A DNA stretch of 40,407 nt from Candidatus Parcubacteria bacterium (GTDB lineage Bacteria > Patescibacteriota > Patescibacteriia > UBA9934 > GWF2-40-263), in contig VGKU01000002.1 of NCBI GenBank assembly GCA_016882235.1, forward strand, positions 1-40,407, read 5' to 3'. Under the pieces are notes generated by a model, which did no database searches, was not told where the DNA came from, and saw nothing but the letters and a program-made list of their open reading frames with translations. Below are positions 1-40,407 of the stretch, piece by piece. How positions within the stretch are numbered: position 1 is the stretch's first letter; each line of letters starts with the position of its first letter. The position numbers and the translations under genes were made by a program.

Positions 1-1
1 C

Positions 2-436
2 TGGGCGGTCATCTATGTCGCCTACTCGGCGGCCGGGTACCGCGTGCGGCATCTGACGATCCCGCAGGGGACGGAGGGGGGTTACATCGCGCTCGCGCTC
101 CTGCTCTGCGGAGTGAGCTTGGCCTCCTTCGCGCTGGGGTCTGGGATCACGCTCGCGCTTTCCGCCTTGTTTGTGCATGAGGTCGGGCGCGGGATGTTCC
201 AGCCGCTCACGGACAGCTTTGTCCAGCACCGCGTACAGAGTGCCTACCGAGCCACCTTCGGCTCGCTTGCCTCACTCATCGGCCGCGCGGGTTTTGCCGT
301 CGTGCCGCTGTTTGTCTGGATAGGGATTGACGGGCGGCCGGACACAACCGAAACGATTGTCGCGGTATGGCTCGTGTGCGGACTTGTGCTTGCACTGGGC
401 GCGGGAGTGTTCTATCTCTTGCGTCCGCGCGAGTGA
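2..436 (+). CDS. integral membrane protein, C-terminal part (possibly MFS-type transporter); 5' end lies outside the window
   Basis: The frame is open from the window edge to TGA at 434-436. The translation contains several hydrophobic helices (GYIALALLLCGVSLASFALGSGITLALSALFV, AGFAVVPLFVWIGI, IVAVWLVCGLVLALGAGVFYLL). The family call is a guess from topology only. Confidence 0.5.
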   Translation, partial: WAVIYVAYSAAGYRVRHLTIPQGTEGGYIALALLLCGVSLASFALGSGITLALSALFVHEVGRGMFQPLTDSFVQHRVQSAYRATFGSLASLIGRAGFAVVPLFVWIGIDGRPDTTETIVAVWLVCGLVLALGAGVFYLLRPRE

Positions 437-496
437 ACGTTCGCCGCGCGTCCTGAGGCGTGGTTCCACGAACTCGCCTGCCCGTAACCGCCAAAC

Positions 497-529
497 CAAA
501 AAGCCGGCAACGTACGTCGTCGGCTTTTT
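497..529. terminator. bidirectional intrinsic terminator between the convergent membrane-protein gene and hup
   Basis: AAAAAGCCGGC-AACGUACGU-CGUCGGCUUUUU: a GC stem flanked by an A-run and a U-run, so it reads as stem plus U-tract on both strands. Confidence 0.6.
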
Positions 530-560
530 ATCAACTGGGGAGAATCATTTTGCGCGGCGT

Positions 561-857
561 TTACTCTTGCACCGTGCGTTTTCCTTTGAGCGTATCCTTC
601 AGCGCCTTGCCCGCCTTAAACTTTGGGACCACGACGGACGGGATTTGAATTGGCTCGGACGGTTTTTGCGGATTGACGCCCATGCGGCCCTTGCGCGTCC
701 GCGCGCTGAAGGTTCCAAAACCGGCGATGGTCACCTCGTCGCCCTGCAAAAGCGCGCGCGTCACAGCTTCTTCAAAGCCGGCCACAAAATCTTCGGCCAG
801 TTTTTTTGACACGTTCAGTTTTTCGGCAAGACGGTTGGCAAGTTCGGCTTTGTTCAT
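561..857 (-). CDS. hup: HU/IHF-family nucleoid DNA-binding protein
   Basis: 98 aa. MNKAELANRLAEKLNVSKKLAEDFVAGFEEAV...GDEVTIAGFGTFSARTRKGRMGVNPQKPSEPIQIP..VVPKFKAGKALKD matches the HU fold signature (GFGxF, R-x-G-R-NP arm). Confidence 0.93.
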   Translation of the reverse strand: MNKAELANRLAEKLNVSKKLAEDFVAGFEEAVTRALLQGDEVTIAGFGTFSARTRKGRMGVNPQKPSEPIQIPSVVVPKFKAGKALKDTLKGKRTVQE

Positions 858-972
858 AGGGGAGAGTCGCCGGTAGGAGGAAGTTCGTTGCTAGTATACG
901 CATTTTTCTCGCTTGTACCAACTACCCGCTACCAATGGAAGTATCTTTGCACGTTTTTTCACGTCAAGCAAC

Positions 973-2538
973 CTAGCGGGCGTACTCAATCACGCGGGTT
1001 TCGCGGATGACCGTAATGCGGATTTCGCCTGGGTAGGAGAGTTCCGCCTCAATTTTGTTTGCCACTTCTTTGGCAAGTCTGTAGGCAGTCAGATCGTCAA
1101 TCTTCTGGGGTTGGACGAACACACGGATTTCGCGGCCCGCTTGGATCGCATACGCTTTTTCCACTCCATCAAACGACGAAGCAGTGCGTTCCAGTTCCTC
1201 CATGCGTTGGATGAATTGTTCAAGGGATTGCTTGCGCGCGCCGGGCCTCGCACCCGAGATCGCGTCTGCGGCCTTGACGATCGCGCCTTCAATCGTGCGC
1301 GGGCGGTCTTCGTGGTGCGCGATGGACTGGTAGCAGAGCTCCTCGGGGAACCCGAATTTTTTCATGATATTGTACCCGATCTCCGGATGCGCTCCTTGCA
1401 TGTCGTGGTCTACAGCCTTGCCGATGTCATGGAACAGTCCGCCTTTCTTACACACAAAGACATCCGCGCCGAGCTCTTCGGCGACCATGCCGGCGATCGT
1501 GCCAACCTCAATGGAGTGTTGCAGGGCGTTTTGGCCATAGCTCGTGCGGTACTTCATGCGCCCAAGGATGGACACGAGCTTGGGATCAATGGATGACACC
1601 GGAAGGCCGAGTTGATAGAGCGCGTCCTCGCCGGCTTTGCGCAGATCAAGCGCGAGCGCCTTTTTGGCGTCCGTGATGGCTTCTTCCACCCGAGCCGGAT
1701 GGATGCGGCCGTCTTTGATCAGGGCTTCCAGGGCGCGTTTGGCCACCTGGCGGCGGATAGGAGAGAAACCGGAGATGGTGATCGCTTGGGGCGTATCGTC
1801 CACGATGATCTCCGTGCCGGTGAGCATTTCAATCGCCTTGATGTTGCGACCTTCCTTGCCGATGATGCGGCCTTTCATTTCGTCGTTGGGGAGTTCAACG
1901 CTGGTTGTCGTCGTATCCGTGGAGACCGACGAAGCAAAGCGCGTCATCGCGAGCGACAGAATTTTTCGCGATTTCACCTCCAGTTCCTCCTCGGTCACCT
2001 CATCCAGCTTGCGCAGGCGGTTGGTGAGCGCTTCTTGCGAATCCTGTTCAATCTCTTTCATCAATCGTTCCTGGGCCTCCTCACGCGTAAGCCCGGCGAT
2101 GTTCTGAAGCTTGGCAACCTCTTCCTCTTTTAGCGCTTCAATCGTCGCGCGCAACGTTTCCATCTCTTTGGTCCGCTCCTCCAATTTCGTTTTTTTGTCT
2201 TCCACTTCCAGGAGTTTCTTGTCAAACATGGCCTCGCGGTTTTCCAGACGGCGCTGCTGGTCTTGCAGGTCGCGTCGCATGGCTTGTTCCTCGCGTTTGG
2301 CTTCCTCCATGACGGTCATGGATTTCTCCTTGGCTTCCAGCAGGAGTTTTTGCGTTTCGTTTTTCGTCTCCTGTTGGATCTCTTGCTGTTTGGCTTTGGC
2401 CTCGGCGATCATCTTTTCGGCTCTCGCCTCTGCCTGGTCAGCCGCTTTGGTGCCGAGCGTCTTGCGGTACAAGTAGCCCGCGGCCGCTCCCAGAAGGAGA
2501 CTCACCACGAGCAGTACGATCAGTTGTAGAGAGATCAT
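973..2538 (-). CDS. rny: ribonuclease Y (N-terminal TM anchor, coiled coil, KH and HD domains)
   Basis: The translation has a TM helix (MISLQLIVLLVVSLLLGAAAGYLY) and a long E/K-rich coiled coil. It also has the KH motif (GRIIGKEGRNIKAIE) and the HD motif (GLFHDIGKAVDH...HHED). Start set at the internal ATG 2538 that begins the TM helix; the track ORF extends to 2640. Confidence 0.93.
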   Translation of the reverse strand: MISLQLIVLLVVSLLLGAAAGYLYRKTLGTKAADQAEARAEKMIAEAKAKQQEIQQETKNETQKLLLEAKEKSMTVMEEAKREEQAMRRDLQDQQRRLENREAMFDKKLLEVEDKKTKLEERTKEMETLRATIEALKEEEVAKLQNIAGLTREEAQERLMKEIEQDSQEALTNRLRKLDEVTEEELEVKSRKILSLAMTRFASSVSTDTTTTSVELPNDEMKGRIIGKEGRNIKAIEMLTGTEIIVDDTPQAITISGFSPIRRQVAKRALEALIKDGRIHPARVEEAITDAKKALALDLRKAGEDALYQLGLPVSSIDPKLVSILGRMKYRTSYGQNALQHSIEVGTIAGMVAEELGADVFVCKKGGLFHDIGKAVDHDMQGAHPEIGYNIMKKFGFPEELCYQSIAHHEDRPRTIEGAIVKAADAISGARPGARKQSLEQFIQRMEELERTASSFDGVEKAYAIQAGREIRVFVQPQKIDDLTAYRLAKEVANKIEAELSYPGEIRITVIRETRVIEYAR

Positions 2539-2742
2539 AAAATTGCGTCTTGTCGCCAAGAAGCCGCGGAGTTGGAATGGATTTACGCCAAAAGTTCCTT
2601 CATCTGGAAGGCACGATCGAAGGTTGTTGCGAAAAAGCAAACGGTCGAAAACATAGTGGCGATCCGCGTCCTGTCGGCTTCATGGAAACACGAAATTCGT
2701 TAGGTAAGGACGCGCTCAAGTTAGCAAAAAAGCAGTGGCGTG

Positions 2743-3441
2743 TCAAAGGCGCGAAAGCAGCGTATTTATGGGGATGAGACGGGGGTCGGAACTCGGTGTG
2801 GACTCTTCCATTGTGAACGGGCCAATCGTCGTACGGTGCAGGGTTTGGACATAGCCGCCGGTGCCAAGGGCGCGTCCGAGGTCGCGCGCGATGGCGCGGA
2901 TGTAGGTGCCCGACGAGCAATGGATCGTGCAGGAAAGTGTCATGGCGCGATCATCCATCACGATGTCGGTGATGTCATAGATGCGCACGTTTCTTGGTTT
3001 CGCCTCAATCGGCTTTCCCGCGCGAGCGGCTTCATAAAGTTTTTTGCCGCCTATTTTGACGGCGCTGTACGCCGGCGGGACTTGTACTATCTCCCCGATG
3101 AATTGTTGGAGCGCCTCGGTGACTTGTTCCGTGCTCGGTGTAATCCCGATCATGGATGGACGGATGTTGCCGGTCACGTCGTCGGTATCGGAGCTTGCGC
3201 CCAGGACAAATGTCGCCTCGTAGGTTTTGTCCAGGCCAACGAGTTTGGGGAATTCGCGCGTGGCCTCGCGGCCCACGCCCACGATTAACAGGCCCGTGGC
3301 AAAGGGATCAAGCGTTCCCGCATGGCCCACACGCCGCTCTTTGCTCCAAGCGCGGATACGGTTCACCACATCGTGTGAGGTCAGGCCGGCGGGTTTGTTC
3401 AGAAGGAGGAAACCAGACATAGGGGGTTGATCGTTATCCAT
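2743..3441 (-). CDS. truB: tRNA pseudouridine(55) synthase TruB
   Basis: 232 aa. GFLLLNKPAGLTSHDVVNRIR....VGHAGTLDPFATGLLIVGVG contains the catalytic-Asp motif of TruB. AGGA lies about 5 nt upstream of ATG 3441. Confidence 0.93.
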   Translation of the reverse strand: MDNDQPPMSGFLLLNKPAGLTSHDVVNRIRAWSKERRVGHAGTLDPFATGLLIVGVGREATREFPKLVGLDKTYEATFVLGASSDTDDVTGNIRPSMIGITPSTEQVTEALQQFIGEIVQVPPAYSAVKIGGKKLYEAARAGKPIEAKPRNVRIYDITDIVMDDRAMTLSCTIHCSSGTYIRAIARDLGRALGTGGYVQTLHRTTIGPFTMEESTPSSDPRLIPINTLLSRL

Positions 3442-3560
3442 TTCATCCTAGCAGAATTGACCGATTTTCGTTTTTCTCGTAAACTCGCAGCAGTTTCGTG
3501 AACCGTGTCTGCAAGATCCTTCGCTCCGCCAAGGTGGGACTAGGATCGCCTACGGGAATT

Positions 3561-5594
3561 ATGAATATCACCGAGCTGGCCAGGCGTTTGCGCGTCCATC
3601 CGCGCGAGCTGCAGGAAAAACTCCCGGAGCTCGGTTTTGCCGTTGGCAAAAAGGCGATCAAGGTGGATACGCGCCAAGCCCAGCGCATCATAGAGGCGTG
3701 GGGGGAAATGAAGCGTAAAGAACGGCTCACGCAGAAGGTAGAAGAGCAGAAAGCGTACGCCTTGCGAAAGGCACAACGCAAACCAGAGGAACTCAAGAAG
3801 GTTGCCGTCACCGATGTCATCACCGTACGCGATTTTGCCTCGCGTTTGGGTCTGCCCGTTCCACGGGTGATGCAAGAGTTGATGCACAACGGGATTCTGG
3901 CCGCCATTAATCAGCGGATTGATTTTGACACCGCGAGCATCATCGCAGAAGATCTTGGGTTTTTAGCCGAGCGTGAAGAGGCCGCCGTCTCCGAGGATAC
4001 GCAAGGACTGGAAAAGATCCGCGAGCGGATAGAAGCCGAACAGGCCGGGGCGACACAACCGCGCCCGCCGGTCGTGGTCGTGATGGGTCATGTGGACCAC
4101 GGCAAAACCAAATTGCTTGATGCCATTCGCAAGACGAACGTCATGGAAACGGAAGCGGGCGGCATCACCCAACATATCGGCGCGTACACGGTTGAACGAA
4201 ACGGCAGGCAACTGACCTTCATTGACACACCCGGACACGAGGCGTTTACCGTCATGCGTTCGCGTGGCGCGAAGGTGGCCGATATTGCCATTCTCGTTGT
4301 CGCCGCCGACGACGGCGTTCAGCCCCAGACGCGCGAGGTCATTGATATCATCAAATCGGCCGGACTGCCATTTTTAGTGGCGTTGAACAAGATGGACCGC
4401 GAGCAGGCGAATCCGGACAAGGTGAAAAGCGAGCTCTCGGAGATCGGGCTTGTCCCCGAGGACTGGGGCGGCAAGACGATCGTTGTGCCGATTTCCGCAA
4501 AGCAGGGGACGAATATCGAAGGTTTGCTTGACACGTTGCTTTTGATCACCGACATGGAAAAGGAAAAGATTGTCGCCAGTCCCGACCATCGTGCGATCGG
4601 CACGGTCATTGAATCGCATGTGGAAGCAAGCTCCGGGCCGGTGGCGACCGTGCTCGTACAAAGCGGCACGCTGCGTTTGGGTGACACGCTTTCGGTGCGC
4701 GACACGCTGTTTGGCCGCGTGCGCGCCATGCGCGATTGGACAGGCGCTTCGCTCAAAGTCGCCCCCCCTTCCACGCCCGCCGAGATTATCGGCTGGAAGA
4801 TTGCGCCGGCAGTCGGGGATATTATGGAGGCGCCGGAATCGGAAAAAGATTTGAAGCGCTTGAAGGCGACGGACCTTTCGTATAAGGCGACCGAAGAGGT
4901 GGCCGCGATTCGGCAGGTGCAACAGAAGGAAGAAGGCGACGATCTGATTGACGGCAAGCAAGTGATGAACCTGCTCATCCGCGCCGATGTGTTGGGATCG
5001 CTTGAGGCCATTCTGGGGATGCTGGATAAGATTCGCCATGAGCAGGTCGGGGTGAAGGTTGTGCAAAAAGGACTCGGCAACATCACGGATGCGGATGTGC
5101 TCTCCGCGCAAGGGTCCGGCGCGGTGGTGATCGGGTTCAATGTGCACCCGACGGCCACGGCCGAGGAGCTCGCGCGCGAAAAAAATGTGGAAATCCGAGA
5201 GCACCAGATCATCTACAAATTATTTGAGGAGATTTTGCGCGATCTGCAGAAGATGCTGCCGTCCGAGACAGTCCTCACCGAGCAGGGCACGTTTGGCGTC
5301 ATGAAGAACTTTCGCAAGAGCGACCGCGGGTGGATCATCGGAGGGCGTGTAAAGACCGGCACGCTCGCCGCGGGGATGAAGTTGCGCATCAAGCGGGGCG
5401 AAGAGTATGTGGGCGAAGGCTCGGTAGAAAAAGTTCAACTCGGTAAAGCACAGTTGAAGGAAGCGAAGGAAGGCCAAGAGATCGGGCTGGATTACCGCGG
5501 GAAGGTGAAGCCCGATGACGGCGATCTGCTTGAAGCGTACACAGAGGAGGTTAAGACACAGCATTTGAAGATTGAAGGGATACGTTTGCGGTGA
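3561..5594 (+). CDS. infB: translation initiation factor IF-2
   Basis: GTPase motifs [29 protein letters not shown] and SAK, followed by the IF2 C-terminal domains. Start placed at ATG 3561 ([10 protein letters not shown], typical IF2_N); the track ORF begins at GTG 3498, so the start is uncertain. Confidence 0.93.
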
Positions 5595-5667
5595 GTCGCT
5601 GGTCTCTGTGTGAAAAATGCGTATACTAGCTCCCAGCTATCAAAGATGAATTTCCATTTTTTTTCCT

Positions 5668-5982
5668 ATGCCGCTCATTCTCACCACAGATAATTTTGAT
5701 CAGACCGTCTTGCCATCCGATAAGCCGGTGCTCGTGGATTTTTGGGCGCCATGGTGCGGTCCGTGCAAAGTGATGGGGCCGGTCATGGAAGCCTTGGCGG
5801 ACGAGATGGGAGAGGCCCTGTTTGGGAAGGTGAATGTGGACGAACACACACAGCTCGCCCAACGCTATAACATTTTGTCCATCCCGACCTTTATGATTTT
5901 CAAAGGCGGTCAGGTGGTGGAGCAATTTTCAGGTACGATGGACAAAGGGTCGTTGCGCGCGCGGGTGGAGAAATATGTCTAG
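5668..5982 (+). CDS. trxA: thioredoxin
   Basis: 104 aa with the VLVDFWAPWCGPCK active site and thioredoxin-fold length. Confidence 0.95.
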   Translation: MPLILTTDNFDQTVLPSDKPVLVDFWAPWCGPCKVMGPVMEALADEMGEALFGKVNVDEHTQLAQRYNILSIPTFMIFKGGQVVEQFSGTMDKGSLRARVEKYV

Positions 5983-6913
5983 CGTTGAGAACGTGATCAT
6001 CATCGGTTCCGGGCCGGCGGGTTATACCGCCGCCGTGTACGCCGCGCGGGCAGAGCTCGCGCCGCTTTTGTTTGAGGGGCGCTCGCTGGGCGGATCGCCT
6101 GGCGGACAGCTCATGCTCACGACCGAGGTGGAGAATTATCCCGGGTTTCCTGAGGGGCTCCTCGGGCCGGAGTTAATGGAGAACTTTCGCAAACAGGCAC
6201 AGCGGTTTGGCACGCGCATCGTGAGCGAAGATGTGGTCGGCGTGGATTTTTCGCGCCGTCCGTTTGTCGTGAAGACAGCGAGTACGACGCATGAAGCGCA
6301 GGCGGTGATTGTGTGCACCGGCGCGCAGGCGGTGTGGCTGGGCGTGGCCGGCGAGCGCGAGTATCAAGGACATGGCGTCAGCGCGTGCGCGACCTGCGAC
6401 GGGTTTTTTTTCAAGGGCAAGCATGTGGTGGTTGTGGGCGGCGGGGACAGCGCCATGGAAGAATCCACCTTCCTCACGAAGTTTGCGGAAAAAGTGACGG
6501 TCATACACCGTCGCGCCGAGCTTCGAGCCTCAAAGATCATGCAGGCACGCGCGATGGCCAATCCCAAGATCGCGTTTGTGTGGAATACAGAGGTCACAGA
6601 AGTGCTCGGCGATGGAACGCGCATGACCGGCTTGAAGATCGTGAACAACACGACCAATGAAACATCGGAGTTTCCTGCTGATGGTTTATTCGTGGCGATT
6701 GGTTATCAACCCAATACGGCAATTTTTGAGGGGCAGGTGCGGTTGGATGCCAAAGGGTACATCGTCGTGGAGCCGTATTCCTCGCGCACGAGCGTACCGG
6801 GTGTGTTCGCGGGCGGGGATGTCATTGACCATGTGTACCGTCAGGCCGTGACCGCCGCTGGCACCGGCTGTATGGCGTCTTTGGACGCCGAGCGATGGTT
6901 GAGTTCCCTTTAA
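5975..6913 (+). CDS. trxB: thioredoxin-disulfide reductase
   Basis: 312 aa. FAD motif IIIGSGPAGYTAAVYAAR, redox CATCDG, NADPH motif VVVGGGDSAMEE, and C-terminal GVFAGGDV. Overlaps the trxA stop by 8 nt. Confidence 0.95.
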   Translation: MSSVENVIIIGSGPAGYTAAVYAARAELAPLLFEGRSLGGSPGGQLMLTTEVENYPGFPEGLLGPELMENFRKQAQRFGTRIVSEDVVGVDFSRRPFVVKTASTTHEAQAVIVCTGAQAVWLGVAGEREYQGHGVSACATCDGFFFKGKHVVVVGGGDSAMEESTFLTKFAEKVTVIHRRAELRASKIMQARAMANPKIAFVWNTEVTEVLGDGTRMTGLKIVNNTTNETSEFPADGLFVAIGYQPNTAIFEGQVRLDAKGYIVVEPYSSRTSVPGVFAGGDVIDHVYRQAVTAAGTGCMASLDAERWLSSL

Positions 6914-6919
6914 CATGCT

Positions 6920-8143
6920 ATGTCACTCATCAACCCTTTTGAAAATGCGCTGTCGCAACTTGCGCGCGCTAACGATGTCAAGCCGTTCGCGCGGGATCTT
7001 CTCACTCGTCTCTCACATCCCCACCGTGAGATTCGCGGATACATTCCGTTGACGCGCGACGATGGGCGCTTGCAGATGGTGGAGTATTATCGCGTTCAGC
7101 ACAACAACTGGCGCGGACCCTACAAGGGCGGTATTCGATTCCATCCCGACACGGATGTGAACGAAGTGAAAGCGCTCGCGTTTTGGATGACGCTCAAGTG
7201 TGCCGTTGCCGATCTGCCCATGGGCGGGGGCAAGGGCGGAGCGACCATCAACCCCAAAGAACTTTCCAAGGCCGAACTGGAGCGGCTCTCGCGCGCATGG
7301 ATGCGTGCGCTCGTGGATGTGGTGGGTCCCGAAAAAGACGTGCCGGCGCCGGATGTGAACACGACTCCCGAGATCATGGCGTGGATGGCTGACGAATACG
7401 CGCAGGCAACCGGCGATACGACCGGCGCGGTCATCACGGGCAAGCCGATTGGCGTAGGCGGGTCGCTCGGGCGCGACCGCGCGACCGCGATGGGTGGGTA
7501 TTATGTGTGGGAGGCGCTCAAGGACCGGTATGGCTTGCCACGCGTGTGCGATGTGGTCATCCAAGGGTTCGGCAATGCCGGACAGCATATGGCGGCGTTG
7601 TTTTTTCATGACGGTCATCGCGTGATCGCTGTGTCGGATTCAACAGGCGCGACGATGAACACACAAGGGTTGGATATTCCCGCGCTGGTCGCGCACAAAA
7701 ACGCCACGCGCCAGGTGAACGGGTTTACGGGTGGGGAAGATCTGGTGGGGAGTGAATTGGAAGTGTCGTGCGATGTACTGGTTCCGGCCGCCCTGGAAAA
7801 TCAGATTACCCGTGAGAACGCGTCGCGTCTTAAAACCAAGATGGTTCTGGAGCTCGCCAACGGCCCGACAACCCCCGAAGCGGACGACATTCTGTTTGGC
7901 GCGGGCGTGCCGGTTGTTCCGGACATTTTAGCTAACTCCGGCGGGGTTACGGTTTCCACCTACGAATGGGAACAGAATAAGAAAGGGGAGCGCTGGAGCG
8001 AAGAGGAAGTATTTGCGAAATTGAAACGCAGCATGGAAACGCAGGCCGCGCTCATTTTTGCGGGATCGCAAGAGTTGAAAACGGATCTGCGCCGCGGCGC
8101 GTTTGTGCTCGCGCTCGAACGGCTCGCAACCCATCAGCGTTGA
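6920..8143 (+). CDS. gdhA: Glu/Leu/Phe/Val-family dehydrogenase, most like glutamate dehydrogenase
   Basis: 407 aa. KGGIRFHPDTDVNEVKALAFWMTLKCAVADLPMGGGKGG (catalytic Lys region) and the Rossmann motif IQGFGNAGQH. Confidence 0.88.
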   Translation: MSLINPFENALSQLARANDVKPFARDLLTRLSHPHREIRGYIPLTRDDGRLQMVEYYRVQHNNWRGPYKGGIRFHPDTDVNEVKALAFWMTLKCAVADLPMGGGKGGATINPKELSKAELERLSRAWMRALVDVVGPEKDVPAPDVNTTPEIMAWMADEYAQATGDTTGAVITGKPIGVGGSLGRDRATAMGGYYVWEALKDRYGLPRVCDVVIQGFGNAGQHMAALFFHDGHRVIAVSDSTGATMNTQGLDIPALVAHKNATRQVNGFTGGEDLVGSELEVSCDVLVPAALENQITRENASRLKTKMVLELANGPTTPEADDILFGAGVPVVPDILANSGGVTVSTYEWEQNKKGERWSEEEVFAKLKRSMETQAALIFAGSQELKTDLRRGAFVLALERLATHQR

Positions 8144-8151
8144 GGTATTTC

Positions 8152-8300
8152 GTGTCATCCCGCGAGCGTGACTGTGCCCCCTGTGTCATCCCGAGCGAGC
8201 GGTACGGTGCCCCCTGTGTCATCCCGAGCGAGCGTTACGGTGCCCCCTGTGTCATCCCGAGCGAGCGGTACGGTGCCCCCTGTGTCATCCCGAGCGAGCG
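8152..8300 (+). repeat. head-to-tail tandem array, about 4.5 copies of a 33-bp unit GTGTCATCCCGAGCGAGCGGTACGGTGCCCCCT
   Basis: Units start at 8152 (31-nt variant), 8183, 8216 and 8249. A partial unit at 8282 runs straight into the palindromic module. Units abut with no spacers and differ by 1-2 nt (GGTAC vs GTTAC). Confidence 0.9.
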
Positions 8301-8383
8301 TTTATCATCTAGCCGAGGGATCTCGTGTGAATGCGAGATCCCTCCACTCGCCCCGGCGTTGCCGGGGCTCGGTCGGGATGACA
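8282..8383 (+). repeat. 102-nt palindromic structured module, copy 1
   Basis: The outer arms GUCAUCCCGAGCGAGCG ... CUCGGUCGGGAUGAC are inverted. Inside are hairpins GAGGGAUCUCG-UGUGAAUG-CGAGAUCCCUC and CCCCGGC-GUU-GCCGGGG. Copy 2 is 101/102 identical. Confidence 0.88.
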
Positions 8384-8456
8384 AGAAAAAAGCTGTGCCT
8401 GGCTTGGTCGCGATGATAGAAAGCGGTGTCATCCCGCGAGCGTTACGGTGCCCCCT

Positions 8457-8558
8457 GTGTCATCCCGAGCGAGCGTTTATCATCTAGCCGAGGGATCTCC
8501 TGTGAATGCGAGATCCCTCCACTCGCCCCGGCGTTGCCGGGGCTCGGTCGGGATGACA
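8457..8558 (+). repeat. 102-nt palindromic structured module, copy 2 (preceded by one 31-nt tandem-type unit at 8426-8456)
   Basis: Same sequence as 8282-8383 apart from one G>C change in the inner hairpin stem (CUCGUGUG -> CUCCUGUG). Confidence 0.88.
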
Positions 8559-8567
8559 GAAGGCGAT

Positions 8568-8613
8568 GTCATCCTGAGCGCCAGCGAAGGATCTCTGACC
8601 TTGAGATCCTTCG
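8568..8613 (+). repeat. related short variant of the GTCATCC(C/T)GAGCG module
   Basis: GTCATCCTGAGCGCCAGCGAAGGATCTC-TGACCTT-GAGATCCTTCG: same 5' box, with an 11-bp perfect hairpin (8585-8595 / 8603-8613). Confidence 0.7.
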
Positions 8614-8671
8614 TCCCCTCTTCCCGCGCTGTTTTGACTCGTACAGATTTTTCCTCCAAAGTGTTGAAGGT

Positions 8672-11578
8672 ATGGCGTACAACCACCATGAGATTGAACA
8701 CAAATGGCAGAAACGCTGGGACGAGACGGGCGTGTTCCATGCCAACGACGATTCCAACCAGCCCAAATACTATTGCCTGATTGAGTTTCCGTATCCCTCC
8801 GGCGACGGCCTGCATGTGGGCCATCCGCGTTCGTATACCGCGCTGGATGTCATTGCGCGCAAGCGGCGCATGGAAGGGTATAACGTTTTATATCCGATCG
8901 GTTGGGATGCCTTTGGCCTTCCCACCGAGAATTACGCCATCAAGACGGGCCGGCCTCCCCAAGAGGTGACGGCCGAAAACATTGCGACCTTTAAACGCCA
9001 GTTGAAGTCGCTCGGGTTCAGTTTTGACTGGTCGCGCGAAATTAATACGACAGACCCGGAGTATTACAAATGGACGCAATGGATGTTTTTGGAGTTCTTT
9101 CGCGCGGGCCTTGCGTACAAACAAAACATGCCGATCAACTGGTGCCTGTCATGCAAGATCGGGCTAGCCAACGAGGAAGTGGTGGACGGGAAATGCGAAC
9201 GGTGCGGGGGTGCAACAGAGAAGCGCGACAAGGAGCAGTGGATGATTGCGATCACAAAGTACGCCGACCGGTTATTGGACGATTTGGAGACGGTAGATTA
9301 TTTGGAGAAGATTAAAGCTCAACAGCGCAACTGGATCGGCCGGAGCGAAGGGGCGGAGATTCGGTTTGTCATCCAGAGCGACCTTGAGCGAGCGCAAGCG
9401 AGTCAAAATTCCCCCGCCGATGGCGGAGTCGCTCAACAGGACCTGCGCGCCGTTGATGTCTTCACCACACGTCCTGACACCCTTTTTGGTGCAACGTTTC
9501 TGGTCATTTCGCCGGAGGTCGCGCGGACGTGGATAGACGGCGGATGGGATGCGGGGGAAGAGGTGCGCGCGTATGTGACCTCCGCGCTTGCCCATTCCGA
9601 GACGGAGCGCGCAAACGAAGAGCGCGAGAAAACGGGCGTGGATACGGGCGTGAAGGCGGTCAATCCGGCAAACGGAGAACCGATTCCGGTTTGGGTCGCC
9701 GACTATGTGCTTGGCGCGTACGGGACGGGCGCGATCATGGCCGTGCCCGCGCATGACGAGCGGGATTTTGCGTTTGCGACCACGTACGGATTACCGATCC
9801 GGCAAGTGATCCGCAAAACAGGAGCGCCGGTGCGCAGTGTTGTGATGGGCGCAGAGGCGATGACAGAGCAGGATTTTGCGGAGATCGGCGTATCCGTTTT
9901 TGAAAAAACCGAAAAGGGATGTTTCCACGTGGAGATTCCCCGCGGCCGTGAAAAAGATTTTGAACGGTTGATGGTTGAAAAAATGGCGCCCGGGTTTTGG
10001 AACGAATATGTCGGAGACGAAACGGTTTTCCTGTTTACGCATCAGGACGGGCGTAGGGAACGGCTCGTCATGAACGACCAGAATCTCGAGCGGATTGACC
10101 AGCTTGCCTGCGAGTTTAACAACCAAACGTACGACCCCAAAGACCCGGGCAATTATAGAAACGGCGCGTTGGCACGAAACGCATGGTATCGTCCGCTCAT
10201 CGTCCATGAGGAGCCGGGAGTCCTGATGAACTCCGGCACGTTTGACGGGATGGAGAGCGAAGAGGCGAAATGGGCGATCACGCAACAGGTCGGCGGGGAG
10301 AAAAAACTTCGGTACAAGTTGCGCGATGGGTGTTTTCGCGCCAGGCGGTATTGGGGGGAGCCGATTCCGCTTGTGTGGTGCGAGCAGTGTCAGTGGGTTC
10401 CGGTGCCGGATGATCAGCTACCGGTCGTCTTGCCCGCGGTGGACAAATACCAGCCGACCGACTCGGGCGAATCGCCGCTTGCGGCGATCACCGACTGGGT
10501 GAACACGGCCTGCCCGACCTGTGGGGGTCCCGCAAAGCGCGAAACGGACACGATGCCCAACTGGGCCGGTTCCAGTTGGTACTTTTTGGCCTACGCGATG
10601 AAAGGTGTATCCCAGAGTTTAGTGTTCTCCACTTCTTCCGCTTCTCCAGCTTCCCTCTATCTTCCCGCCCTTTCCTACTGGCTCCCCGTGGATTGGTACA
10701 ACGGCGGCATGGAACATACAACCCTCCACTTGCTGTATTCCCGTTTTTGGAACAAGTTTTTGTTTGATCGGGGGCATGCGGCCACAAGCGAACCCTACGC
10801 CAAGCGCACGAGCCATGGGCTGATTCTCGCTGCGGATGGTGCCAAGATGAGCAAGTCGCGCGGAAATGTCGTGAATCCCGACGAAATGGTAGAGCAGTAC
10901 GGCGCGGACGCCGTACGGTTGTATGAGCTGTTTATGGGGCCGTTTGGCGAACCGGTGCCCTGGAGCGTGAACGGGCTCATTGGGATGCGAAGGTTTTTGG
11001 AAAAGGTGGCGGATCTCTCGCTGTCCTTGCAAAAAGCGAGCAACGAAGCCATCTCAGACACACCGAGTCTTTCGCCCGATCACGATCAGGTTCGTCAGAA
11101 CCTCAAAAGGTTGCTGCACCAGACGATCAAAAAAGTGAGCGCTGACCTGGAGGCCATGCGATTTAATACGGCGGTGTCGGCCATGATGGTGTTTGTGAAT
11201 GAAGTAAAAGAACAAGAAAAGAGGATGATGGAAACGGGGGTGCTTGGACGGGAAGACCTGACGTCCTTTCTGCTCTTGCTGTGTCCGTTTGCGCCACACC
11301 TTGCCAATGAATGGCACGAGCGTTTGGGCGGCACGGCATTGCTGGAAACGCTTCCGTGGCCCGCGTACGATCCGGAATTGGCCCGCGAGGAGATCGTGAC
11401 GATTGCGGTGCAGGTGAACGGGAAGTTGCGTGCGACCGTCGAGGCCGCGCCGGACGCAAGCGAGGAAGTTGTGCTCACGCTCGCACTGCATGAGGAGAAT
11501 GTGGAGAAATATCTGCAGGGCAAACATCCCAAGAAAGTGGTCTATGTCTCTGGTCGGATTATCAACGTGATTGTGTAA
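8672..11578 (+). CDS. leuS: leucine--tRNA ligase (long form, 968 aa, with extra insertions)
   Basis: MAYNHHEIEHKWQKRWDE.., the HIGH motif (PYPSGDGLHVGHPRSY), CP1/editing region (TTRPDTLFGATF, AVPAHDERDFAFA), GGMEHTTLHLLYSRFW and KMSKS (GAKMSKSRGN). Start set at ATG 8672; the track ORF start at 8426 merely translates the upstream repeats. Confidence 0.93.
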   Translation: MAYNHHEIEHKWQKRWDETGVFHANDDSNQPKYYCLIEFPYPSGDGLHVGHPRSYTALDVIARKRRMEGYNVLYPIGWDAFGLPTENYAIKTGRPPQEVTAENIATFKRQLKSLGFSFDWSREINTTDPEYYKWTQWMFLEFFRAGLAYKQNMPINWCLSCKIGLANEEVVDGKCERCGGATEKRDKEQWMIAITKYADRLLDDLETVDYLEKIKAQQRNWIGRSEGAEIRFVIQSDLERAQASQNSPADGGVAQQDLRAVDVFTTRPDTLFGATFLVISPEVARTWIDGGWDAGEEVRAYVTSALAHSETERANEEREKTGVDTGVKAVNPANGEPIPVWVADYVLGAYGTGAIMAVPAHDERDFAFATTYGLPIRQVIRKTGAPVRSVVMGAEAMTEQDFAEIGVSVFEKTEKGCFHVEIPRGREKDFERLMVEKMAPGFWNEYVGDETVFLFTHQDGRRERLVMNDQNLERIDQLACEFNNQTYDPKDPGNYRNGALARNAWYRPLIVHEEPGVLMNSGTFDGMESEEAKWAITQQVGGEKKLRYKLRDGCFRARRYWGEPIPLVWCEQCQWVPVPDDQLPVVLPAVDKYQPTDSGESPLAAITDWVNTACPTCGGPAKRETDTMPNWAGSSWYFLAYAMKGVSQSLVFSTSSASPASLYLPALSYWLPVDWYNGGMEHTTLHLLYSRFWNKFLFDRGHAATSEPYAKRTSHGLILAADGAKMSKSRGNVVNPDEMVEQYGADAVRLYELFMGPFGEPVPWSVNGLIGMRRFLEKVADLSLSLQKASNEAISDTPSLSPDHDQVRQNLKRLLHQTIKKVSADLEAMRFNTAVSAMMVFVNEVKEQEKRMMETGVLGREDLTSFLLLLCPFAPHLANEWHERLGGTALLETLPWPAYDPELAREEIVTIAVQVNGKLRATVEAAPDASEEVVLTLALHEENVEKYLQGKHPKKVVYVSGRIINVIV

Positions 11579-11610
11579 CGGAGAGATCTCTCGTGTGGCC
11601 TGACGGCCGG

Positions 11611-12192
11611 ATGCAAGATGACATGCGGGCTATGATTCCATCGAACGCCAAAAAAGTTTTTTCGGGAGTGCTGTTTGAAGTGTACCAATGGCCCCAAGAG
11701 ATGTATGACGGGAGCACAGAAACGTTTGAGATGCTCCGGCGCGAGGATACGGCCGAAGTGATTGCCGTCAAAGACGGCAAAATAATGATGCAAGAACAGG
11801 AACAACCCACCAAGCCGCTGTTTTTGTCCCTGCCTGGTGGGCGGATTTCCTACGGGGAAGAACCGCTTGAGGGCGCTCAACGCGAACTGCTGGAGGAGAC
11901 GGGATTCGTCTCAAACGATTGGTCGCTCTACCGGAGTGCACGACCCCTCATGAAACTGGACTGGCGGATCCATGTGTTTGTGGCAAAAGATTGCGTGTAC
12001 CGTCAAGCACCGCGGTTGGACGCGGGCGAGCGCATCACGGTGAAATGGGTGACACTTGATGAACTGATGGATCTTGTGGACTGCGGAACACTGGCAAGGA
12101 TTGAACAGGATTTGCGCATGGATTTGGTCCGCGCGAAATACGACGCATCTTCAAAGGAGGAGCTGTGCCGTCGCTTCGGCCTCCCCCTATGA
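11611..12192 (+). CDS. NUDIX-family hydrolase
   Basis: Nudix box GGRISYGEEPLEGAQRELLEETG. Start ambiguous (GTG 11593 or ATG 11611). The stop overlaps the next gene's ATG (ATGA). Confidence 0.85.
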   Translation: MQDDMRAMIPSNAKKVFSGVLFEVYQWPQEMYDGSTETFEMLRREDTAEVIAVKDGKIMMQEQEQPTKPLFLSLPGGRISYGEEPLEGAQRELLEETGFVSNDWSLYRSARPLMKLDWRIHVFVAKDCVYRQAPRLDAGERITVKWVTLDELMDLVDCGTLARIEQDLRMDLVRAKYDASSKEELCRRFGLPL

Positions 12193-13535
12193 ATCTCGTC
12201 ATCATCGGCACCGGCTATGTAGGGCTTACCACCGGTCTTGGGTTTGCTTCGTTGGGCCATCGCGTCGCGTGCGTGGATACGGATGCGGCGAAGGTCGCGC
12301 GACTGGATCTTGGGGAGGCACCGTTTTACGAGCCCGGTCTTGAGGAAACGCTCAAGCGCTTGCAGGAGCAGGGGAGGATCGTTTTTACGACCGATCTGGA
12401 AAGCGTGATTGGCGAGGCGGATATCGTGATGTTTGCGGTGCAGACGCCGCCGCGCGCAAACGGCGAGGCGGAACTGTCGTATCTCATGGGCGCGGCCGGG
12501 CAGGTGGGGGCGCTCCTTTCGCGCGAGGCGCTTCTGATCGTCAAAAGCACCGTGCCGGTCGGGACGAACCGCAAGGTCCTCGCGACGGTGCGCTCTGCGA
12601 TGGCGTTGCAAGGCCGCGAGGATCTCTCGACCCTCATCCGCGTTGCGAGCGTTCCAGAATTCTTGCGCGAGGGGGCGGCGCTTGATGATTTTTTGCATCC
12701 GGATCGGATTGTGGTTGGCGCGGATGACGAGGTGGTGTTTCAGACGATTGAGCGTCTGCACGAGGGGATCGCCGCGCCCGTCGTACGTGTCCGTCTTGAA
12801 TCGTCAGAACTCATCAAGGTCTGCGCCAATGCGTTTCTGGCGACGAAAATTTCGTTCATCAACGAGGTGGCGAACATTGTGGAAGGCACCGGCGCGGATG
12901 TGCGCGAGGTGGCGCGCGGGATCGGGTTGGATAAACGCATCGGGTCGCAATTTTTGCGCGCCGGCATTGGCTTTGGCGGTTCCTGTTTTCCAAAGGATGT
13001 CAGCGCGCTCAAATCCTACGCCGGCATCCATGGATATGATTTCAAATTGCTCCACGCCGTGATTGAGGTGAACAATACACAACGGCACCGCTTCGTGCAG
13101 AGGATCGTTGAGACGATGGGGACGCTCAAGGGGCGCAAGCTCGCGGTGTGGGGGCTCGCGTTCAAACCAGACACGGATGATATCCGCGAGTCCGCGGCGA
13201 TTGCCGTCGTGCGCGATTTGTTGGGACTTGGCGCGGAGGTAAGTGCGTATGATCCCAAAGCCATGCGCAACGCGCGCACGGCTCTGCCCGAGTCGGTCCA
13301 TTTTGCGCCCACGGCCATGGACGCGGCCTCTGGCGCGGACGCGCTGGTGGTGTTGACCGAGTGGCCAGAGTTTTTACAGGTCTCGTTTTCCACCCTGAAA
13401 GCCCAGATGGTTGAGCCGATGATTTTTGACGGCCGCAATTGTTTCGCCGACCTTGGGCTCGTCGCGCTTGGATTCCAGTATTTCGGCGTCGGCTTGGGGA
13501 ATGCGGAAAGCGCTTCATCGTGGATGAGAGGATGA
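12189..13535 (+). CDS. ugd: UDP-glucose 6-dehydrogenase (UDP-glucose/GDP-mannose dehydrogenase family)
   Basis: N-terminal Rossmann motif MNLVIIGTGYVGLTTGLGFA, catalytic-Cys motif GFGGSCFPKDV, and C-terminal UDP-binding region LAFKPDTDDIRES. Start at ATG 12189 rather than the track's 12165. Confidence 0.9.
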   Translation: MNLVIIGTGYVGLTTGLGFASLGHRVACVDTDAAKVARLDLGEAPFYEPGLEETLKRLQEQGRIVFTTDLESVIGEADIVMFAVQTPPRANGEAELSYLMGAAGQVGALLSREALLIVKSTVPVGTNRKVLATVRSAMALQGREDLSTLIRVASVPEFLREGAALDDFLHPDRIVVGADDEVVFQTIERLHEGIAAPVVRVRLESSELIKVCANAFLATKISFINEVANIVEGTGADVREVARGIGLDKRIGSQFLRAGIGFGGSCFPKDVSALKSYAGIHGYDFKLLHAVIEVNNTQRHRFVQRIVETMGTLKGRKLAVWGLAFKPDTDDIRESAAIAVVRDLLGLGAEVSAYDPKAMRNARTALPESVHFAPTAMDAASGADALVVLTEWPEFLQVSFSTLKAQMVEPMIFDGRNCFADLGLVALGFQYFGVGLGNAESASSWMRG

Positions 13536-13584
13536 CGTTGGAGGTGTGGATCAGCCGGGTGGCCGATAGCAGGACCCGCGCACA

Positions 13585-15111
13585 ATGAGACGTTTGACCG
13601 TTTATTGTATGAGGATTCTCGCGGCTGTTTCACGTTCGCCCTCCAAAACAGGCACGGCCTTGCTTGCCAGTTTCTGTCTGGGGGTCCTGATTGGACCTTT
13701 TTTTGTTTCTTGGCCGAGCGCATGGTCACTCGCGGCTGTTGTCACCTTTCTCGTTCTCTTTGCCCTTTTTTCCCTGCGCGCTCACGCTCGCGGTTTCCCA
13801 TTCCTCCTGCTCGCGATCCTGCTGTTTGGTCTCTGGCGCTATCAGCAATCCCTTGTGCCTGAAGGACTGGTCACACTGGCCGACCGGACCGGCTCGGTGA
13901 TACGCGTGGAGGGACGGATCGCTTCCGATGTGGAGCGGCGCGTCTCCATCCAGCAGGCGATTCTGGATGATGTACGCGTTGCCGGAGAACCCGTGTTCGG
14001 TAAACTCCTTGTCCGGTTTCCGCTTTTCCCTCGCGTGGCGTTCTCCGACCACGTGGCATTCGCCTGCGCGCTTGAACGTCCCGAACCGTTCAACGGATTT
14101 GCCTACGACCGCCTGCTCGCCTCTCGCGGCGTGCTTGCTTTGTGCGCGTTTCCAGAGTTCATCGCGGTGAGCCCGGGTGAGCGTGCAGGAAAGGTCGGAT
14201 GGTTTTTCTCCCTGCGCTCCGCCCTTGACGGTCGTCTGCGCGAGGTCCTTCCAGAGCCGCACGCCTCGTTCGTTTCGGGCCTCTTGTTTGGCGGCAGTGC
14301 CTCGCTCTCACAAGGCCTGCGCGAGGATTTTTCCCGCACCGGCACTTCGCATATCCTCGCCGCCTCCGGCTACAATGTTTCCATCTTTTCGCTTCTGCTC
14401 TTGCACCTGTTCATGCAAAGTCCGCTCGGACGCAAGCGCGGCCTTGTGGCAAGCGCCGTGATCCTGTGCGCGTATGTCGTCATGGCCGGAGCCACTCCCG
14501 CCGTCCTGCGCGCGGGATTGATGGCCTGTGCGCTCCTGGTGGCTGAAGGCGCGCGCCGCCGTCCGCACGCACGGAATATCCTTCTGCTGACTCTGGCGCT
14601 GATGCTCCTCATGAATCCGCGCCTCCTGCTGGACGATGTTGGGTTTCAGCTCTCGTTTGCGGCAACCGCCGCGCTCCTCTTCGTGCTCCCGCGCGTGCAG
14701 TCGCGTTTCCATCTGCTACCAGAAGCGTTTGGGATCCAAACAGCCATCGCCTCCTCCACGGTGGCCGTAGTCATCACGCTTCCCATCTTGCTGTGGCACT
14801 TCGGACAGGTCTCACTGGCCGCTCCGCTCGTCAATGCCTTTGTGCTTCCGTTTGTGCCCTACCTGATGGCGCTGGGAGTTGCGGGCATGATCTTTGGAAA
14901 GATTATTGCGCTCCCGGCCTTTGCGCTTTCGTATGCGCTGTTGCGCGTGATCAGGATATTCAGCGCGCTTCCGTTTGCGTCCATGCAGATCGGCTACGCG
15001 CGTACGGCGGCCGTGATCGCCGCCATAGCGATCGTGGCGTGGCTTCTCCTGCGTGCGCAGGCATCTGTGGAAACACGCATCCGCCAGGGGCGGACTGGCG
15101 CACGCCTATGA
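13585..15111 (+). CDS. comEC: ComEC/Rec2-family DNA internalisation channel (membrane part only)
   Basis: Polytopic membrane protein with the competence-domain signature SRTGTSHILAASGYNVSIF and many TM helices. No MBL domain lies in this ORF. Start is either ATG 13585 or ATG 13609. Confidence 0.8.
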   Translation: MRRLTVYCMRILAAVSRSPSKTGTALLASFCLGVLIGPFFVSWPSAWSLAAVVTFLVLFALFSLRAHARGFPFLLLAILLFGLWRYQQSLVPEGLVTLADRTGSVIRVEGRIASDVERRVSIQQAILDDVRVAGEPVFGKLLVRFPLFPRVAFSDHVAFACALERPEPFNGFAYDRLLASRGVLALCAFPEFIAVSPGERAGKVGWFFSLRSALDGRLREVLPEPHASFVSGLLFGGSASLSQGLREDFSRTGTSHILAASGYNVSIFSLLLLHLFMQSPLGRKRGLVASAVILCAYVVMAGATPAVLRAGLMACALLVAEGARRRPHARNILLLTLALMLLMNPRLLLDDVGFQLSFAATAALLFVLPRVQSRFHLLPEAFGIQTAIASSTVAVVITLPILLWHFGQVSLAAPLVNAFVLPFVPYLMALGVAGMIFGKIIALPAFALSYALLRVIRIFSALPFASMQIGYARTAAVIAAIAIVAWLLLRAQASVETRIRQGRTGARL

Positions 15112-16013
15112 GCAAACGTCCACCACTGCGTCGCTCGCCTGCGCGCAGGGGGCAGCGCATCGCATCTCATGCCCTCCTCATCGCCTGTGCGTTCGTCCTG
15201 TTGATCTTCCCGCTTTTTTCACGCCTGGCTTCCGCGCGCGCGCCGGCCTTGCGCGTATGGTTTTTTGATGTGGGGCAGGGCGATGCGACGCTCATTGAAA
15301 CGCCGCTGGGCAGGCAGGTGCTCGTGGACGGTGGGCCGGACCGGACGATTCTCCAAAAACTTCCGCAAACCATGTGGCCGTGGGATCGGACGCTTGACGC
15401 GGTGGTGATTACGCATCCGGACGCCGACCACATCACCGGATTGACAAGCGTGTTAGAACAGTACGACGTGGCGGCCATCTACGAAACGGGCGTGCGCGGA
15501 GGGACGCCCATGATCGCAGGACTGGTTTCGGCGATGGCAACCGAGGGCGCGCGTATGAAACCCGTGCGCGCCGGACAATCGTTTGAGATGGACGGCGTGA
15601 TCTTTGATGTCCTCTGGCCGACCGAAGCCTTCCTGCAAAAAGAGCGCGACCGCAATAACACCTCGGTCGTTCTGCGTGTCCGGTATGGATCAACCACGCT
15701 TCTGCTCACCGGCGACGCAGAGGAATCGGTGGAGGCAGTGATGGCGCGTAGTGCCGGCGACGTCGATGTGCTCAAAGTCGGCCATCACGGGAGTCGCACA
15801 TCCACCACCGCCAAATTTTTACAGGCGGTAACGCCGGAGGAAGTGGTGATCTCCGCCGGAGAGGACAACCGCTATGGCCACCCGCACCCCATCGTGCTCG
15901 CGCGTTTGCGCGAAGCGGGAGCGCGTGTTTCACGCACGGATCAGGATGGCGATCTTTTGCTGGTCTCGGACGGCGCGTCGTATTCGCTCACCCCAGCCTT
16001 CTTGCCATTTTGA
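15108..16013 (+). CDS. MBL-fold metallo-hydrolase, equivalent to the ComEC C-terminal beta-lactamase-like domain, with an N-terminal TM anchor
   Basis: VWFFDVGQGDATLIE, VVITHPDADHITGL, LLLTGDAEE and LKVGHHGSRTS motifs. ATG 15108 overlaps the comEC stop (ATGA). The track ORF from 14793 is an out-of-frame overlap with comEC. Confidence 0.85.
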   Translation: MSKRPPLRRSPARRGQRIASHALLIACAFVLLIFPLFSRLASARAPALRVWFFDVGQGDATLIETPLGRQVLVDGGPDRTILQKLPQTMWPWDRTLDAVVITHPDADHITGLTSVLEQYDVAAIYETGVRGGTPMIAGLVSAMATEGARMKPVRAGQSFEMDGVIFDVLWPTEAFLQKERDRNNTSVVLRVRYGSTTLLLTGDAEESVEAVMARSAGDVDVLKVGHHGSRTSTTAKFLQAVTPEEVVISAGEDNRYGHPHPIVLARLREAGARVSRTDQDGDLLLVSDGASYSLTPAFLPF

Positions 16014-16066
16014 GCGGATTACTCTATCATCTGCACAAATTGTCCAATTTTTGCTATCTTGTATCC

Positions 16067-16543
16067 ATGCCTATGTCCACGACCATCCAGCAAACCCTGG
16101 TTTTGCTCAAACCGGATGCCCTTCAGCGCGACCTTCTTGGCGAGATCGTGTCTCGATTTGAACGCAAAGGCATGAAAATCGTCGCCATGAAATGCATCCG
16201 TCTGGATGAACGCATGCTTGAAGAACATTACGCGCACCTGTCCGACAAGCCGTTCTTTGGTACGCTGAAGCAGTTTATGATGCAGACGCCGGTGGTTGGG
16301 ATGGTGCTCGAGGGATACGAGGCAGTTGCGGAGGTGCGCAAGCTCGTTGGATCCACCAATCCGCGCGAAGCGGACGCCGGGACCATCCGCGCAGACCTCT
16401 CTATGAATGTCCCTTCCAACCTGATTCACGCGTCCGATTCGCTGGAGACGGCGCAGGTGGAGATCAAGCGGTTCTTCAAAGACGATGAGCTGTTTGATTA
16501 CGAGAAGATTACCGATCGGTATCATTTCGGAGAGGGGATTTAA
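16067..16543 (+). CDS. ndk: nucleoside-diphosphate kinase
   Basis: TLVLLKPDALQRDLLGEIVSRFERKGMKIVAMK ... GSTNPREADAGTIRADL....NLIHASDS (active-site His). Start at ATG 16067. Confidence 0.93.
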   Translation: MPMSTTIQQTLVLLKPDALQRDLLGEIVSRFERKGMKIVAMKCIRLDERMLEEHYAHLSDKPFFGTLKQFMMQTPVVGMVLEGYEAVAEVRKLVGSTNPREADAGTIRADLSMNVPSNLIHASDSLETAQVEIKRFFKDDELFDYEKITDRYHFGEGI

Positions 16544-16606
16544 CTCGCGTTGAGACACGTACGATCTTTGCGTGGACGGGCGCCCGCCAACCCTGGGAGA
16601 CCAGGT

Positions 16607-16631
16607 CGGGGTTGACGACCCCCGTTTTTTT
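16607..16631 (+). terminator. intrinsic terminator after ndk
   Basis: CGGGG-UUGACGAC-CCCCG followed by UUUUUUU. Confidence 0.65.
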
Positions 16632-16691
16632 ATTTACCTTGGCCAATGCCGTATATCCTCACACCGGGGGGAGAGCGTGATTGAATGGGGA

Positions 16692-17813
16692 ATGCTAGAG
16701 GAGTGGCAAGGAGATTGGCTCACGATCAGTGCCAAGGCCATCCGGGAACGCCAGAAGTGGCTGGAGACACTGAACCGCGGCGACCTGCGGCGGTTCACCG
16801 AAGCGATCCGCGAGGCGCGGTCCGGCCGAGTGGGACTAGTGAGGGACTACGCGCCGCATCTGCTCGCGCGACTCTCCATGGACTCGTCCGTGGCGACCGC
16901 AACGCGGGGTAAGCATCTGCTGGAAACTGCCAAGGAGCATGAGCCCAGGGAATGGCCGAACCTCCACACGTGGTTTGATGCCATCTGTGTGTTTGATGCC
17001 TCCGCGGCGCTGGCACTCATTGAACAGCAGGATCCGCGTACGGCCATCGGGGATTCCCTCTACGCCCTCATCGGATTTCTGCGCGAGCGACTGTTCGAAC
17101 CCGGGTTTGAAACGACGGACTTCTATGTCTATCGTGATCCTACCTGCGATTTCACGGTGAGCGAGAGGGACATCGGCATCGGCCGGCATCTCTCGCAACG
17201 CGCCAAGGGGCGCGTCCGGCTCAAGAGTACGCTCAACTGCCGGCGCGTGCGGGGGAACGGTCTCGTCTTTTTGGATGAGCGGCCCAAGGAAGCGTTTTCC
17301 GAATGGGTCAAGGTCCTGCGACAGGTCGCGCTGAAGAAGCCCGATCCGTACCGGATTCGCGATCGGCGCGGGCTCATGCTGGTGTGTGAGAGCCACGCGA
17401 ACATCCTGGCGCTCTGCGACCGCTTGGAGGTTGAGATCAACGCGTCGGGCGGCTGTGTCACCGAGCGGCCTGGCGGGAACCACGAGACGAACGCACCTGT
17501 GGATCCCACGAACCACTCGTCTTCATCGGCGTACAAGGTGGTCAAGCTGTGCGTGCGCTGGCGCGGCCGCGAGTTCGAGATCCAGTTCATTACGTTCTAC
17601 GACTACTTCAACAGCCAACTCTCCACCTCGCCGGCGAACCACCAGCTCTACAAGCTGCGCCAGGCGCTTGAGTTCGCCTTCCCGTTGCTGTTTCCGTCCT
17701 CCGTCTACGGGGTGAAGTGGAATTCCACTTTGATCGGCCAGTTTGAGGCGCGCCTGAAGAGCGCCTTGGTCAAGCGCGTCAACGGCGCTCGCAAGCCGGC
17801 CGATCATTCTTAA
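16692..17813 (+). CDS. orphan protein whose C-terminal half resembles a divergent RelA/SpoT-type (ppGpp-synthetase-like) nucleotidyltransferase domain; N-terminal ~170 aa unassigned
   Basis: Ordered motif matches to the RSH synthetase fold: GRVRLKS (cf. GRxKS), IRDRRGLMLVC (cf. DxxGxRxI), SAYKVVKLCV (cf. GYRSxHxxV), EFEIQFITF (cf. vEIQIRT) and HQLYK (cf. HxxYK). Recognised by eye only. Start uncertain (ATG 16692 or GTG 16677); the track's GTG 16572 would read through the ndk terminator. Confidence 0.45.
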   Translation: MLEEWQGDWLTISAKAIRERQKWLETLNRGDLRRFTEAIREARSGRVGLVRDYAPHLLARLSMDSSVATATRGKHLLETAKEHEPREWPNLHTWFDAICVFDASAALALIEQQDPRTAIGDSLYALIGFLRERLFEPGFETTDFYVYRDPTCDFTVSERDIGIGRHLSQRAKGRVRLKSTLNCRRVRGNGLVFLDERPKEAFSEWVKVLRQVALKKPDPYRIRDRRGLMLVCESHANILALCDRLEVEINASGGCVTERPGGNHETNAPVDPTNHSSSSAYKVVKLCVRWRGREFEIQFITFYDYFNSQLSTSPANHQLYKLRQALEFAFPLLFPSSVYGVKWNSTLIGQFEARLKSALVKRVNGARKPADHS

Positions 17814-17816
17814 CTC

Positions 17817-17841
17817 GCAGGCCCCACAGGCCTGCTTTTTT
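17817..17841 (+). terminator. intrinsic terminator after the RelA/SpoT-like gene
   Basis: GCAGGCC-CCACA-GGCCUGC followed by UUUUUU, 4 nt after the TAA stop. Confidence 0.8.
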
Positions 17842-17975
17842 GTTCCAGTCCGCCGTTGGAAGGTGGAATGGACGCGCAGACGGTTGAACACATTTTTTAT
17901 CTCAAAATCGTCGGGTATTTTTGACGCAACGGACTACCGACTGTTTGGCCCGGGCGTGAACATGCAGACGAGAGA

Positions 17976-18019
17976 TGTGGATAACATCGTGGATAGTTCT
18001 GTGGAAAAAATGTGGAGGG
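17976..18019 (+). promoter_or_regulatory. four phased direct repeats of (T/C)GTGGA, the first a perfect DnaA-box complement (TGTGGATAA)
   Basis: TGTGGATAA at 17976, CGTGGATAG at 17988, TGTGGAAAA at 18000 and TGTGGAGGG at 18011. Spacing is 12, 12 and 11 bp, all in the same orientation, ending about 17 bp upstream of the -35 of the RNA promoter. Confidence 0.55.
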
Positions 18020-18035
18020 ACAGCCCTTTGCAAAC

Positions 18036-18063
18036 TTGCACTTCTCTGTCAGAGTGTTAAATT
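18036..18063 (+). promoter_or_regulatory. sigma-70-type promoter for the structured RNA
   Basis: TTGCAC (18036-18041), a 16-nt spacer, then TGT-TAAATT (extended -10, 18055-18063). The predicted start near 18069-18071 coincides with the first base of helix P1. Confidence 0.5.
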
Positions 18064-18068
18064 TAAAA

Positions 18069-18350
18069 GTGCCTAACGGCCGGGTGGGTGCGCCCATTGA
18101 TTACAAGTAATTCTCCGGCCTGGGTGTGCCCTGCTTCGGCAGGGCAAGAGGGCCATACGGCAGTGACTTCCCTTCGTGGACGGCACACTGGACGCAATCT
18201 CGTGTTCCCGTCGCGCAGGGGAGATGGTATGGGCGACACAAAGAAAAACGACCCATGCCATGACCGACTAGATTTACTCTGTCCAGGGCCACCCATTCCC
18301 CCGTTAGGCACGAAAAACCCTCAAGCGTAGACCGTGGCTTGAGGGTTTTT
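18069..18350 (+). ncRNA. structured RNA of unrecognised family, either a stand-alone ncRNA or a long cis-regulatory leader of the downstream membrane/antiporter genes
   Basis: An 11-bp perfect closing helix pairs 18069-18079 (GUGCCUAACGG) with 18301-18311 (CCGUUAGGCAC). Further helices: GGGUGG 18082-87 / CCACCC 18289-94, and CCUGG 18119-23 / CCAGG 18283-87. Hairpins: a UUCG-capped 7-bp hairpin at 18128-18145, and an 8-10-bp hairpin with an A-rich loop at 18226-18259. An intrinsic terminator follows (CCCUCAAGC..GCUUGAGGG+UUUUU, 18313-18350). No convincing ORF or SD is present. Confidence 0.55.
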
Positions 18351-18363
18351 CAATGAAGTGGTG

Positions 18364-18774
18364 ATGCGCCACAGGACTCCTTCTTTTCACCCATTCTCAC
18401 CTATGCCCCATCGCTTCGCCTCCTTCTCCACGATCGCGATCTACACCTTTGTCGCGTGGGTGATCGTCCAGTTTATCTTTTCGTTTGCGCTCTCTCTGCC
18501 GCGCGGCGCGTTCATCGCCGTCCATTATCTCGCGGTTATCCTTGCGTTTGCACTCATTTTCCGCGCGTACTTTGATGTTCATCCCAACGCAGACGCCTTT
18601 GACACCACCGCACAGGCGATTCTCGTAATGCTGATTTTTGAAGGCATTTTTCTCGCCTTTTACGCGAGCGACCCACTGCGGTTTCTCAATTATACGGACT
18701 GGATTGTCCCGACGTTCCTCACGGCCTGTGCGATTTACTTCGTCGGCAAACCATCCACAGCAAACATCGCTTAA
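18364..18774 (+). CDS. small 4-TM membrane protein, unknown family (paralog of 20473-20838)
   Basis: Four hydrophobic helices. Shares FLN(Y/F)xDWIxPxFL...IY..G and H(Y)..V..AF motifs with the ORF at 20473. Start uncertain (GTG 18358, ATG 18364 or ATG 18403). Confidence 0.65.
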   Translation: MRHRTPSFHPFSPMPHRFASFSTIAIYTFVAWVIVQFIFSFALSLPRGAFIAVHYLAVILAFALIFRAYFDVHPNADAFDTTAQAILVMLIFEGIFLAFYASDPLRFLNYTDWIVPTFLTACAIYFVGKPSTANIA

Positions 18775-18785
18775 CAAAAAGGATA

Positions 18786-18812
18786 AACGGGCGTACAATC
18801 ACGCTCGTTTTT
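18786..18812 (+). terminator. possible attenuator/terminator hairpin between the small membrane gene and the antiporter
   Basis: AACGGGCGU-ACAAUC-ACGCUCGUU (9 bp including one G.U) followed by UUU. A second 10-bp hairpin at 18821-18846 lies just before the antiporter ATG. Confidence 0.4.
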
Positions 18813-18856
18813 ACTATCCGACACTGGGTGTCACCGACACCAGTGTTCACTCATCT

Positions 18857-20215
18857 ATGTTCAAATGGAAATGGCTCTCTCTTGCCGTGCTCGGGACGCT
18901 CGCCGCGCACAGTGTGCTCGCCAGCGGCGGTGCTTCCGCAAACGAAGGGCATGGCGCGGGTATAACGCTTCTGTGGATCGCCGTGATTTTGATTGCGGCC
19001 AAGATCGCGTCGTTGGTCGAGCGTGTGGGCCAACCGGCCGTCTTGGGTGAGTTAGTGATGGGCGTGATTTTGGGCAACCTGGTCTTACTGGGAGTGAATC
19101 TGTTTGAGCCGATTAAGCAGAACGAGATCATCGCTTTTCTTTCAGAGCTTGGTGTCGTGATCCTCTTGTTCCAGATTGGGCTGGAATCCAATATCCAACA
19201 GATGCGCAAGGTCGGCCTCTCGGCTTTTCTTGTCGCGGTCGTCGGTGTGGTCGCTCCGTTTGTGCTGGGCACCTATCTTGTTGGCCCATGGCTTATGCCC
19301 GGTCTGTCGAGCGCCGCCTACCTCTTCCTCGGCGCGTCGCTTACAGCAACGTCCGTTGGCATCACGGCGCGTGTCTTTAAGGACTTAGGCAAGCTCAAGA
19401 CACCCGAAGCACAGATCGTGCTGGGCGCCGCCGTGTTTGACGACGTGCTCGGGCTCATCATCCTTGCGGTCGTGACCGCGATCGCGACGGTCGGAGCGGT
19501 AAGCGTCGGGGCCATTAGCTGGATTATTGCCAAAGCGTTCTTGTTTCTCATTGGTGCCATTTTGGTTGGTACCATCAGCGCTCCTTGGCTGGGTCGTGCA
19601 TTCTCGCGCATCCAGACGGGCGTTGGGATGAAGTTCACGCTTGCGCTCGCGTTTTGTCTGGTCTTTGCGTACGTCTCGGGACTGATTGGCCTTGCGCCTA
19701 TCGTCGGCGCGTTTGCGGCCGGCTTGGTGCTCGACCCGGTACACTTCCGGTATTTCAAAGCGCCAAAAATGGTGGAGGAGATTATGGAGACAGCGGAAGG
19801 GCAGAGCGAAGAAGTCAAAAAGAAATTGCACACGATGGTTGAGCACCATGCCGAGCGCCACATTGAAGAATTGATTGAGCCGGTTGCCTATCTCCTCGTG
19901 CCGATCTTTTTTATCCTGACCGGCATGAACGTGGCGTTGGAGACGCTGTTTAATCCGAAGATCATCGGCATTGCGCTCGCGATTACGCTGGTGGCGGTGA
20001 TCGGCAAAGTGATCACTGGCCTCGTCGCCGGTCCGGTGAAGAAAGCGATCGTCGGCGTGGGGATGATTCCGCGCGGCGAAGTCGGCCTCATCTTTGCGTC
20101 GATCGGCAAAGGGCTCGGGGTGCTCTCCGACGACTTGTTCTCCGTGATTGTCGTCATGGTGATTTTGACGACGCTTCTCGCCCCGCCCGTCTTGGCGCGT
20201 CAATTGAAGAAGTAG
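18857..20215 (+). CDS. cation:proton antiporter (CPA1/CPA2, Na+/H+ exchanger or Kef-type membrane domain)
   Basis: About 452 aa and polytopic. Signal-like N-terminus, then QPAVLGELVMGVILGN, ELGVVILLFQIGLES and MIPRGEVGLIFASIG, typical of the Na_H_exchanger family. Start at ATG 18857 (the track ORF runs from 18638 out of the previous gene). Confidence 0.85.
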   Translation: MFKWKWLSLAVLGTLAAHSVLASGGASANEGHGAGITLLWIAVILIAAKIASLVERVGQPAVLGELVMGVILGNLVLLGVNLFEPIKQNEIIAFLSELGVVILLFQIGLESNIQQMRKVGLSAFLVAVVGVVAPFVLGTYLVGPWLMPGLSSAAYLFLGASLTATSVGITARVFKDLGKLKTPEAQIVLGAAVFDDVLGLIILAVVTAIATVGAVSVGAISWIIAKAFLFLIGAILVGTISAPWLGRAFSRIQTGVGMKFTLALAFCLVFAYVSGLIGLAPIVGAFAAGLVLDPVHFRYFKAPKMVEEIMETAEGQSEEVKKKLHTMVEHHAERHIEELIEPVAYLLVPIFFILTGMNVALETLFNPKIIGIALAITLVAVIGKVITGLVAGPVKKAIVGVGMIPRGEVGLIFASIGKGLGVLSDDLFSVIVVMVILTTLLAPPVLARQLKK

Positions 20216-20243
20216 CAACAACGCAGGCAATCCTGCGGTCGGT

Positions 20244-20267
20244 GGACGGACCCGCGCGGGTCCGTCC
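20244..20267 (+). terminator. GC-rich hairpin after the antiporter (weak U-tract)
   Basis: GGACGGACCC-GCGC-GGGUCCGUCC is a perfect 10-bp stem but is followed only by UU. It is preceded by a second hairpin CGCAGG-CAAU-CCUGCG at 20222-20237. Confidence 0.4.
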
Positions 20268-20285
20268 TTGACCGGCTCCGCTGTA

Positions 20286-20412
20286 TCACAAGAGAACAAT
20301 GGGGCCTGGTGGGAGCGGCGTTTTCGTCCTCATCGGCGACCTTCCATGCCTGACAACCACCCCAAACAGCCGCCTACGTGTTTTGCACGCAGACCCGCTG
20401 GTTCTCTTGTGA
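20286..20412. repeat. 127-nt long-hairpin element, possible distant member of the r-protein-spacer family
   Basis: A perfect 12-bp terminal inverted repeat pairs UCACAAGAGAAC (20286-97) with GUUCUCUUGUGA (20401-12). On the reverse strand the interior carries GUUUGGGGUGG, CGAUGAGGACG and GGCCCCAUU, resembling the family blocks UUUGGGUGC, CGAUGGACGG and AGCCCCACAU. Confidence 0.5.
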
Positions 20413-20472
20413 AGGGGGCACTCTGGAAAGGCACGGATGACGCCGAACGCAGCTTGGCGTATAGTGGGGAAC

Positions 20473-20838
20473 ATGTCGATGTTCGTAGACACGCTGATCA
20501 TCTTTTTGCATGCCCTGGTTGCGTGGGTGCTGGTTGAGGTGTTTGTAAACAACGCGTACCGCCTTTCCCGCCCACAGTATGTCTTTTTCCATTATGTCAG
20601 CGTGGTCGCGGCGTTCGCGATCGCGTTTTTCGTTTACTTTCAGTTTTTTGCTGCTGGGTGGGCCGTCTTCTTTGTCACCATGACGGCGCTCGGGTTTGTC
20701 CTGCTCTTGGAGATCATTGTGTTTGGATATCTCTACAGCGGCGACAGATGGTTTTTGAATTTTGCGGATTGGATTTTTCCGATGTTTCTTGCCACCAGCA
20801 CGATCTACCTCATGGGAGTCTTGCTTGCCGGACGGTAG
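20473..20838 (+). CDS. small 4-TM membrane protein, unknown family (paralog of 18364-18774)
   Basis: 121 aa from ATG 20473 (GGGGA 4 nt upstream). Same helix layout and C-terminal FLNFADWIFPMFLATSTIYLMG motif as the upstream paralog. Confidence 0.7.
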   Translation: MSMFVDTLIIFLHALVAWVLVEVFVNNAYRLSRPQYVFFHYVSVVAAFAIAFFVYFQFFAAGWAVFFVTMTALGFVLLLEIIVFGYLYSGDRWFLNFADWIFPMFLATSTIYLMGVLLAGR

Positions 20839-20891
20839 GATTGCATGCTAAAAGTGAACGCCTAAATGGTTAACAACTGTCGTGTACAGGT

Positions 20892-22199
20892 ATGCCAGAT
20901 ATTTTCCGCATTACGGGCGGGCGGCCGCTTGAGGGCAGTATGACGCTTTCGGGCGCGAAAAACGCCGCGTCGAAAATGATGATTGCCAGTTTGCTCACAG
21001 AGGAGCCGGTCATTCTCAAAAATGTCCCGCGCCAGCAGGAGACGCAGATCACACAGGAAATCCTGGAGGCCGCGGGCGCGCGTGTTGAGTGGGAAGGGGA
21101 GAACACGCTCCTGTGCGAGGCACGCACGGTCGGCGCGGGAAACGCCGGCACGCTCTCGCGCAAAAACCGCATCAGTATCCTCTCGCTCGCGCCGCTTCTC
21201 CATCGCGCGGGCGAGGCGGTCGTGCCGCTTGTGGGCGGCGATGCGATCGGTCCCCGTCCGGTCAACTTCCATCTGGAAATCCTCCGCAAGATGGGCGCGC
21301 AGATTGACGAGGCGTCTGACCATTACCGCGCCGTCGCCAAAAAGCGCCTCAAAGGGACGCTCATTGAACTCTCCTATCCGTCCGTGGGCGCAACCGAAAC
21401 GGCGATCCTTGCGGGCGTGCTCGCCGATGGACGCACGGTCATTCGAAATGCCGCGAGCGAGCCGGAAGTGGAAGAGCTGGTGATGATGTTACAAACCATG
21501 GGGGCGATCATTCAGCTGAATGCCGGTCGCGTGATTGAGATTATCGGGGTGGAACGCTTGCACGGGACCTGTGTGCGGGTGATGCCCGACCGGATTGAGG
21601 CGGCATCCTATGCGTGCATGGCGCTGGGCACGCGCGGAGAGATTTTGGTGCGTGGGGCACAGCATGAACATCTCATTACGTTTTTGAACACCGTACGCAA
21701 GATCGGGGGAGAGTACGACGTGCGAGCGGACGGCATTTTGTTCAAGGGCGCGCGCGCGTATAAAGGGATTGAATTGGAGACGGATACGCATCCTGGGTTT
21801 ATGACGGACTGGCAACAGCCGTTTGTCGTCTTGCTCACCCAAGCGAAAGGCACATCGGTCGTGCATGAAACCGTGTATGAGGAGCGGTTTGGGTATACAG
21901 CGGCATTGAACCAGATGGGCGCGAGCGTGACCCTCTTTAGCAACTGTTTGGGGGAAGTTAATTGCCGATTTAAAGGCCAGAACTATCGCCACAGCGCGGT
22001 GATCACCGGGCCTACGTCGTTGCACGCCACCGATGTGACCGTGCCGGACATCCGCGCGGGCCTGGCGTTTGTGGTGGCCGCCATGGTGGCCGAAGGGACC
22101 TCCAACTTGTCCGGGATTGAACACCTGGACCGCGGCTACGAACAGCTGGAAGAGAAATTAAAAAGTGTCGGTGCTACCATAGAGAGGGTATGTTCTTGA
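20892..22199 (+). CDS. murA: UDP-N-acetylglucosamine 1-carboxyvinyltransferase
   Basis: 435 aa. ITGGRPLEGSMTLSGAKNAASKMMIASLL, EPSP-synthase-fold repeats, and PGFMTDWQQPF near the C-terminal half. Confidence 0.92.
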   Translation: MPDIFRITGGRPLEGSMTLSGAKNAASKMMIASLLTEEPVILKNVPRQQETQITQEILEAAGARVEWEGENTLLCEARTVGAGNAGTLSRKNRISILSLAPLLHRAGEAVVPLVGGDAIGPRPVNFHLEILRKMGAQIDEASDHYRAVAKKRLKGTLIELSYPSVGATETAILAGVLADGRTVIRNAASEPEVEELVMMLQTMGAIIQLNAGRVIEIIGVERLHGTCVRVMPDRIEAASYACMALGTRGEILVRGAQHEHLITFLNTVRKIGGEYDVRADGILFKGARAYKGIELETDTHPGFMTDWQQPFVVLLTQAKGTSVVHETVYEERFGYTAALNQMGASVTLFSNCLGEVNCRFKGQNYRHSAVITGPTSLHATDVTVPDIRAGLAFVVAAMVAEGTSNLSGIEHLDRGYEQLEEKLKSVGATIERVCS

Positions 22200-22864
22200 A
22201 TCTGTTATTTTCCTCTCCTTCGCTTGCCATTGTCTGGGTCGTGGCGATTTTTTTCTCGCTCACCATCCATGAGTTTTCTCACGCGCTGGTTGGGAAATGG
22301 CGCGGGGATCTGACGGCCGAGCGAGAGGGGAGGCTCACGCTCAACCCGGCCGCGCACATTGACCCGATCGGGCTGATCCCGTTGTTTCTGTTTGGATTCG
22401 GATGGGCAAAGCCGGTGCCGTTTAATCCGTACAATTTGAAAAACCCCAAGTGGGATTCCGTCGCGATCGCGCTTGCCGGCCCGCTCTCAAATGTGTTGCT
22501 GGCAACAGTGAGCGGCATCGCGTTTCGTTTCACGATCACTTCGCTTGGGAGCGCCAATCTGTTAACGATTTTTCTGTTGTTGCTGACGATGGTCAATGTG
22601 TTCCTTGCCTTCTTCAATGTGATCCCGGTCCATCCCCTGGACGGGTCCAAACTTTTTTTCGCTCTGTTTGACGCGCCGCAGTACGCGCGCCTTCGCGCTT
22701 TTATTGCCGTTCGCGGCCCGCAGGTTTTACTGATGGCCGTGTTTGTCGCGATCCTGACCAACATTCCTGTTTTTTCGTTTATTGACAAGCCAGCGTACGC
22801 CGCCTGTAACGCCCTGATCGGCGGACCTTGTCTTGGTTATTTTGCCTCCATTTTTGGGGGCTGA
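22190..22864 (+). CDS. site-2 protease family (M50) membrane zinc metalloprotease
   Basis: HEFSHALVG (HExxH within a TM helix) and NVIPVHPLDGSKLF (NxxPxxxLDG). Polytopic. Overlaps the murA stop. Confidence 0.85.
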   Translation: MFLNLLFSSPSLAIVWVVAIFFSLTIHEFSHALVGKWRGDLTAEREGRLTLNPAAHIDPIGLIPLFLFGFGWAKPVPFNPYNLKNPKWDSVAIALAGPLSNVLLATVSGIAFRFTITSLGSANLLTIFLLLLTMVNVFLAFFNVIPVHPLDGSKLFFALFDAPQYARLRAFIAVRGPQVLLMAVFVAILTNIPVFSFIDKPAYAACNALIGGPCLGYFASIFGG

Positions 22865-22943
22865 CCCCTGCGGGGAGAAAACGCTTGCTTTTTTTCTTTT
22901 GTACCGTACGGTTTCATCGCTGAGCACTCCCAGGGAGGTCATC

Positions 22944-24029
22944 ATGTCTGCGCTCATTGACACACTCCAGTCCCTCTCTCCTGTCCAGCGCAAGGCCGTG
23001 CTCCAGCTTGATCCCGTCGGGGATCGCGAAACGGGGTTGAACCCAACAGAGCACGGTTGCACGACCCGGACTCGTCTGCGCTTGATTCCAGATCTGCCAC
23101 CCGAGGCGATCCCGAGGATCCTGCGCGCCCTCGCAAAGGATCTGTGTGCGGCTTTCATGAACATCCGTGCGTACGCGTTCCTCCTTGAGGCCGACGCGCT
23201 GGATGGCGGACGCAGCGCGTTGGACGAGGCGCTTGAGGCACACGACCTGCTTCGGTTCTCTCGCAACTTCCGCGTGGAGATCCCCAAGGACGCGTGGCGC
23301 CGCGCGTTTGCGGACGCGCTGTTGGCTACCCATGTGGAGACAGCGCAGGACATCTTTCATGCGATGCCCACACATGACAAGGGCGACACGGTGCGCCTGC
23401 TCACCTGCGCGATCCAAGCGGGAGACCTCCACAGGGCCTGCAACGCCGTGTGGAGCATCGGTCGGGAGTTCACCCGCGCCGAGAAGCGACTCCTTTCCAG
23501 CGCCATCGCCCTCTCGCACATCGGTTCCCCTGCGGAAGCCGCAGAGGAGGCCTTTCTTGGCCGGCACGGGTCGGCCGCTGACCGCAAGGCGTATGTCCGC
23601 AACATCTTCCTGCACCCCCCCAGCGGTTTTGAGGAATTCGTGGATTATGCTCGTCGTCTGCGGGTTCCCTTGCGCAGGGCCGATGTCCTCGCGTTTCTCT
23701 CCAGCGACCACTGTCAGCCTGACGAGCGGGTGGAGGCGGCGAGTTACCTCGTGAAACACGGCGGGGGAAAAAGGGACCAAGAGCGCTTGCGTCGCCTGCA
23801 ATCCGAGGCCCGTGCGTGGGCGATAAGCAAGGGGATCATCACCCAGGCCGAGCGCTTCGGTGTCCAGATCGCAGAGCCCCTCATGCCCGAGGAGCTTCTC
23901 GTGTTCATCCGCGCGAAGGGGAACGGTACCCACTCGGTCAGGGAACTGCAGATCATTGCGTGGGCACGTGACCTCCTGCTCGCACGCCTGCAGAATCCAG
24001 GCGTCGCGGCTCCCCCCTCTCCCTTCTAG
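22944..24029 (+). CDS. hypothetical protein, predicted all-helical, no recognisable domain
   Basis: 361 aa from ATG 22944, with a strong SD (GGGAGG) 6 nt upstream and an intrinsic terminator directly after the stop. Rich in A/L/R/E. No motif recognised. Confidence 0.6.
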   Translation: MSALIDTLQSLSPVQRKAVLQLDPVGDRETGLNPTEHGCTTRTRLRLIPDLPPEAIPRILRALAKDLCAAFMNIRAYAFLLEADALDGGRSALDEALEAHDLLRFSRNFRVEIPKDAWRRAFADALLATHVETAQDIFHAMPTHDKGDTVRLLTCAIQAGDLHRACNAVWSIGREFTRAEKRLLSSAIALSHIGSPAEAAEEAFLGRHGSAADRKAYVRNIFLHPPSGFEEFVDYARRLRVPLRRADVLAFLSSDHCQPDERVEAASYLVKHGGGKRDQERLRRLQSEARAWAISKGIITQAERFGVQIAEPLMPEELLVFIRAKGNGTHSVRELQIIAWARDLLLARLQNPGVAAPPSPF

Positions 24030-24037
24030 GCATCCTT

Positions 24038-24060
24038 GCGCCCTTTCCGGGCGTTTTTTT
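24038..24060 (+). terminator. intrinsic terminator after the hypothetical gene
   Basis: CGCCC-UUUCC-GGGCG followed by UUUUUUU. Confidence 0.75.
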
Positions 24061-24071
24061 GTCACCGTGCC

Positions 24072-24100
24072 TTGACGCCGTTTTCCCGTGATGGTACTCT
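24072..24100 (+). promoter_or_regulatory. candidate promoter of the rpsL-rpsG-fusA operon
   Basis: TTGACG (24072-77), a 17-nt spacer, then TACTCT (24095-24100), about 47 nt upstream of the rpsL ATG. Confidence 0.45.
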
Positions 24101-24146
24101 TCCCGCGTCTATTTTTTTCGGTCTGACCATGTCGTAAGTCCGGCTT

Positions 24147-24572
24147 ATGCCTACCATCAACCAACTCATCCGCAAAGGGCGCAAATCCAACCCGAGCAAA
24201 TCCAAATCGCCCGCCATGCAGTTCACCTACGATTCGCTTCACCGCAAGCGTACGGACTACCCCAAAGGAAGTTCGTTTAAGCGCGGGGTGTGCGTGAAGG
24301 TGACGACCATGACACCCAAAAAGCCAAACTCCGCCATCCGCAAAATCGCGCGCGTGCGCCTTTCTAACGGGATGGAAGTGAATGCCTACATTCCGGGCGA
24401 AGGCCATAACTTGCAGGAGCACTCTATCGTGCTCATCCGCGGCGGACGTGTGAAGGACCTTCCGGGTGTACGCTACCACATCGTGCGCGGCGTGTTTGAT
24501 ACACAAGGCGTGGACGGCCGCAATCAAGGCCGGTCCAAGTACGGGACGAAGCGGGCGAAGGCGAAGAAATAA
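24147..24572 (+). CDS. rpsL: 30S ribosomal protein S12
   Basis: [12 protein letters not shown]...[56 protein letters not shown]. Confidence 0.98.
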
Positions 24573-24640
24573 TCAACGTCACTCATATTCGGGAGTACTC
24601 CCTGCGCAGGGAGGAAGAACCCCGAAGATAACCTAAAACT

Positions 24641-25108
24641 ATGCGCGGAAAACCAGCTCCACGCCGGAAACTTATTCCGGATCCACGGTACGGCAGCGAA
24701 CAGGTTGCCAAACTTGTCAATTATGTCATGCGCGACGGCAAGAAGACGACTGCCCAGGCCGTTGTGTATGATTGTTTTGATTTGATTAAACAGAAGACCA
24801 AGCTGGAACCTGTAGATGTGTACGATCTTGCTCTGAAAAATGTCATGCCCTCGCTGGAGGTGAAGAGCAAGCGCGTCGGCGGCGCAAATTACCAAGTGCC
24901 GATGTCTGTGCGCGGCGAGCGCCGGTTCGTGCTGGCGCTTCGTTGGATTTTGATCGCCGCCCGCTCAAAGAAAGGCCGTCCGATGGCGCAGAAACTCGCT
25001 GACGAACTCATTGCCGCCTCAAAGAACGAAGGCGACGCCGTCAAGAAACGGTTGGATGTCCAAAAGATGGCCGAGGCGAACCGCGCGTTTGCCCATTTCG
25101 CCCGATAA
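24641..25108 (+). CDS. rpsG: 30S ribosomal protein S7
   Basis: 155 aa. ...PDPRYGSEQVAKLVNYVMRDGKKTTAQ..., VEVKSKRVGGANYQVP and ...ANRAFAHFA C-terminus. Confidence 0.97.
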   Translation: MRGKPAPRRKLIPDPRYGSEQVAKLVNYVMRDGKKTTAQAVVYDCFDLIKQKTKLEPVDVYDLALKNVMPSLEVKSKRVGGANYQVPMSVRGERRFVLALRWILIAARSKKGRPMAQKLADELIAASKNEGDAVKKRLDVQKMAEANRAFAHFAR

Positions 25109-25117
25109 GTCGTGAGG

Positions 25118-25228
25118 GTGTGGAGAAAACACGCAGGTGAGAGGATGCCGTTTTGCCGCAGGCAAAGAGGCGAGCACTCTCCGTCCAAGCCCTGACACGT
25201 GTTCCCTGCGAACCCAATGTCCTGTGAC
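25118..25228. repeat. structured S7|EF-G spacer element, probable degenerate member of the long-hairpin family
   Basis: The 166-nt spacer contains an imperfect hairpin (GGA..ACACG.CAGG 25122-25136 / CCUGACACGUGUUCC 25191-25205). It also carries the family-like blocks GGAGA, GAGGCGAG, CGUCCAAGCCC and ACACGUGU. Confidence 0.35.
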
Positions 25229-25274
25229 CATTGAACCGTTTATCGAATCCTGTTTCCTAAAGCGATGACGATGT

Positions 25275-27362
25275 ATGCCTCGTGAATATCCGATAGAAAA
25301 AACCAGAAACTTCGGAATTTTTGCCCACATTGACGCTGGCAAGACCACCGTTTCCGAACGCGTCCTTTTTTACACCGGTAAGAAGCACAAGATCGGCGAG
25401 GTGCATGAAGGGGAGGCGACGATGGACTGGATGGCGCAGGAGCGCGAACGCGGCATTACGATTACCGCCGCCGCAACGACCTGTTTTTGGAAGGACCACC
25501 GTCTGAATTTGATTGACACTCCCGGCCATATTGACTTTACCGTTGAAGTGAAGCGCTCCATGCGCGTGCTGGATGGAGGCGTTGCGGTGTTTGACGGCGT
25601 CGCTGGCGTGGAGCCCCAGAGCGAGACCAATTGGCGCTATGCGGACGAATACGCCGTGCCACGCATCTGTTTCATCAACAAGTTGGACCGCACCGGCGCA
25701 GATTTTTTCAAAGATCTCAAAAGCGTCCATGACCGCCTGACCAAAAACGCGCATCCCATCCAGTTGCCCATTGGCGCGGAAGCGAATTTTACCGGGATTA
25801 TTGATCTCATCAAAATGCGCGCGTTTTTCTATCGCGATGAACTGGGTGTGACGATTGAAGAAACGGACATTCCCGATGAGCTGAAAGCGCAGGCGGATGA
25901 ATGGCGCGGGAAGCTGTTGGAAGCGGTTGCGGAAAACGATGAGGCGCTGATGAACAAGTACCTCGGCGGCGAGACGATCGCCGAAGAGGAAATCCACGAG
26001 GTTATTCGCAAGGCAACGATCGCCAACCTCTTCGTGCCGGTCATGTGCGGAAGCGCGCTCAAAAACAAAGGCGTCCAGCGTCTGTTGGACGCTGTGGTCG
26101 CCTATTTGCCAAGTCCGCTTGATGTTCCTGCTGTTAAAGGCACGGATCCGGACGATTCGGAAGCAACCTTGGAGCGTCATGCCAGCGATAGCGAGCCATT
26201 TTCCGCGCTCGCGTTTAAAATCGCGGCGGATCCGTATGTCGGCAAACTCGCGTTCTTCCGCGTGTATTCCGGCATGGTGAAAGCTGGTTCCTATATTTTG
26301 AACTCCTCAACCGGCGAGAAAGAACGGGTAAGCCGCATCGTGCGGTTGCATGCCAACACGCGCGAAGAGGTGAGCGAAGTGTACGCCGGTGATATTGCGG
26401 CCATGGTCGGCCTGAAGGGTACGTATACCGGCCATACCTTGTGCGATCCGGAGAAGCCGATCCTGCTTGAAGCCATTGTGTTTCCCGAGCCGGTTATCTC
26501 CATTGCGATTGAACCCAAAACCAAAGCCGACCAGGAGAAAATGGGCATGGCTCTACAAAAGCTTGCCGAGGAAGATCCGACCTTCCGTGTGCGTACGGAC
26601 GAGGAGACCAACCAGGTGATCATTTCCGGCATGGGCGAGCTCCATCTGGATATCATTGTGGACCGCATGAAGCGCGAGTTTTCGGTGGAATGTAATGTGG
26701 GCGCGCCGCAGGTTTCTTATCGCGAAACGATCAAGGGCGACGCGGATGGCGAGGGGAAATACATCCGTCAGTCCGGTGGGCGTGGGCAGTATGGCCATGC
26801 GCTTGTGCGTATTGAAAAATTGCCGGCCGGTTCAGGCATTGAGTTTGAAGAGGAAATCAAGGGTGGAGCCATTCCCAAGGAATACTTCAACCCCATTGAG
26901 AAGGGGGTGCGCGAGGCGGCCGACCGCGGTGTGTTGGCCGGGTATCCGCTGTTGGACGTCAAGATTACTCTGTACGACGGTTCGTTCCACGAAGTGGACT
27001 CATCAGAAGCCGCGTTTAAGATCGCCGGTTCCATGGCGTTTCAGGCCGCGGCGAGAAAAGCGGGTGTGGAGTTGCTCGAACCGATGATGAAAGTGGAGGT
27101 CGTGACACCAGAAGATTTCATGGGCACGGTCGTGGGCGATCTGAATTCCAAACGCGGGCAAATTCAGCAGATGACGGACCGCACCGGCTCAAAGGTGATT
27201 GACGCGTTCGTACCGCTTGCGGAAATGTTTGGGTACGCGACGACCTTGCGTTCCATTACGCAAGGCCGCGCCAGTTACTCCATGGAGTTTGACCATTACG
27301 AAGCCGTCCCGACAAACGTGGCAAAAGGGATTATTGAAAAGCGCGGCGGAAAGACCGCGTAA
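25275..27362 (+). CDS. fusA: elongation factor G
   Basis: 695 aa. [33 protein letters not shown], and EF-G domains IV/V ([12 protein letters not shown]). Confidence 0.98.
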
Positions 27363-27366
27363 ATGC

Positions 27367-27458
27367 AAAACGACCGGCCGTGGACAATGCTTTGCCTTCA
27401 GGCCAACGGATGTATCGCCGTTGTCCCCTCGGGAGAGCATCGTCTGGCCGGTCGTTTT
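27367..27458. terminator. long hairpin acting as a bidirectional terminator between the convergent fusA and methyltransferase genes
   Basis: AAAACGACCGGCC (27367-79) pairs perfectly with GGCCGGUCGUUUU (27446-58). An inner hairpin is CAACGG-AUGUAUCG-CCGUUG. A/U runs lie on both sides. Confidence 0.6.
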
Positions 27459-28038
27459 ATTTTTTATAGAGGGAGACCTGTCCATCTACTGCAACCGGTT
27501 TCCACGTCGGGAAGGTAAACGTGTTGGAGACAACGCGCGCGCCCTCCGGGAGTTCCCGTCGCAGTTTTTGTTCCAGCCGCGCCATGGAGTCCTGCAGTTG
27601 GTAGAGAAGCACTACATCCGTTTTGGAAAGATCAGCATTCCAATACGATTGTTGGTGGATCCGCACGCGCCCATCGAGTCCTTTACGTTTGGCTCTCCAA
27701 CGTGAGAAGGCCGTGAGCGCCGGATAAATCTCGTACCCTTCGGCCGTGCCGGCACCAGCCGTGAGCGCGGCGAAGAGCAACATCCCATCGCCTGAACCCA
27801 TGTCCACCACATGGTCTGTGTCCGAAAATTGCGCGAGGCGCATCATCGTCGCGACCCGTTTTTTCTGGCTTGGCATCAATGGTGCGCCGTGGAACAACAG
27901 GGGAATCAGCAGCCCGCCGATCCAGAGGAGGCAGGCAAGGAGGGCCAAGATGACAAGCAGAGAGCCAACGAGTAGGATAAGAGAAGGGGATGGAGACACA
28001 AGAAAAGAGGAATATGGAACAAGAAAAATGGATTGCAT
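27457..28038 (-). CDS. class I SAM-dependent methyltransferase with an N-terminal TM anchor
   Basis: Motif I VVDMGSGDGMLLFAA and an N-terminal hydrophobic helix LILLVGSLLVILALLACLLWIGGLLIPLLF. Substrate unknown. Confidence 0.75.
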   Translation of the reverse strand: MQSIFLVPYSSFLVSPSPSLILLVGSLLVILALLACLLWIGGLLIPLLFHGAPLMPSQKKRVATMMRLAQFSDTDHVVDMGSGDGMLLFAALTAGAGTAEGYEIYPALTAFSRWRAKRKGLDGRVRIHQQSYWNADLSKTDVVLLYQLQDSMARLEQKLRRELPEGARVVSNTFTFPTWKPVAVDGQVSLYKK

Positions 28039-29027
28039 CTCACTACGAGATCGGCAAGGTGCTTCGCGTGACGCCCATCGCGGCCGGACTCATCCACAAA
28101 ACGTACGCGATCAAGACGAACACAGGCGAGTATATCATACAGCGCCTGCATCCGTTGTTAGCTTCCCAGAAGGTTGGCAAGGATGTGCTCGCGGTGACGC
28201 GGCATCTGCGCGCAAACGGATTCCCATCGCCCGAATGCGTCTTGACCCGAACAGGGCGCGTGCATGCGCGTCGCGGAAAAGACGTGTGGAGAATGCAGAC
28301 CAAACTGCCGGGCAAAACCGTTGATCGCATCACAAGCCCCGCGCTGGCGTTCAAGGCGGGCGAAATGTACGCGCGGTTCCACCGCGTGATGGACGGCATT
28401 GCGCATCGGTTCGGGTCGGATTTGGTCCTGCACGAGACGCCAAAGGTGTACGCGAAGTTTCTGTCCGTCATGAAAAAAAATCGGAGGAGTCCGCTCATGC
28501 GCGAGGTACAGGACGAGGTCGCGTTTCTCACGCGCGAGCTCAAAGCGCATCTGCTCCCCGCGAACCTCCCGAGGCGCGTGATCCACGGCGATCCGAAGAT
28601 TTCCAATATTCTTTTTGTACGCGGGAACGCGAGCGCGATTATTGATCTGGATACCTGCAATCGGCACACCATCCTTGTAGAAGTAGGAGATGCGTTGCGT
28701 TCGTGGTGCGGCAAGCGCGAGGACGATCCGCGCAATACCTTTTCCCTCCCGTTGTTTCGCGCGGCCTGGAAGGGGTATCAAAAAGGGGCGGCGGGGTGGT
28801 TGACCAAACGCGAGATCGCGCTGGTGCCCAAGGCGATCGGAACGATCACGCTTGAGCTGGCCGCTCGGTTTTTGACGGACGCGTTTGAAGACAGCTATTT
28901 CGGTTGGGATTCTACGCGTTACGAAAGCCGCCGCGCGCATAACCTCGCCCGTTGCCGTGGTCAGCTCGCGCAGTTTAGGGATTACAAACAGAAGCTCGGA
29001 AAGATACAACGGATCCTTAATGCCTGA
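28014..29027 (+). CDS. phosphotransferase-family kinase (APH / choline kinase / type II homoserine kinase fold)
   Basis: Brenner motif VIHGDPKISNILF, the IIDLDT metal-binding motif, and N-terminal ..AGLIHKTYAIKT..EYIIQRL. Start is ATG 28014 or ATG 27990; either overlaps the divergent methyltransferase start. Confidence 0.75.
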   Translation: MEQEKWIASHYEIGKVLRVTPIAAGLIHKTYAIKTNTGEYIIQRLHPLLASQKVGKDVLAVTRHLRANGFPSPECVLTRTGRVHARRGKDVWRMQTKLPGKTVDRITSPALAFKAGEMYARFHRVMDGIAHRFGSDLVLHETPKVYAKFLSVMKKNRRSPLMREVQDEVAFLTRELKAHLLPANLPRRVIHGDPKISNILFVRGNASAIIDLDTCNRHTILVEVGDALRSWCGKREDDPRNTFSLPLFRAAWKGYQKGAAGWLTKREIALVPKAIGTITLELAARFLTDAFEDSYFGWDSTRYESRRAHNLARCRGQLAQFRDYKQKLGKIQRILNA

Positions 29028-29044
29028 GCGTGTCAAAGGCAATA

Positions 29045-29075
29045 AAACACCCCCGGCATGGCCGAGGGTGTTTTT
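29045..29075 (+). terminator. intrinsic terminator after the kinase gene
   Basis: ACACCC-C-CGGC-AUG-GCCG-A-GGGUGU followed by UUUU. Confidence 0.7.
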
Positions 29076-29333
29076 GGCATCGGAACAGTGAAGTGTGTTT
29101 CAGGCGTGACAGAGTTTCTTCATCCTGTGCAAGCGCTTCATCCTTGTGCTGAACGGTTCCGGGCCTCTATCGCGATAATGCACAAGACCGCAATATATCA
29201 TAGAAAGCTGAAATTGTCAAGGGGTTTGACACTTCGTCCCGCTTTTTGCTACGTTGCACTCTGCTGTTTGCGCGGGCTAAGTCCCGCGACTGTCCTCTCC
29301 TCACACTCTCATCTTCTTCCATTCCTACCCCCT

Positions 29334-29747
29334 ATGACCCAGCAATTCCGCCGCATCCTTGATTTGGTCCGCAAAACAGGGGATACCCTCGTGGTTACGG
29401 ACCCCGATGGGGACGATGTCTTTGTGGTCATGGGAATGGAGCAGTATGAGTGGTTAATTGGAGAGGAAGCCGGAGAAGCAAAAGAGGCTGAAGAGACGAA
29501 AGAGGCTGACGAAAAAGACATCTGGGGGGCCATGAAGCCGGCACATGAGGACGGCGAGACATGGGATCTTTCCAAAATGGATAAAAACGAATTATCCGAT
29601 CTGGAAGAACAATATCGGCAGTTTGCCCACAGTCGTGTGGAAGAGGCCGTGAGCGAGAAAACGGCAAATCAGCCAAAAAATGGGGAAAAACCTAAAGATG
29701 ATGACGAATTGGGAGAAGAGCAATTTTACCTTGAACCGGTGGAATAG
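29334..29747 (+). CDS. hypothetical acidic protein; the N-terminal ~45 aa look faintly Phd/YefM-antitoxin-like, and the C-terminus is a D/E/K-rich tail
   Basis: 137 aa from ATG 29334. MTQQFRRILDLVRKTGDTLVVTDPDGDDVFVVMGMEQYEWL, then EEAGEAKEAEETKEADEKD... Coding status rests on ORF length and low-complexity composition. The track ORF from 29058 is unlikely to be fully translated. Confidence 0.45.
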   Translation: MTQQFRRILDLVRKTGDTLVVTDPDGDDVFVVMGMEQYEWLIGEEAGEAKEAEETKEADEKDIWGAMKPAHEDGETWDLSKMDKNELSDLEEQYRQFAHSRVEEAVSEKTANQPKNGEKPKDDDELGEEQFYLEPVE

Positions 29748-29754
29748 TCAGCTC

Positions 29755-29783
29755 TTGCGAGTTTTTTAGGCTTTTGTTATACT
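29755..29783 (+). promoter_or_regulatory. candidate promoter of tuf
   Basis: TTGCGA (29755-60), a 17-nt spacer, then TGT-TATACT (29778-83), about 59 nt upstream of the tuf ATG. Confidence 0.55.
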
Positions 29784-29841
29784 TCCGCTCGTTGCGTTTT
29801 CCAACACATCACCTAAACCTATCACCTAATACCTAACGTTT

Positions 29842-31035
29842 ATGGCAGAAGTTTTTGAGCGAACAAAGCCGCACGTCAACGTCGGGACCATCGGTCACGT
29901 TGACCATGGAAAGACCACGACGACCGCGGCCATCCTTGCGGTGCTTGCCGCCAAAGGCATGATCGCGCAGAAGAAGGGCGTGGACGACCTGGACAAAGCC
30001 CCAGAGTCAAAGGCTCGCGGCATTACGATCGCGACCGCCCACTGTGAGTATGAGTCCGACAAGCGCCATTACGCGCACGTGGACTGTCCTGGGCACGCGG
30101 ACTACATCAAGAACATGATTACGGGCGCCGCCCAGATGGACGGGGCTATATTGGTCGTTTCCGCAGCCGATGGCCCAATGCCGCAGACCCGCGAGCACAT
30201 TCTGCTCGCCCGCCAGGTCGGTGTGCCGGCAGTCGTTGTCTTTTTGAACAAAGTAGACCAGGTGGACGATCCGGAACTGATTGACCTCGTGGAAGAAGAA
30301 GTGCGCGATCTTTTGAAAAAGTATGATTTCCCAGGCGATGAAGTGCCGGTCATCCGTGGCAGTGCGCTCAAAGCGCTTGAGAATCCGGGCGACGAGGCGG
30401 CATCCAAGCCGATCATGGACATCATCAACGCGCTGGACACCTTTATTCCCGAGCCAATCCGCGATGTTGAAAAGCCGTTTTTGATGCCGATTGAAGATGT
30501 CTTCTCCATTGAAGGCCGCGGCACAGTGGTGACTGGTCGCATTGAACGAGGACAGGTGAAGATCAACGAGGAAATGGAAATCGTCGGGCTCAAAGAAGAA
30601 TCCTCCAAAACCGTCGTGACCGGCGTAGAGATGTTCAACAAACAGCTCTCCGAAGGACGTGCCGGTGACAATGCGGGCCTGCTCCTGCGCGGCGTGAAGA
30701 AGGAAGAAGTGGAGCGCGGCATGGTGCTCGCCAAGCCCGGTTCCATCACCCCACACACCGAGTTTGAAGCGGAAGTGTATGCGCTGACGAAAGAGGAAGG
30801 CGGGCGCCACAAGCCGTTCTTCAAAGGGTATAAGCCGCAGTTCTACATCCGAACAACGGATGTGACCGGCGAGGTGACTCTTCCGGAAGGGACGGAGATG
30901 GTGATGCCGGGCGATACGGTGAATGTGACCGTGAAGCTCATCCAGCCGGTTGCGCTTGAAGAAAAGATGTCGTTTGCCATCCGCGAGGGTGGCCGAACGG
31001 TCGGCGCCGGCGTGGTCACAAAAATCATTAAGTAA
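29842..31035 (+). CDS. tuf: elongation factor Tu
   Basis: 397 aa. [30 protein letters not shown] and SAL motifs, with the full EF-Tu domain II/III sequence. Confidence 0.99.
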
Positions 31036-31045
31036 CGACTTCTGT

Positions 31046-31149
31046 AAAACGGCGCCTGTTCGTTTCACGGGTGCCCACTGACCTTGTTCGTCGTACGTTT
31101 GCGTACAAGGCAGGGGCTTGGAGTCCGTTGGACGAACATCCGTCCGTTT
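31046..31149 (+). repeat. 104-nt long hairpin after tuf (terminator-like; possible diverged member of the hairpin family)
   Basis: AAAACGG (31046-52) pairs with CCGUUUU (31143-49), and UGUUCGU (31057-63) with ACGAACA (31132-38). An inner hairpin is GUACG-UUUG-CGUAC. It contains CACGGGUGCCCA, similar to the family block CACGGGUGUCCA. Confidence 0.4.
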
Positions 31150-31200
31150 TGCAGAGGCCTTCGTAGCAAATTCAATTCCTCATCGTTCTTTCTGACAACT

Positions 31201-31536
31201 GTGGCCACAAAGGATCAACAAACAACTGAAGACAAGTCCCGCATCCGCATCAAAATCAAGGCGTACGACAGCAAGATCATTGATCAGGCGACAGAGACGA
31301 TTATCAAGACGGTGGAGCGTACGGGCGCCAAAGTGGTCGGACCGATTCCGCTTCCGACGGAAAAGCGTAAGTACACAGTCAACCGTTCCACATTCGTCCA
31401 TAAGGATTCGCGCGAGCAGTTTGAAATGCGCGTCCACAAGCGTCTGATTGATATCACGGAGCCTACGGAAAAAACGATTGACGCCTTGATGAGCTTGAAC
31501 TTGCCGTCGGGTGTGGATGTAGAGATTAAAACATAG
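31201..31536 (+). CDS. rpsJ: 30S ribosomal protein S10
   Basis: [70 protein letters not shown]. Start assigned to GTG 31201 and uncertain; there is no clear SD. Confidence 0.9.
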
Positions 31537-31788
31537 GACCTCGCGCGAGATTGGAGATCTATCGGCTTGCGCCTCCGGGTGCCGCCTCCCCGTCGTTTTC
31601 CGACGGGCTGGCGACATCCTCGGCGCGCGCTGACCGTTCATCCAAGGGAGCGCGAAGTCATCCCTCATCTTCAGAACGGGGAAGAAAGATCCATTGGAAA
31701 ACCTTCCCGTGCTTCCGACGATGAAACAGGAGTCCCGCGTATTCATTTAACAGACCATTCCTCAAAACCTTTTTTGGAAGTGTTTTGA

Positions 31789-31838
31789 GCTAGAAGTCGG
31801 TCGCTGACCATCCTCGGCGCACGACTTCTAGCTTTTAT
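31789..31838 (+). terminator. terminator-like hairpin inside the S10|L3 spacer
   Basis: GCUAGAAGUCG (31789-99) pairs perfectly with CGACUUCUAGC (31822-32) around a 22-nt loop, followed by UUUUAU. It is immediately preceded by hairpin CUCAAAAC / GUUUUGAG (31761-89). Confidence 0.5.
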
Positions 31839-31850
31839 GCTAATTGTTAG

Positions 31851-31923
31851 GAAGAACGAATTCAGCTACTTATCCAACGAATCTATTGGTCCATGCGTAG
31901 ATTCGTAGCTCAATTCGTTCTTC
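31851..31923 (+). other. 73-nt extended hairpin ending 11 nt before the rplC start codon
   Basis: GAAGAACGAAUUCAGCUAC (31851-69) pairs 18/19 with GUAGCUCAAUUCGUUCUUC (31905-23). The inner stem is CGAAUCUA / UAGAUUCG. Confidence 0.6.
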
Positions 31924-31934
31924 GTAACACCGGT

Positions 31935-32564
31935 ATGCCTTTCCTCATCGGACGCAAAATTGAAATGGCCCAGCAGTTTAAGGATGACGGCACCGTCGTT
32001 GCCGTGACGCTTGTTAAGGCAGAGCCAAACATCGTCACGCAGGTGCGCACCAAAGAGAAAGATGGCTACGGTGCGGTGCAGTTGGGAGCCGAGAACGTCG
32101 GAGCGCTGAACAAGTCGGAGCAGGGGCATCTCAAGGATTTGCCGCTTGTGAAGACCTTGCGCGAATTTCGCATTACGGATGGGGCAGAGTACACCCGCGG
32201 GCAAGAAGTGCGCGTGGACGCGTTTACGCCCGGGATGCGCATTGATGTCGTCGGCTTTTCCAAAGGCCGCGGTTTTGCGGGCGTTGTCAAGCGTCATCAC
32301 TTTGAAGGCGCAAAGGCCACCCACGGCAACAAAGATCAAATCCGCATGCCCGGTTCCATCGGGTCGCAGAGGCAGGGAAAAGTGATTAAAGGCCAGCGGA
32401 TGGGCGGACATATGGGGGACGAGCGCGTCACGGTGAAGAATCTTGAGGTCGTTTCCGTGGATCCCGCGACAAATGTCATGGCGATTAAGGGTGCGATTCC
32501 GGGCGCGCGCGGAGGCCTCGTGCTGATCCGCTCGACATCAACCACAACGATATGGCACGCGTAA
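31935..32564 (+). CDS. rplC: 50S ribosomal protein L3
   Basis: MPFLIGRKIEMAQQF.DDG..VAVT.V...PN.V.Q.RT.EKDGY.AVQLG ... GFAGVVKRH.F.G..ATHG. Start at ATG 31935. Confidence 0.96.
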   Translation: MPFLIGRKIEMAQQFKDDGTVVAVTLVKAEPNIVTQVRTKEKDGYGAVQLGAENVGALNKSEQGHLKDLPLVKTLREFRITDGAEYTRGQEVRVDAFTPGMRIDVVGFSKGRGFAGVVKRHHFEGAKATHGNKDQIRMPGSIGSQRQGKVIKGQRMGGHMGDERVTVKNLEVVSVDPATNVMAIKGAIPGARGGLVLIRSTSTTTIWHA

Positions 32565-33187
32565 CGCTGTACAACCGCGAAGGCAAAGGGGTCGGGGAGA
32601 TTGAACTGTCTCCCGCCCTCTTTGACGTGGATTCCAATGAAGGCCTTGTGCATGATGCCGTCGTCGCACAGGAGGCGAATGTCCGCGTGGCGATCGCGCA
32701 TACGAAAGATCGCGGCGAAGTGGCCGGCACCGGCAAGAAGCCCTGGAAACAAAAAGGGACTGGCCGCGCCCGCCACGGGTCGCGCCGTTCGCCCATTTGG
32801 GTGGGCGGAGGGATTACCTTTGGGCCGCGCAGTATCCGCAATTTCGCGCTGAAGTTTAACAAGAAAGCGCGACGCAAAGCGTTGGCCATGGCACTCACTG
32901 ACAAAGTGCGGGGTGGCGCTCTGTGTGCGGTTGAATCACTCAGCGTGGAAGAAGGCAAGACCGCCGCGCTCGCGCGTTTGCTTAAAAACCTTCCGGTCGC
33001 CGGCAAAAAGACATTGATACTTGTAGAGGCTGAAAACCGTGAGGTGGGCAAAGCAGCGCGCAACATTCCAGAGGTCGCAACGATGCCAGTACACTCGCTC
33101 AATCTCGTTGAACTGCTGAAGTTTCCAAGCGTTCTTATCTCCAAGCAGGGGTTGGACGAGCTGACGGCGCATTTTAAGCGCGCATAG
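32552..33187 (+). CDS. rplD: 50S ribosomal protein L4
   Basis: ...KPWKQKGTGRARHGSRRSPIWVGGGITFGPR... Overlaps the rplC stop. Confidence 0.96.
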   Translation: MARVTLYNREGKGVGEIELSPALFDVDSNEGLVHDAVVAQEANVRVAIAHTKDRGEVAGTGKKPWKQKGTGRARHGSRRSPIWVGGGITFGPRSIRNFALKFNKKARRKALAMALTDKVRGGALCAVESLSVEEGKTAALARLLKNLPVAGKKTLILVEAENREVGKAARNIPEVATMPVHSLNLVELLKFPSVLISKQGLDELTAHFKRA

Positions 33188-33189
33188 AT

Positions 33190-33585
33190 ATGGGTATCCT
33201 CAACCGCTTCAAGAAAAAGCAAGAACAGCAGGCGCTTGGGCCGGACACGAAGGCCGTCGAGCAGGCACCCGTCGCTTCTAAGGCCGCCGTGAAGGCTGGT
33301 GCGGTCGATTCGCGCGTCGTGATCGCTCCGATCGTGACGGAAAAATCCGCGTATCTGGCCGCGCAAGGGCAGTATGTGTTTGAGGTGGAGCGCAGCATGA
33401 ATAAGGTGCAAGTGCGCGACGCGATTCGCGTGATGTACGGTGTGTTGCCCCTGTCGGTCAATATGGTCCGGCAGCGGGGAAAGAAGGTACGCTTTGGACG
33501 CACACAAGGGAAACGCAAAGGATGGAAGAAAGCGATCGTGACGTTGCCAAAAGGGAAAACGATTGAGGTCTACGAAGGGGTCTGA
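33190..33585 (+). CDS. rplW: 50S ribosomal protein L23 (with a ~35-aa N-terminal extension)
   Basis: The core IAPIVTEKSAYLAAQGQYVFEV....NKVQVRDAI..MYGV.P..VN.......KVRFGR..G.R..WKKAIVTL is L23. It is preceded by the K/Q/A-rich MGILNRFKKKQEQQALGPDTKAVEQAPVASKAAVKAG. Confidence 0.93.
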   Translation: MGILNRFKKKQEQQALGPDTKAVEQAPVASKAAVKAGAVDSRVVIAPIVTEKSAYLAAQGQYVFEVERSMNKVQVRDAIRVMYGVLPLSVNMVRQRGKKVRFGRTQGKRKGWKKAIVTLPKGKTIEVYEGV

Positions 33586-33597
33586 GAATAATCAATT

Positions 33598-33722
33598 GAT
33601 CTTTTTCAACAGAAGAGGAGATTCCGTCTTTCCAGGAAGCCAGCCGCTCAGACGCCGAACCACTTTGATCTGAACGTGGCAGGGCCCAGAAAGATGAAAA
33701 CTCGCTTCTGTGGAAAAAGATT
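33598..33722 (+). repeat. long-hairpin element, copy I (L23|L2 spacer, 125 nt)
   Basis: An 18-nt closing stem pairs GAUCUUUUUCAACAGAAG with CUUCUGUGGAAAAAGAUU (16 WC, 1 G.U, 1 mismatch). It shares the post-stem AGGAGAUU and the GCCAGCCGC block with copies C and J. Confidence 0.7.
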
Positions 33723-33726
33723 CACT

Positions 33727-34575
33727 ATGCCAGTCAAACGCTACAAACCAACAACCGCCGGACGACGCCTTTCAAGCGTGGATACGTTTGAGGATGTCAC
33801 GCGAACAAAGCCGGAGCGCAAACTGACCGTCCATCGCAAACAGCATGCCGGGCGCAAGGGCGGGAAGATTACGGTGCGCCATCGCGGCGGCGGAGCCAAG
33901 CGCCGTATTCGCCTGATTGATTTCAAGCGCGACAAGTTTGAGATTCCAGCCAAAATTGCGTCCATTGAATACGACCCGAACCGCGGCGCGCGCATCGCCC
34001 TTTTGCACTACGCAGACGGCGAGAAGCGCTACATGATCGCGCCCCAAGGGCTCGGCGTGGGCGATTCGGTCGTCTCGTCCAAACAGAAAGGCGAGATCCA
34101 GACGGGCAATCGGTTTCCCCTGGAGTTCATCCCGATCGGCATTGAGATCTATGATGTGGAGCTCCTGCCAGGCAAAGGCGCACAGGCGGTGCGCGGTGCC
34201 GGCACCTTCGCACAGCTCATGGCCGTGGAAGGCGCATTCGCAACCATCAAATTTCCCTCGGGAGAAATGCGCATGGTTCCCAAGCAGTGCATGGCGACCA
34301 TTGGGCACGTGTCCAACCCGGATCGTCGGCTCATTCGCTGGGGCAAGGCCGGGCGCACACGTCATCGCGGCTTCCGTCCGACCGTACGCGGGAAAGCGAT
34401 GAATCCGGTGGATCACCCCCACGGCGGTGGCGAAGGGCGTAATCCCATTGGGCTCAAGCGTCCCAAGACCCCGACTGGTAAGCCGGCCATGGGCGTCAGG
34501 ACGCGCCGCAGGAAGGCGTCAGACCGGCTGATTGTCAAGCGCCGCAAGAAGGGACGATTTGTAGGCGGCAAGTAA
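33727..34575 (+). CDS. rplB: 50S ribosomal protein L2
   Basis: [14 protein letters not shown].., ...GGGAKRR.R.IDF.R and ...[14 protein letters not shown]. Start at ATG 33727. Confidence 0.97.
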
Positions 34576-34595
34576 AAGGTTTCTAACCATTCCCT

Positions 34596-34895
34596 ATGGC
34601 ACGAAGTTTGAAAAAAGGACCCTACGTCCATCCGAGCCTCCTCAAGAAACTCTCGCGGATGCGCGTTGGCGATGCGACCCCGATCAAGACATGGGCGCGC
34701 GCCTCCACAATCACTCCAGAGATGGTCGGGTTTGTCTTTTCCGTGCACAATGGGAAGGATTTTATCAAGGTCCGAGTGGTTGAGAACATGGTCGGGCATA
34801 AGCTCGGCGAGTTCTCGCCGACGAAGAAGTTCATCCGCCACGGCGGAAAAATGCAAAAGGCGCAGGCCGCAAAGGCCACCGCGCCATCCACATAA
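34596..34895 (+). CDS. rpsS: 30S ribosomal protein S19
   Basis: [11 protein letters not shown]...L.KK.......[36 protein letters not shown]. Confidence 0.97.
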
Positions 34896-34904
34896 GTTAT
34901 TGAA

Positions 34905-35024
34905 GGACGAACGACATGGAGACCAGTTTGGGTGCACACGTGTCCAATCCCGAAGCTGTCGCAGAGCGAGAGCGAGGCGATGGAAAGGACCCGTAAGCCC
35001 AAAGTGGACCGATGTCGTTCGTCC
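34905..35024 (+). repeat. long-hairpin element, copy A (S19|L22 spacer, 120 nt)
   Basis: A perfect 13-bp closing stem pairs GGACGAACGACAU with AUGUCGUUCGUCC. The second helix is CCAGUUUGGG / CCCAAAGUGG. Conserved blocks are GUGUCCAAUC, GUCGCAGAGCGA, GCGAGGCGAUGGA and CGUAAGCCC. Confidence 0.8.
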
Positions 35025-35032
35025 CTCTCCCT

Positions 35033-35407
35033 ATGGAAGTGAAGGCTTACGCGCGCCACATCCACATGTCTCCGCAAAAAATCCGCCTGGTCGTGGATTT
35101 GATTCGAGGCAGACAGGTGTCGGTAGCGCGCTCACAACTCCAGTTCATGAATAAGGCCGCCGCAGGGCCGGTGTTGAAGCTCCTCAATTCCGCGGTGGCG
35201 AACGCCTCGCACAACTTCAAGCTGAATCCTGCCACCTTGTATATAAAGTCCGTGACGGCCGACGACGGGACGACGATCCACCGCTGGAAGCCGCGCGCGC
35301 ACGGGCGGGCAAATCCAATCCGCAAGCGCACAACGCACATTTCCATTGTGCTTGGGGAGAAGGTGGAGAAGCAGAAGAAGCAGGAGAAAACTAAGAAAGC
35401 GAGCTAA
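35033..35407 (+). CDS. rplV: 50S ribosomal protein L22
   Basis: MEVKAYARHIHMSPQKIRLVVDLIRG..V..A...L........A..V.KLL.SA.ANA. The canonical start is ATG 35033. The upstream ATG 35012 lies inside the 3' arm of hairpin copy A. Confidence 0.95.
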   Translation: MEVKAYARHIHMSPQKIRLVVDLIRGRQVSVARSQLQFMNKAAAGPVLKLLNSAVANASHNFKLNPATLYIKSVTADDGTTIHRWKPRAHGRANPIRKRTTHISIVLGEKVEKQKKQEKTKKAS

Positions 35408-35418
35408 GACGAACGGAT

Positions 35419-36063
35419 ATGGGAAATAAAGTTCACGCACGAGGTTTCCGCATCGGCGTCATCCGCGGCTGGGACGGGGTCTGGTTTGCCGACCGCAAAT
35501 CTTTCCGCCACTTGCTTCGTGATGATGTGCGCATCCGCGCGTTTTTGCTCAAGGATCTCAAGGAAGCGCAGGTGGATCATGTGGAGATTGAACGCTCGCG
35601 CGGCAATCTCAAGATCAATATCTTCAGCGCCAAGCCTGGGATCATTATCGGCCGCGCGGGATCCGGGATTGAAGAACTAAGCAAGAAGCTCAAGCAGGAG
35701 TTTTTCCCCGGCAAGCGGGTGAATTTGAACATCAATGTCAAGGAACTCCAGCGTCCGTCGCTCTCCGCCAAGGTGGTGGGCGAGCAGGTGGCCGCCGAAA
35801 TCGTCAAGCGCATGCCGTTTCGCCGTTCCATGAAGTCCGCGATCGAGCGCGTGATGAAAGCCGGCGCGTTGGGTGTGAAGATTGTCGTGAGCGGACGGCT
35901 CAACGGCGCGGATATTGCACGACGTGAAGCGATCGCGCACGGAAAAATCCCCCTGCACACCCTGCGCAGTGACATTGACTTCGCGAATGTGCGCGCAGAG
36001 ACGATCTGGGGCACGATCGGCGTCAAAGTCTGGGTGAATAGAGGTGAGGTCTTTGAAGAATAA
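35419..36063 (+). CDS. rpsC: 30S ribosomal protein S3
   Basis: MGNKVHARGFRIGVIRGWD..WFA.., the KH domain (..VDHVEIERS...L.I.I..AKPGIIIGR.G..I) and the C-terminal GRLNGA.IAR.E. Confidence 0.97.
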   Translation: MGNKVHARGFRIGVIRGWDGVWFADRKSFRHLLRDDVRIRAFLLKDLKEAQVDHVEIERSRGNLKINIFSAKPGIIIGRAGSGIEELSKKLKQEFFPGKRVNLNINVKELQRPSLSAKVVGEQVAAEIVKRMPFRRSMKSAIERVMKAGALGVKIVVSGRLNGADIARREAIAHGKIPLHTLRSDIDFANVRAETIWGTIGVKVWVNRGEVFEE

Positions 36064-36068
36064 ACAGA

Positions 36069-36184
36069 ACCACTCCCATTGGATCATTTCGGGCTGATGG
36101 GTTCCGTTCGATCGTCTTGCTCTGTGGCGTTCCCGCGAGACGATCGGATACCTGCCTGTCCAAACTGATCGCAACTGGAGTGGT
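36069..36184 (-). repeat. long-hairpin element, copy D (S3|L16 spacer, 116 nt), inverted relative to copies A/B/C/J
   Basis: The closing stem pairs ACCACUCC with GGAGUGGU, and an inner 9-bp stem pairs CGAUCGUCU with AGACGAUCG. Its reverse complement aligns along its length with copy A: CAGUUUGG, GGUAUCCGAUCG~CGUGUCCAAUCC, CACAGAGCAAGA~CGCAGAGCGAGA, CGAUCGAACGGAACCC~CGAUGGAAAGGACCC and AGCCCGAAAUG~AGCCCAAAGUG. Confidence 0.7.
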
Positions 36185-36196
36185 GCTGAAACAACT

Positions 36197-36616
36197 ATGC
36201 TGCTTCCCAAGAAAGTAAAACATCGCAAATGGCACAAAGGCCGTGCCCGCAACAAGCGTCTGGCGACGACGAAGACAGCCATCGCGTTTGGCGCCTACGG
36301 CCTTAAAGCCACGACCGGCGCCTGGGTAACCTCGCGTCAGATTGAGGCCGCCCGTCGCGCCATGACGCGCGCGATCAAGCGCGGCGGCAAAATCTGGATT
36401 CGCATTTTTCCAGACAAGCCAGTCACGACCAAAGGTTCCGAGATGCCGATGGGAAAAGGCAAAGGAGCGGTGGACCATTATGTCGCCGTGGTCCGGCCAG
36501 GCACCGTGATGTTTGAAATGGGAGGCATCAGCGAGGACTTGGCGCGTCGCGCGCTTGAACTCGCCGCGTATAAGCTTCCGGTGAAAACCAAGATCATCGG
36601 CCGTGACCTTGAATAA
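36197..36616 (+). CDS. rplP: 50S ribosomal protein L16
   Basis: [16 protein letters not shown]....A......AFG.YGLKA.....[40 protein letters not shown]. Confidence 0.97.
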
Positions 36617-36617
36617 T

Positions 36618-36773
36618 ATGGACGAGAAGAAACTGCGCCAAGAGCTTGAAGAAGCCCGCACGCGCCTGAAAGAATTGACCTTCAAGAACGCCGCGAGCCA
36701 GCTCAAGCAGATCCGGCAGATTCGCGAGACCAAAAAAGCAATCGCGCGGCTGTTGACCCGATTGGCGAACTGA
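36618..36773 (+). CDS. rpmC: 50S ribosomal protein L29
   Basis: A 51-aa ORF not in the supplied track (below the size cutoff): MDEKKLRQELEEARTRLKELTFKNAASQLKQIRQIRETKKAIARLLTRLAN. It occupies the canonical position between rplP and rpsQ and is a typical L29 helical hairpin. Confidence 0.88.
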   Translation: MDEKKLRQELEEARTRLKELTFKNAASQLKQIRQIRETKKAIARLLTRLAN

Positions 36774-36774
36774 T

Positions 36775-37023
36775 ATGACAAACACTCCGCACACCACTCG
36801 ACGCACGCTCACCGGCACGGTCGTGTCCGCAAAAATGAACAAGACCATTGTGATTCGGGTTGACCGGACGATTGTGCATCCCAAGTACGGCAAACGCTAT
36901 GTCCGTTCGCGCACGTACCATGTGCACGACGAGGTTGGATCCTTTCAGGTAGGGGAGGTGGTCCAGTTTCAAGAGTGCCGGCCGTATTCAAAGACGAAAC
37001 GTTGGCGTGTTCTAAAAAAATAA
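36775..37023 (+). CDS. rpsQ: 30S ribosomal protein S17
   Basis: ..TLTGTVVSAKMNKTIVIRVDRTIVHPKYGKRYVRSRTYHVHDE......GEVV.F.ECRP.SKTKRW.V. Confidence 0.96.
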   Translation: MTNTPHTTRRTLTGTVVSAKMNKTIVIRVDRTIVHPKYGKRYVRSRTYHVHDEVGSFQVGEVVQFQECRPYSKTKRWRVLKK

Positions 37024-37029
37024 ATAGAT

Positions 37030-37149
37030 GGACGAGCCATGTTGGATGCAGGTTGGGCGCACGGGTGTCCAATCGCCAGAGCGGGAGAGTGCAACCGCGA
37101 GGCGATGGACGGGACTCGTAAGCCCCACATGCGCTGACATGGCTTGTCC
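37030..37149 (+). repeat. long-hairpin element, copy B (S17|L14 spacer, 120 nt)
   Basis: The closing stem pairs GGACGAGCCAUGU with ACAUGGCUUGUCC (12 WC plus 1 G.U). The inner continuous helix is GUCCA(A)UCGCC / GGCGAUGGAC. Same length and block order as copy A. Confidence 0.8.
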
Positions 37150-37155
37150 ACTCCT

Positions 37156-37527
37156 ATGGTACAGCTTAGGTCCATGCTCGTGGTTGCCGACAACTCGGGC
37201 GCAAAAAAATTACAGGTGATCCGCGTGCTTGGGGGCTACCGGAAACGGTATGCCCGCATCGGCGATCTTGTGGTTGCCGCCGTGAAGCAGGCCGTCCCGC
37301 ACGCCACCGTCAAAAAGAGCGATGTCGTGACCGCCGTGATCGTGCGTACGCGCAAGGAAATGCGTCGTCAGGACGGGACCTACATTCGGTTTGACGAGAA
37401 CGCCGCGGTCATCATTGACAAGAAGACACGAGACCCCAAGGGGACGCGCATCTTCGGGCCGATCGCGCGCGAATTGCGTCCGCTCGGGTTTGGAAAAATT
37501 ATTTCGCTCGCGCCTGAAGTGCTCTAA
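37156..37527 (+). CDS. rplN: 50S ribosomal protein L14
   Basis: [42 protein letters not shown]...VKK.DVV.AVIVRT.K. Start at ATG 37156. Confidence 0.97.
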
Positions 37528-37530
37528 AGA

Positions 37531-37653
37531 GACCTGTGTCCAAATGAGAGGAGATTGCGGCGCGCGGATGTCCAAGGGAATCGCGGGAGCGTGCTCCTGC
37601 GAGGCGATGGACGGAAATCGCCAGCCGCAAGGTCGCTCATTTGGAAACAGGTC
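37531..37653 (+). repeat. long-hairpin element, copy C (L14|L24 spacer, 123 nt)
   Basis: The 18-nt closing stem pairs GACCUGUGUCCAAAUGAG with CUCAUUUGGAAACAGGUC (17/18). The second helix is UUGCGGC / GCCGCAA. Blocks are AUGUCCAAGGGAAUCGCG and GCGAGGCGAUGGACGG. Confidence 0.8.
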
Positions 37654-37659
37654 ACACGT

Positions 37660-37983
37660 ATGAAAATCAAGACGGGAGACAAAGTCCGTATCATCGCGGG
37701 CAAAGATAAGGGGAAGGAAGGGAACATCTTGCAGGTGTTTCCCGAGCTTGGGCGTGTGGTCGTGGAAGGTGCCAATATCATGACGCGCCATCTCAAGGGG
37801 CGCGGCGAGCGCGCCGGGCAGAAGATCCAGTATCCCTCGCCGTTGTCTGTGTCCAATGTCCAGCTTGTTTCCCCCAAAACCGGTAAGGCCGGGCGTGTGG
37901 GGTATAAGCGGATTGAAAAGGACGGGAAGCGCGTAAAGATCCGCGTCCTGCGCGTCAAAGGCGCGAAGGAAGATATCGAATAG
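37660..37983 (+). CDS. rplX: 50S ribosomal protein L24
   Basis: MKIKTGDKVRIIAGKDKGKEGNILQVFPE..RVVVEG.NI..RH.K (KOW motif). Start at ATG 37660; the track ORF from 37555 runs through the hairpin element. Confidence 0.96.
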   Translation: MKIKTGDKVRIIAGKDKGKEGNILQVFPELGRVVVEGANIMTRHLKGRGERAGQKIQYPSPLSVSNVQLVSPKTGKAGRVGYKRIEKDGKRVKIRVLRVKGAKEDIE

Positions 37984-37986
37984 GCT

Positions 37987-38526
37987 ATGGCGATCAAAGA
38001 AACCTACAAAAAAGAAGTCGTTCCCAAACTGAAGGAACAGTTCGGGTACAAAAATATCCACGCCGTGCCGACGGTTGCATCGGTGACGCTGAACATCGGG
38101 CTGGGAAGCGGGCTCAAGGATGCCAAGTATCTTGAGACAGCCGAGCAGACGCTCACGCGCATCACGGGACAGCGGCCGGTCAAAACGCGCGCGCGCAAAT
38201 CGATCTCCAACTTCAAGATTCGCGAAGGAATGGTGGTCGGTCTGAGAGTGACGGTACGCGGCAAGCGCATGTGGGATTTCCTGGAGAAGCTTCTGCGCGT
38301 GTCCCTTCCGCGCGTGCGCGACTTTCGTGGCCTTCCTCCCAAGGCGTTTGACGGACGCGGGAACTATTCCATCGGCATGAAGGAACACATCGCCTTTCCA
38401 GAGATTCGCAGTGATGAGATTGAGTCCATTCATGGCCTGCAGGTCACCATCACAACCACGGCGACGACGGATGAGGAAGGGAAGGCCTTACTCATCGCGC
38501 TCGGACTTCCCTTGAAGCAAACGTAA
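37987..38526 (+). CDS. rplE: 50S ribosomal protein L5
   Basis: ...[22 protein letters not shown]....V.LN.G........L..A...L..ITGQ.P..T.A.KSI..FK.REGM.VG..VT.RG..MW.FL. Confidence 0.97.
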
Positions 38527-38566
38527 AGGAAGTGTAAATTGGACTGTTTTGACACCGTCCACCCCT

Positions 38567-38752
38567 ATGGCAACCGAAAACCAAATTGCCAAATCCCGCA
38601 AAAAACCCAAGTTTACGACGCGCATCGTGCGCCGATGTTGGCGCTGTGGGCGTCAGCGTTCATTCATGCGCGTGTTCGGCCTGTGCCGTATCTGTTTTCG
38701 GGAGCTGGCGAACCGCGGAGAGATTCCGGGCGTGCGTAAATCGAGCTGGTAG
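38567..38752 (+). CDS. rpsN: 30S ribosomal protein S14, Zn-ribbon (type Z) form
   Basis: 61 aa. [61 protein letters not shown] with the CxxC...CxxC motif. Confidence 0.95.
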
Positions 38753-38764
38753 CTAAAGAAATTT

Positions 38765-38890
38765 CGATCGTTACAAAATTGGATGAGATTTCGATGCATG
38801 GGGAAGCCAGCCGTCGAGCCGTCGCAGAGCGACAGGGAGACGGTGGCGGAGTCCCCAGGAATCAAAATATCGCCAATTTTGTAACGATCG
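38765..38890 (+). repeat. long-hairpin element, copy J (S14|S8 spacer, 126 nt)
   Basis: A perfect 18-bp closing stem pairs CGAUCGUUACAAAAUUGG with CCAAUUUUGUAACGAUCG. It has the post-stem AUGAGAUU. The interior GUCGCAGAGCGACAGGGAGACGGUGG aligns with copy A's GUCGCAGAGCGAGAGCGAGGCGAUGG. Confidence 0.8.
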
Positions 38891-38896
38891 CCCTCT

Positions 38897-39289
38897 ATGA
38901 TGACCGATCCCATTTCCGACATGCTCGCGCGTATCCGAAACGCGCAGGCGGTACACAAGACAGAGCTTACCTTTCCTTTTTCAAGGATCAAATTTGCCAT
39001 TGGCAAAATTTTGGAAGCCGAAGGGTATGTCGCGAAGGCCGAACAGGTCAACGTCGGCAAGTTTCCTGCCCTGCGCGTGGAGCTGAAATACGATCGCAAA
39101 CAGCCGGCCATCCGCATGATCCGGCGCATCAGCAAGCCGGGACGGAGGGTGTACGCAAAGTCCGGAGAGCTCCCACGCGTCCTCTCTGACCTTGGCATCG
39201 CCATCATCTCTACTCCCAATGGTCTGATGACCAACAAGGAAGCACGCGCTCGCCGTTTGGGCGGCGAAGTGATTTGCGAAATTTCATAA
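38897..39289 (+). CDS. rpsH: 30S ribosomal protein S8
   Basis: MMTDPISDMLARIRNAQAV.K......P.S..K..I..IL..EGY........ ...GR.VY........P.V....GIAI.ST..G.MT...AR....GGEV.C. Confidence 0.97.
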   Translation: MMTDPISDMLARIRNAQAVHKTELTFPFSRIKFAIGKILEAEGYVAKAEQVNVGKFPALRVELKYDRKQPAIRMIRRISKPGRRVYAKSGELPRVLSDLGIAIISTPNGLMTNKEARARRLGGEVICEIS

Positions 39290-39294
39290 CGCCT

Positions 39295-39852
39295 ATGTCT
39301 CGCGTCGGCAAAAAACCTATCGTGATTCCCGCCGGAGTTGATGTCACCATGGACGGTTCTTTGGTGCGCGTGAGCGGTCCTAAAGGGGAGCTGTCTGAAA
39401 CCCTGCATCCCACGGTCCGCGCTTCTGTGGTGGAGGAAGACGGCGCGCGTGTGGTGCAAGTCACGGTCACGGATCCTTCCGTGAGTACGCAAGCGGCGCA
39501 GTGGGGGACGGCGCGCGCGCTTTTGCAGAACATGGTCACAGGCGTCACCGCAGGATTCTCACGCCAGCTCGAGGTGAACGGCGTTGGGTTTCGCGTGAAC
39601 ATGAAGGGAAAAGACCTCGTGCTCAACCTGGGGTTCTCGCACGATGTGCCGTTTGGGATTCCCGAGGGGATCCAGGCGGCGGTGGAGGGCAACGTGATTA
39701 CGATCAGCGGCTCCTCGCGCCAACGCGTGGGAGAGATCGCCGCGCAGATCCGGCGTCTGCGCAAGCCGGAGCCTTATAAAGGCAAGGGTATTAAATATGT
39801 CGGCGAAGTGATCCGCCGCAAGGCCGGTAAGGCGCAAAAGGCGGGTGAATAA
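39295..39852 (+). CDS. rplF: 50S ribosomal protein L6
   Basis: [28 protein letters not shown] ... [16 protein letters not shown]. Start at ATG 39295. Confidence 0.97.
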
Positions 39853-39853
39853 T

Positions 39854-40207
39854 ATGCCAAACATCATTCGCAAACGGGAACTTTCGGCCCGGCGCGTTCA
39901 TCGCACACGCGCGCGGATTTCCGGCACAAGCGAGCGGCCGCGGCTGGCAGTCAAGCGAAGCGTAAAGCATATCTACGCCCAACTCATTGACGACGCCACA
40001 GGACGCACGGTGGCGGCTGCTTCCGATAAAGAAGCCGCGCAGGGTGGAAAGCCGGTGGAGGTGGCAAAAGAAGTTGGAAAGATTTTGGCTTCAAAAGCCG
40101 TTGCCGCTGGAATCGCCAAAGCCGTATTTGACCGCCGTGGGTATCGCTACCACGGGCGCGTGGCGGCGCTTGCGGACGGGGCGCGCGAGGGAGGGCTGAC
40201 CTTTTGA
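39854..40207 (+). CDS. rplR: 50S ribosomal protein L18
   Basis: ...[38 protein letters not shown]..... ...A..VG..LA.KA...GI...[23 protein letters not shown]. Confidence 0.96.
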
Positions 40208-40210
40208 CGT

Positions 40211-40407
40211 ATGGAAAAAAATACGACCACAACCAAGAAACCGTCCGGCGGACGCGAGCGGCACGGGGGCGGGCGAGGACGGGCCCGGGCTCGGACGCAG
40301 GAAGTGAAGGAATTTGAACAGAAGATTTTGGATTTGGCGCGCGTGACGCGCGTGACGGCCGGCGGGAAGCGGATGTCGTTTCGCTGTGCGCTGGTGATCG
40401 GCGACAA
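40211..40407 (+). CDS. rpsE: 30S ribosomal protein S5, N-terminal part (3' end lies outside the window)
   Basis: From ATG 40211: MEKNTTTTKKPSGGRERHGGGRGRARARTQEVKEFEQKILDLARVTRVTAGGKRMSFRCALVIGD, the S5 dsRBD start (RV.kV.kGG+..sF.alvv.GD) after an R/G-rich N-terminal extension. Confidence 0.9.
   Translation, partial: MEKNTTTTKKPSGGRERHGGGRGRARARTQEVKEFEQKILDLARVTRVTAGGKRMSFRCALVIGD

Follow-up and report, generated by a model that had tools for sequence, protein, structure and literature searches.

The window, as the whole 40,407-nucleotide stretch of DNA analysed here is called, carries a predicted structured RNA on its + strand at positions 18069–18350, counted from an inferred start 6–8 nt past the -10 element to the end of a terminator. 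The RNA measures ~280 nt with the terminator hairpin, of which the folded domain takes up ~250 nt, and its homologues are 213–259 nt long. Upstream, also on the + strand, tblastn located what is left of murI (Asp/Glu racemase), a C-terminal remnant of 65 codons (17863–18060). The MurI proteins of the related loci L022, L051 and L026 match only positions 17866–18054 (E-values of 1e-13 to 1e-9, ~50% identity, last ~57 residues), and the rest of murI was not found by tblastn at this position of the window; murI has been deleted here, while the RNA and its upstream region remain. In relatives, the intact murI ends at this point and overlaps the RNA promoter. An upstream ORF of 413 aa gave no match in Pfam and PDB searches. 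Downstream of the RNA are genes for a 123-aa membrane protein and a Na+/H+ antiporter.

Homologues were collected using nhmmer and a covariance model, which returned 10 sequences and thus 11 copies counting the window. All are located on Uhrbacteria-like CPR contigs, related to Candidatus Uhrbacteria and syntenic with the window (murA, M50 peptidase, rpsL-rpsG-fusA), with one RNA copy per locus at the syntenic position; a repeat scan of the window found no second copy. The covariance model R1 scores the 11 copies at 161–198 bits on the + strand, versus 11–30 bits on the reverse strand, and the conserved G-U pairs sit on the + strand. Running R1 over 38 sources gave no additional or more distant homologues. 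A metagenome scan with an RNA-only pattern gave 3 true matches as well as 12 that fell by chance within an IS21-like transposase gene, and IMG/VR, scanned with two different patterns, gave none, indicating that the RNA is not viral. The RNA was not found within 10 kb of murA in three related genome contexts (L028/29, L030/31 and L048/49). A homologue search anchored on the 123-aa membrane protein encoded downstream returned only that protein itself. With the antiporter as the anchor, 21 loci were obtained, of which L001 was the sole true relative, the rest being similar antiporters in other CPR phyla and lacking the RNA. The first-pass annotation had seen no credible ORF inside the RNA; the window does contain open frames of 80–82 codons, but none is consistently open across the homologues.

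A predicted promoter of the sigma-70 type with an extended -10 element lies at 18036–18063 on the + strand, where the first-pass annotation had placed it: a -35 hexamer TTGCAC (18036–18041), a 16-nt spacer ending in TGT, and a -10 hexamer TAAATT (18058–18063). The pattern CTTG[C/T]-N..-AG-NN-TG-N-TA-NN-TT is present in all 11 copies, from genomes with a GC content of 40 to 59%. Since the promoter region overlaps the murI coding tail in several genomes, part of this conservation could come from coding, but the hexamers and the TG are kept even where the region is non-coding (L001, L032 and L024/L038/L039). The terminator is likewise as annotated at 18313–18350 (+ strand), where an A-tract precedes and a U-tract follows a 15-bp stem (CCCUCAAGC.../...GCUUGAGGG) with flanking A-U pairs; a consensus terminator scan missed it solely because its loop is 10 nt. 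Terminators of differing sequence follow the RNA in 9 of the 11 copies (none is clear in L022 and L023). Across the homologues, an A-rich spacer of 2–15 nt separates them from P1, the helix that closes the RNA, and in MFE folds P1 and the terminator form independent helices. The presence of the promoter in 11/11 copies and of a terminator in 9/11 supports the prediction of an independent transcription unit.

The position of the RNA also invites the reading that it is a structured 3' UTR of the murI mRNA, processed from it or stabilising or insulating it, and not a gene in its own right. The RNA directly follows murI in 8/11 loci, and in L022, L023 and L051 the murI frame overlaps the promoter region. 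Co-transcription with murI followed by processing may occur. Against this reading, loci lacking murI have retained the RNA and its promoter: the window (with its remnant only), L001, where the gene upstream runs on the opposite strand, and L032, where the RNA follows ndk. The promoter hexamers are moreover invariant past in-frame stops in L026, L024 and L050. We regard a murI 3' element as distinctly unlikely.

The window RNA folds with an MFE of -148 kcal/mol (z = -8.6), and none of 200 shuffled sequences was as stable; the opposite strand has a z of -6.1. When compared across copies, the fold z is negative in all 11, ranging from -2.4 to -7.5. The first-pass annotation had proposed a collection of homologues and a test for covariation, and in a plain, unguided MAFFT alignment of the 11 copies the core helices are 90.3% paired, versus 34–50% with slid partners. 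The covariation score is 0.306, versus 0.11–0.15 for the controls, and was reached by none of 500 shuffles, although these statistics are modest because the 11 sequences represent ~6–7 lineages of a single clade. Both sides have changed in 11 pairs of the core helices. The multi-helix fold is thus supported by covariation.

The domain is closed by a rod of ~23 bp with small bulges, formed by P1, P2 and P2a. P1 is the perfect 11-bp helix noticed in the first-pass annotation (18069–18079 with 18301–18311). In each of its 10 aligned pairs the pairing reaches 73% or more; columns 8/257 and 12/253 show compensatory changes, and L050 and L051 add further compensated ones. P2 (18082–18089 with 18291–18298), previously seen as a GGGUGG/CCACCC helix, has an invariant core UGGGU/ACCCA; columns 15/250 (GC in 6 copies, AU in 4) and 17/248 covary. 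P2a (18090–18095 with 18286–18290) has a register that differs between clades. The 5' strands of P2 and P2a thus span 18082–18095, and the 3' strands of P2a, P2 and P1 together span 18286–18311, all on the + strand. Following the rod is a 5' junction strand (18096–18116) with the consensus (A/U)UGAUU(U/A)CAA(A/G)..., whose columns are nearly invariant in alignments A6 and A7. By eye, it can pair with the 3' junction strand (18262–18285) in most homologues ('P7'), without double compensatory support.

The junction carries two hairpin arms and an optional third one, all on the + strand. P3 (18117–18121 with 18150–18154) and P4 (18127–18134 with 18139–18146) together occupy 18117–18154. P3 is 94.5% paired with both sides changed in 3 of its 5 pairs, P4 is 84% paired with both sides changed in 3 of 7, and the asymmetric internal loop between them is conserved as GGGNN opposite ANA. 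P4 is the UUCG-capped hairpin of the first-pass annotation; its loop sequence is not conserved, and between homologues neither the sequence nor the length of the P4 and P5 apical loops is constant (UUCG, UCCG, UUU, CCACG and others). After P3, an ACGG at 18157–18160, invariant in A7, may pair with the motif (A/U)CC(G/A)N of the 3' junction strand, which is kept in 11/11 copies and reads ACCGA in the window (18263–18267). As read from the alignments and folds, the extension of this putative CGG/CCG pairing ('Px') covaries in some homologues, being UUU/AAA in L001, UU/AA in L032 and A/U in L024 and L038, but not in the window, L022 or L026.

P5 (18167–18223) is a long irregular hairpin with the outer helix CUUCCCU/AGGGGAG. 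Folded on its own, this segment forms a long hairpin in all 11 copies, with outer helices whose sequences are mutually unrelated (CUGUUG/CAACAG, UCUGAGA/UCUUGGA, CCGAUGUCA/UGACAUACGG and others). RNAalifold gave no consensus for the isolated P5 arms because MAFFT misaligns the outer helices, and per-sequence folds and the inner helix were used instead; the latter is 84.6% paired, versus 22–36% when slid by 1–2 columns. P6 (18224–18261), the hairpin with an A-rich loop that had been noted before, is variable and optional: it is found in the window, L001, L022, L023, L032 and L050, and is absent or minimal in L024, L038, L039 and L051. Two further helices proposed from the window, CCUGG/CCAGG and CAGUG/CACUG, did not survive the comparison. 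Although their strands are complementary in the window, the pairs are not conserved: they are 55.6% paired, equal to the shuffled and slid controls.

The first-pass annotation had also called for a search of the RNA region against Rfam. Rfam 15 (4227 models, including RNase P, SRP, tmRNA, 6S, cobalamin, M-box and cation riboswitches) was searched at both gathering thresholds and E-value cutoffs. At the gathering score there was no match in the whole window, and in seven homologous loci only an unrelated tRNA; at E ≤ 10, scattered weak matches appeared (IRE_I, PtaRNA1, snoRNAs and L10_leader on the reverse strand), none of which recurs across three homologues. The RNA region is thus assigned to no known family in the window or its homologues, and the earlier failure to find the cores of RNase P, SRP, tmRNA, 6S, cobalamin or M-box RNAs is borne out, as Rfam 15 gave no match for any of them. 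A tmRNA would combine a tRNA-like acceptor and T-arm domain with a tag reading frame; ARAGORN found no tmRNA or tRNA in the window, and the RNA 3' end is GGCAC-A-rich, not CCA. A hallmark of SRP RNA is its domain IV hairpin, in which a GNRA tetraloop and the internal loops for Ffh are conserved. SRP RNA was rejected as a candidate, the apical loops of P4 and P5 varying between homologues and the Rfam SRP models giving no match. In RNase P RNA, the conserved regions CR-I and CR-V form the P4 pseudoknot. An RNase P-like reading of the ACGG...CCGA pairing, the one candidate long-range helix, was rejected: the pairing is nested rather than a pseudoknot, CR-I and CR-V are missing, the blocks GGAAAGUCC or ACAGAA-CCGGCUUA are absent from the family consensus, and no RNase P model matched at E ≤ 10.

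Short blocks shared with the ~120-nt hairpins of the r-protein operon had led to the suggestion that the RNA might be an expanded or founder relative of these. An HMM built from three hairpin copies (34900–35030, 37025–37155 and 37525–37655) recovers these and two weaker ones in the window, with nothing at 18.0–18.4 kb, and the HMM of the RNA family finds in the window, at E ≤ 100, only the RNA itself (18066–18352). Apart from a few short shared strings, among them a GUGUCCAAU-like string in both family consensuses, there is thus no similarity in either HMM direction, and the suggestion is not upheld. More broadly, a repeated or mobile hairpin devoid of function of its own would be at odds with the single syntenic copy per locus, with the repeat scan, which lists no other copy in the window, and with a covariation pattern that is that of a selected multi-helix fold. 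We consider any origin of this kind extremely improbable.

The RNA was described initially as lying upstream of an antiporter module, and a riboswitch-like leader for the membrane-protein and antiporter genes was put forward as one of two possible layouts. In this reading, a large aptamer and terminator would attenuate the genes for the small membrane protein and the Na+/H+ antiporter upon sensing an ion or metabolite. Cation-responsive riboswitch classes known upstream of antiporters include nhaA-I and DUF1646. The description is true of the window, where the terminator ends 8–50 nt before the next possible start codons and the Na_H_Exchanger gene follows, and L001 likewise has an antiporter 1.5 kb downstream; the size and closed multi-helix layout also resemble those of large aptamers. 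However, a nearby Na+/H+ antiporter is found in only these 2 of the 11 loci. Nearly every homologue has a different gene downstream: L001 has a PEBP-like gene, other loci have various ORFs of 63–178 aa, and in L032 and L051 a gene on the opposite strand comes next. The conserved neighbour is the upstream murI. A conserved 5' UTR position ahead of a functionally coherent gene set was not found among the 11 loci. Inspection of the folds and terminators also gave no sign of an expression platform overlapping the aptamer: the terminator stems are unrelated between homologues and set apart from P1 by the A-rich spacer, P1 and the terminator do not interlock, and no alternative pairing with the P1 3' strand was seen. 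In addition, the 23-bp rod is far stabler than a switching P1 helix, and no Rfam riboswitch model gave a match, cation classes included. The leader reading was rejected on gene context and is judged very unlikely, which corrects the tempting view of the RNA as a cation riboswitch for the antiporter.

Upstream of the promoter are four phased direct repeats that resemble DnaA boxes (17976–18019, + strand): TGTGGATAA (17976–17984), CGTGGATAG (17988–17996), TGTGGAAAA (18000–18008) and TGTGGAGGG (18011–18019), with spacings of 12, 12 and 11 bp. They match TTATCCACA (here read as TGTGGATAA) at 9/9, 7/9, 8/9 and 6/9 positions, respectively, and so form a cluster of multiple phased 9-mers near the DnaA-box sequence. 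Measured from the -35 hexamer, positions -36, -48 and -60 carry boxes that match at 7/9 or better, in a single orientation. The box at -36 is present in 11/11 copies, including those at the non-coding loci L001, L024, L038 and L039. In some genomes the repeats lie in the coding sequence of the MurI tail, where they specify a VDxx peptide repeat. The window as a whole shows no enrichment of boxes with one mismatch or none (8 found versus 4.2 expected). A replication origin was considered and rejected because the genes on both sides of the boxes lie on the + strand and there is no GC-skew switch at 18 kb. The fixed array suggests that DnaA may modulate transcription of the RNA through these predicted boxes, and provides a specific and checkable hypothesis on the control of the RNA. 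An extended version of this hypothesis is that DnaA sets transcription via the phased boxes and thereby links the replication or cell-cycle state to some trans activity of a compact, tertiary-folded and CPR-specific functional RNA, for example through protein sequestration or a ligand-binding or catalytic core. This version is speculative and more probably wrong than right by a wide measure, although if true, the DnaA–RNA axis would be a regulatory link without a described counterpart.

Taking the locus as a whole, the 18069–18350 region is probably a stand-alone gene for a trans-acting structured non-coding RNA of an undescribed family, found so far only in Uhrbacteria-like CPR. The alternative layout of the first-pass annotation, a stand-alone RNA of unrecognised family, agrees well with the Rfam result, the promoter and terminator counts, and the covariation. 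In the proposed scheme, the RNA would be driven by its own conserved extended -10 promoter of the sigma-70 type, located in or just 3' of the end of murI, with transcription beginning at the first base of P1 and ending at the RNA's own intrinsic terminator. The expression of the RNA and both of its ends are predictions from sequence. By comparison of the copies, the transcript would fold such that the P1-P2-P2a rod closes a junction bearing the P3-P4 hairpin, the P5 arm of variable sequence and the optional P6 arm.

The invariant rod and junction strands, the freely varying arms, and a downstream gene that changes between genomes together suggest that the folded molecule acts in trans rather than as a cis-regulator. 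Judging from this anatomy and context, a protein-binding or scaffold role is most likely over cis-regulation, the binding of a protein being a guess. The search for targets of the conserved junction strand CTTGTAATCAA in the window was at chance level. An RNA of ~250 nt that has been kept through large GC shifts and local gene loss likely serves a need of these reduced organisms. CPR/Patescibacteria account for a large part of bacterial diversity, and to our knowledge hardly any non-coding RNAs specific to this lineage have been reported; a limited literature search on CPR non-coding RNAs returned nothing relevant. The family alignment, the covariance model and the predicted transcript ends now provide a concrete candidate.

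Compared with known systems, the RNA shares with large aptamers and attenuating leaders a closed multi-helix domain followed by a terminator, with an antiporter downstream in the window. It differs from large riboswitches in having no conserved downstream gene or interlocked terminator, and its rod is too long and stable for a switch helix. The upstream repeats can be compared with the DnaA-box clusters known in promoters and non-origin regions, such as E. coli datA/DARS and the B. subtilis DnaA-box clusters. Like these, the array contains several 9-mers matching the DnaA-box sequence in one orientation, about one helical turn apart. Unlike them, it lies at a fixed distance upstream of a non-coding RNA promoter, and partly within the murI tail.

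A comparison with 6S RNA and Ms1 raises the further possibility of a highly divergent RNA-polymerase-binding RNA, in which the P1-P2 rod would mimic the downstream duplex DNA and the A/U-rich 5' junction strand the open-promoter bubble. 6S RNA binds the RNA polymerase holoenzyme and serves as template for product RNAs. The RNA of the window resembles 6S/Ms1 in being a stand-alone gene with a strong-looking promoter, and in having a long closing rod of its 5' and 3' ends, with small bulges, adjoined by a conserved A/U-rich strand of 20 nt. Sequence searches have difficulty detecting 6S homologues, and the case of Ms1 demonstrates that extra hairpins are tolerated. In contrast to 6S/Ms1, there is no covariance-model match (the Rfam 6S model gave none even at E ≤ 10 in three homologues). 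The two long helices flanking a large central bubble are not found either: past the rod the RNA splits into a junction of three arms (P3-P4, P5 and the optional P6) instead of continuing as one long terminal helix. There is also no clear two-sided bubble, as its putative 3' side bears 70–110 nt of arms, and in most homologues pairing between the 5' and 3' junction strands is possible. Polymerase binding is hypothetical, and kinship with 6S/Ms1 appears unlikely.

The undescribed family is also comparable to raiA motif RNA and other lineage-restricted 'motif' RNAs, which are orphan stand-alone bacterial non-coding RNAs found by comparative genomics. Like these, it is a discrete gene of a few hundred nucleotides with its own predicted promoter and terminator and a covarying multi-helix fold. 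It combines a conserved core with peripheral arms that vary, is narrow in phylogenetic range, and is likewise an orphan in function. Unlike the raiA-type RNAs, it has no match in Rfam 15, and it is distinguished by its CPR/Uhrbacteria host, its fixed position after murI and the DnaA-box-like array upstream.

A 413-aa ORF (16572-17813), followed by a terminator of its own (17817-17835), is separated from the next plausible coding region by a 544-nt gap. This gap holds a promoter-like site, the predicted RNA (18069-18350, + strand) and a terminator, in agreement with the first-pass annotation. Between the -35 element TTGCAC (18036-41) and the -10 element TAAATT (18058-63) lie 16 nt, the last three of them TGT. 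A perfect 11-bp helix, P1 (18069-79 with 18301-11), encloses a dense multi-helix domain, and the terminator has a 15-bp stem with A and U tracts (18313-50). None of 200 shuffles was as stable as the + strand fold (-148 kcal/mol, z -8.6); the reverse-strand fold was less strong (z -6.1). Searching Rfam 15, the check proposed in that annotation, assigned no known family: the whole window gave no match at the gathering score, and the RNA region only weak, unrelated matches at E ≤ 10. ARAGORN detected neither tRNA nor tmRNA, and a limited literature search found no description of the RNA, though a very recent one is possible. The 413-aa ORF has no match in Pfam or PDB, and is kept beside ndk in relatives (36% identity in the homologous locus L001); its C-terminal FEIQFITF...HQLYK presumably resembles a RelA/SpoT synthetase motif, which the searches here did not support.

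The best named relatives of the window MurA (20892-22196) belong to Candidatus Uhrbacteria and the Patescibacteria group (72-77% identity; other relatives up to 84%). L001, labelled Gammaproteobacteria, is clearly related to the window and syntenic with it across ~20 kb, sharing ComEC, MBL, NDK, the 413-aa ORF, the antiporter, MurA, M50 peptidase, S12, S7 and EF-G (83% identical). Together these identify the contig as that of an Uhrbacteria-like CPR bacterium.

To collect homologues, we followed the antiporter, then MurA homologues, and lastly a DNA-pattern scan of metagenomes, in which 12 of 15 matches were chance hits within an IS21-like transposase; two pattern scans of IMG/VR gave no hits. 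The RNA was found in 10 further places (L001:8116-8371, L022:5501-5737, L023:5761-5996, L024:7379-7591, L026:8611-8837, L032:5755-6013, L050:7220-7470 and L051:4919-5141, with L038:3798-4012 and L039:2565-2779 on the minus strand), with lengths of 213-259 nt and locus GC of ~40-59%. The comparative sample is thus 11 sequences, all of one clade, and no reading frame is open throughout them. With a covariance model made from this set, the copies scored 161-198 bits on their + strand, and 11-30 bits when the reverse strand was used; no additional copy appeared in 38 sources, among them three murA contexts of Uhrbacteria-like type and other CPR phyla in which a similar antiporter occurs.

RNAalifold on a plain MAFFT alignment of the copies recovered P1, P2/P2a, P3 and P4, with changes on both sides in 12 pairs. 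When a fixed 35-pair core structure was counted on the same alignment, 90.3% of cells were paired, compared with 34-50% when partners were slid by 1-3 columns; the covariation score was 0.306, compared with 0.11-0.15, and none of 500 shuffles equalled the observed pairing or covariation. In every homologue a long irregular hairpin, P5, separates an invariant ACGG 3' of P3 from the conserved motif (A/U)CC(G/A)N; its outer-helix sequence is wholly different between lineages (CUUCCCU/AGGGGAG, CUGUUG/CAACAG, UCUGAGA/UCUUGGA, CCGAUGUCA/UGACAUACGG and CUUUUUGCA/UGCAAAGAG), and its inner helix is 84.6% paired (22-36% when slid by 1-2 columns). The hairpin with an A-rich loop noted in the first-pass annotation does exist, as P6, in six homologues, but is absent or minimal in the others. 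The CCUGG/CCAGG and CAGUG/CACUG helices proposed there are not conserved pairs (55.6% paired, no better than controls). At the junction, UGAUUNCAA on the 5' side could pair with the strand on the 3' side, and ACGG with CCG, in most sequences, though double compensatory changes are lacking. Fold z-scores are negative for all 11 RNAs (-2.4 to -7.5).

The promoter pattern CTTG(C/T)...AG..TG.TA..TT, with the first base of P1 5-6 nt further on, is kept in all 11 copies. In most relatives it lies within or just past the 3' end of murI, the Asp/Glu racemase gene: the MurI tail ...VDxxWxxxPFQTCxxLSE* runs through it in L022, L023 and L051, such that coding sequence and promoter appear to occupy the same DNA. 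The overlap regions L026:8520-8600, L024:7290-7370 and L050:7140-7215, which align with window 17976-18060, have in-frame stops inside the tail with the nucleotides beyond them still kept, and the region is non-coding in L001, L032 and L024/L038/L039, which argues that the constraint is at least partly on DNA. In the window, murI is reduced to a 65-codon C-terminal remnant (17863-18060; tblastn E 1e-13); the rest is missing at this site, together with the M19 dipeptidase gene that lies 5' of murI in relatives, the deletion having ended just 5' of the RNA regulatory region, which was spared.

Directly 5' of the -35 are direct repeats matching the DnaA box (TTATCCACA, here read as TGTGGATAA), with 9/9 matches at 17976, 7/9 at 17988, 8/9 at 18000 and 6/9 at 18011. 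Boxes of at least 7/9 stand at -36, -48 and -60 from the hexamer in a single orientation; 11/11 homologues have the -36 box, and in some genomes these nucleotides double as code for the VDxx peptide repeat. A replication origin was rejected, since flanking genes are co-oriented on both sides and GC skew does not switch at the array, which is better read as a candidate promoter-linked DnaA-box cluster. That DnaA might control transcription of the RNA is a further step.

An A-tract/hairpin/U-tract terminator lies within ~25 nt of P1 in nine of the 11 copies, with stem sequences all different; none was found near P1 in L022 or L023. The gene 3' of the RNA differs between loci. In the window it encodes a 123-aa membrane protein, and in L001 it is PEBP-like; L022-L026 and L050 have ORFs of 63-178 aa at this place, and in L032 and L051 the next gene lies on the opposite strand. 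The antiporter is close to the RNA only in the window and L001. A riboswitch or leader of downstream genes, proposed at first for the antiporter, fails on both gene context and terminator layout. An element of the murI 3' UTR would suit the eight of 11 loci with murI directly 5', but is contradicted by the RNA at loci without it (L032, where the RNA follows ndk; L001, where the preceding gene is on the opposite strand; and the window, with its remnant).

A small membrane protein family recurs between the RNA and murA; since its distances range from 0.3 to 2.8 kb, this is synteny rather than a fixed 5'-UTR relationship. These proteins (112-139 aa, often two copies per genome; window 18403-18774 and 20437-20838, L026:8912-9268 and 9590-9988, L050:7544-7912, and others) have no Pfam match, and for the window copy that adjoins the RNA, no word-level homologue exists among 5.8 billion database proteins. 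Copies of the Na+/H+ antiporter (18850-20215) that are 58-74% identical to it (L002-L021), all lacking synteny with the window, occur in many CPR phyla, in one MAG of Nanoarchaeota and in others labelled Gammaproteobacteria or Deltaproteobacteria. This suggests extensive horizontal transfer, mislabelled MAGs, or a combination of the two.

Near-perfect hairpins of ~120 nt lie between ribosomal-protein genes (34900-35030, 37025-37155 and 37525-37655, and in weaker form at 38773-38881 and, on the minus strand, 36077-36175), with MFE of -67 to -76 kcal/mol, z of -7 to -8.5, a common core GUGUCCAA...GCGAGGCGAUGGA and no Rfam match. The kinship with the RNA suggested earlier is undetectable, HMM comparison giving no similarity. 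In relatives, the rpsJ (S10)-rplC (L3) gaps of the S10 operon are unusually long, 229-308 nt (L024:20383-20677, L026:18990-19219, L050:19061-19369), and might hold structured elements akin to these hairpins. Elsewhere in the window, ~4.5 tandem copies of a 33-nt unit GCGAGCGnnACnGTGCCCCCTGTGTCATCCCGA (8162-8326) and two copies of a 123-nt unit 175 nt apart (8261-8383 and 8436-8558), each with an internal inverted repeat GAGGGATCTC, lie just 5' of and at the start of a 1050-aa ORF (8426-11578).

The conserved promoter, the frequent terminator and the covarying fold make it quite probable that this gene stands alone and encodes a structured ncRNA of a new family, one of the two options first offered; as predicted from sequence, the gene would be independently terminated, and its family is absent from Rfam. 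A sequence-invariant rod (P1-P2-P2a) and junction strands, a P3-P4 hairpin with a conserved asymmetric loop, and peripheral arms that keep pairing while sequence and length drift give it the anatomy of a molecule working as a folded object. We take the RNA to be probably trans-acting, with protein binding or a scaffold function as its likeliest role; we hold the protein-binding role with much lower confidence, at rather less than half of the total. Among known kinds, the most serious rival to a new family is a divergent 6S/Ms1-like RNA, but no model of that kind matches, and past the rod the topology is the wrong one.

Follow-up and report, generated by a model that had tools for sequence, protein, structure and literature searches.

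Palindromic elements of about 120 bases, in both orientations, occupy normally tiny ribosomal-protein gene gaps in a Candidatus Uhrbacteria S10/spc operon

The stretch of DNA analysed here (the window, 40,407 nucleotides) carries the S10/spc operon of a Candidatus Uhrbacteria genome. The identities of the flanking genes agree with the Pfam-annotated maps of contigs identical to it. A first-pass annotation, made from the sequence alone, had placed one hairpin element in each of six intercistronic spacers of this operon, and all six were found where it put them. A seventh copy, X, had been overlooked, as had T, a hairpin of matching size (Table 1). The family in the window comprises seven copies of 120–126 nt (X, I, A, D, B, C and J), five in one orientation (A, B, C, I and J) and two, D and X, inverted. 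All seven lie within the 8-kb operon, the remaining 30 kb of the window being free of them, and the palindromic DNA inserted in this core ribosomal-protein operon comes to about 1 kb in total.

Table 1. Hairpin elements in the spacers of the operon (positions are those of the window)
Element	Position	Strand	Spacer	Fold z	Remarks
T	31036..31161	.	tuf–S10		size-matched to the family; kinship not demonstrable
X	31537..31659	-	S10–L3		begins right after the rpsJ stop codon; inverted family member
I	33598..33722	+	L23–L2	-5.2
A	34905..35024	+	S19–L22	-7.3
D	36067..36186	-	S3–L16	-5.8	inverted family member
B	37030..37149	+	S17–L14	-7.4	strong alignment with A and C
C	37531..37653	+	L14–L24	-7.6
J	38765..38890	+	S14–S8	-8.2	perfect 18-bp basal stem

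Each of the six spacers first noted forms a single self-contained long hairpin, as had been proposed, with a minimum free energy of -52 to -76 kcal/mol and a z-score of -5.2 to -8.2, and none of 200 shuffles folds equally well. The terminal stems had been read correctly, with 18 of 18 positions paired in J, 17 of 18 in C, 16 of 17 in I and 15 of 16 in A, and A and B are indeed both exactly 120 nt long. In a 420-nt context 97–100% of the pairing probability falls within the element (81% for X), and the 15 nt upstream of each start codon are mostly paired. The elements end, as described, just short of the next gene, the gap from stem to start codon being 5–10 nt, or 5–12 nt with the D end of the first-pass annotation. 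The claim that compensatory stem changes preserve pairing is borne out by an oriented 10-sequence alignment, in which 88.9% of cells are paired as against 63.8% in shuffles and 33 of 37 pairs show compensatory changes; none of 500 shuffles reaches the observed values, and slid controls are 33–42% paired.

Similarity between copies is significant, with pairwise alignment z-scores of up to 13 (A versus B); B matches C at 10.9, I and J match each other at 8.2, and C aligns with J at 5.6 and with I at 5.4. The most similar paralogues are neighbours (A/D and B/C). That D is inverted is evident from its alignment with A (z=10.7 for the reverse complement of D, 2.6 forward) and from its R1 scores of 30.6 bits on the minus strand versus 10.5 on the plus strand. 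X, which was absent from the training of R1, is nevertheless recognised by it on the minus strand with 38.5 bits, and its reverse complement aligns with J at z=6.2 (forward, z=1.0). The interior blocks that had been reported as conserved are shared by subsets of the copies, mainly A/B/C or I/J/C, but are not common to all. Across the copies the pattern is one of variable termini and conserved interior, as 10–18 terminal bp differ from copy to copy and only about 3 nt (GAY...RTC) recur at the ends. There is no conserved peptide, the internal ATGs of A and B reading the shared core in different frames. Significant pairwise similarity and strong covariation uphold the earlier view of a real, previously unrecognised, ERIC-like family as opposed to chance palindromes, and the elements are not an assembly artefact, a worry raised at the time, because four independent assemblies carry the same sequence (99.97–100% identical across the elements).

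To place the elements in context, we compared the operon with about 11–12 related Uhrbacteria operons (76–89% S3 identity). In these relatives most of the junctions that hold an element here measure 1–17 nt, which identifies the elements as insertions; the exceptions are the L23–L2 spacer of L011 (29 nt) and spacers occupied by an element, by what is left of one or by a hairpin unrelated to the family. The comparison of orthologous operons advised in the first-pass annotation thus yielded empty sites in related genomes: the site of A is empty in six relatives (3–6 nt), that of B in L005 (8 nt) and that of C in relatives (1–5 nt), and the junction that holds I here is 1–29 nt in relatives. Retention of orthologues is patchy and limited to one lineage each, with A kept in L011 (3770–3890), J in L007 (12955–13080) and X in L005 (6451–6574). 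The spacer corresponding to J is only 3 nt in L020, the sister of L007, and L009 retains a solo 21-nt 3' arm of J, a deletion remnant. A further inverted copy occupies a new site, L2–S19, in L022, so that across genomes the family is found at eight junctions in all, which lie as much as 7 kb from one another. Relatives also carry unrelated repeats and hairpins, each with families of its own, in the same kinds of spacer, and these spacers generically tolerate hairpins. T, which folds at -62 kcal/mol, could not be assigned to the family, its R2 scores of 19–22 bits on either strand being no better than the generic-hairpin background (wrong-strand scores of 20–42 bits); its basal stem is also present in a 32-nt hairpin of L009, and it is missing from L005 and L007.

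Searches for an already described repeat or RNA family, likewise advised, returned none. In the whole window Rfam, with its ribosomal-protein leaders and ribozymes, gave no match at gathering score, and positions 24000–39500 gave only noise at E≤10; a blastn search for ERIC homology with element A against 5,426 complete E. coli genomes found no match at E≤10, and plasmids and viral contigs contained no match to the elements. Set against the definition of MITEs in PMC3184786, the elements are small, non-coding and multi-copy with a long stem-loop (seven copies, fold z -5 to -8), and they show presence/absence polymorphism and new sites (empty sites in up to eleven relatives, the L022 site and the L009 remnant). 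No TIR is conserved between copies, the ends of each pairing only with each other. Except for a single case at D, which is at chance level, no word of at least 5 nt is repeated directly beside the two ends of a copy, no target-site duplication emerged from comparing filled with empty sites, and no transposase is encoded within the 40-kb window. Two other classes, intrinsic terminators (a G+C-rich stem with a U tract behind it) and integron attC sites, were considered and rejected. None of the elements overlaps a terminator-like site, the 3' flanks being C/T-mixed without T runs, and neither the R'' (RYYYAAC) nor the R' (GTTRRRY) motif of an integron attC site occurs within 40 nt of the ends on either strand of any copy.

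The best reading, to which we assign a probability of roughly 0.55, is that of a lineage-specific family of non-coding palindromic insertion elements, ERIC-, Correia- or MITE-like in kind and new as a sequence family. Among the roles offered in the first-pass annotation, a MITE-like insertion fits best, as shown by the two orientations, the patchy presence, the deletion remnant and the new site elsewhere. This reading is weakened by the missing target-site duplication, by terminal stems that vary between copies and by confinement to an 8-kb operon, which would not be expected from random transposition.

ERIC/IRU sequences of Enterobacteriaceae are also imperfect palindromes of about 120–127 bp, located in transcribed intergenic regions including the inside of operons, in either orientation, patchily distributed between related genomes and predicted to form long RNA stem-loops (PMC3184786, Delihas 2011). 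The Uhrbacteria elements differ in that they share no sequence similarity with ERIC and lack TA flanks and target-site duplication, that their termini vary around a conserved interior, and that every copy seen sits in one essential operon. The Correia/NEMIS elements of Neisseria, like MITEs such as RUP and Nezha, are likewise small, non-coding, multi-copy and co-transcribed, form long hairpins and show insertion polymorphism among close relatives (PMC3184786). MITEs are, however, defined by copy-conserved TIRs and target-site duplications, neither of which is found here, and the 40-kb window offers no partner transposase. REPINs, the REP-doublet hairpins associated with RAYT transposases, resemble the Uhrbacteria elements in being about 100 nt long, non-autonomous and long-persisting, but have conserved REP units at the hairpin ends and a variable middle, the reverse of the arrangement described here.

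The elements are clearly constrained. Orthologous copies are 75–81% identical, compared with about 42–49% at the saturated third codon positions of the flanking genes, and the A and J orthologue pairs each contain four compensatory pair changes, with no pair broken in the basal stem of J. The unpaired flanks adjoining the elements cannot be aligned between orthologues, and unpaired positions within the elements are conserved too (64–83%), which suggests constraint beyond mere folding. Such strong purifying constraint, relative both to synonymous sites and to the flanks, favours a dedicated cis-acting RNA, in which the hairpins would serve as intercistronic punctuation or operators. As such they might be cleaved by RNase III or a different RNase, which would divide the polycistronic mRNA into segments and stabilise it, or a protein, ribosomal or not, might bind them and tune translation of the next gene. 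Internal-loop sequences are kept between paralogues and orthologues, the copies in the window are confined to the operon, and the predicted helices, near-continuous and long enough for RNase III-type cleavage (which takes place within coaxial double-stranded RNA of at least some 20 bp), would suit a double-strand-specific RNase. In phage T7 the early mRNA carries RNase III sites, and S7 binds the intercistronic hairpin between S12 and S7 in E. coli; these too are hairpins between cistrons of a polycistronic mRNA, near the next start. Each of those examples, however, is single, fixed in orientation and conserved at one site, whereas the Uhrbacteria family is multi-copy, occurs in both orientations and is missing from sister genomes. 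The L022 copy and two of the seven window copies are inverted, and in these the mRNA would carry the conserved core in complementary form. Nor does the sense strand always fold better than the antisense strand, the fold energies giving a mixed picture, and close relatives entirely without the elements indicate that they are dispensable. Taking into account also the blank Rfam result, we consider a dedicated regulatory RNA unlikely; the elements look instead like old, constrained ERIC/MITE-like insertions.

A further point against RNA function is the symmetry of the pairing. In an unbiased arm-versus-arm alignment, 27 G·T and 24 A·C juxtapositions were counted, in mRNA sense and in family orientation alike, and the transcribed strand lacks the surplus of G·U relative to A·C that would mark a generic structured functional RNA. 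Because the two mismatches are equally common, the palindromy is strand-symmetric at the DNA level and not RNA-specific, and compensatory changes alone are no proof of RNA function. Replication template switching, which can create and maintain hairpins (PMC8794818), has the same signature of strand-symmetric upkeep and apparent compensatory changes without strand-specific wobble. The hairpins might accordingly have been made and spread by template switching or local duplication, the family arising through serial local copying in the absence of transposition machinery. The lack of target-site duplication, conserved TIR and (in the window) transposase accords with this, as do the kinship of neighbouring copies and the separate, unrelated repeat and hairpin families in the operon of each relative. 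Yet template switching copies nearby sequence and alone cannot explain homologous units of about 120 nt dispersed over eight junctions, in both orientations and in different genomes, and the flanking genes contain nothing similar to the basal stems; we judge this origin to be quite improbable. Symmetric pairing, together with the retention and constraint of both orientations and the concentration of copies in the most heavily transcribed operon, would also be in line with a function of the DNA itself, the elements acting, whatever their orientation, as double-stranded or cruciform sites where transcription is very high. They might, for instance, bind a topoisomerase or a nucleoid protein, as proposed for REP/BIME elements, which are bound by gyrase and IHF. 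Sister lineages manage without such sites and 45 maintained base pairs are more than a protein-binding site would call for, making this a highly improbable account.

The comparison of operons shows that the element got into intercistronic gaps of 1–17 nt in an ancestor of this Uhrbacteria group, in either orientation, and that copies were later kept in some lineages and deleted in others. Each copy is presumably co-transcribed with the operon and would fold almost wholly on itself, converting some 125 inserted bases into a rod whose base may bring the upstream stop and the downstream start within about 9–18 unpaired nucleotides. Linear spacers longer than about 20 nt abolish termination-reinitiation coupling (PMC10666635), and self-containment is probably what makes insertion survivable where genes almost abut. 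This stop/start geometry is not independent support for the reading, since it follows automatically from insertion into tiny spacers. A requirement to stay folded or be cleanly deleted would explain why orthologues evolve far slower than synonymous sites, and the geometry suggests that a ribosome terminating upstream would melt the base of the stem, thereby freeing the start region of the next gene. Upkeep of the pairing is symmetric on both DNA strands. This fits replication template switching that corrects one arm from the other, together with selection for a stable overall fold, and is at odds with selection for an RNA motif specific to one strand.

The exclusive operon location, the conservation well above that of synonymous sites and the conserved internal loops leave room for co-option, although we think it distinctly doubtful that a mobile hairpin specifically colonised the stop-start junctions of translation-apparatus operons and was recruited as multi-site post-transcriptional control or punctuation. 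If it was, a single RNase or RNA-binding protein could act through the hairpins on many ribosomal-protein cistrons at once in a CPR bacterium, a kind of organism with few known regulators and not known to use Shine-Dalgarno-type start signals. Repeat elements are normally all but missing from operons that are essential and tightly coupled, and CPR genomes are small and compact, yet this operon has kept about 1 kb of palindromic DNA for long enough to saturate synonymous sites. It is a natural experiment on the amount of structure that can be absorbed between the cistrons of an operon under translational coupling, and it bears on self-folding as a neutraliser of insertions and on whether palindromes are kept up by arm correction in DNA or by selection on RNA.

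Hairpins in these spacers also shift the gene starts called in metagenome annotation, with L14 called short in L001 and S8 called long in L009.

Six intergenic spacers of the ribosomal-protein cluster, S19/L22 (element A), S17/L14 (B), L14/L24 (C), S3/L16 (D), L23/L2 (I) and S14/S8 (J), had been proposed in the first-pass annotation to hold members of one family of ~120-nt hairpins. Our analysis bears this out: with significant similarity between copies, covariation and no Rfam match, the hairpins constitute a real family of palindromic insertion elements that had not been described before. The cluster (see table) was delineated from open reading frames and from Pfam-annotated maps of contigs encoding an identical L16. 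Each of the six spacers, 132-144 nt in length, folds as described into one long imperfect hairpin, with an MFE of -52 to -76 kcal/mol and a fold z of -5.2 to -8.2 relative to dinucleotide shuffles, 0/200 of which fold equally well, and the terminal stems originally quoted were correct on re-checking. An assembly artefact is excluded because, across the elements, the window is matched at 99.97-100% identity by four assemblies, each built from a different sequencing run. A sliding-window fold scan confined whole-length ~120-nt hairpins to 31.0-38.9 kb, the sole exception being a 92-nt hairpin after fusA.

A first covariance model, trained on A, B, C, I and J and scanned over the 40-kb window, added exactly two ~125-nt hairpins, designated X and T. 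Comparison of the two strands showed that D is inverted (z = 10.7 for A against the D reverse complement and 2.6 forward; 8.0 and 3.7 for B), as is X (6.2 and 1.0 for J; 4.2 and 1.4 for C). The family in the window consists of A, B, C, I and J one way round and of D and X the opposite way. With an improved model T scored 19-22 bits on either strand, equivalent to the wrong-strand background of true members (20-42 bits), and because its score equals this generic-hairpin background we set T apart from the family as a hairpin of matching size but unproven kinship. The inserts at S7/fusA, L15/SecY and SecY/adk have no similarity to the ~120-nt family and were rejected as members.

The S3 homologues that carry a name belong to Candidatus Uhrbacteria or Patescibacteria, and twelve related operons with S3 identities of 76-89% formed our comparison set. 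The search for empty sites advocated in the first-pass annotation was informative: in most relatives the six junctions span just 1-17 nt (S19/L22, for example, reads TAA-tgt-ATG), so that, measured against this compact arrangement, the elements are insertions. Orthologues of A, J and X were nevertheless recovered from three related contigs. The 35-nt S14/S8 spacer of L009 is a deletion remnant that retains just the 21 nt at the 3' end of J (TCGCCAGTTTTGCAACGATCA), and L022 carries a J-like inverted copy, truncated by the contig end, at L2/S19, a junction that is empty elsewhere. Sister genomes differ at S14/S8, where L007 has J and L020 a 3-nt spacer, and A is absent from L010 even though L010 is nearer to the window than L011. 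A 12-nt match (TCGCCAATTTTG) at L23/L2 of L011 was dismissed, since a match of this kind is expected by chance given how much sequence was searched. Across genomes eight distinct junctions are occupied, every one of them within the ribosomal-protein operon, the only place where the family has been seen so far.

Constraint on the family is long-standing. Its orthologous copies share 75-81% identity, comparable to the flanking ribosomal-protein genes (72-78%), the third codon positions of which are saturated at 42-49% identity, and the few unpaired nucleotides beside the hairpins are unalignable between orthologues. In every orthologous comparison, four base pairs have undergone fully compensatory replacement; in the 18-bp basal stem of J the four compensatory replacements relative to its orthologue are accompanied by 0 broken pairs. 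Unpaired positions are also conserved (64-83%). The elements are old and constrained rather than decaying junk.

A structural alignment of ten sequences, all turned to the orientation of A, B, C, I and J, yielded a consensus rod of 37 pairs in which paired cells reach 88.9%; shuffling the columns gave 63.8%, and sliding the partners gave 33-42%. The compensatory pairing first noticed in individual stems extends over most of the rod, with changes on both sides in 33/37 pairs and no shuffle matching any observed measure. Since G·U counts taken from the RNAalifold structure are biased by the derivation of that structure, we instead aligned the arms of each element solely by Watson-Crick complementarity, which is unbiased between strands. 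A large G·U excess is typical of structured RNA. The arm alignment contains 27 G·T and 24 A·C juxtapositions, with identical counts in the mRNA sense and the family orientation, and the better-folding strand is not consistently the sense strand; the two strands are accordingly on a par in their pairing. Such symmetry fits insertion in both orientations, and it also fits arm-to-arm correction via replication template switching, through which hairpins are created and maintained (PMC8794818). It makes a sequence-specific function of the RNA less likely, without excluding it. That the hairpins are dedicated processing sites or operators is possible, at a probability well below that of the favoured mechanism. 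Neither terminator nor promoter features are associated with the elements, and the stems have no complementarity to neighbouring genes. A guide-target scheme, in which the variable basal stems were compared with flanking genes, gave no consistent signal and none common to orthologues, and a small-peptide coding role was rejected as the internal-ATG frames of A and B differ across their shared core.

The best-supported mechanism, to which we assign a probability of roughly 55%, is insertion of a selfish or neutral element, with self-folding the reason why it was tolerated and then constrained. In a 420-nt context 97-100% of the pairing probability of each element is internal to it (81% for X), and the predicted fold leaves a total of only ~9-18 unpaired nt between stop and start codons, with the 15 nt upstream of each start codon mostly paired. 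Experiments in E. coli and Haloferax indicate that termination-reinitiation coupling collapses at a linear spacer of ~20 nt (PMC10666635). A ~125-nt insertion would presumably be survivable here only when folded away, and a terminating ribosome could open the base of the stem beside the next start codon. The stop/start geometry is partly a trivial consequence of insertion into tiny spacers.

In behaviour the family resembles ERIC and MITE elements, without their defining end signatures. According to the definition of Delihas 2011 (PMC3184786), it is MITE-like in size, copy number, hairpin and polymorphism, but it lacks a TIR conserved between copies and a target-site duplication (TSD). Both a TSD and attC core sites were looked for at the elements and neither was found, and no transposase is encoded in the 40-kb window. 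A blastn search of E. coli genomes and plasmids gave no match, and hence none to ERIC. Rfam returned no match at the gathering score for the whole window and noise alone at E<=10 for 24000-39500. Scanning with the A/B/C core pattern GCGAGGCGAYGGANNGNANNCGNNAGCC gave matches in GTDB genomes (n=3) and JGI metagenomes (n=4), all seven of them chance hits that were thrown out by the covariance model, so that neither the GTDB representatives nor the metagenomes contain the motif; viral contigs had 0 matches to this pattern and 0 to a J-type pattern.

Unrelated long hairpins or repeat palindromes occupy similar spacers in relatives; L011 has one at S3/L16, where D lies in the window, and L009 has one after S10 in addition to those in the table. 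This Uhrbacteria group seems generally prone to gaining self-folding inserts in the ribosomal-protein operon, the ~120-nt family being one case.

Features of the window, of the same strain's contig (L001) and of related Uhrbacteria operon contigs (other L numbers)
Feature	Contig	Coordinates	Location	Observation
Ribosomal-protein cluster (tuf-S10-spc)	window	31.0-39.3 kb		tuf, S10, L3, L4, L23, L2, S19, L22, S3, L16, L29, S17, L14, L24, L5, S14, S8, L6
X	window	31537-31659	S10/L3	inverted; covariance-model match
T	window	31036-31161	tuf/S10	covariance-model match, kinship unproven
A orthologue	L011		S19/L22	
J orthologue	L007		S14/S8	
X orthologue	L005		directly 3' of S10 stop	
Conserved core	window	31665-31835	S10/L3	~190 nt, kept in 6/6 Uhrbacteria compared; ends with terminator-like hairpin GCTAGAAGTCGG...CGACTTCTAGC, then TTTT
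A+T-rich hairpin	window	31845-31929	directly upstream of rplC start	~85 nt; 30-nt arms, 87% complementary
Structured insert	window	25109-25274	S7/fusA	166 nt; 3-14 nt in L005 and L007
Hairpin, then U run	window	27367-27458	just 3' of fusA	92 nt; fusA to next gene 2 nt in L005
Repeat region	window	8144-8700	glutamate dehydrogenase-leuS	33-nt repeat (…CCCTGTGTCATCCCGAGCGAGCG…) in four tandem copies; two copies of a 123-nt unit, 175 nt apart
Small hairpin	window	38527-38566	L5/S14	spacer of 40 nt containing the hairpin; 5 nt in L005
Unrelated hairpin	L011	4999-5081	S3/L16	79 nt, fills spacer
GCTACCAG-type repeats	L011	572-680, 860-942	S10/L3	flank leader on both sides
Unrelated hairpin	L009	11155-11330	S5/L15	176 nt
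8-mer CCTACTTT	L009	7270-7575	S17/L14	palindromic arrays
8-mer CCTACTTT	L020	9288-9319	L2/S19	fills spacer
Long spacer	L001	6103-6280	L15/SecY	178 nt; past window end
Long spacer	L001	7544-7705	SecY/adk	162 nt, direct repeats of GGTGCCTGACCCCTG; past window end
L14 gene call	L001	2098-2451		6 codons short
S8 gene call	L009	9000-9428		12 codons long

The conserved S10/L3 core, which has no Rfam match, may serve rplC as a leader or attenuator, and the A+T-rich hairpin that follows it is unique to the source strain among six relatives aligned. The S7/fusA insert is another insertion, dissimilar to the ~120-nt family, and the L5/S14 spacer may be a collapsed insert remnant. In L005, L007 and L020 the L15/SecY spacer measures 3-10 nt and SecY/adk 62-98 nt, or an extra gene lies there in L005. 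A GTCATCC(C/T)GAGCGAGC motif of the glutamate dehydrogenase-leuS gap recurs in the SecY/adk spacer of L009. L30 is missing from the operon; the S5-L15 interval, seen in L001, has no gene for it. Gene starts in 31000-39300 are without Shine-Dalgarno-like sequences and have C/T-rich runs upstream (for example, CCCTATG). Automatic gene calling was disturbed by the hairpins, as in the L14 and S8 calls, and the G+C content of the window is 57%, versus 42-51% in relatives.
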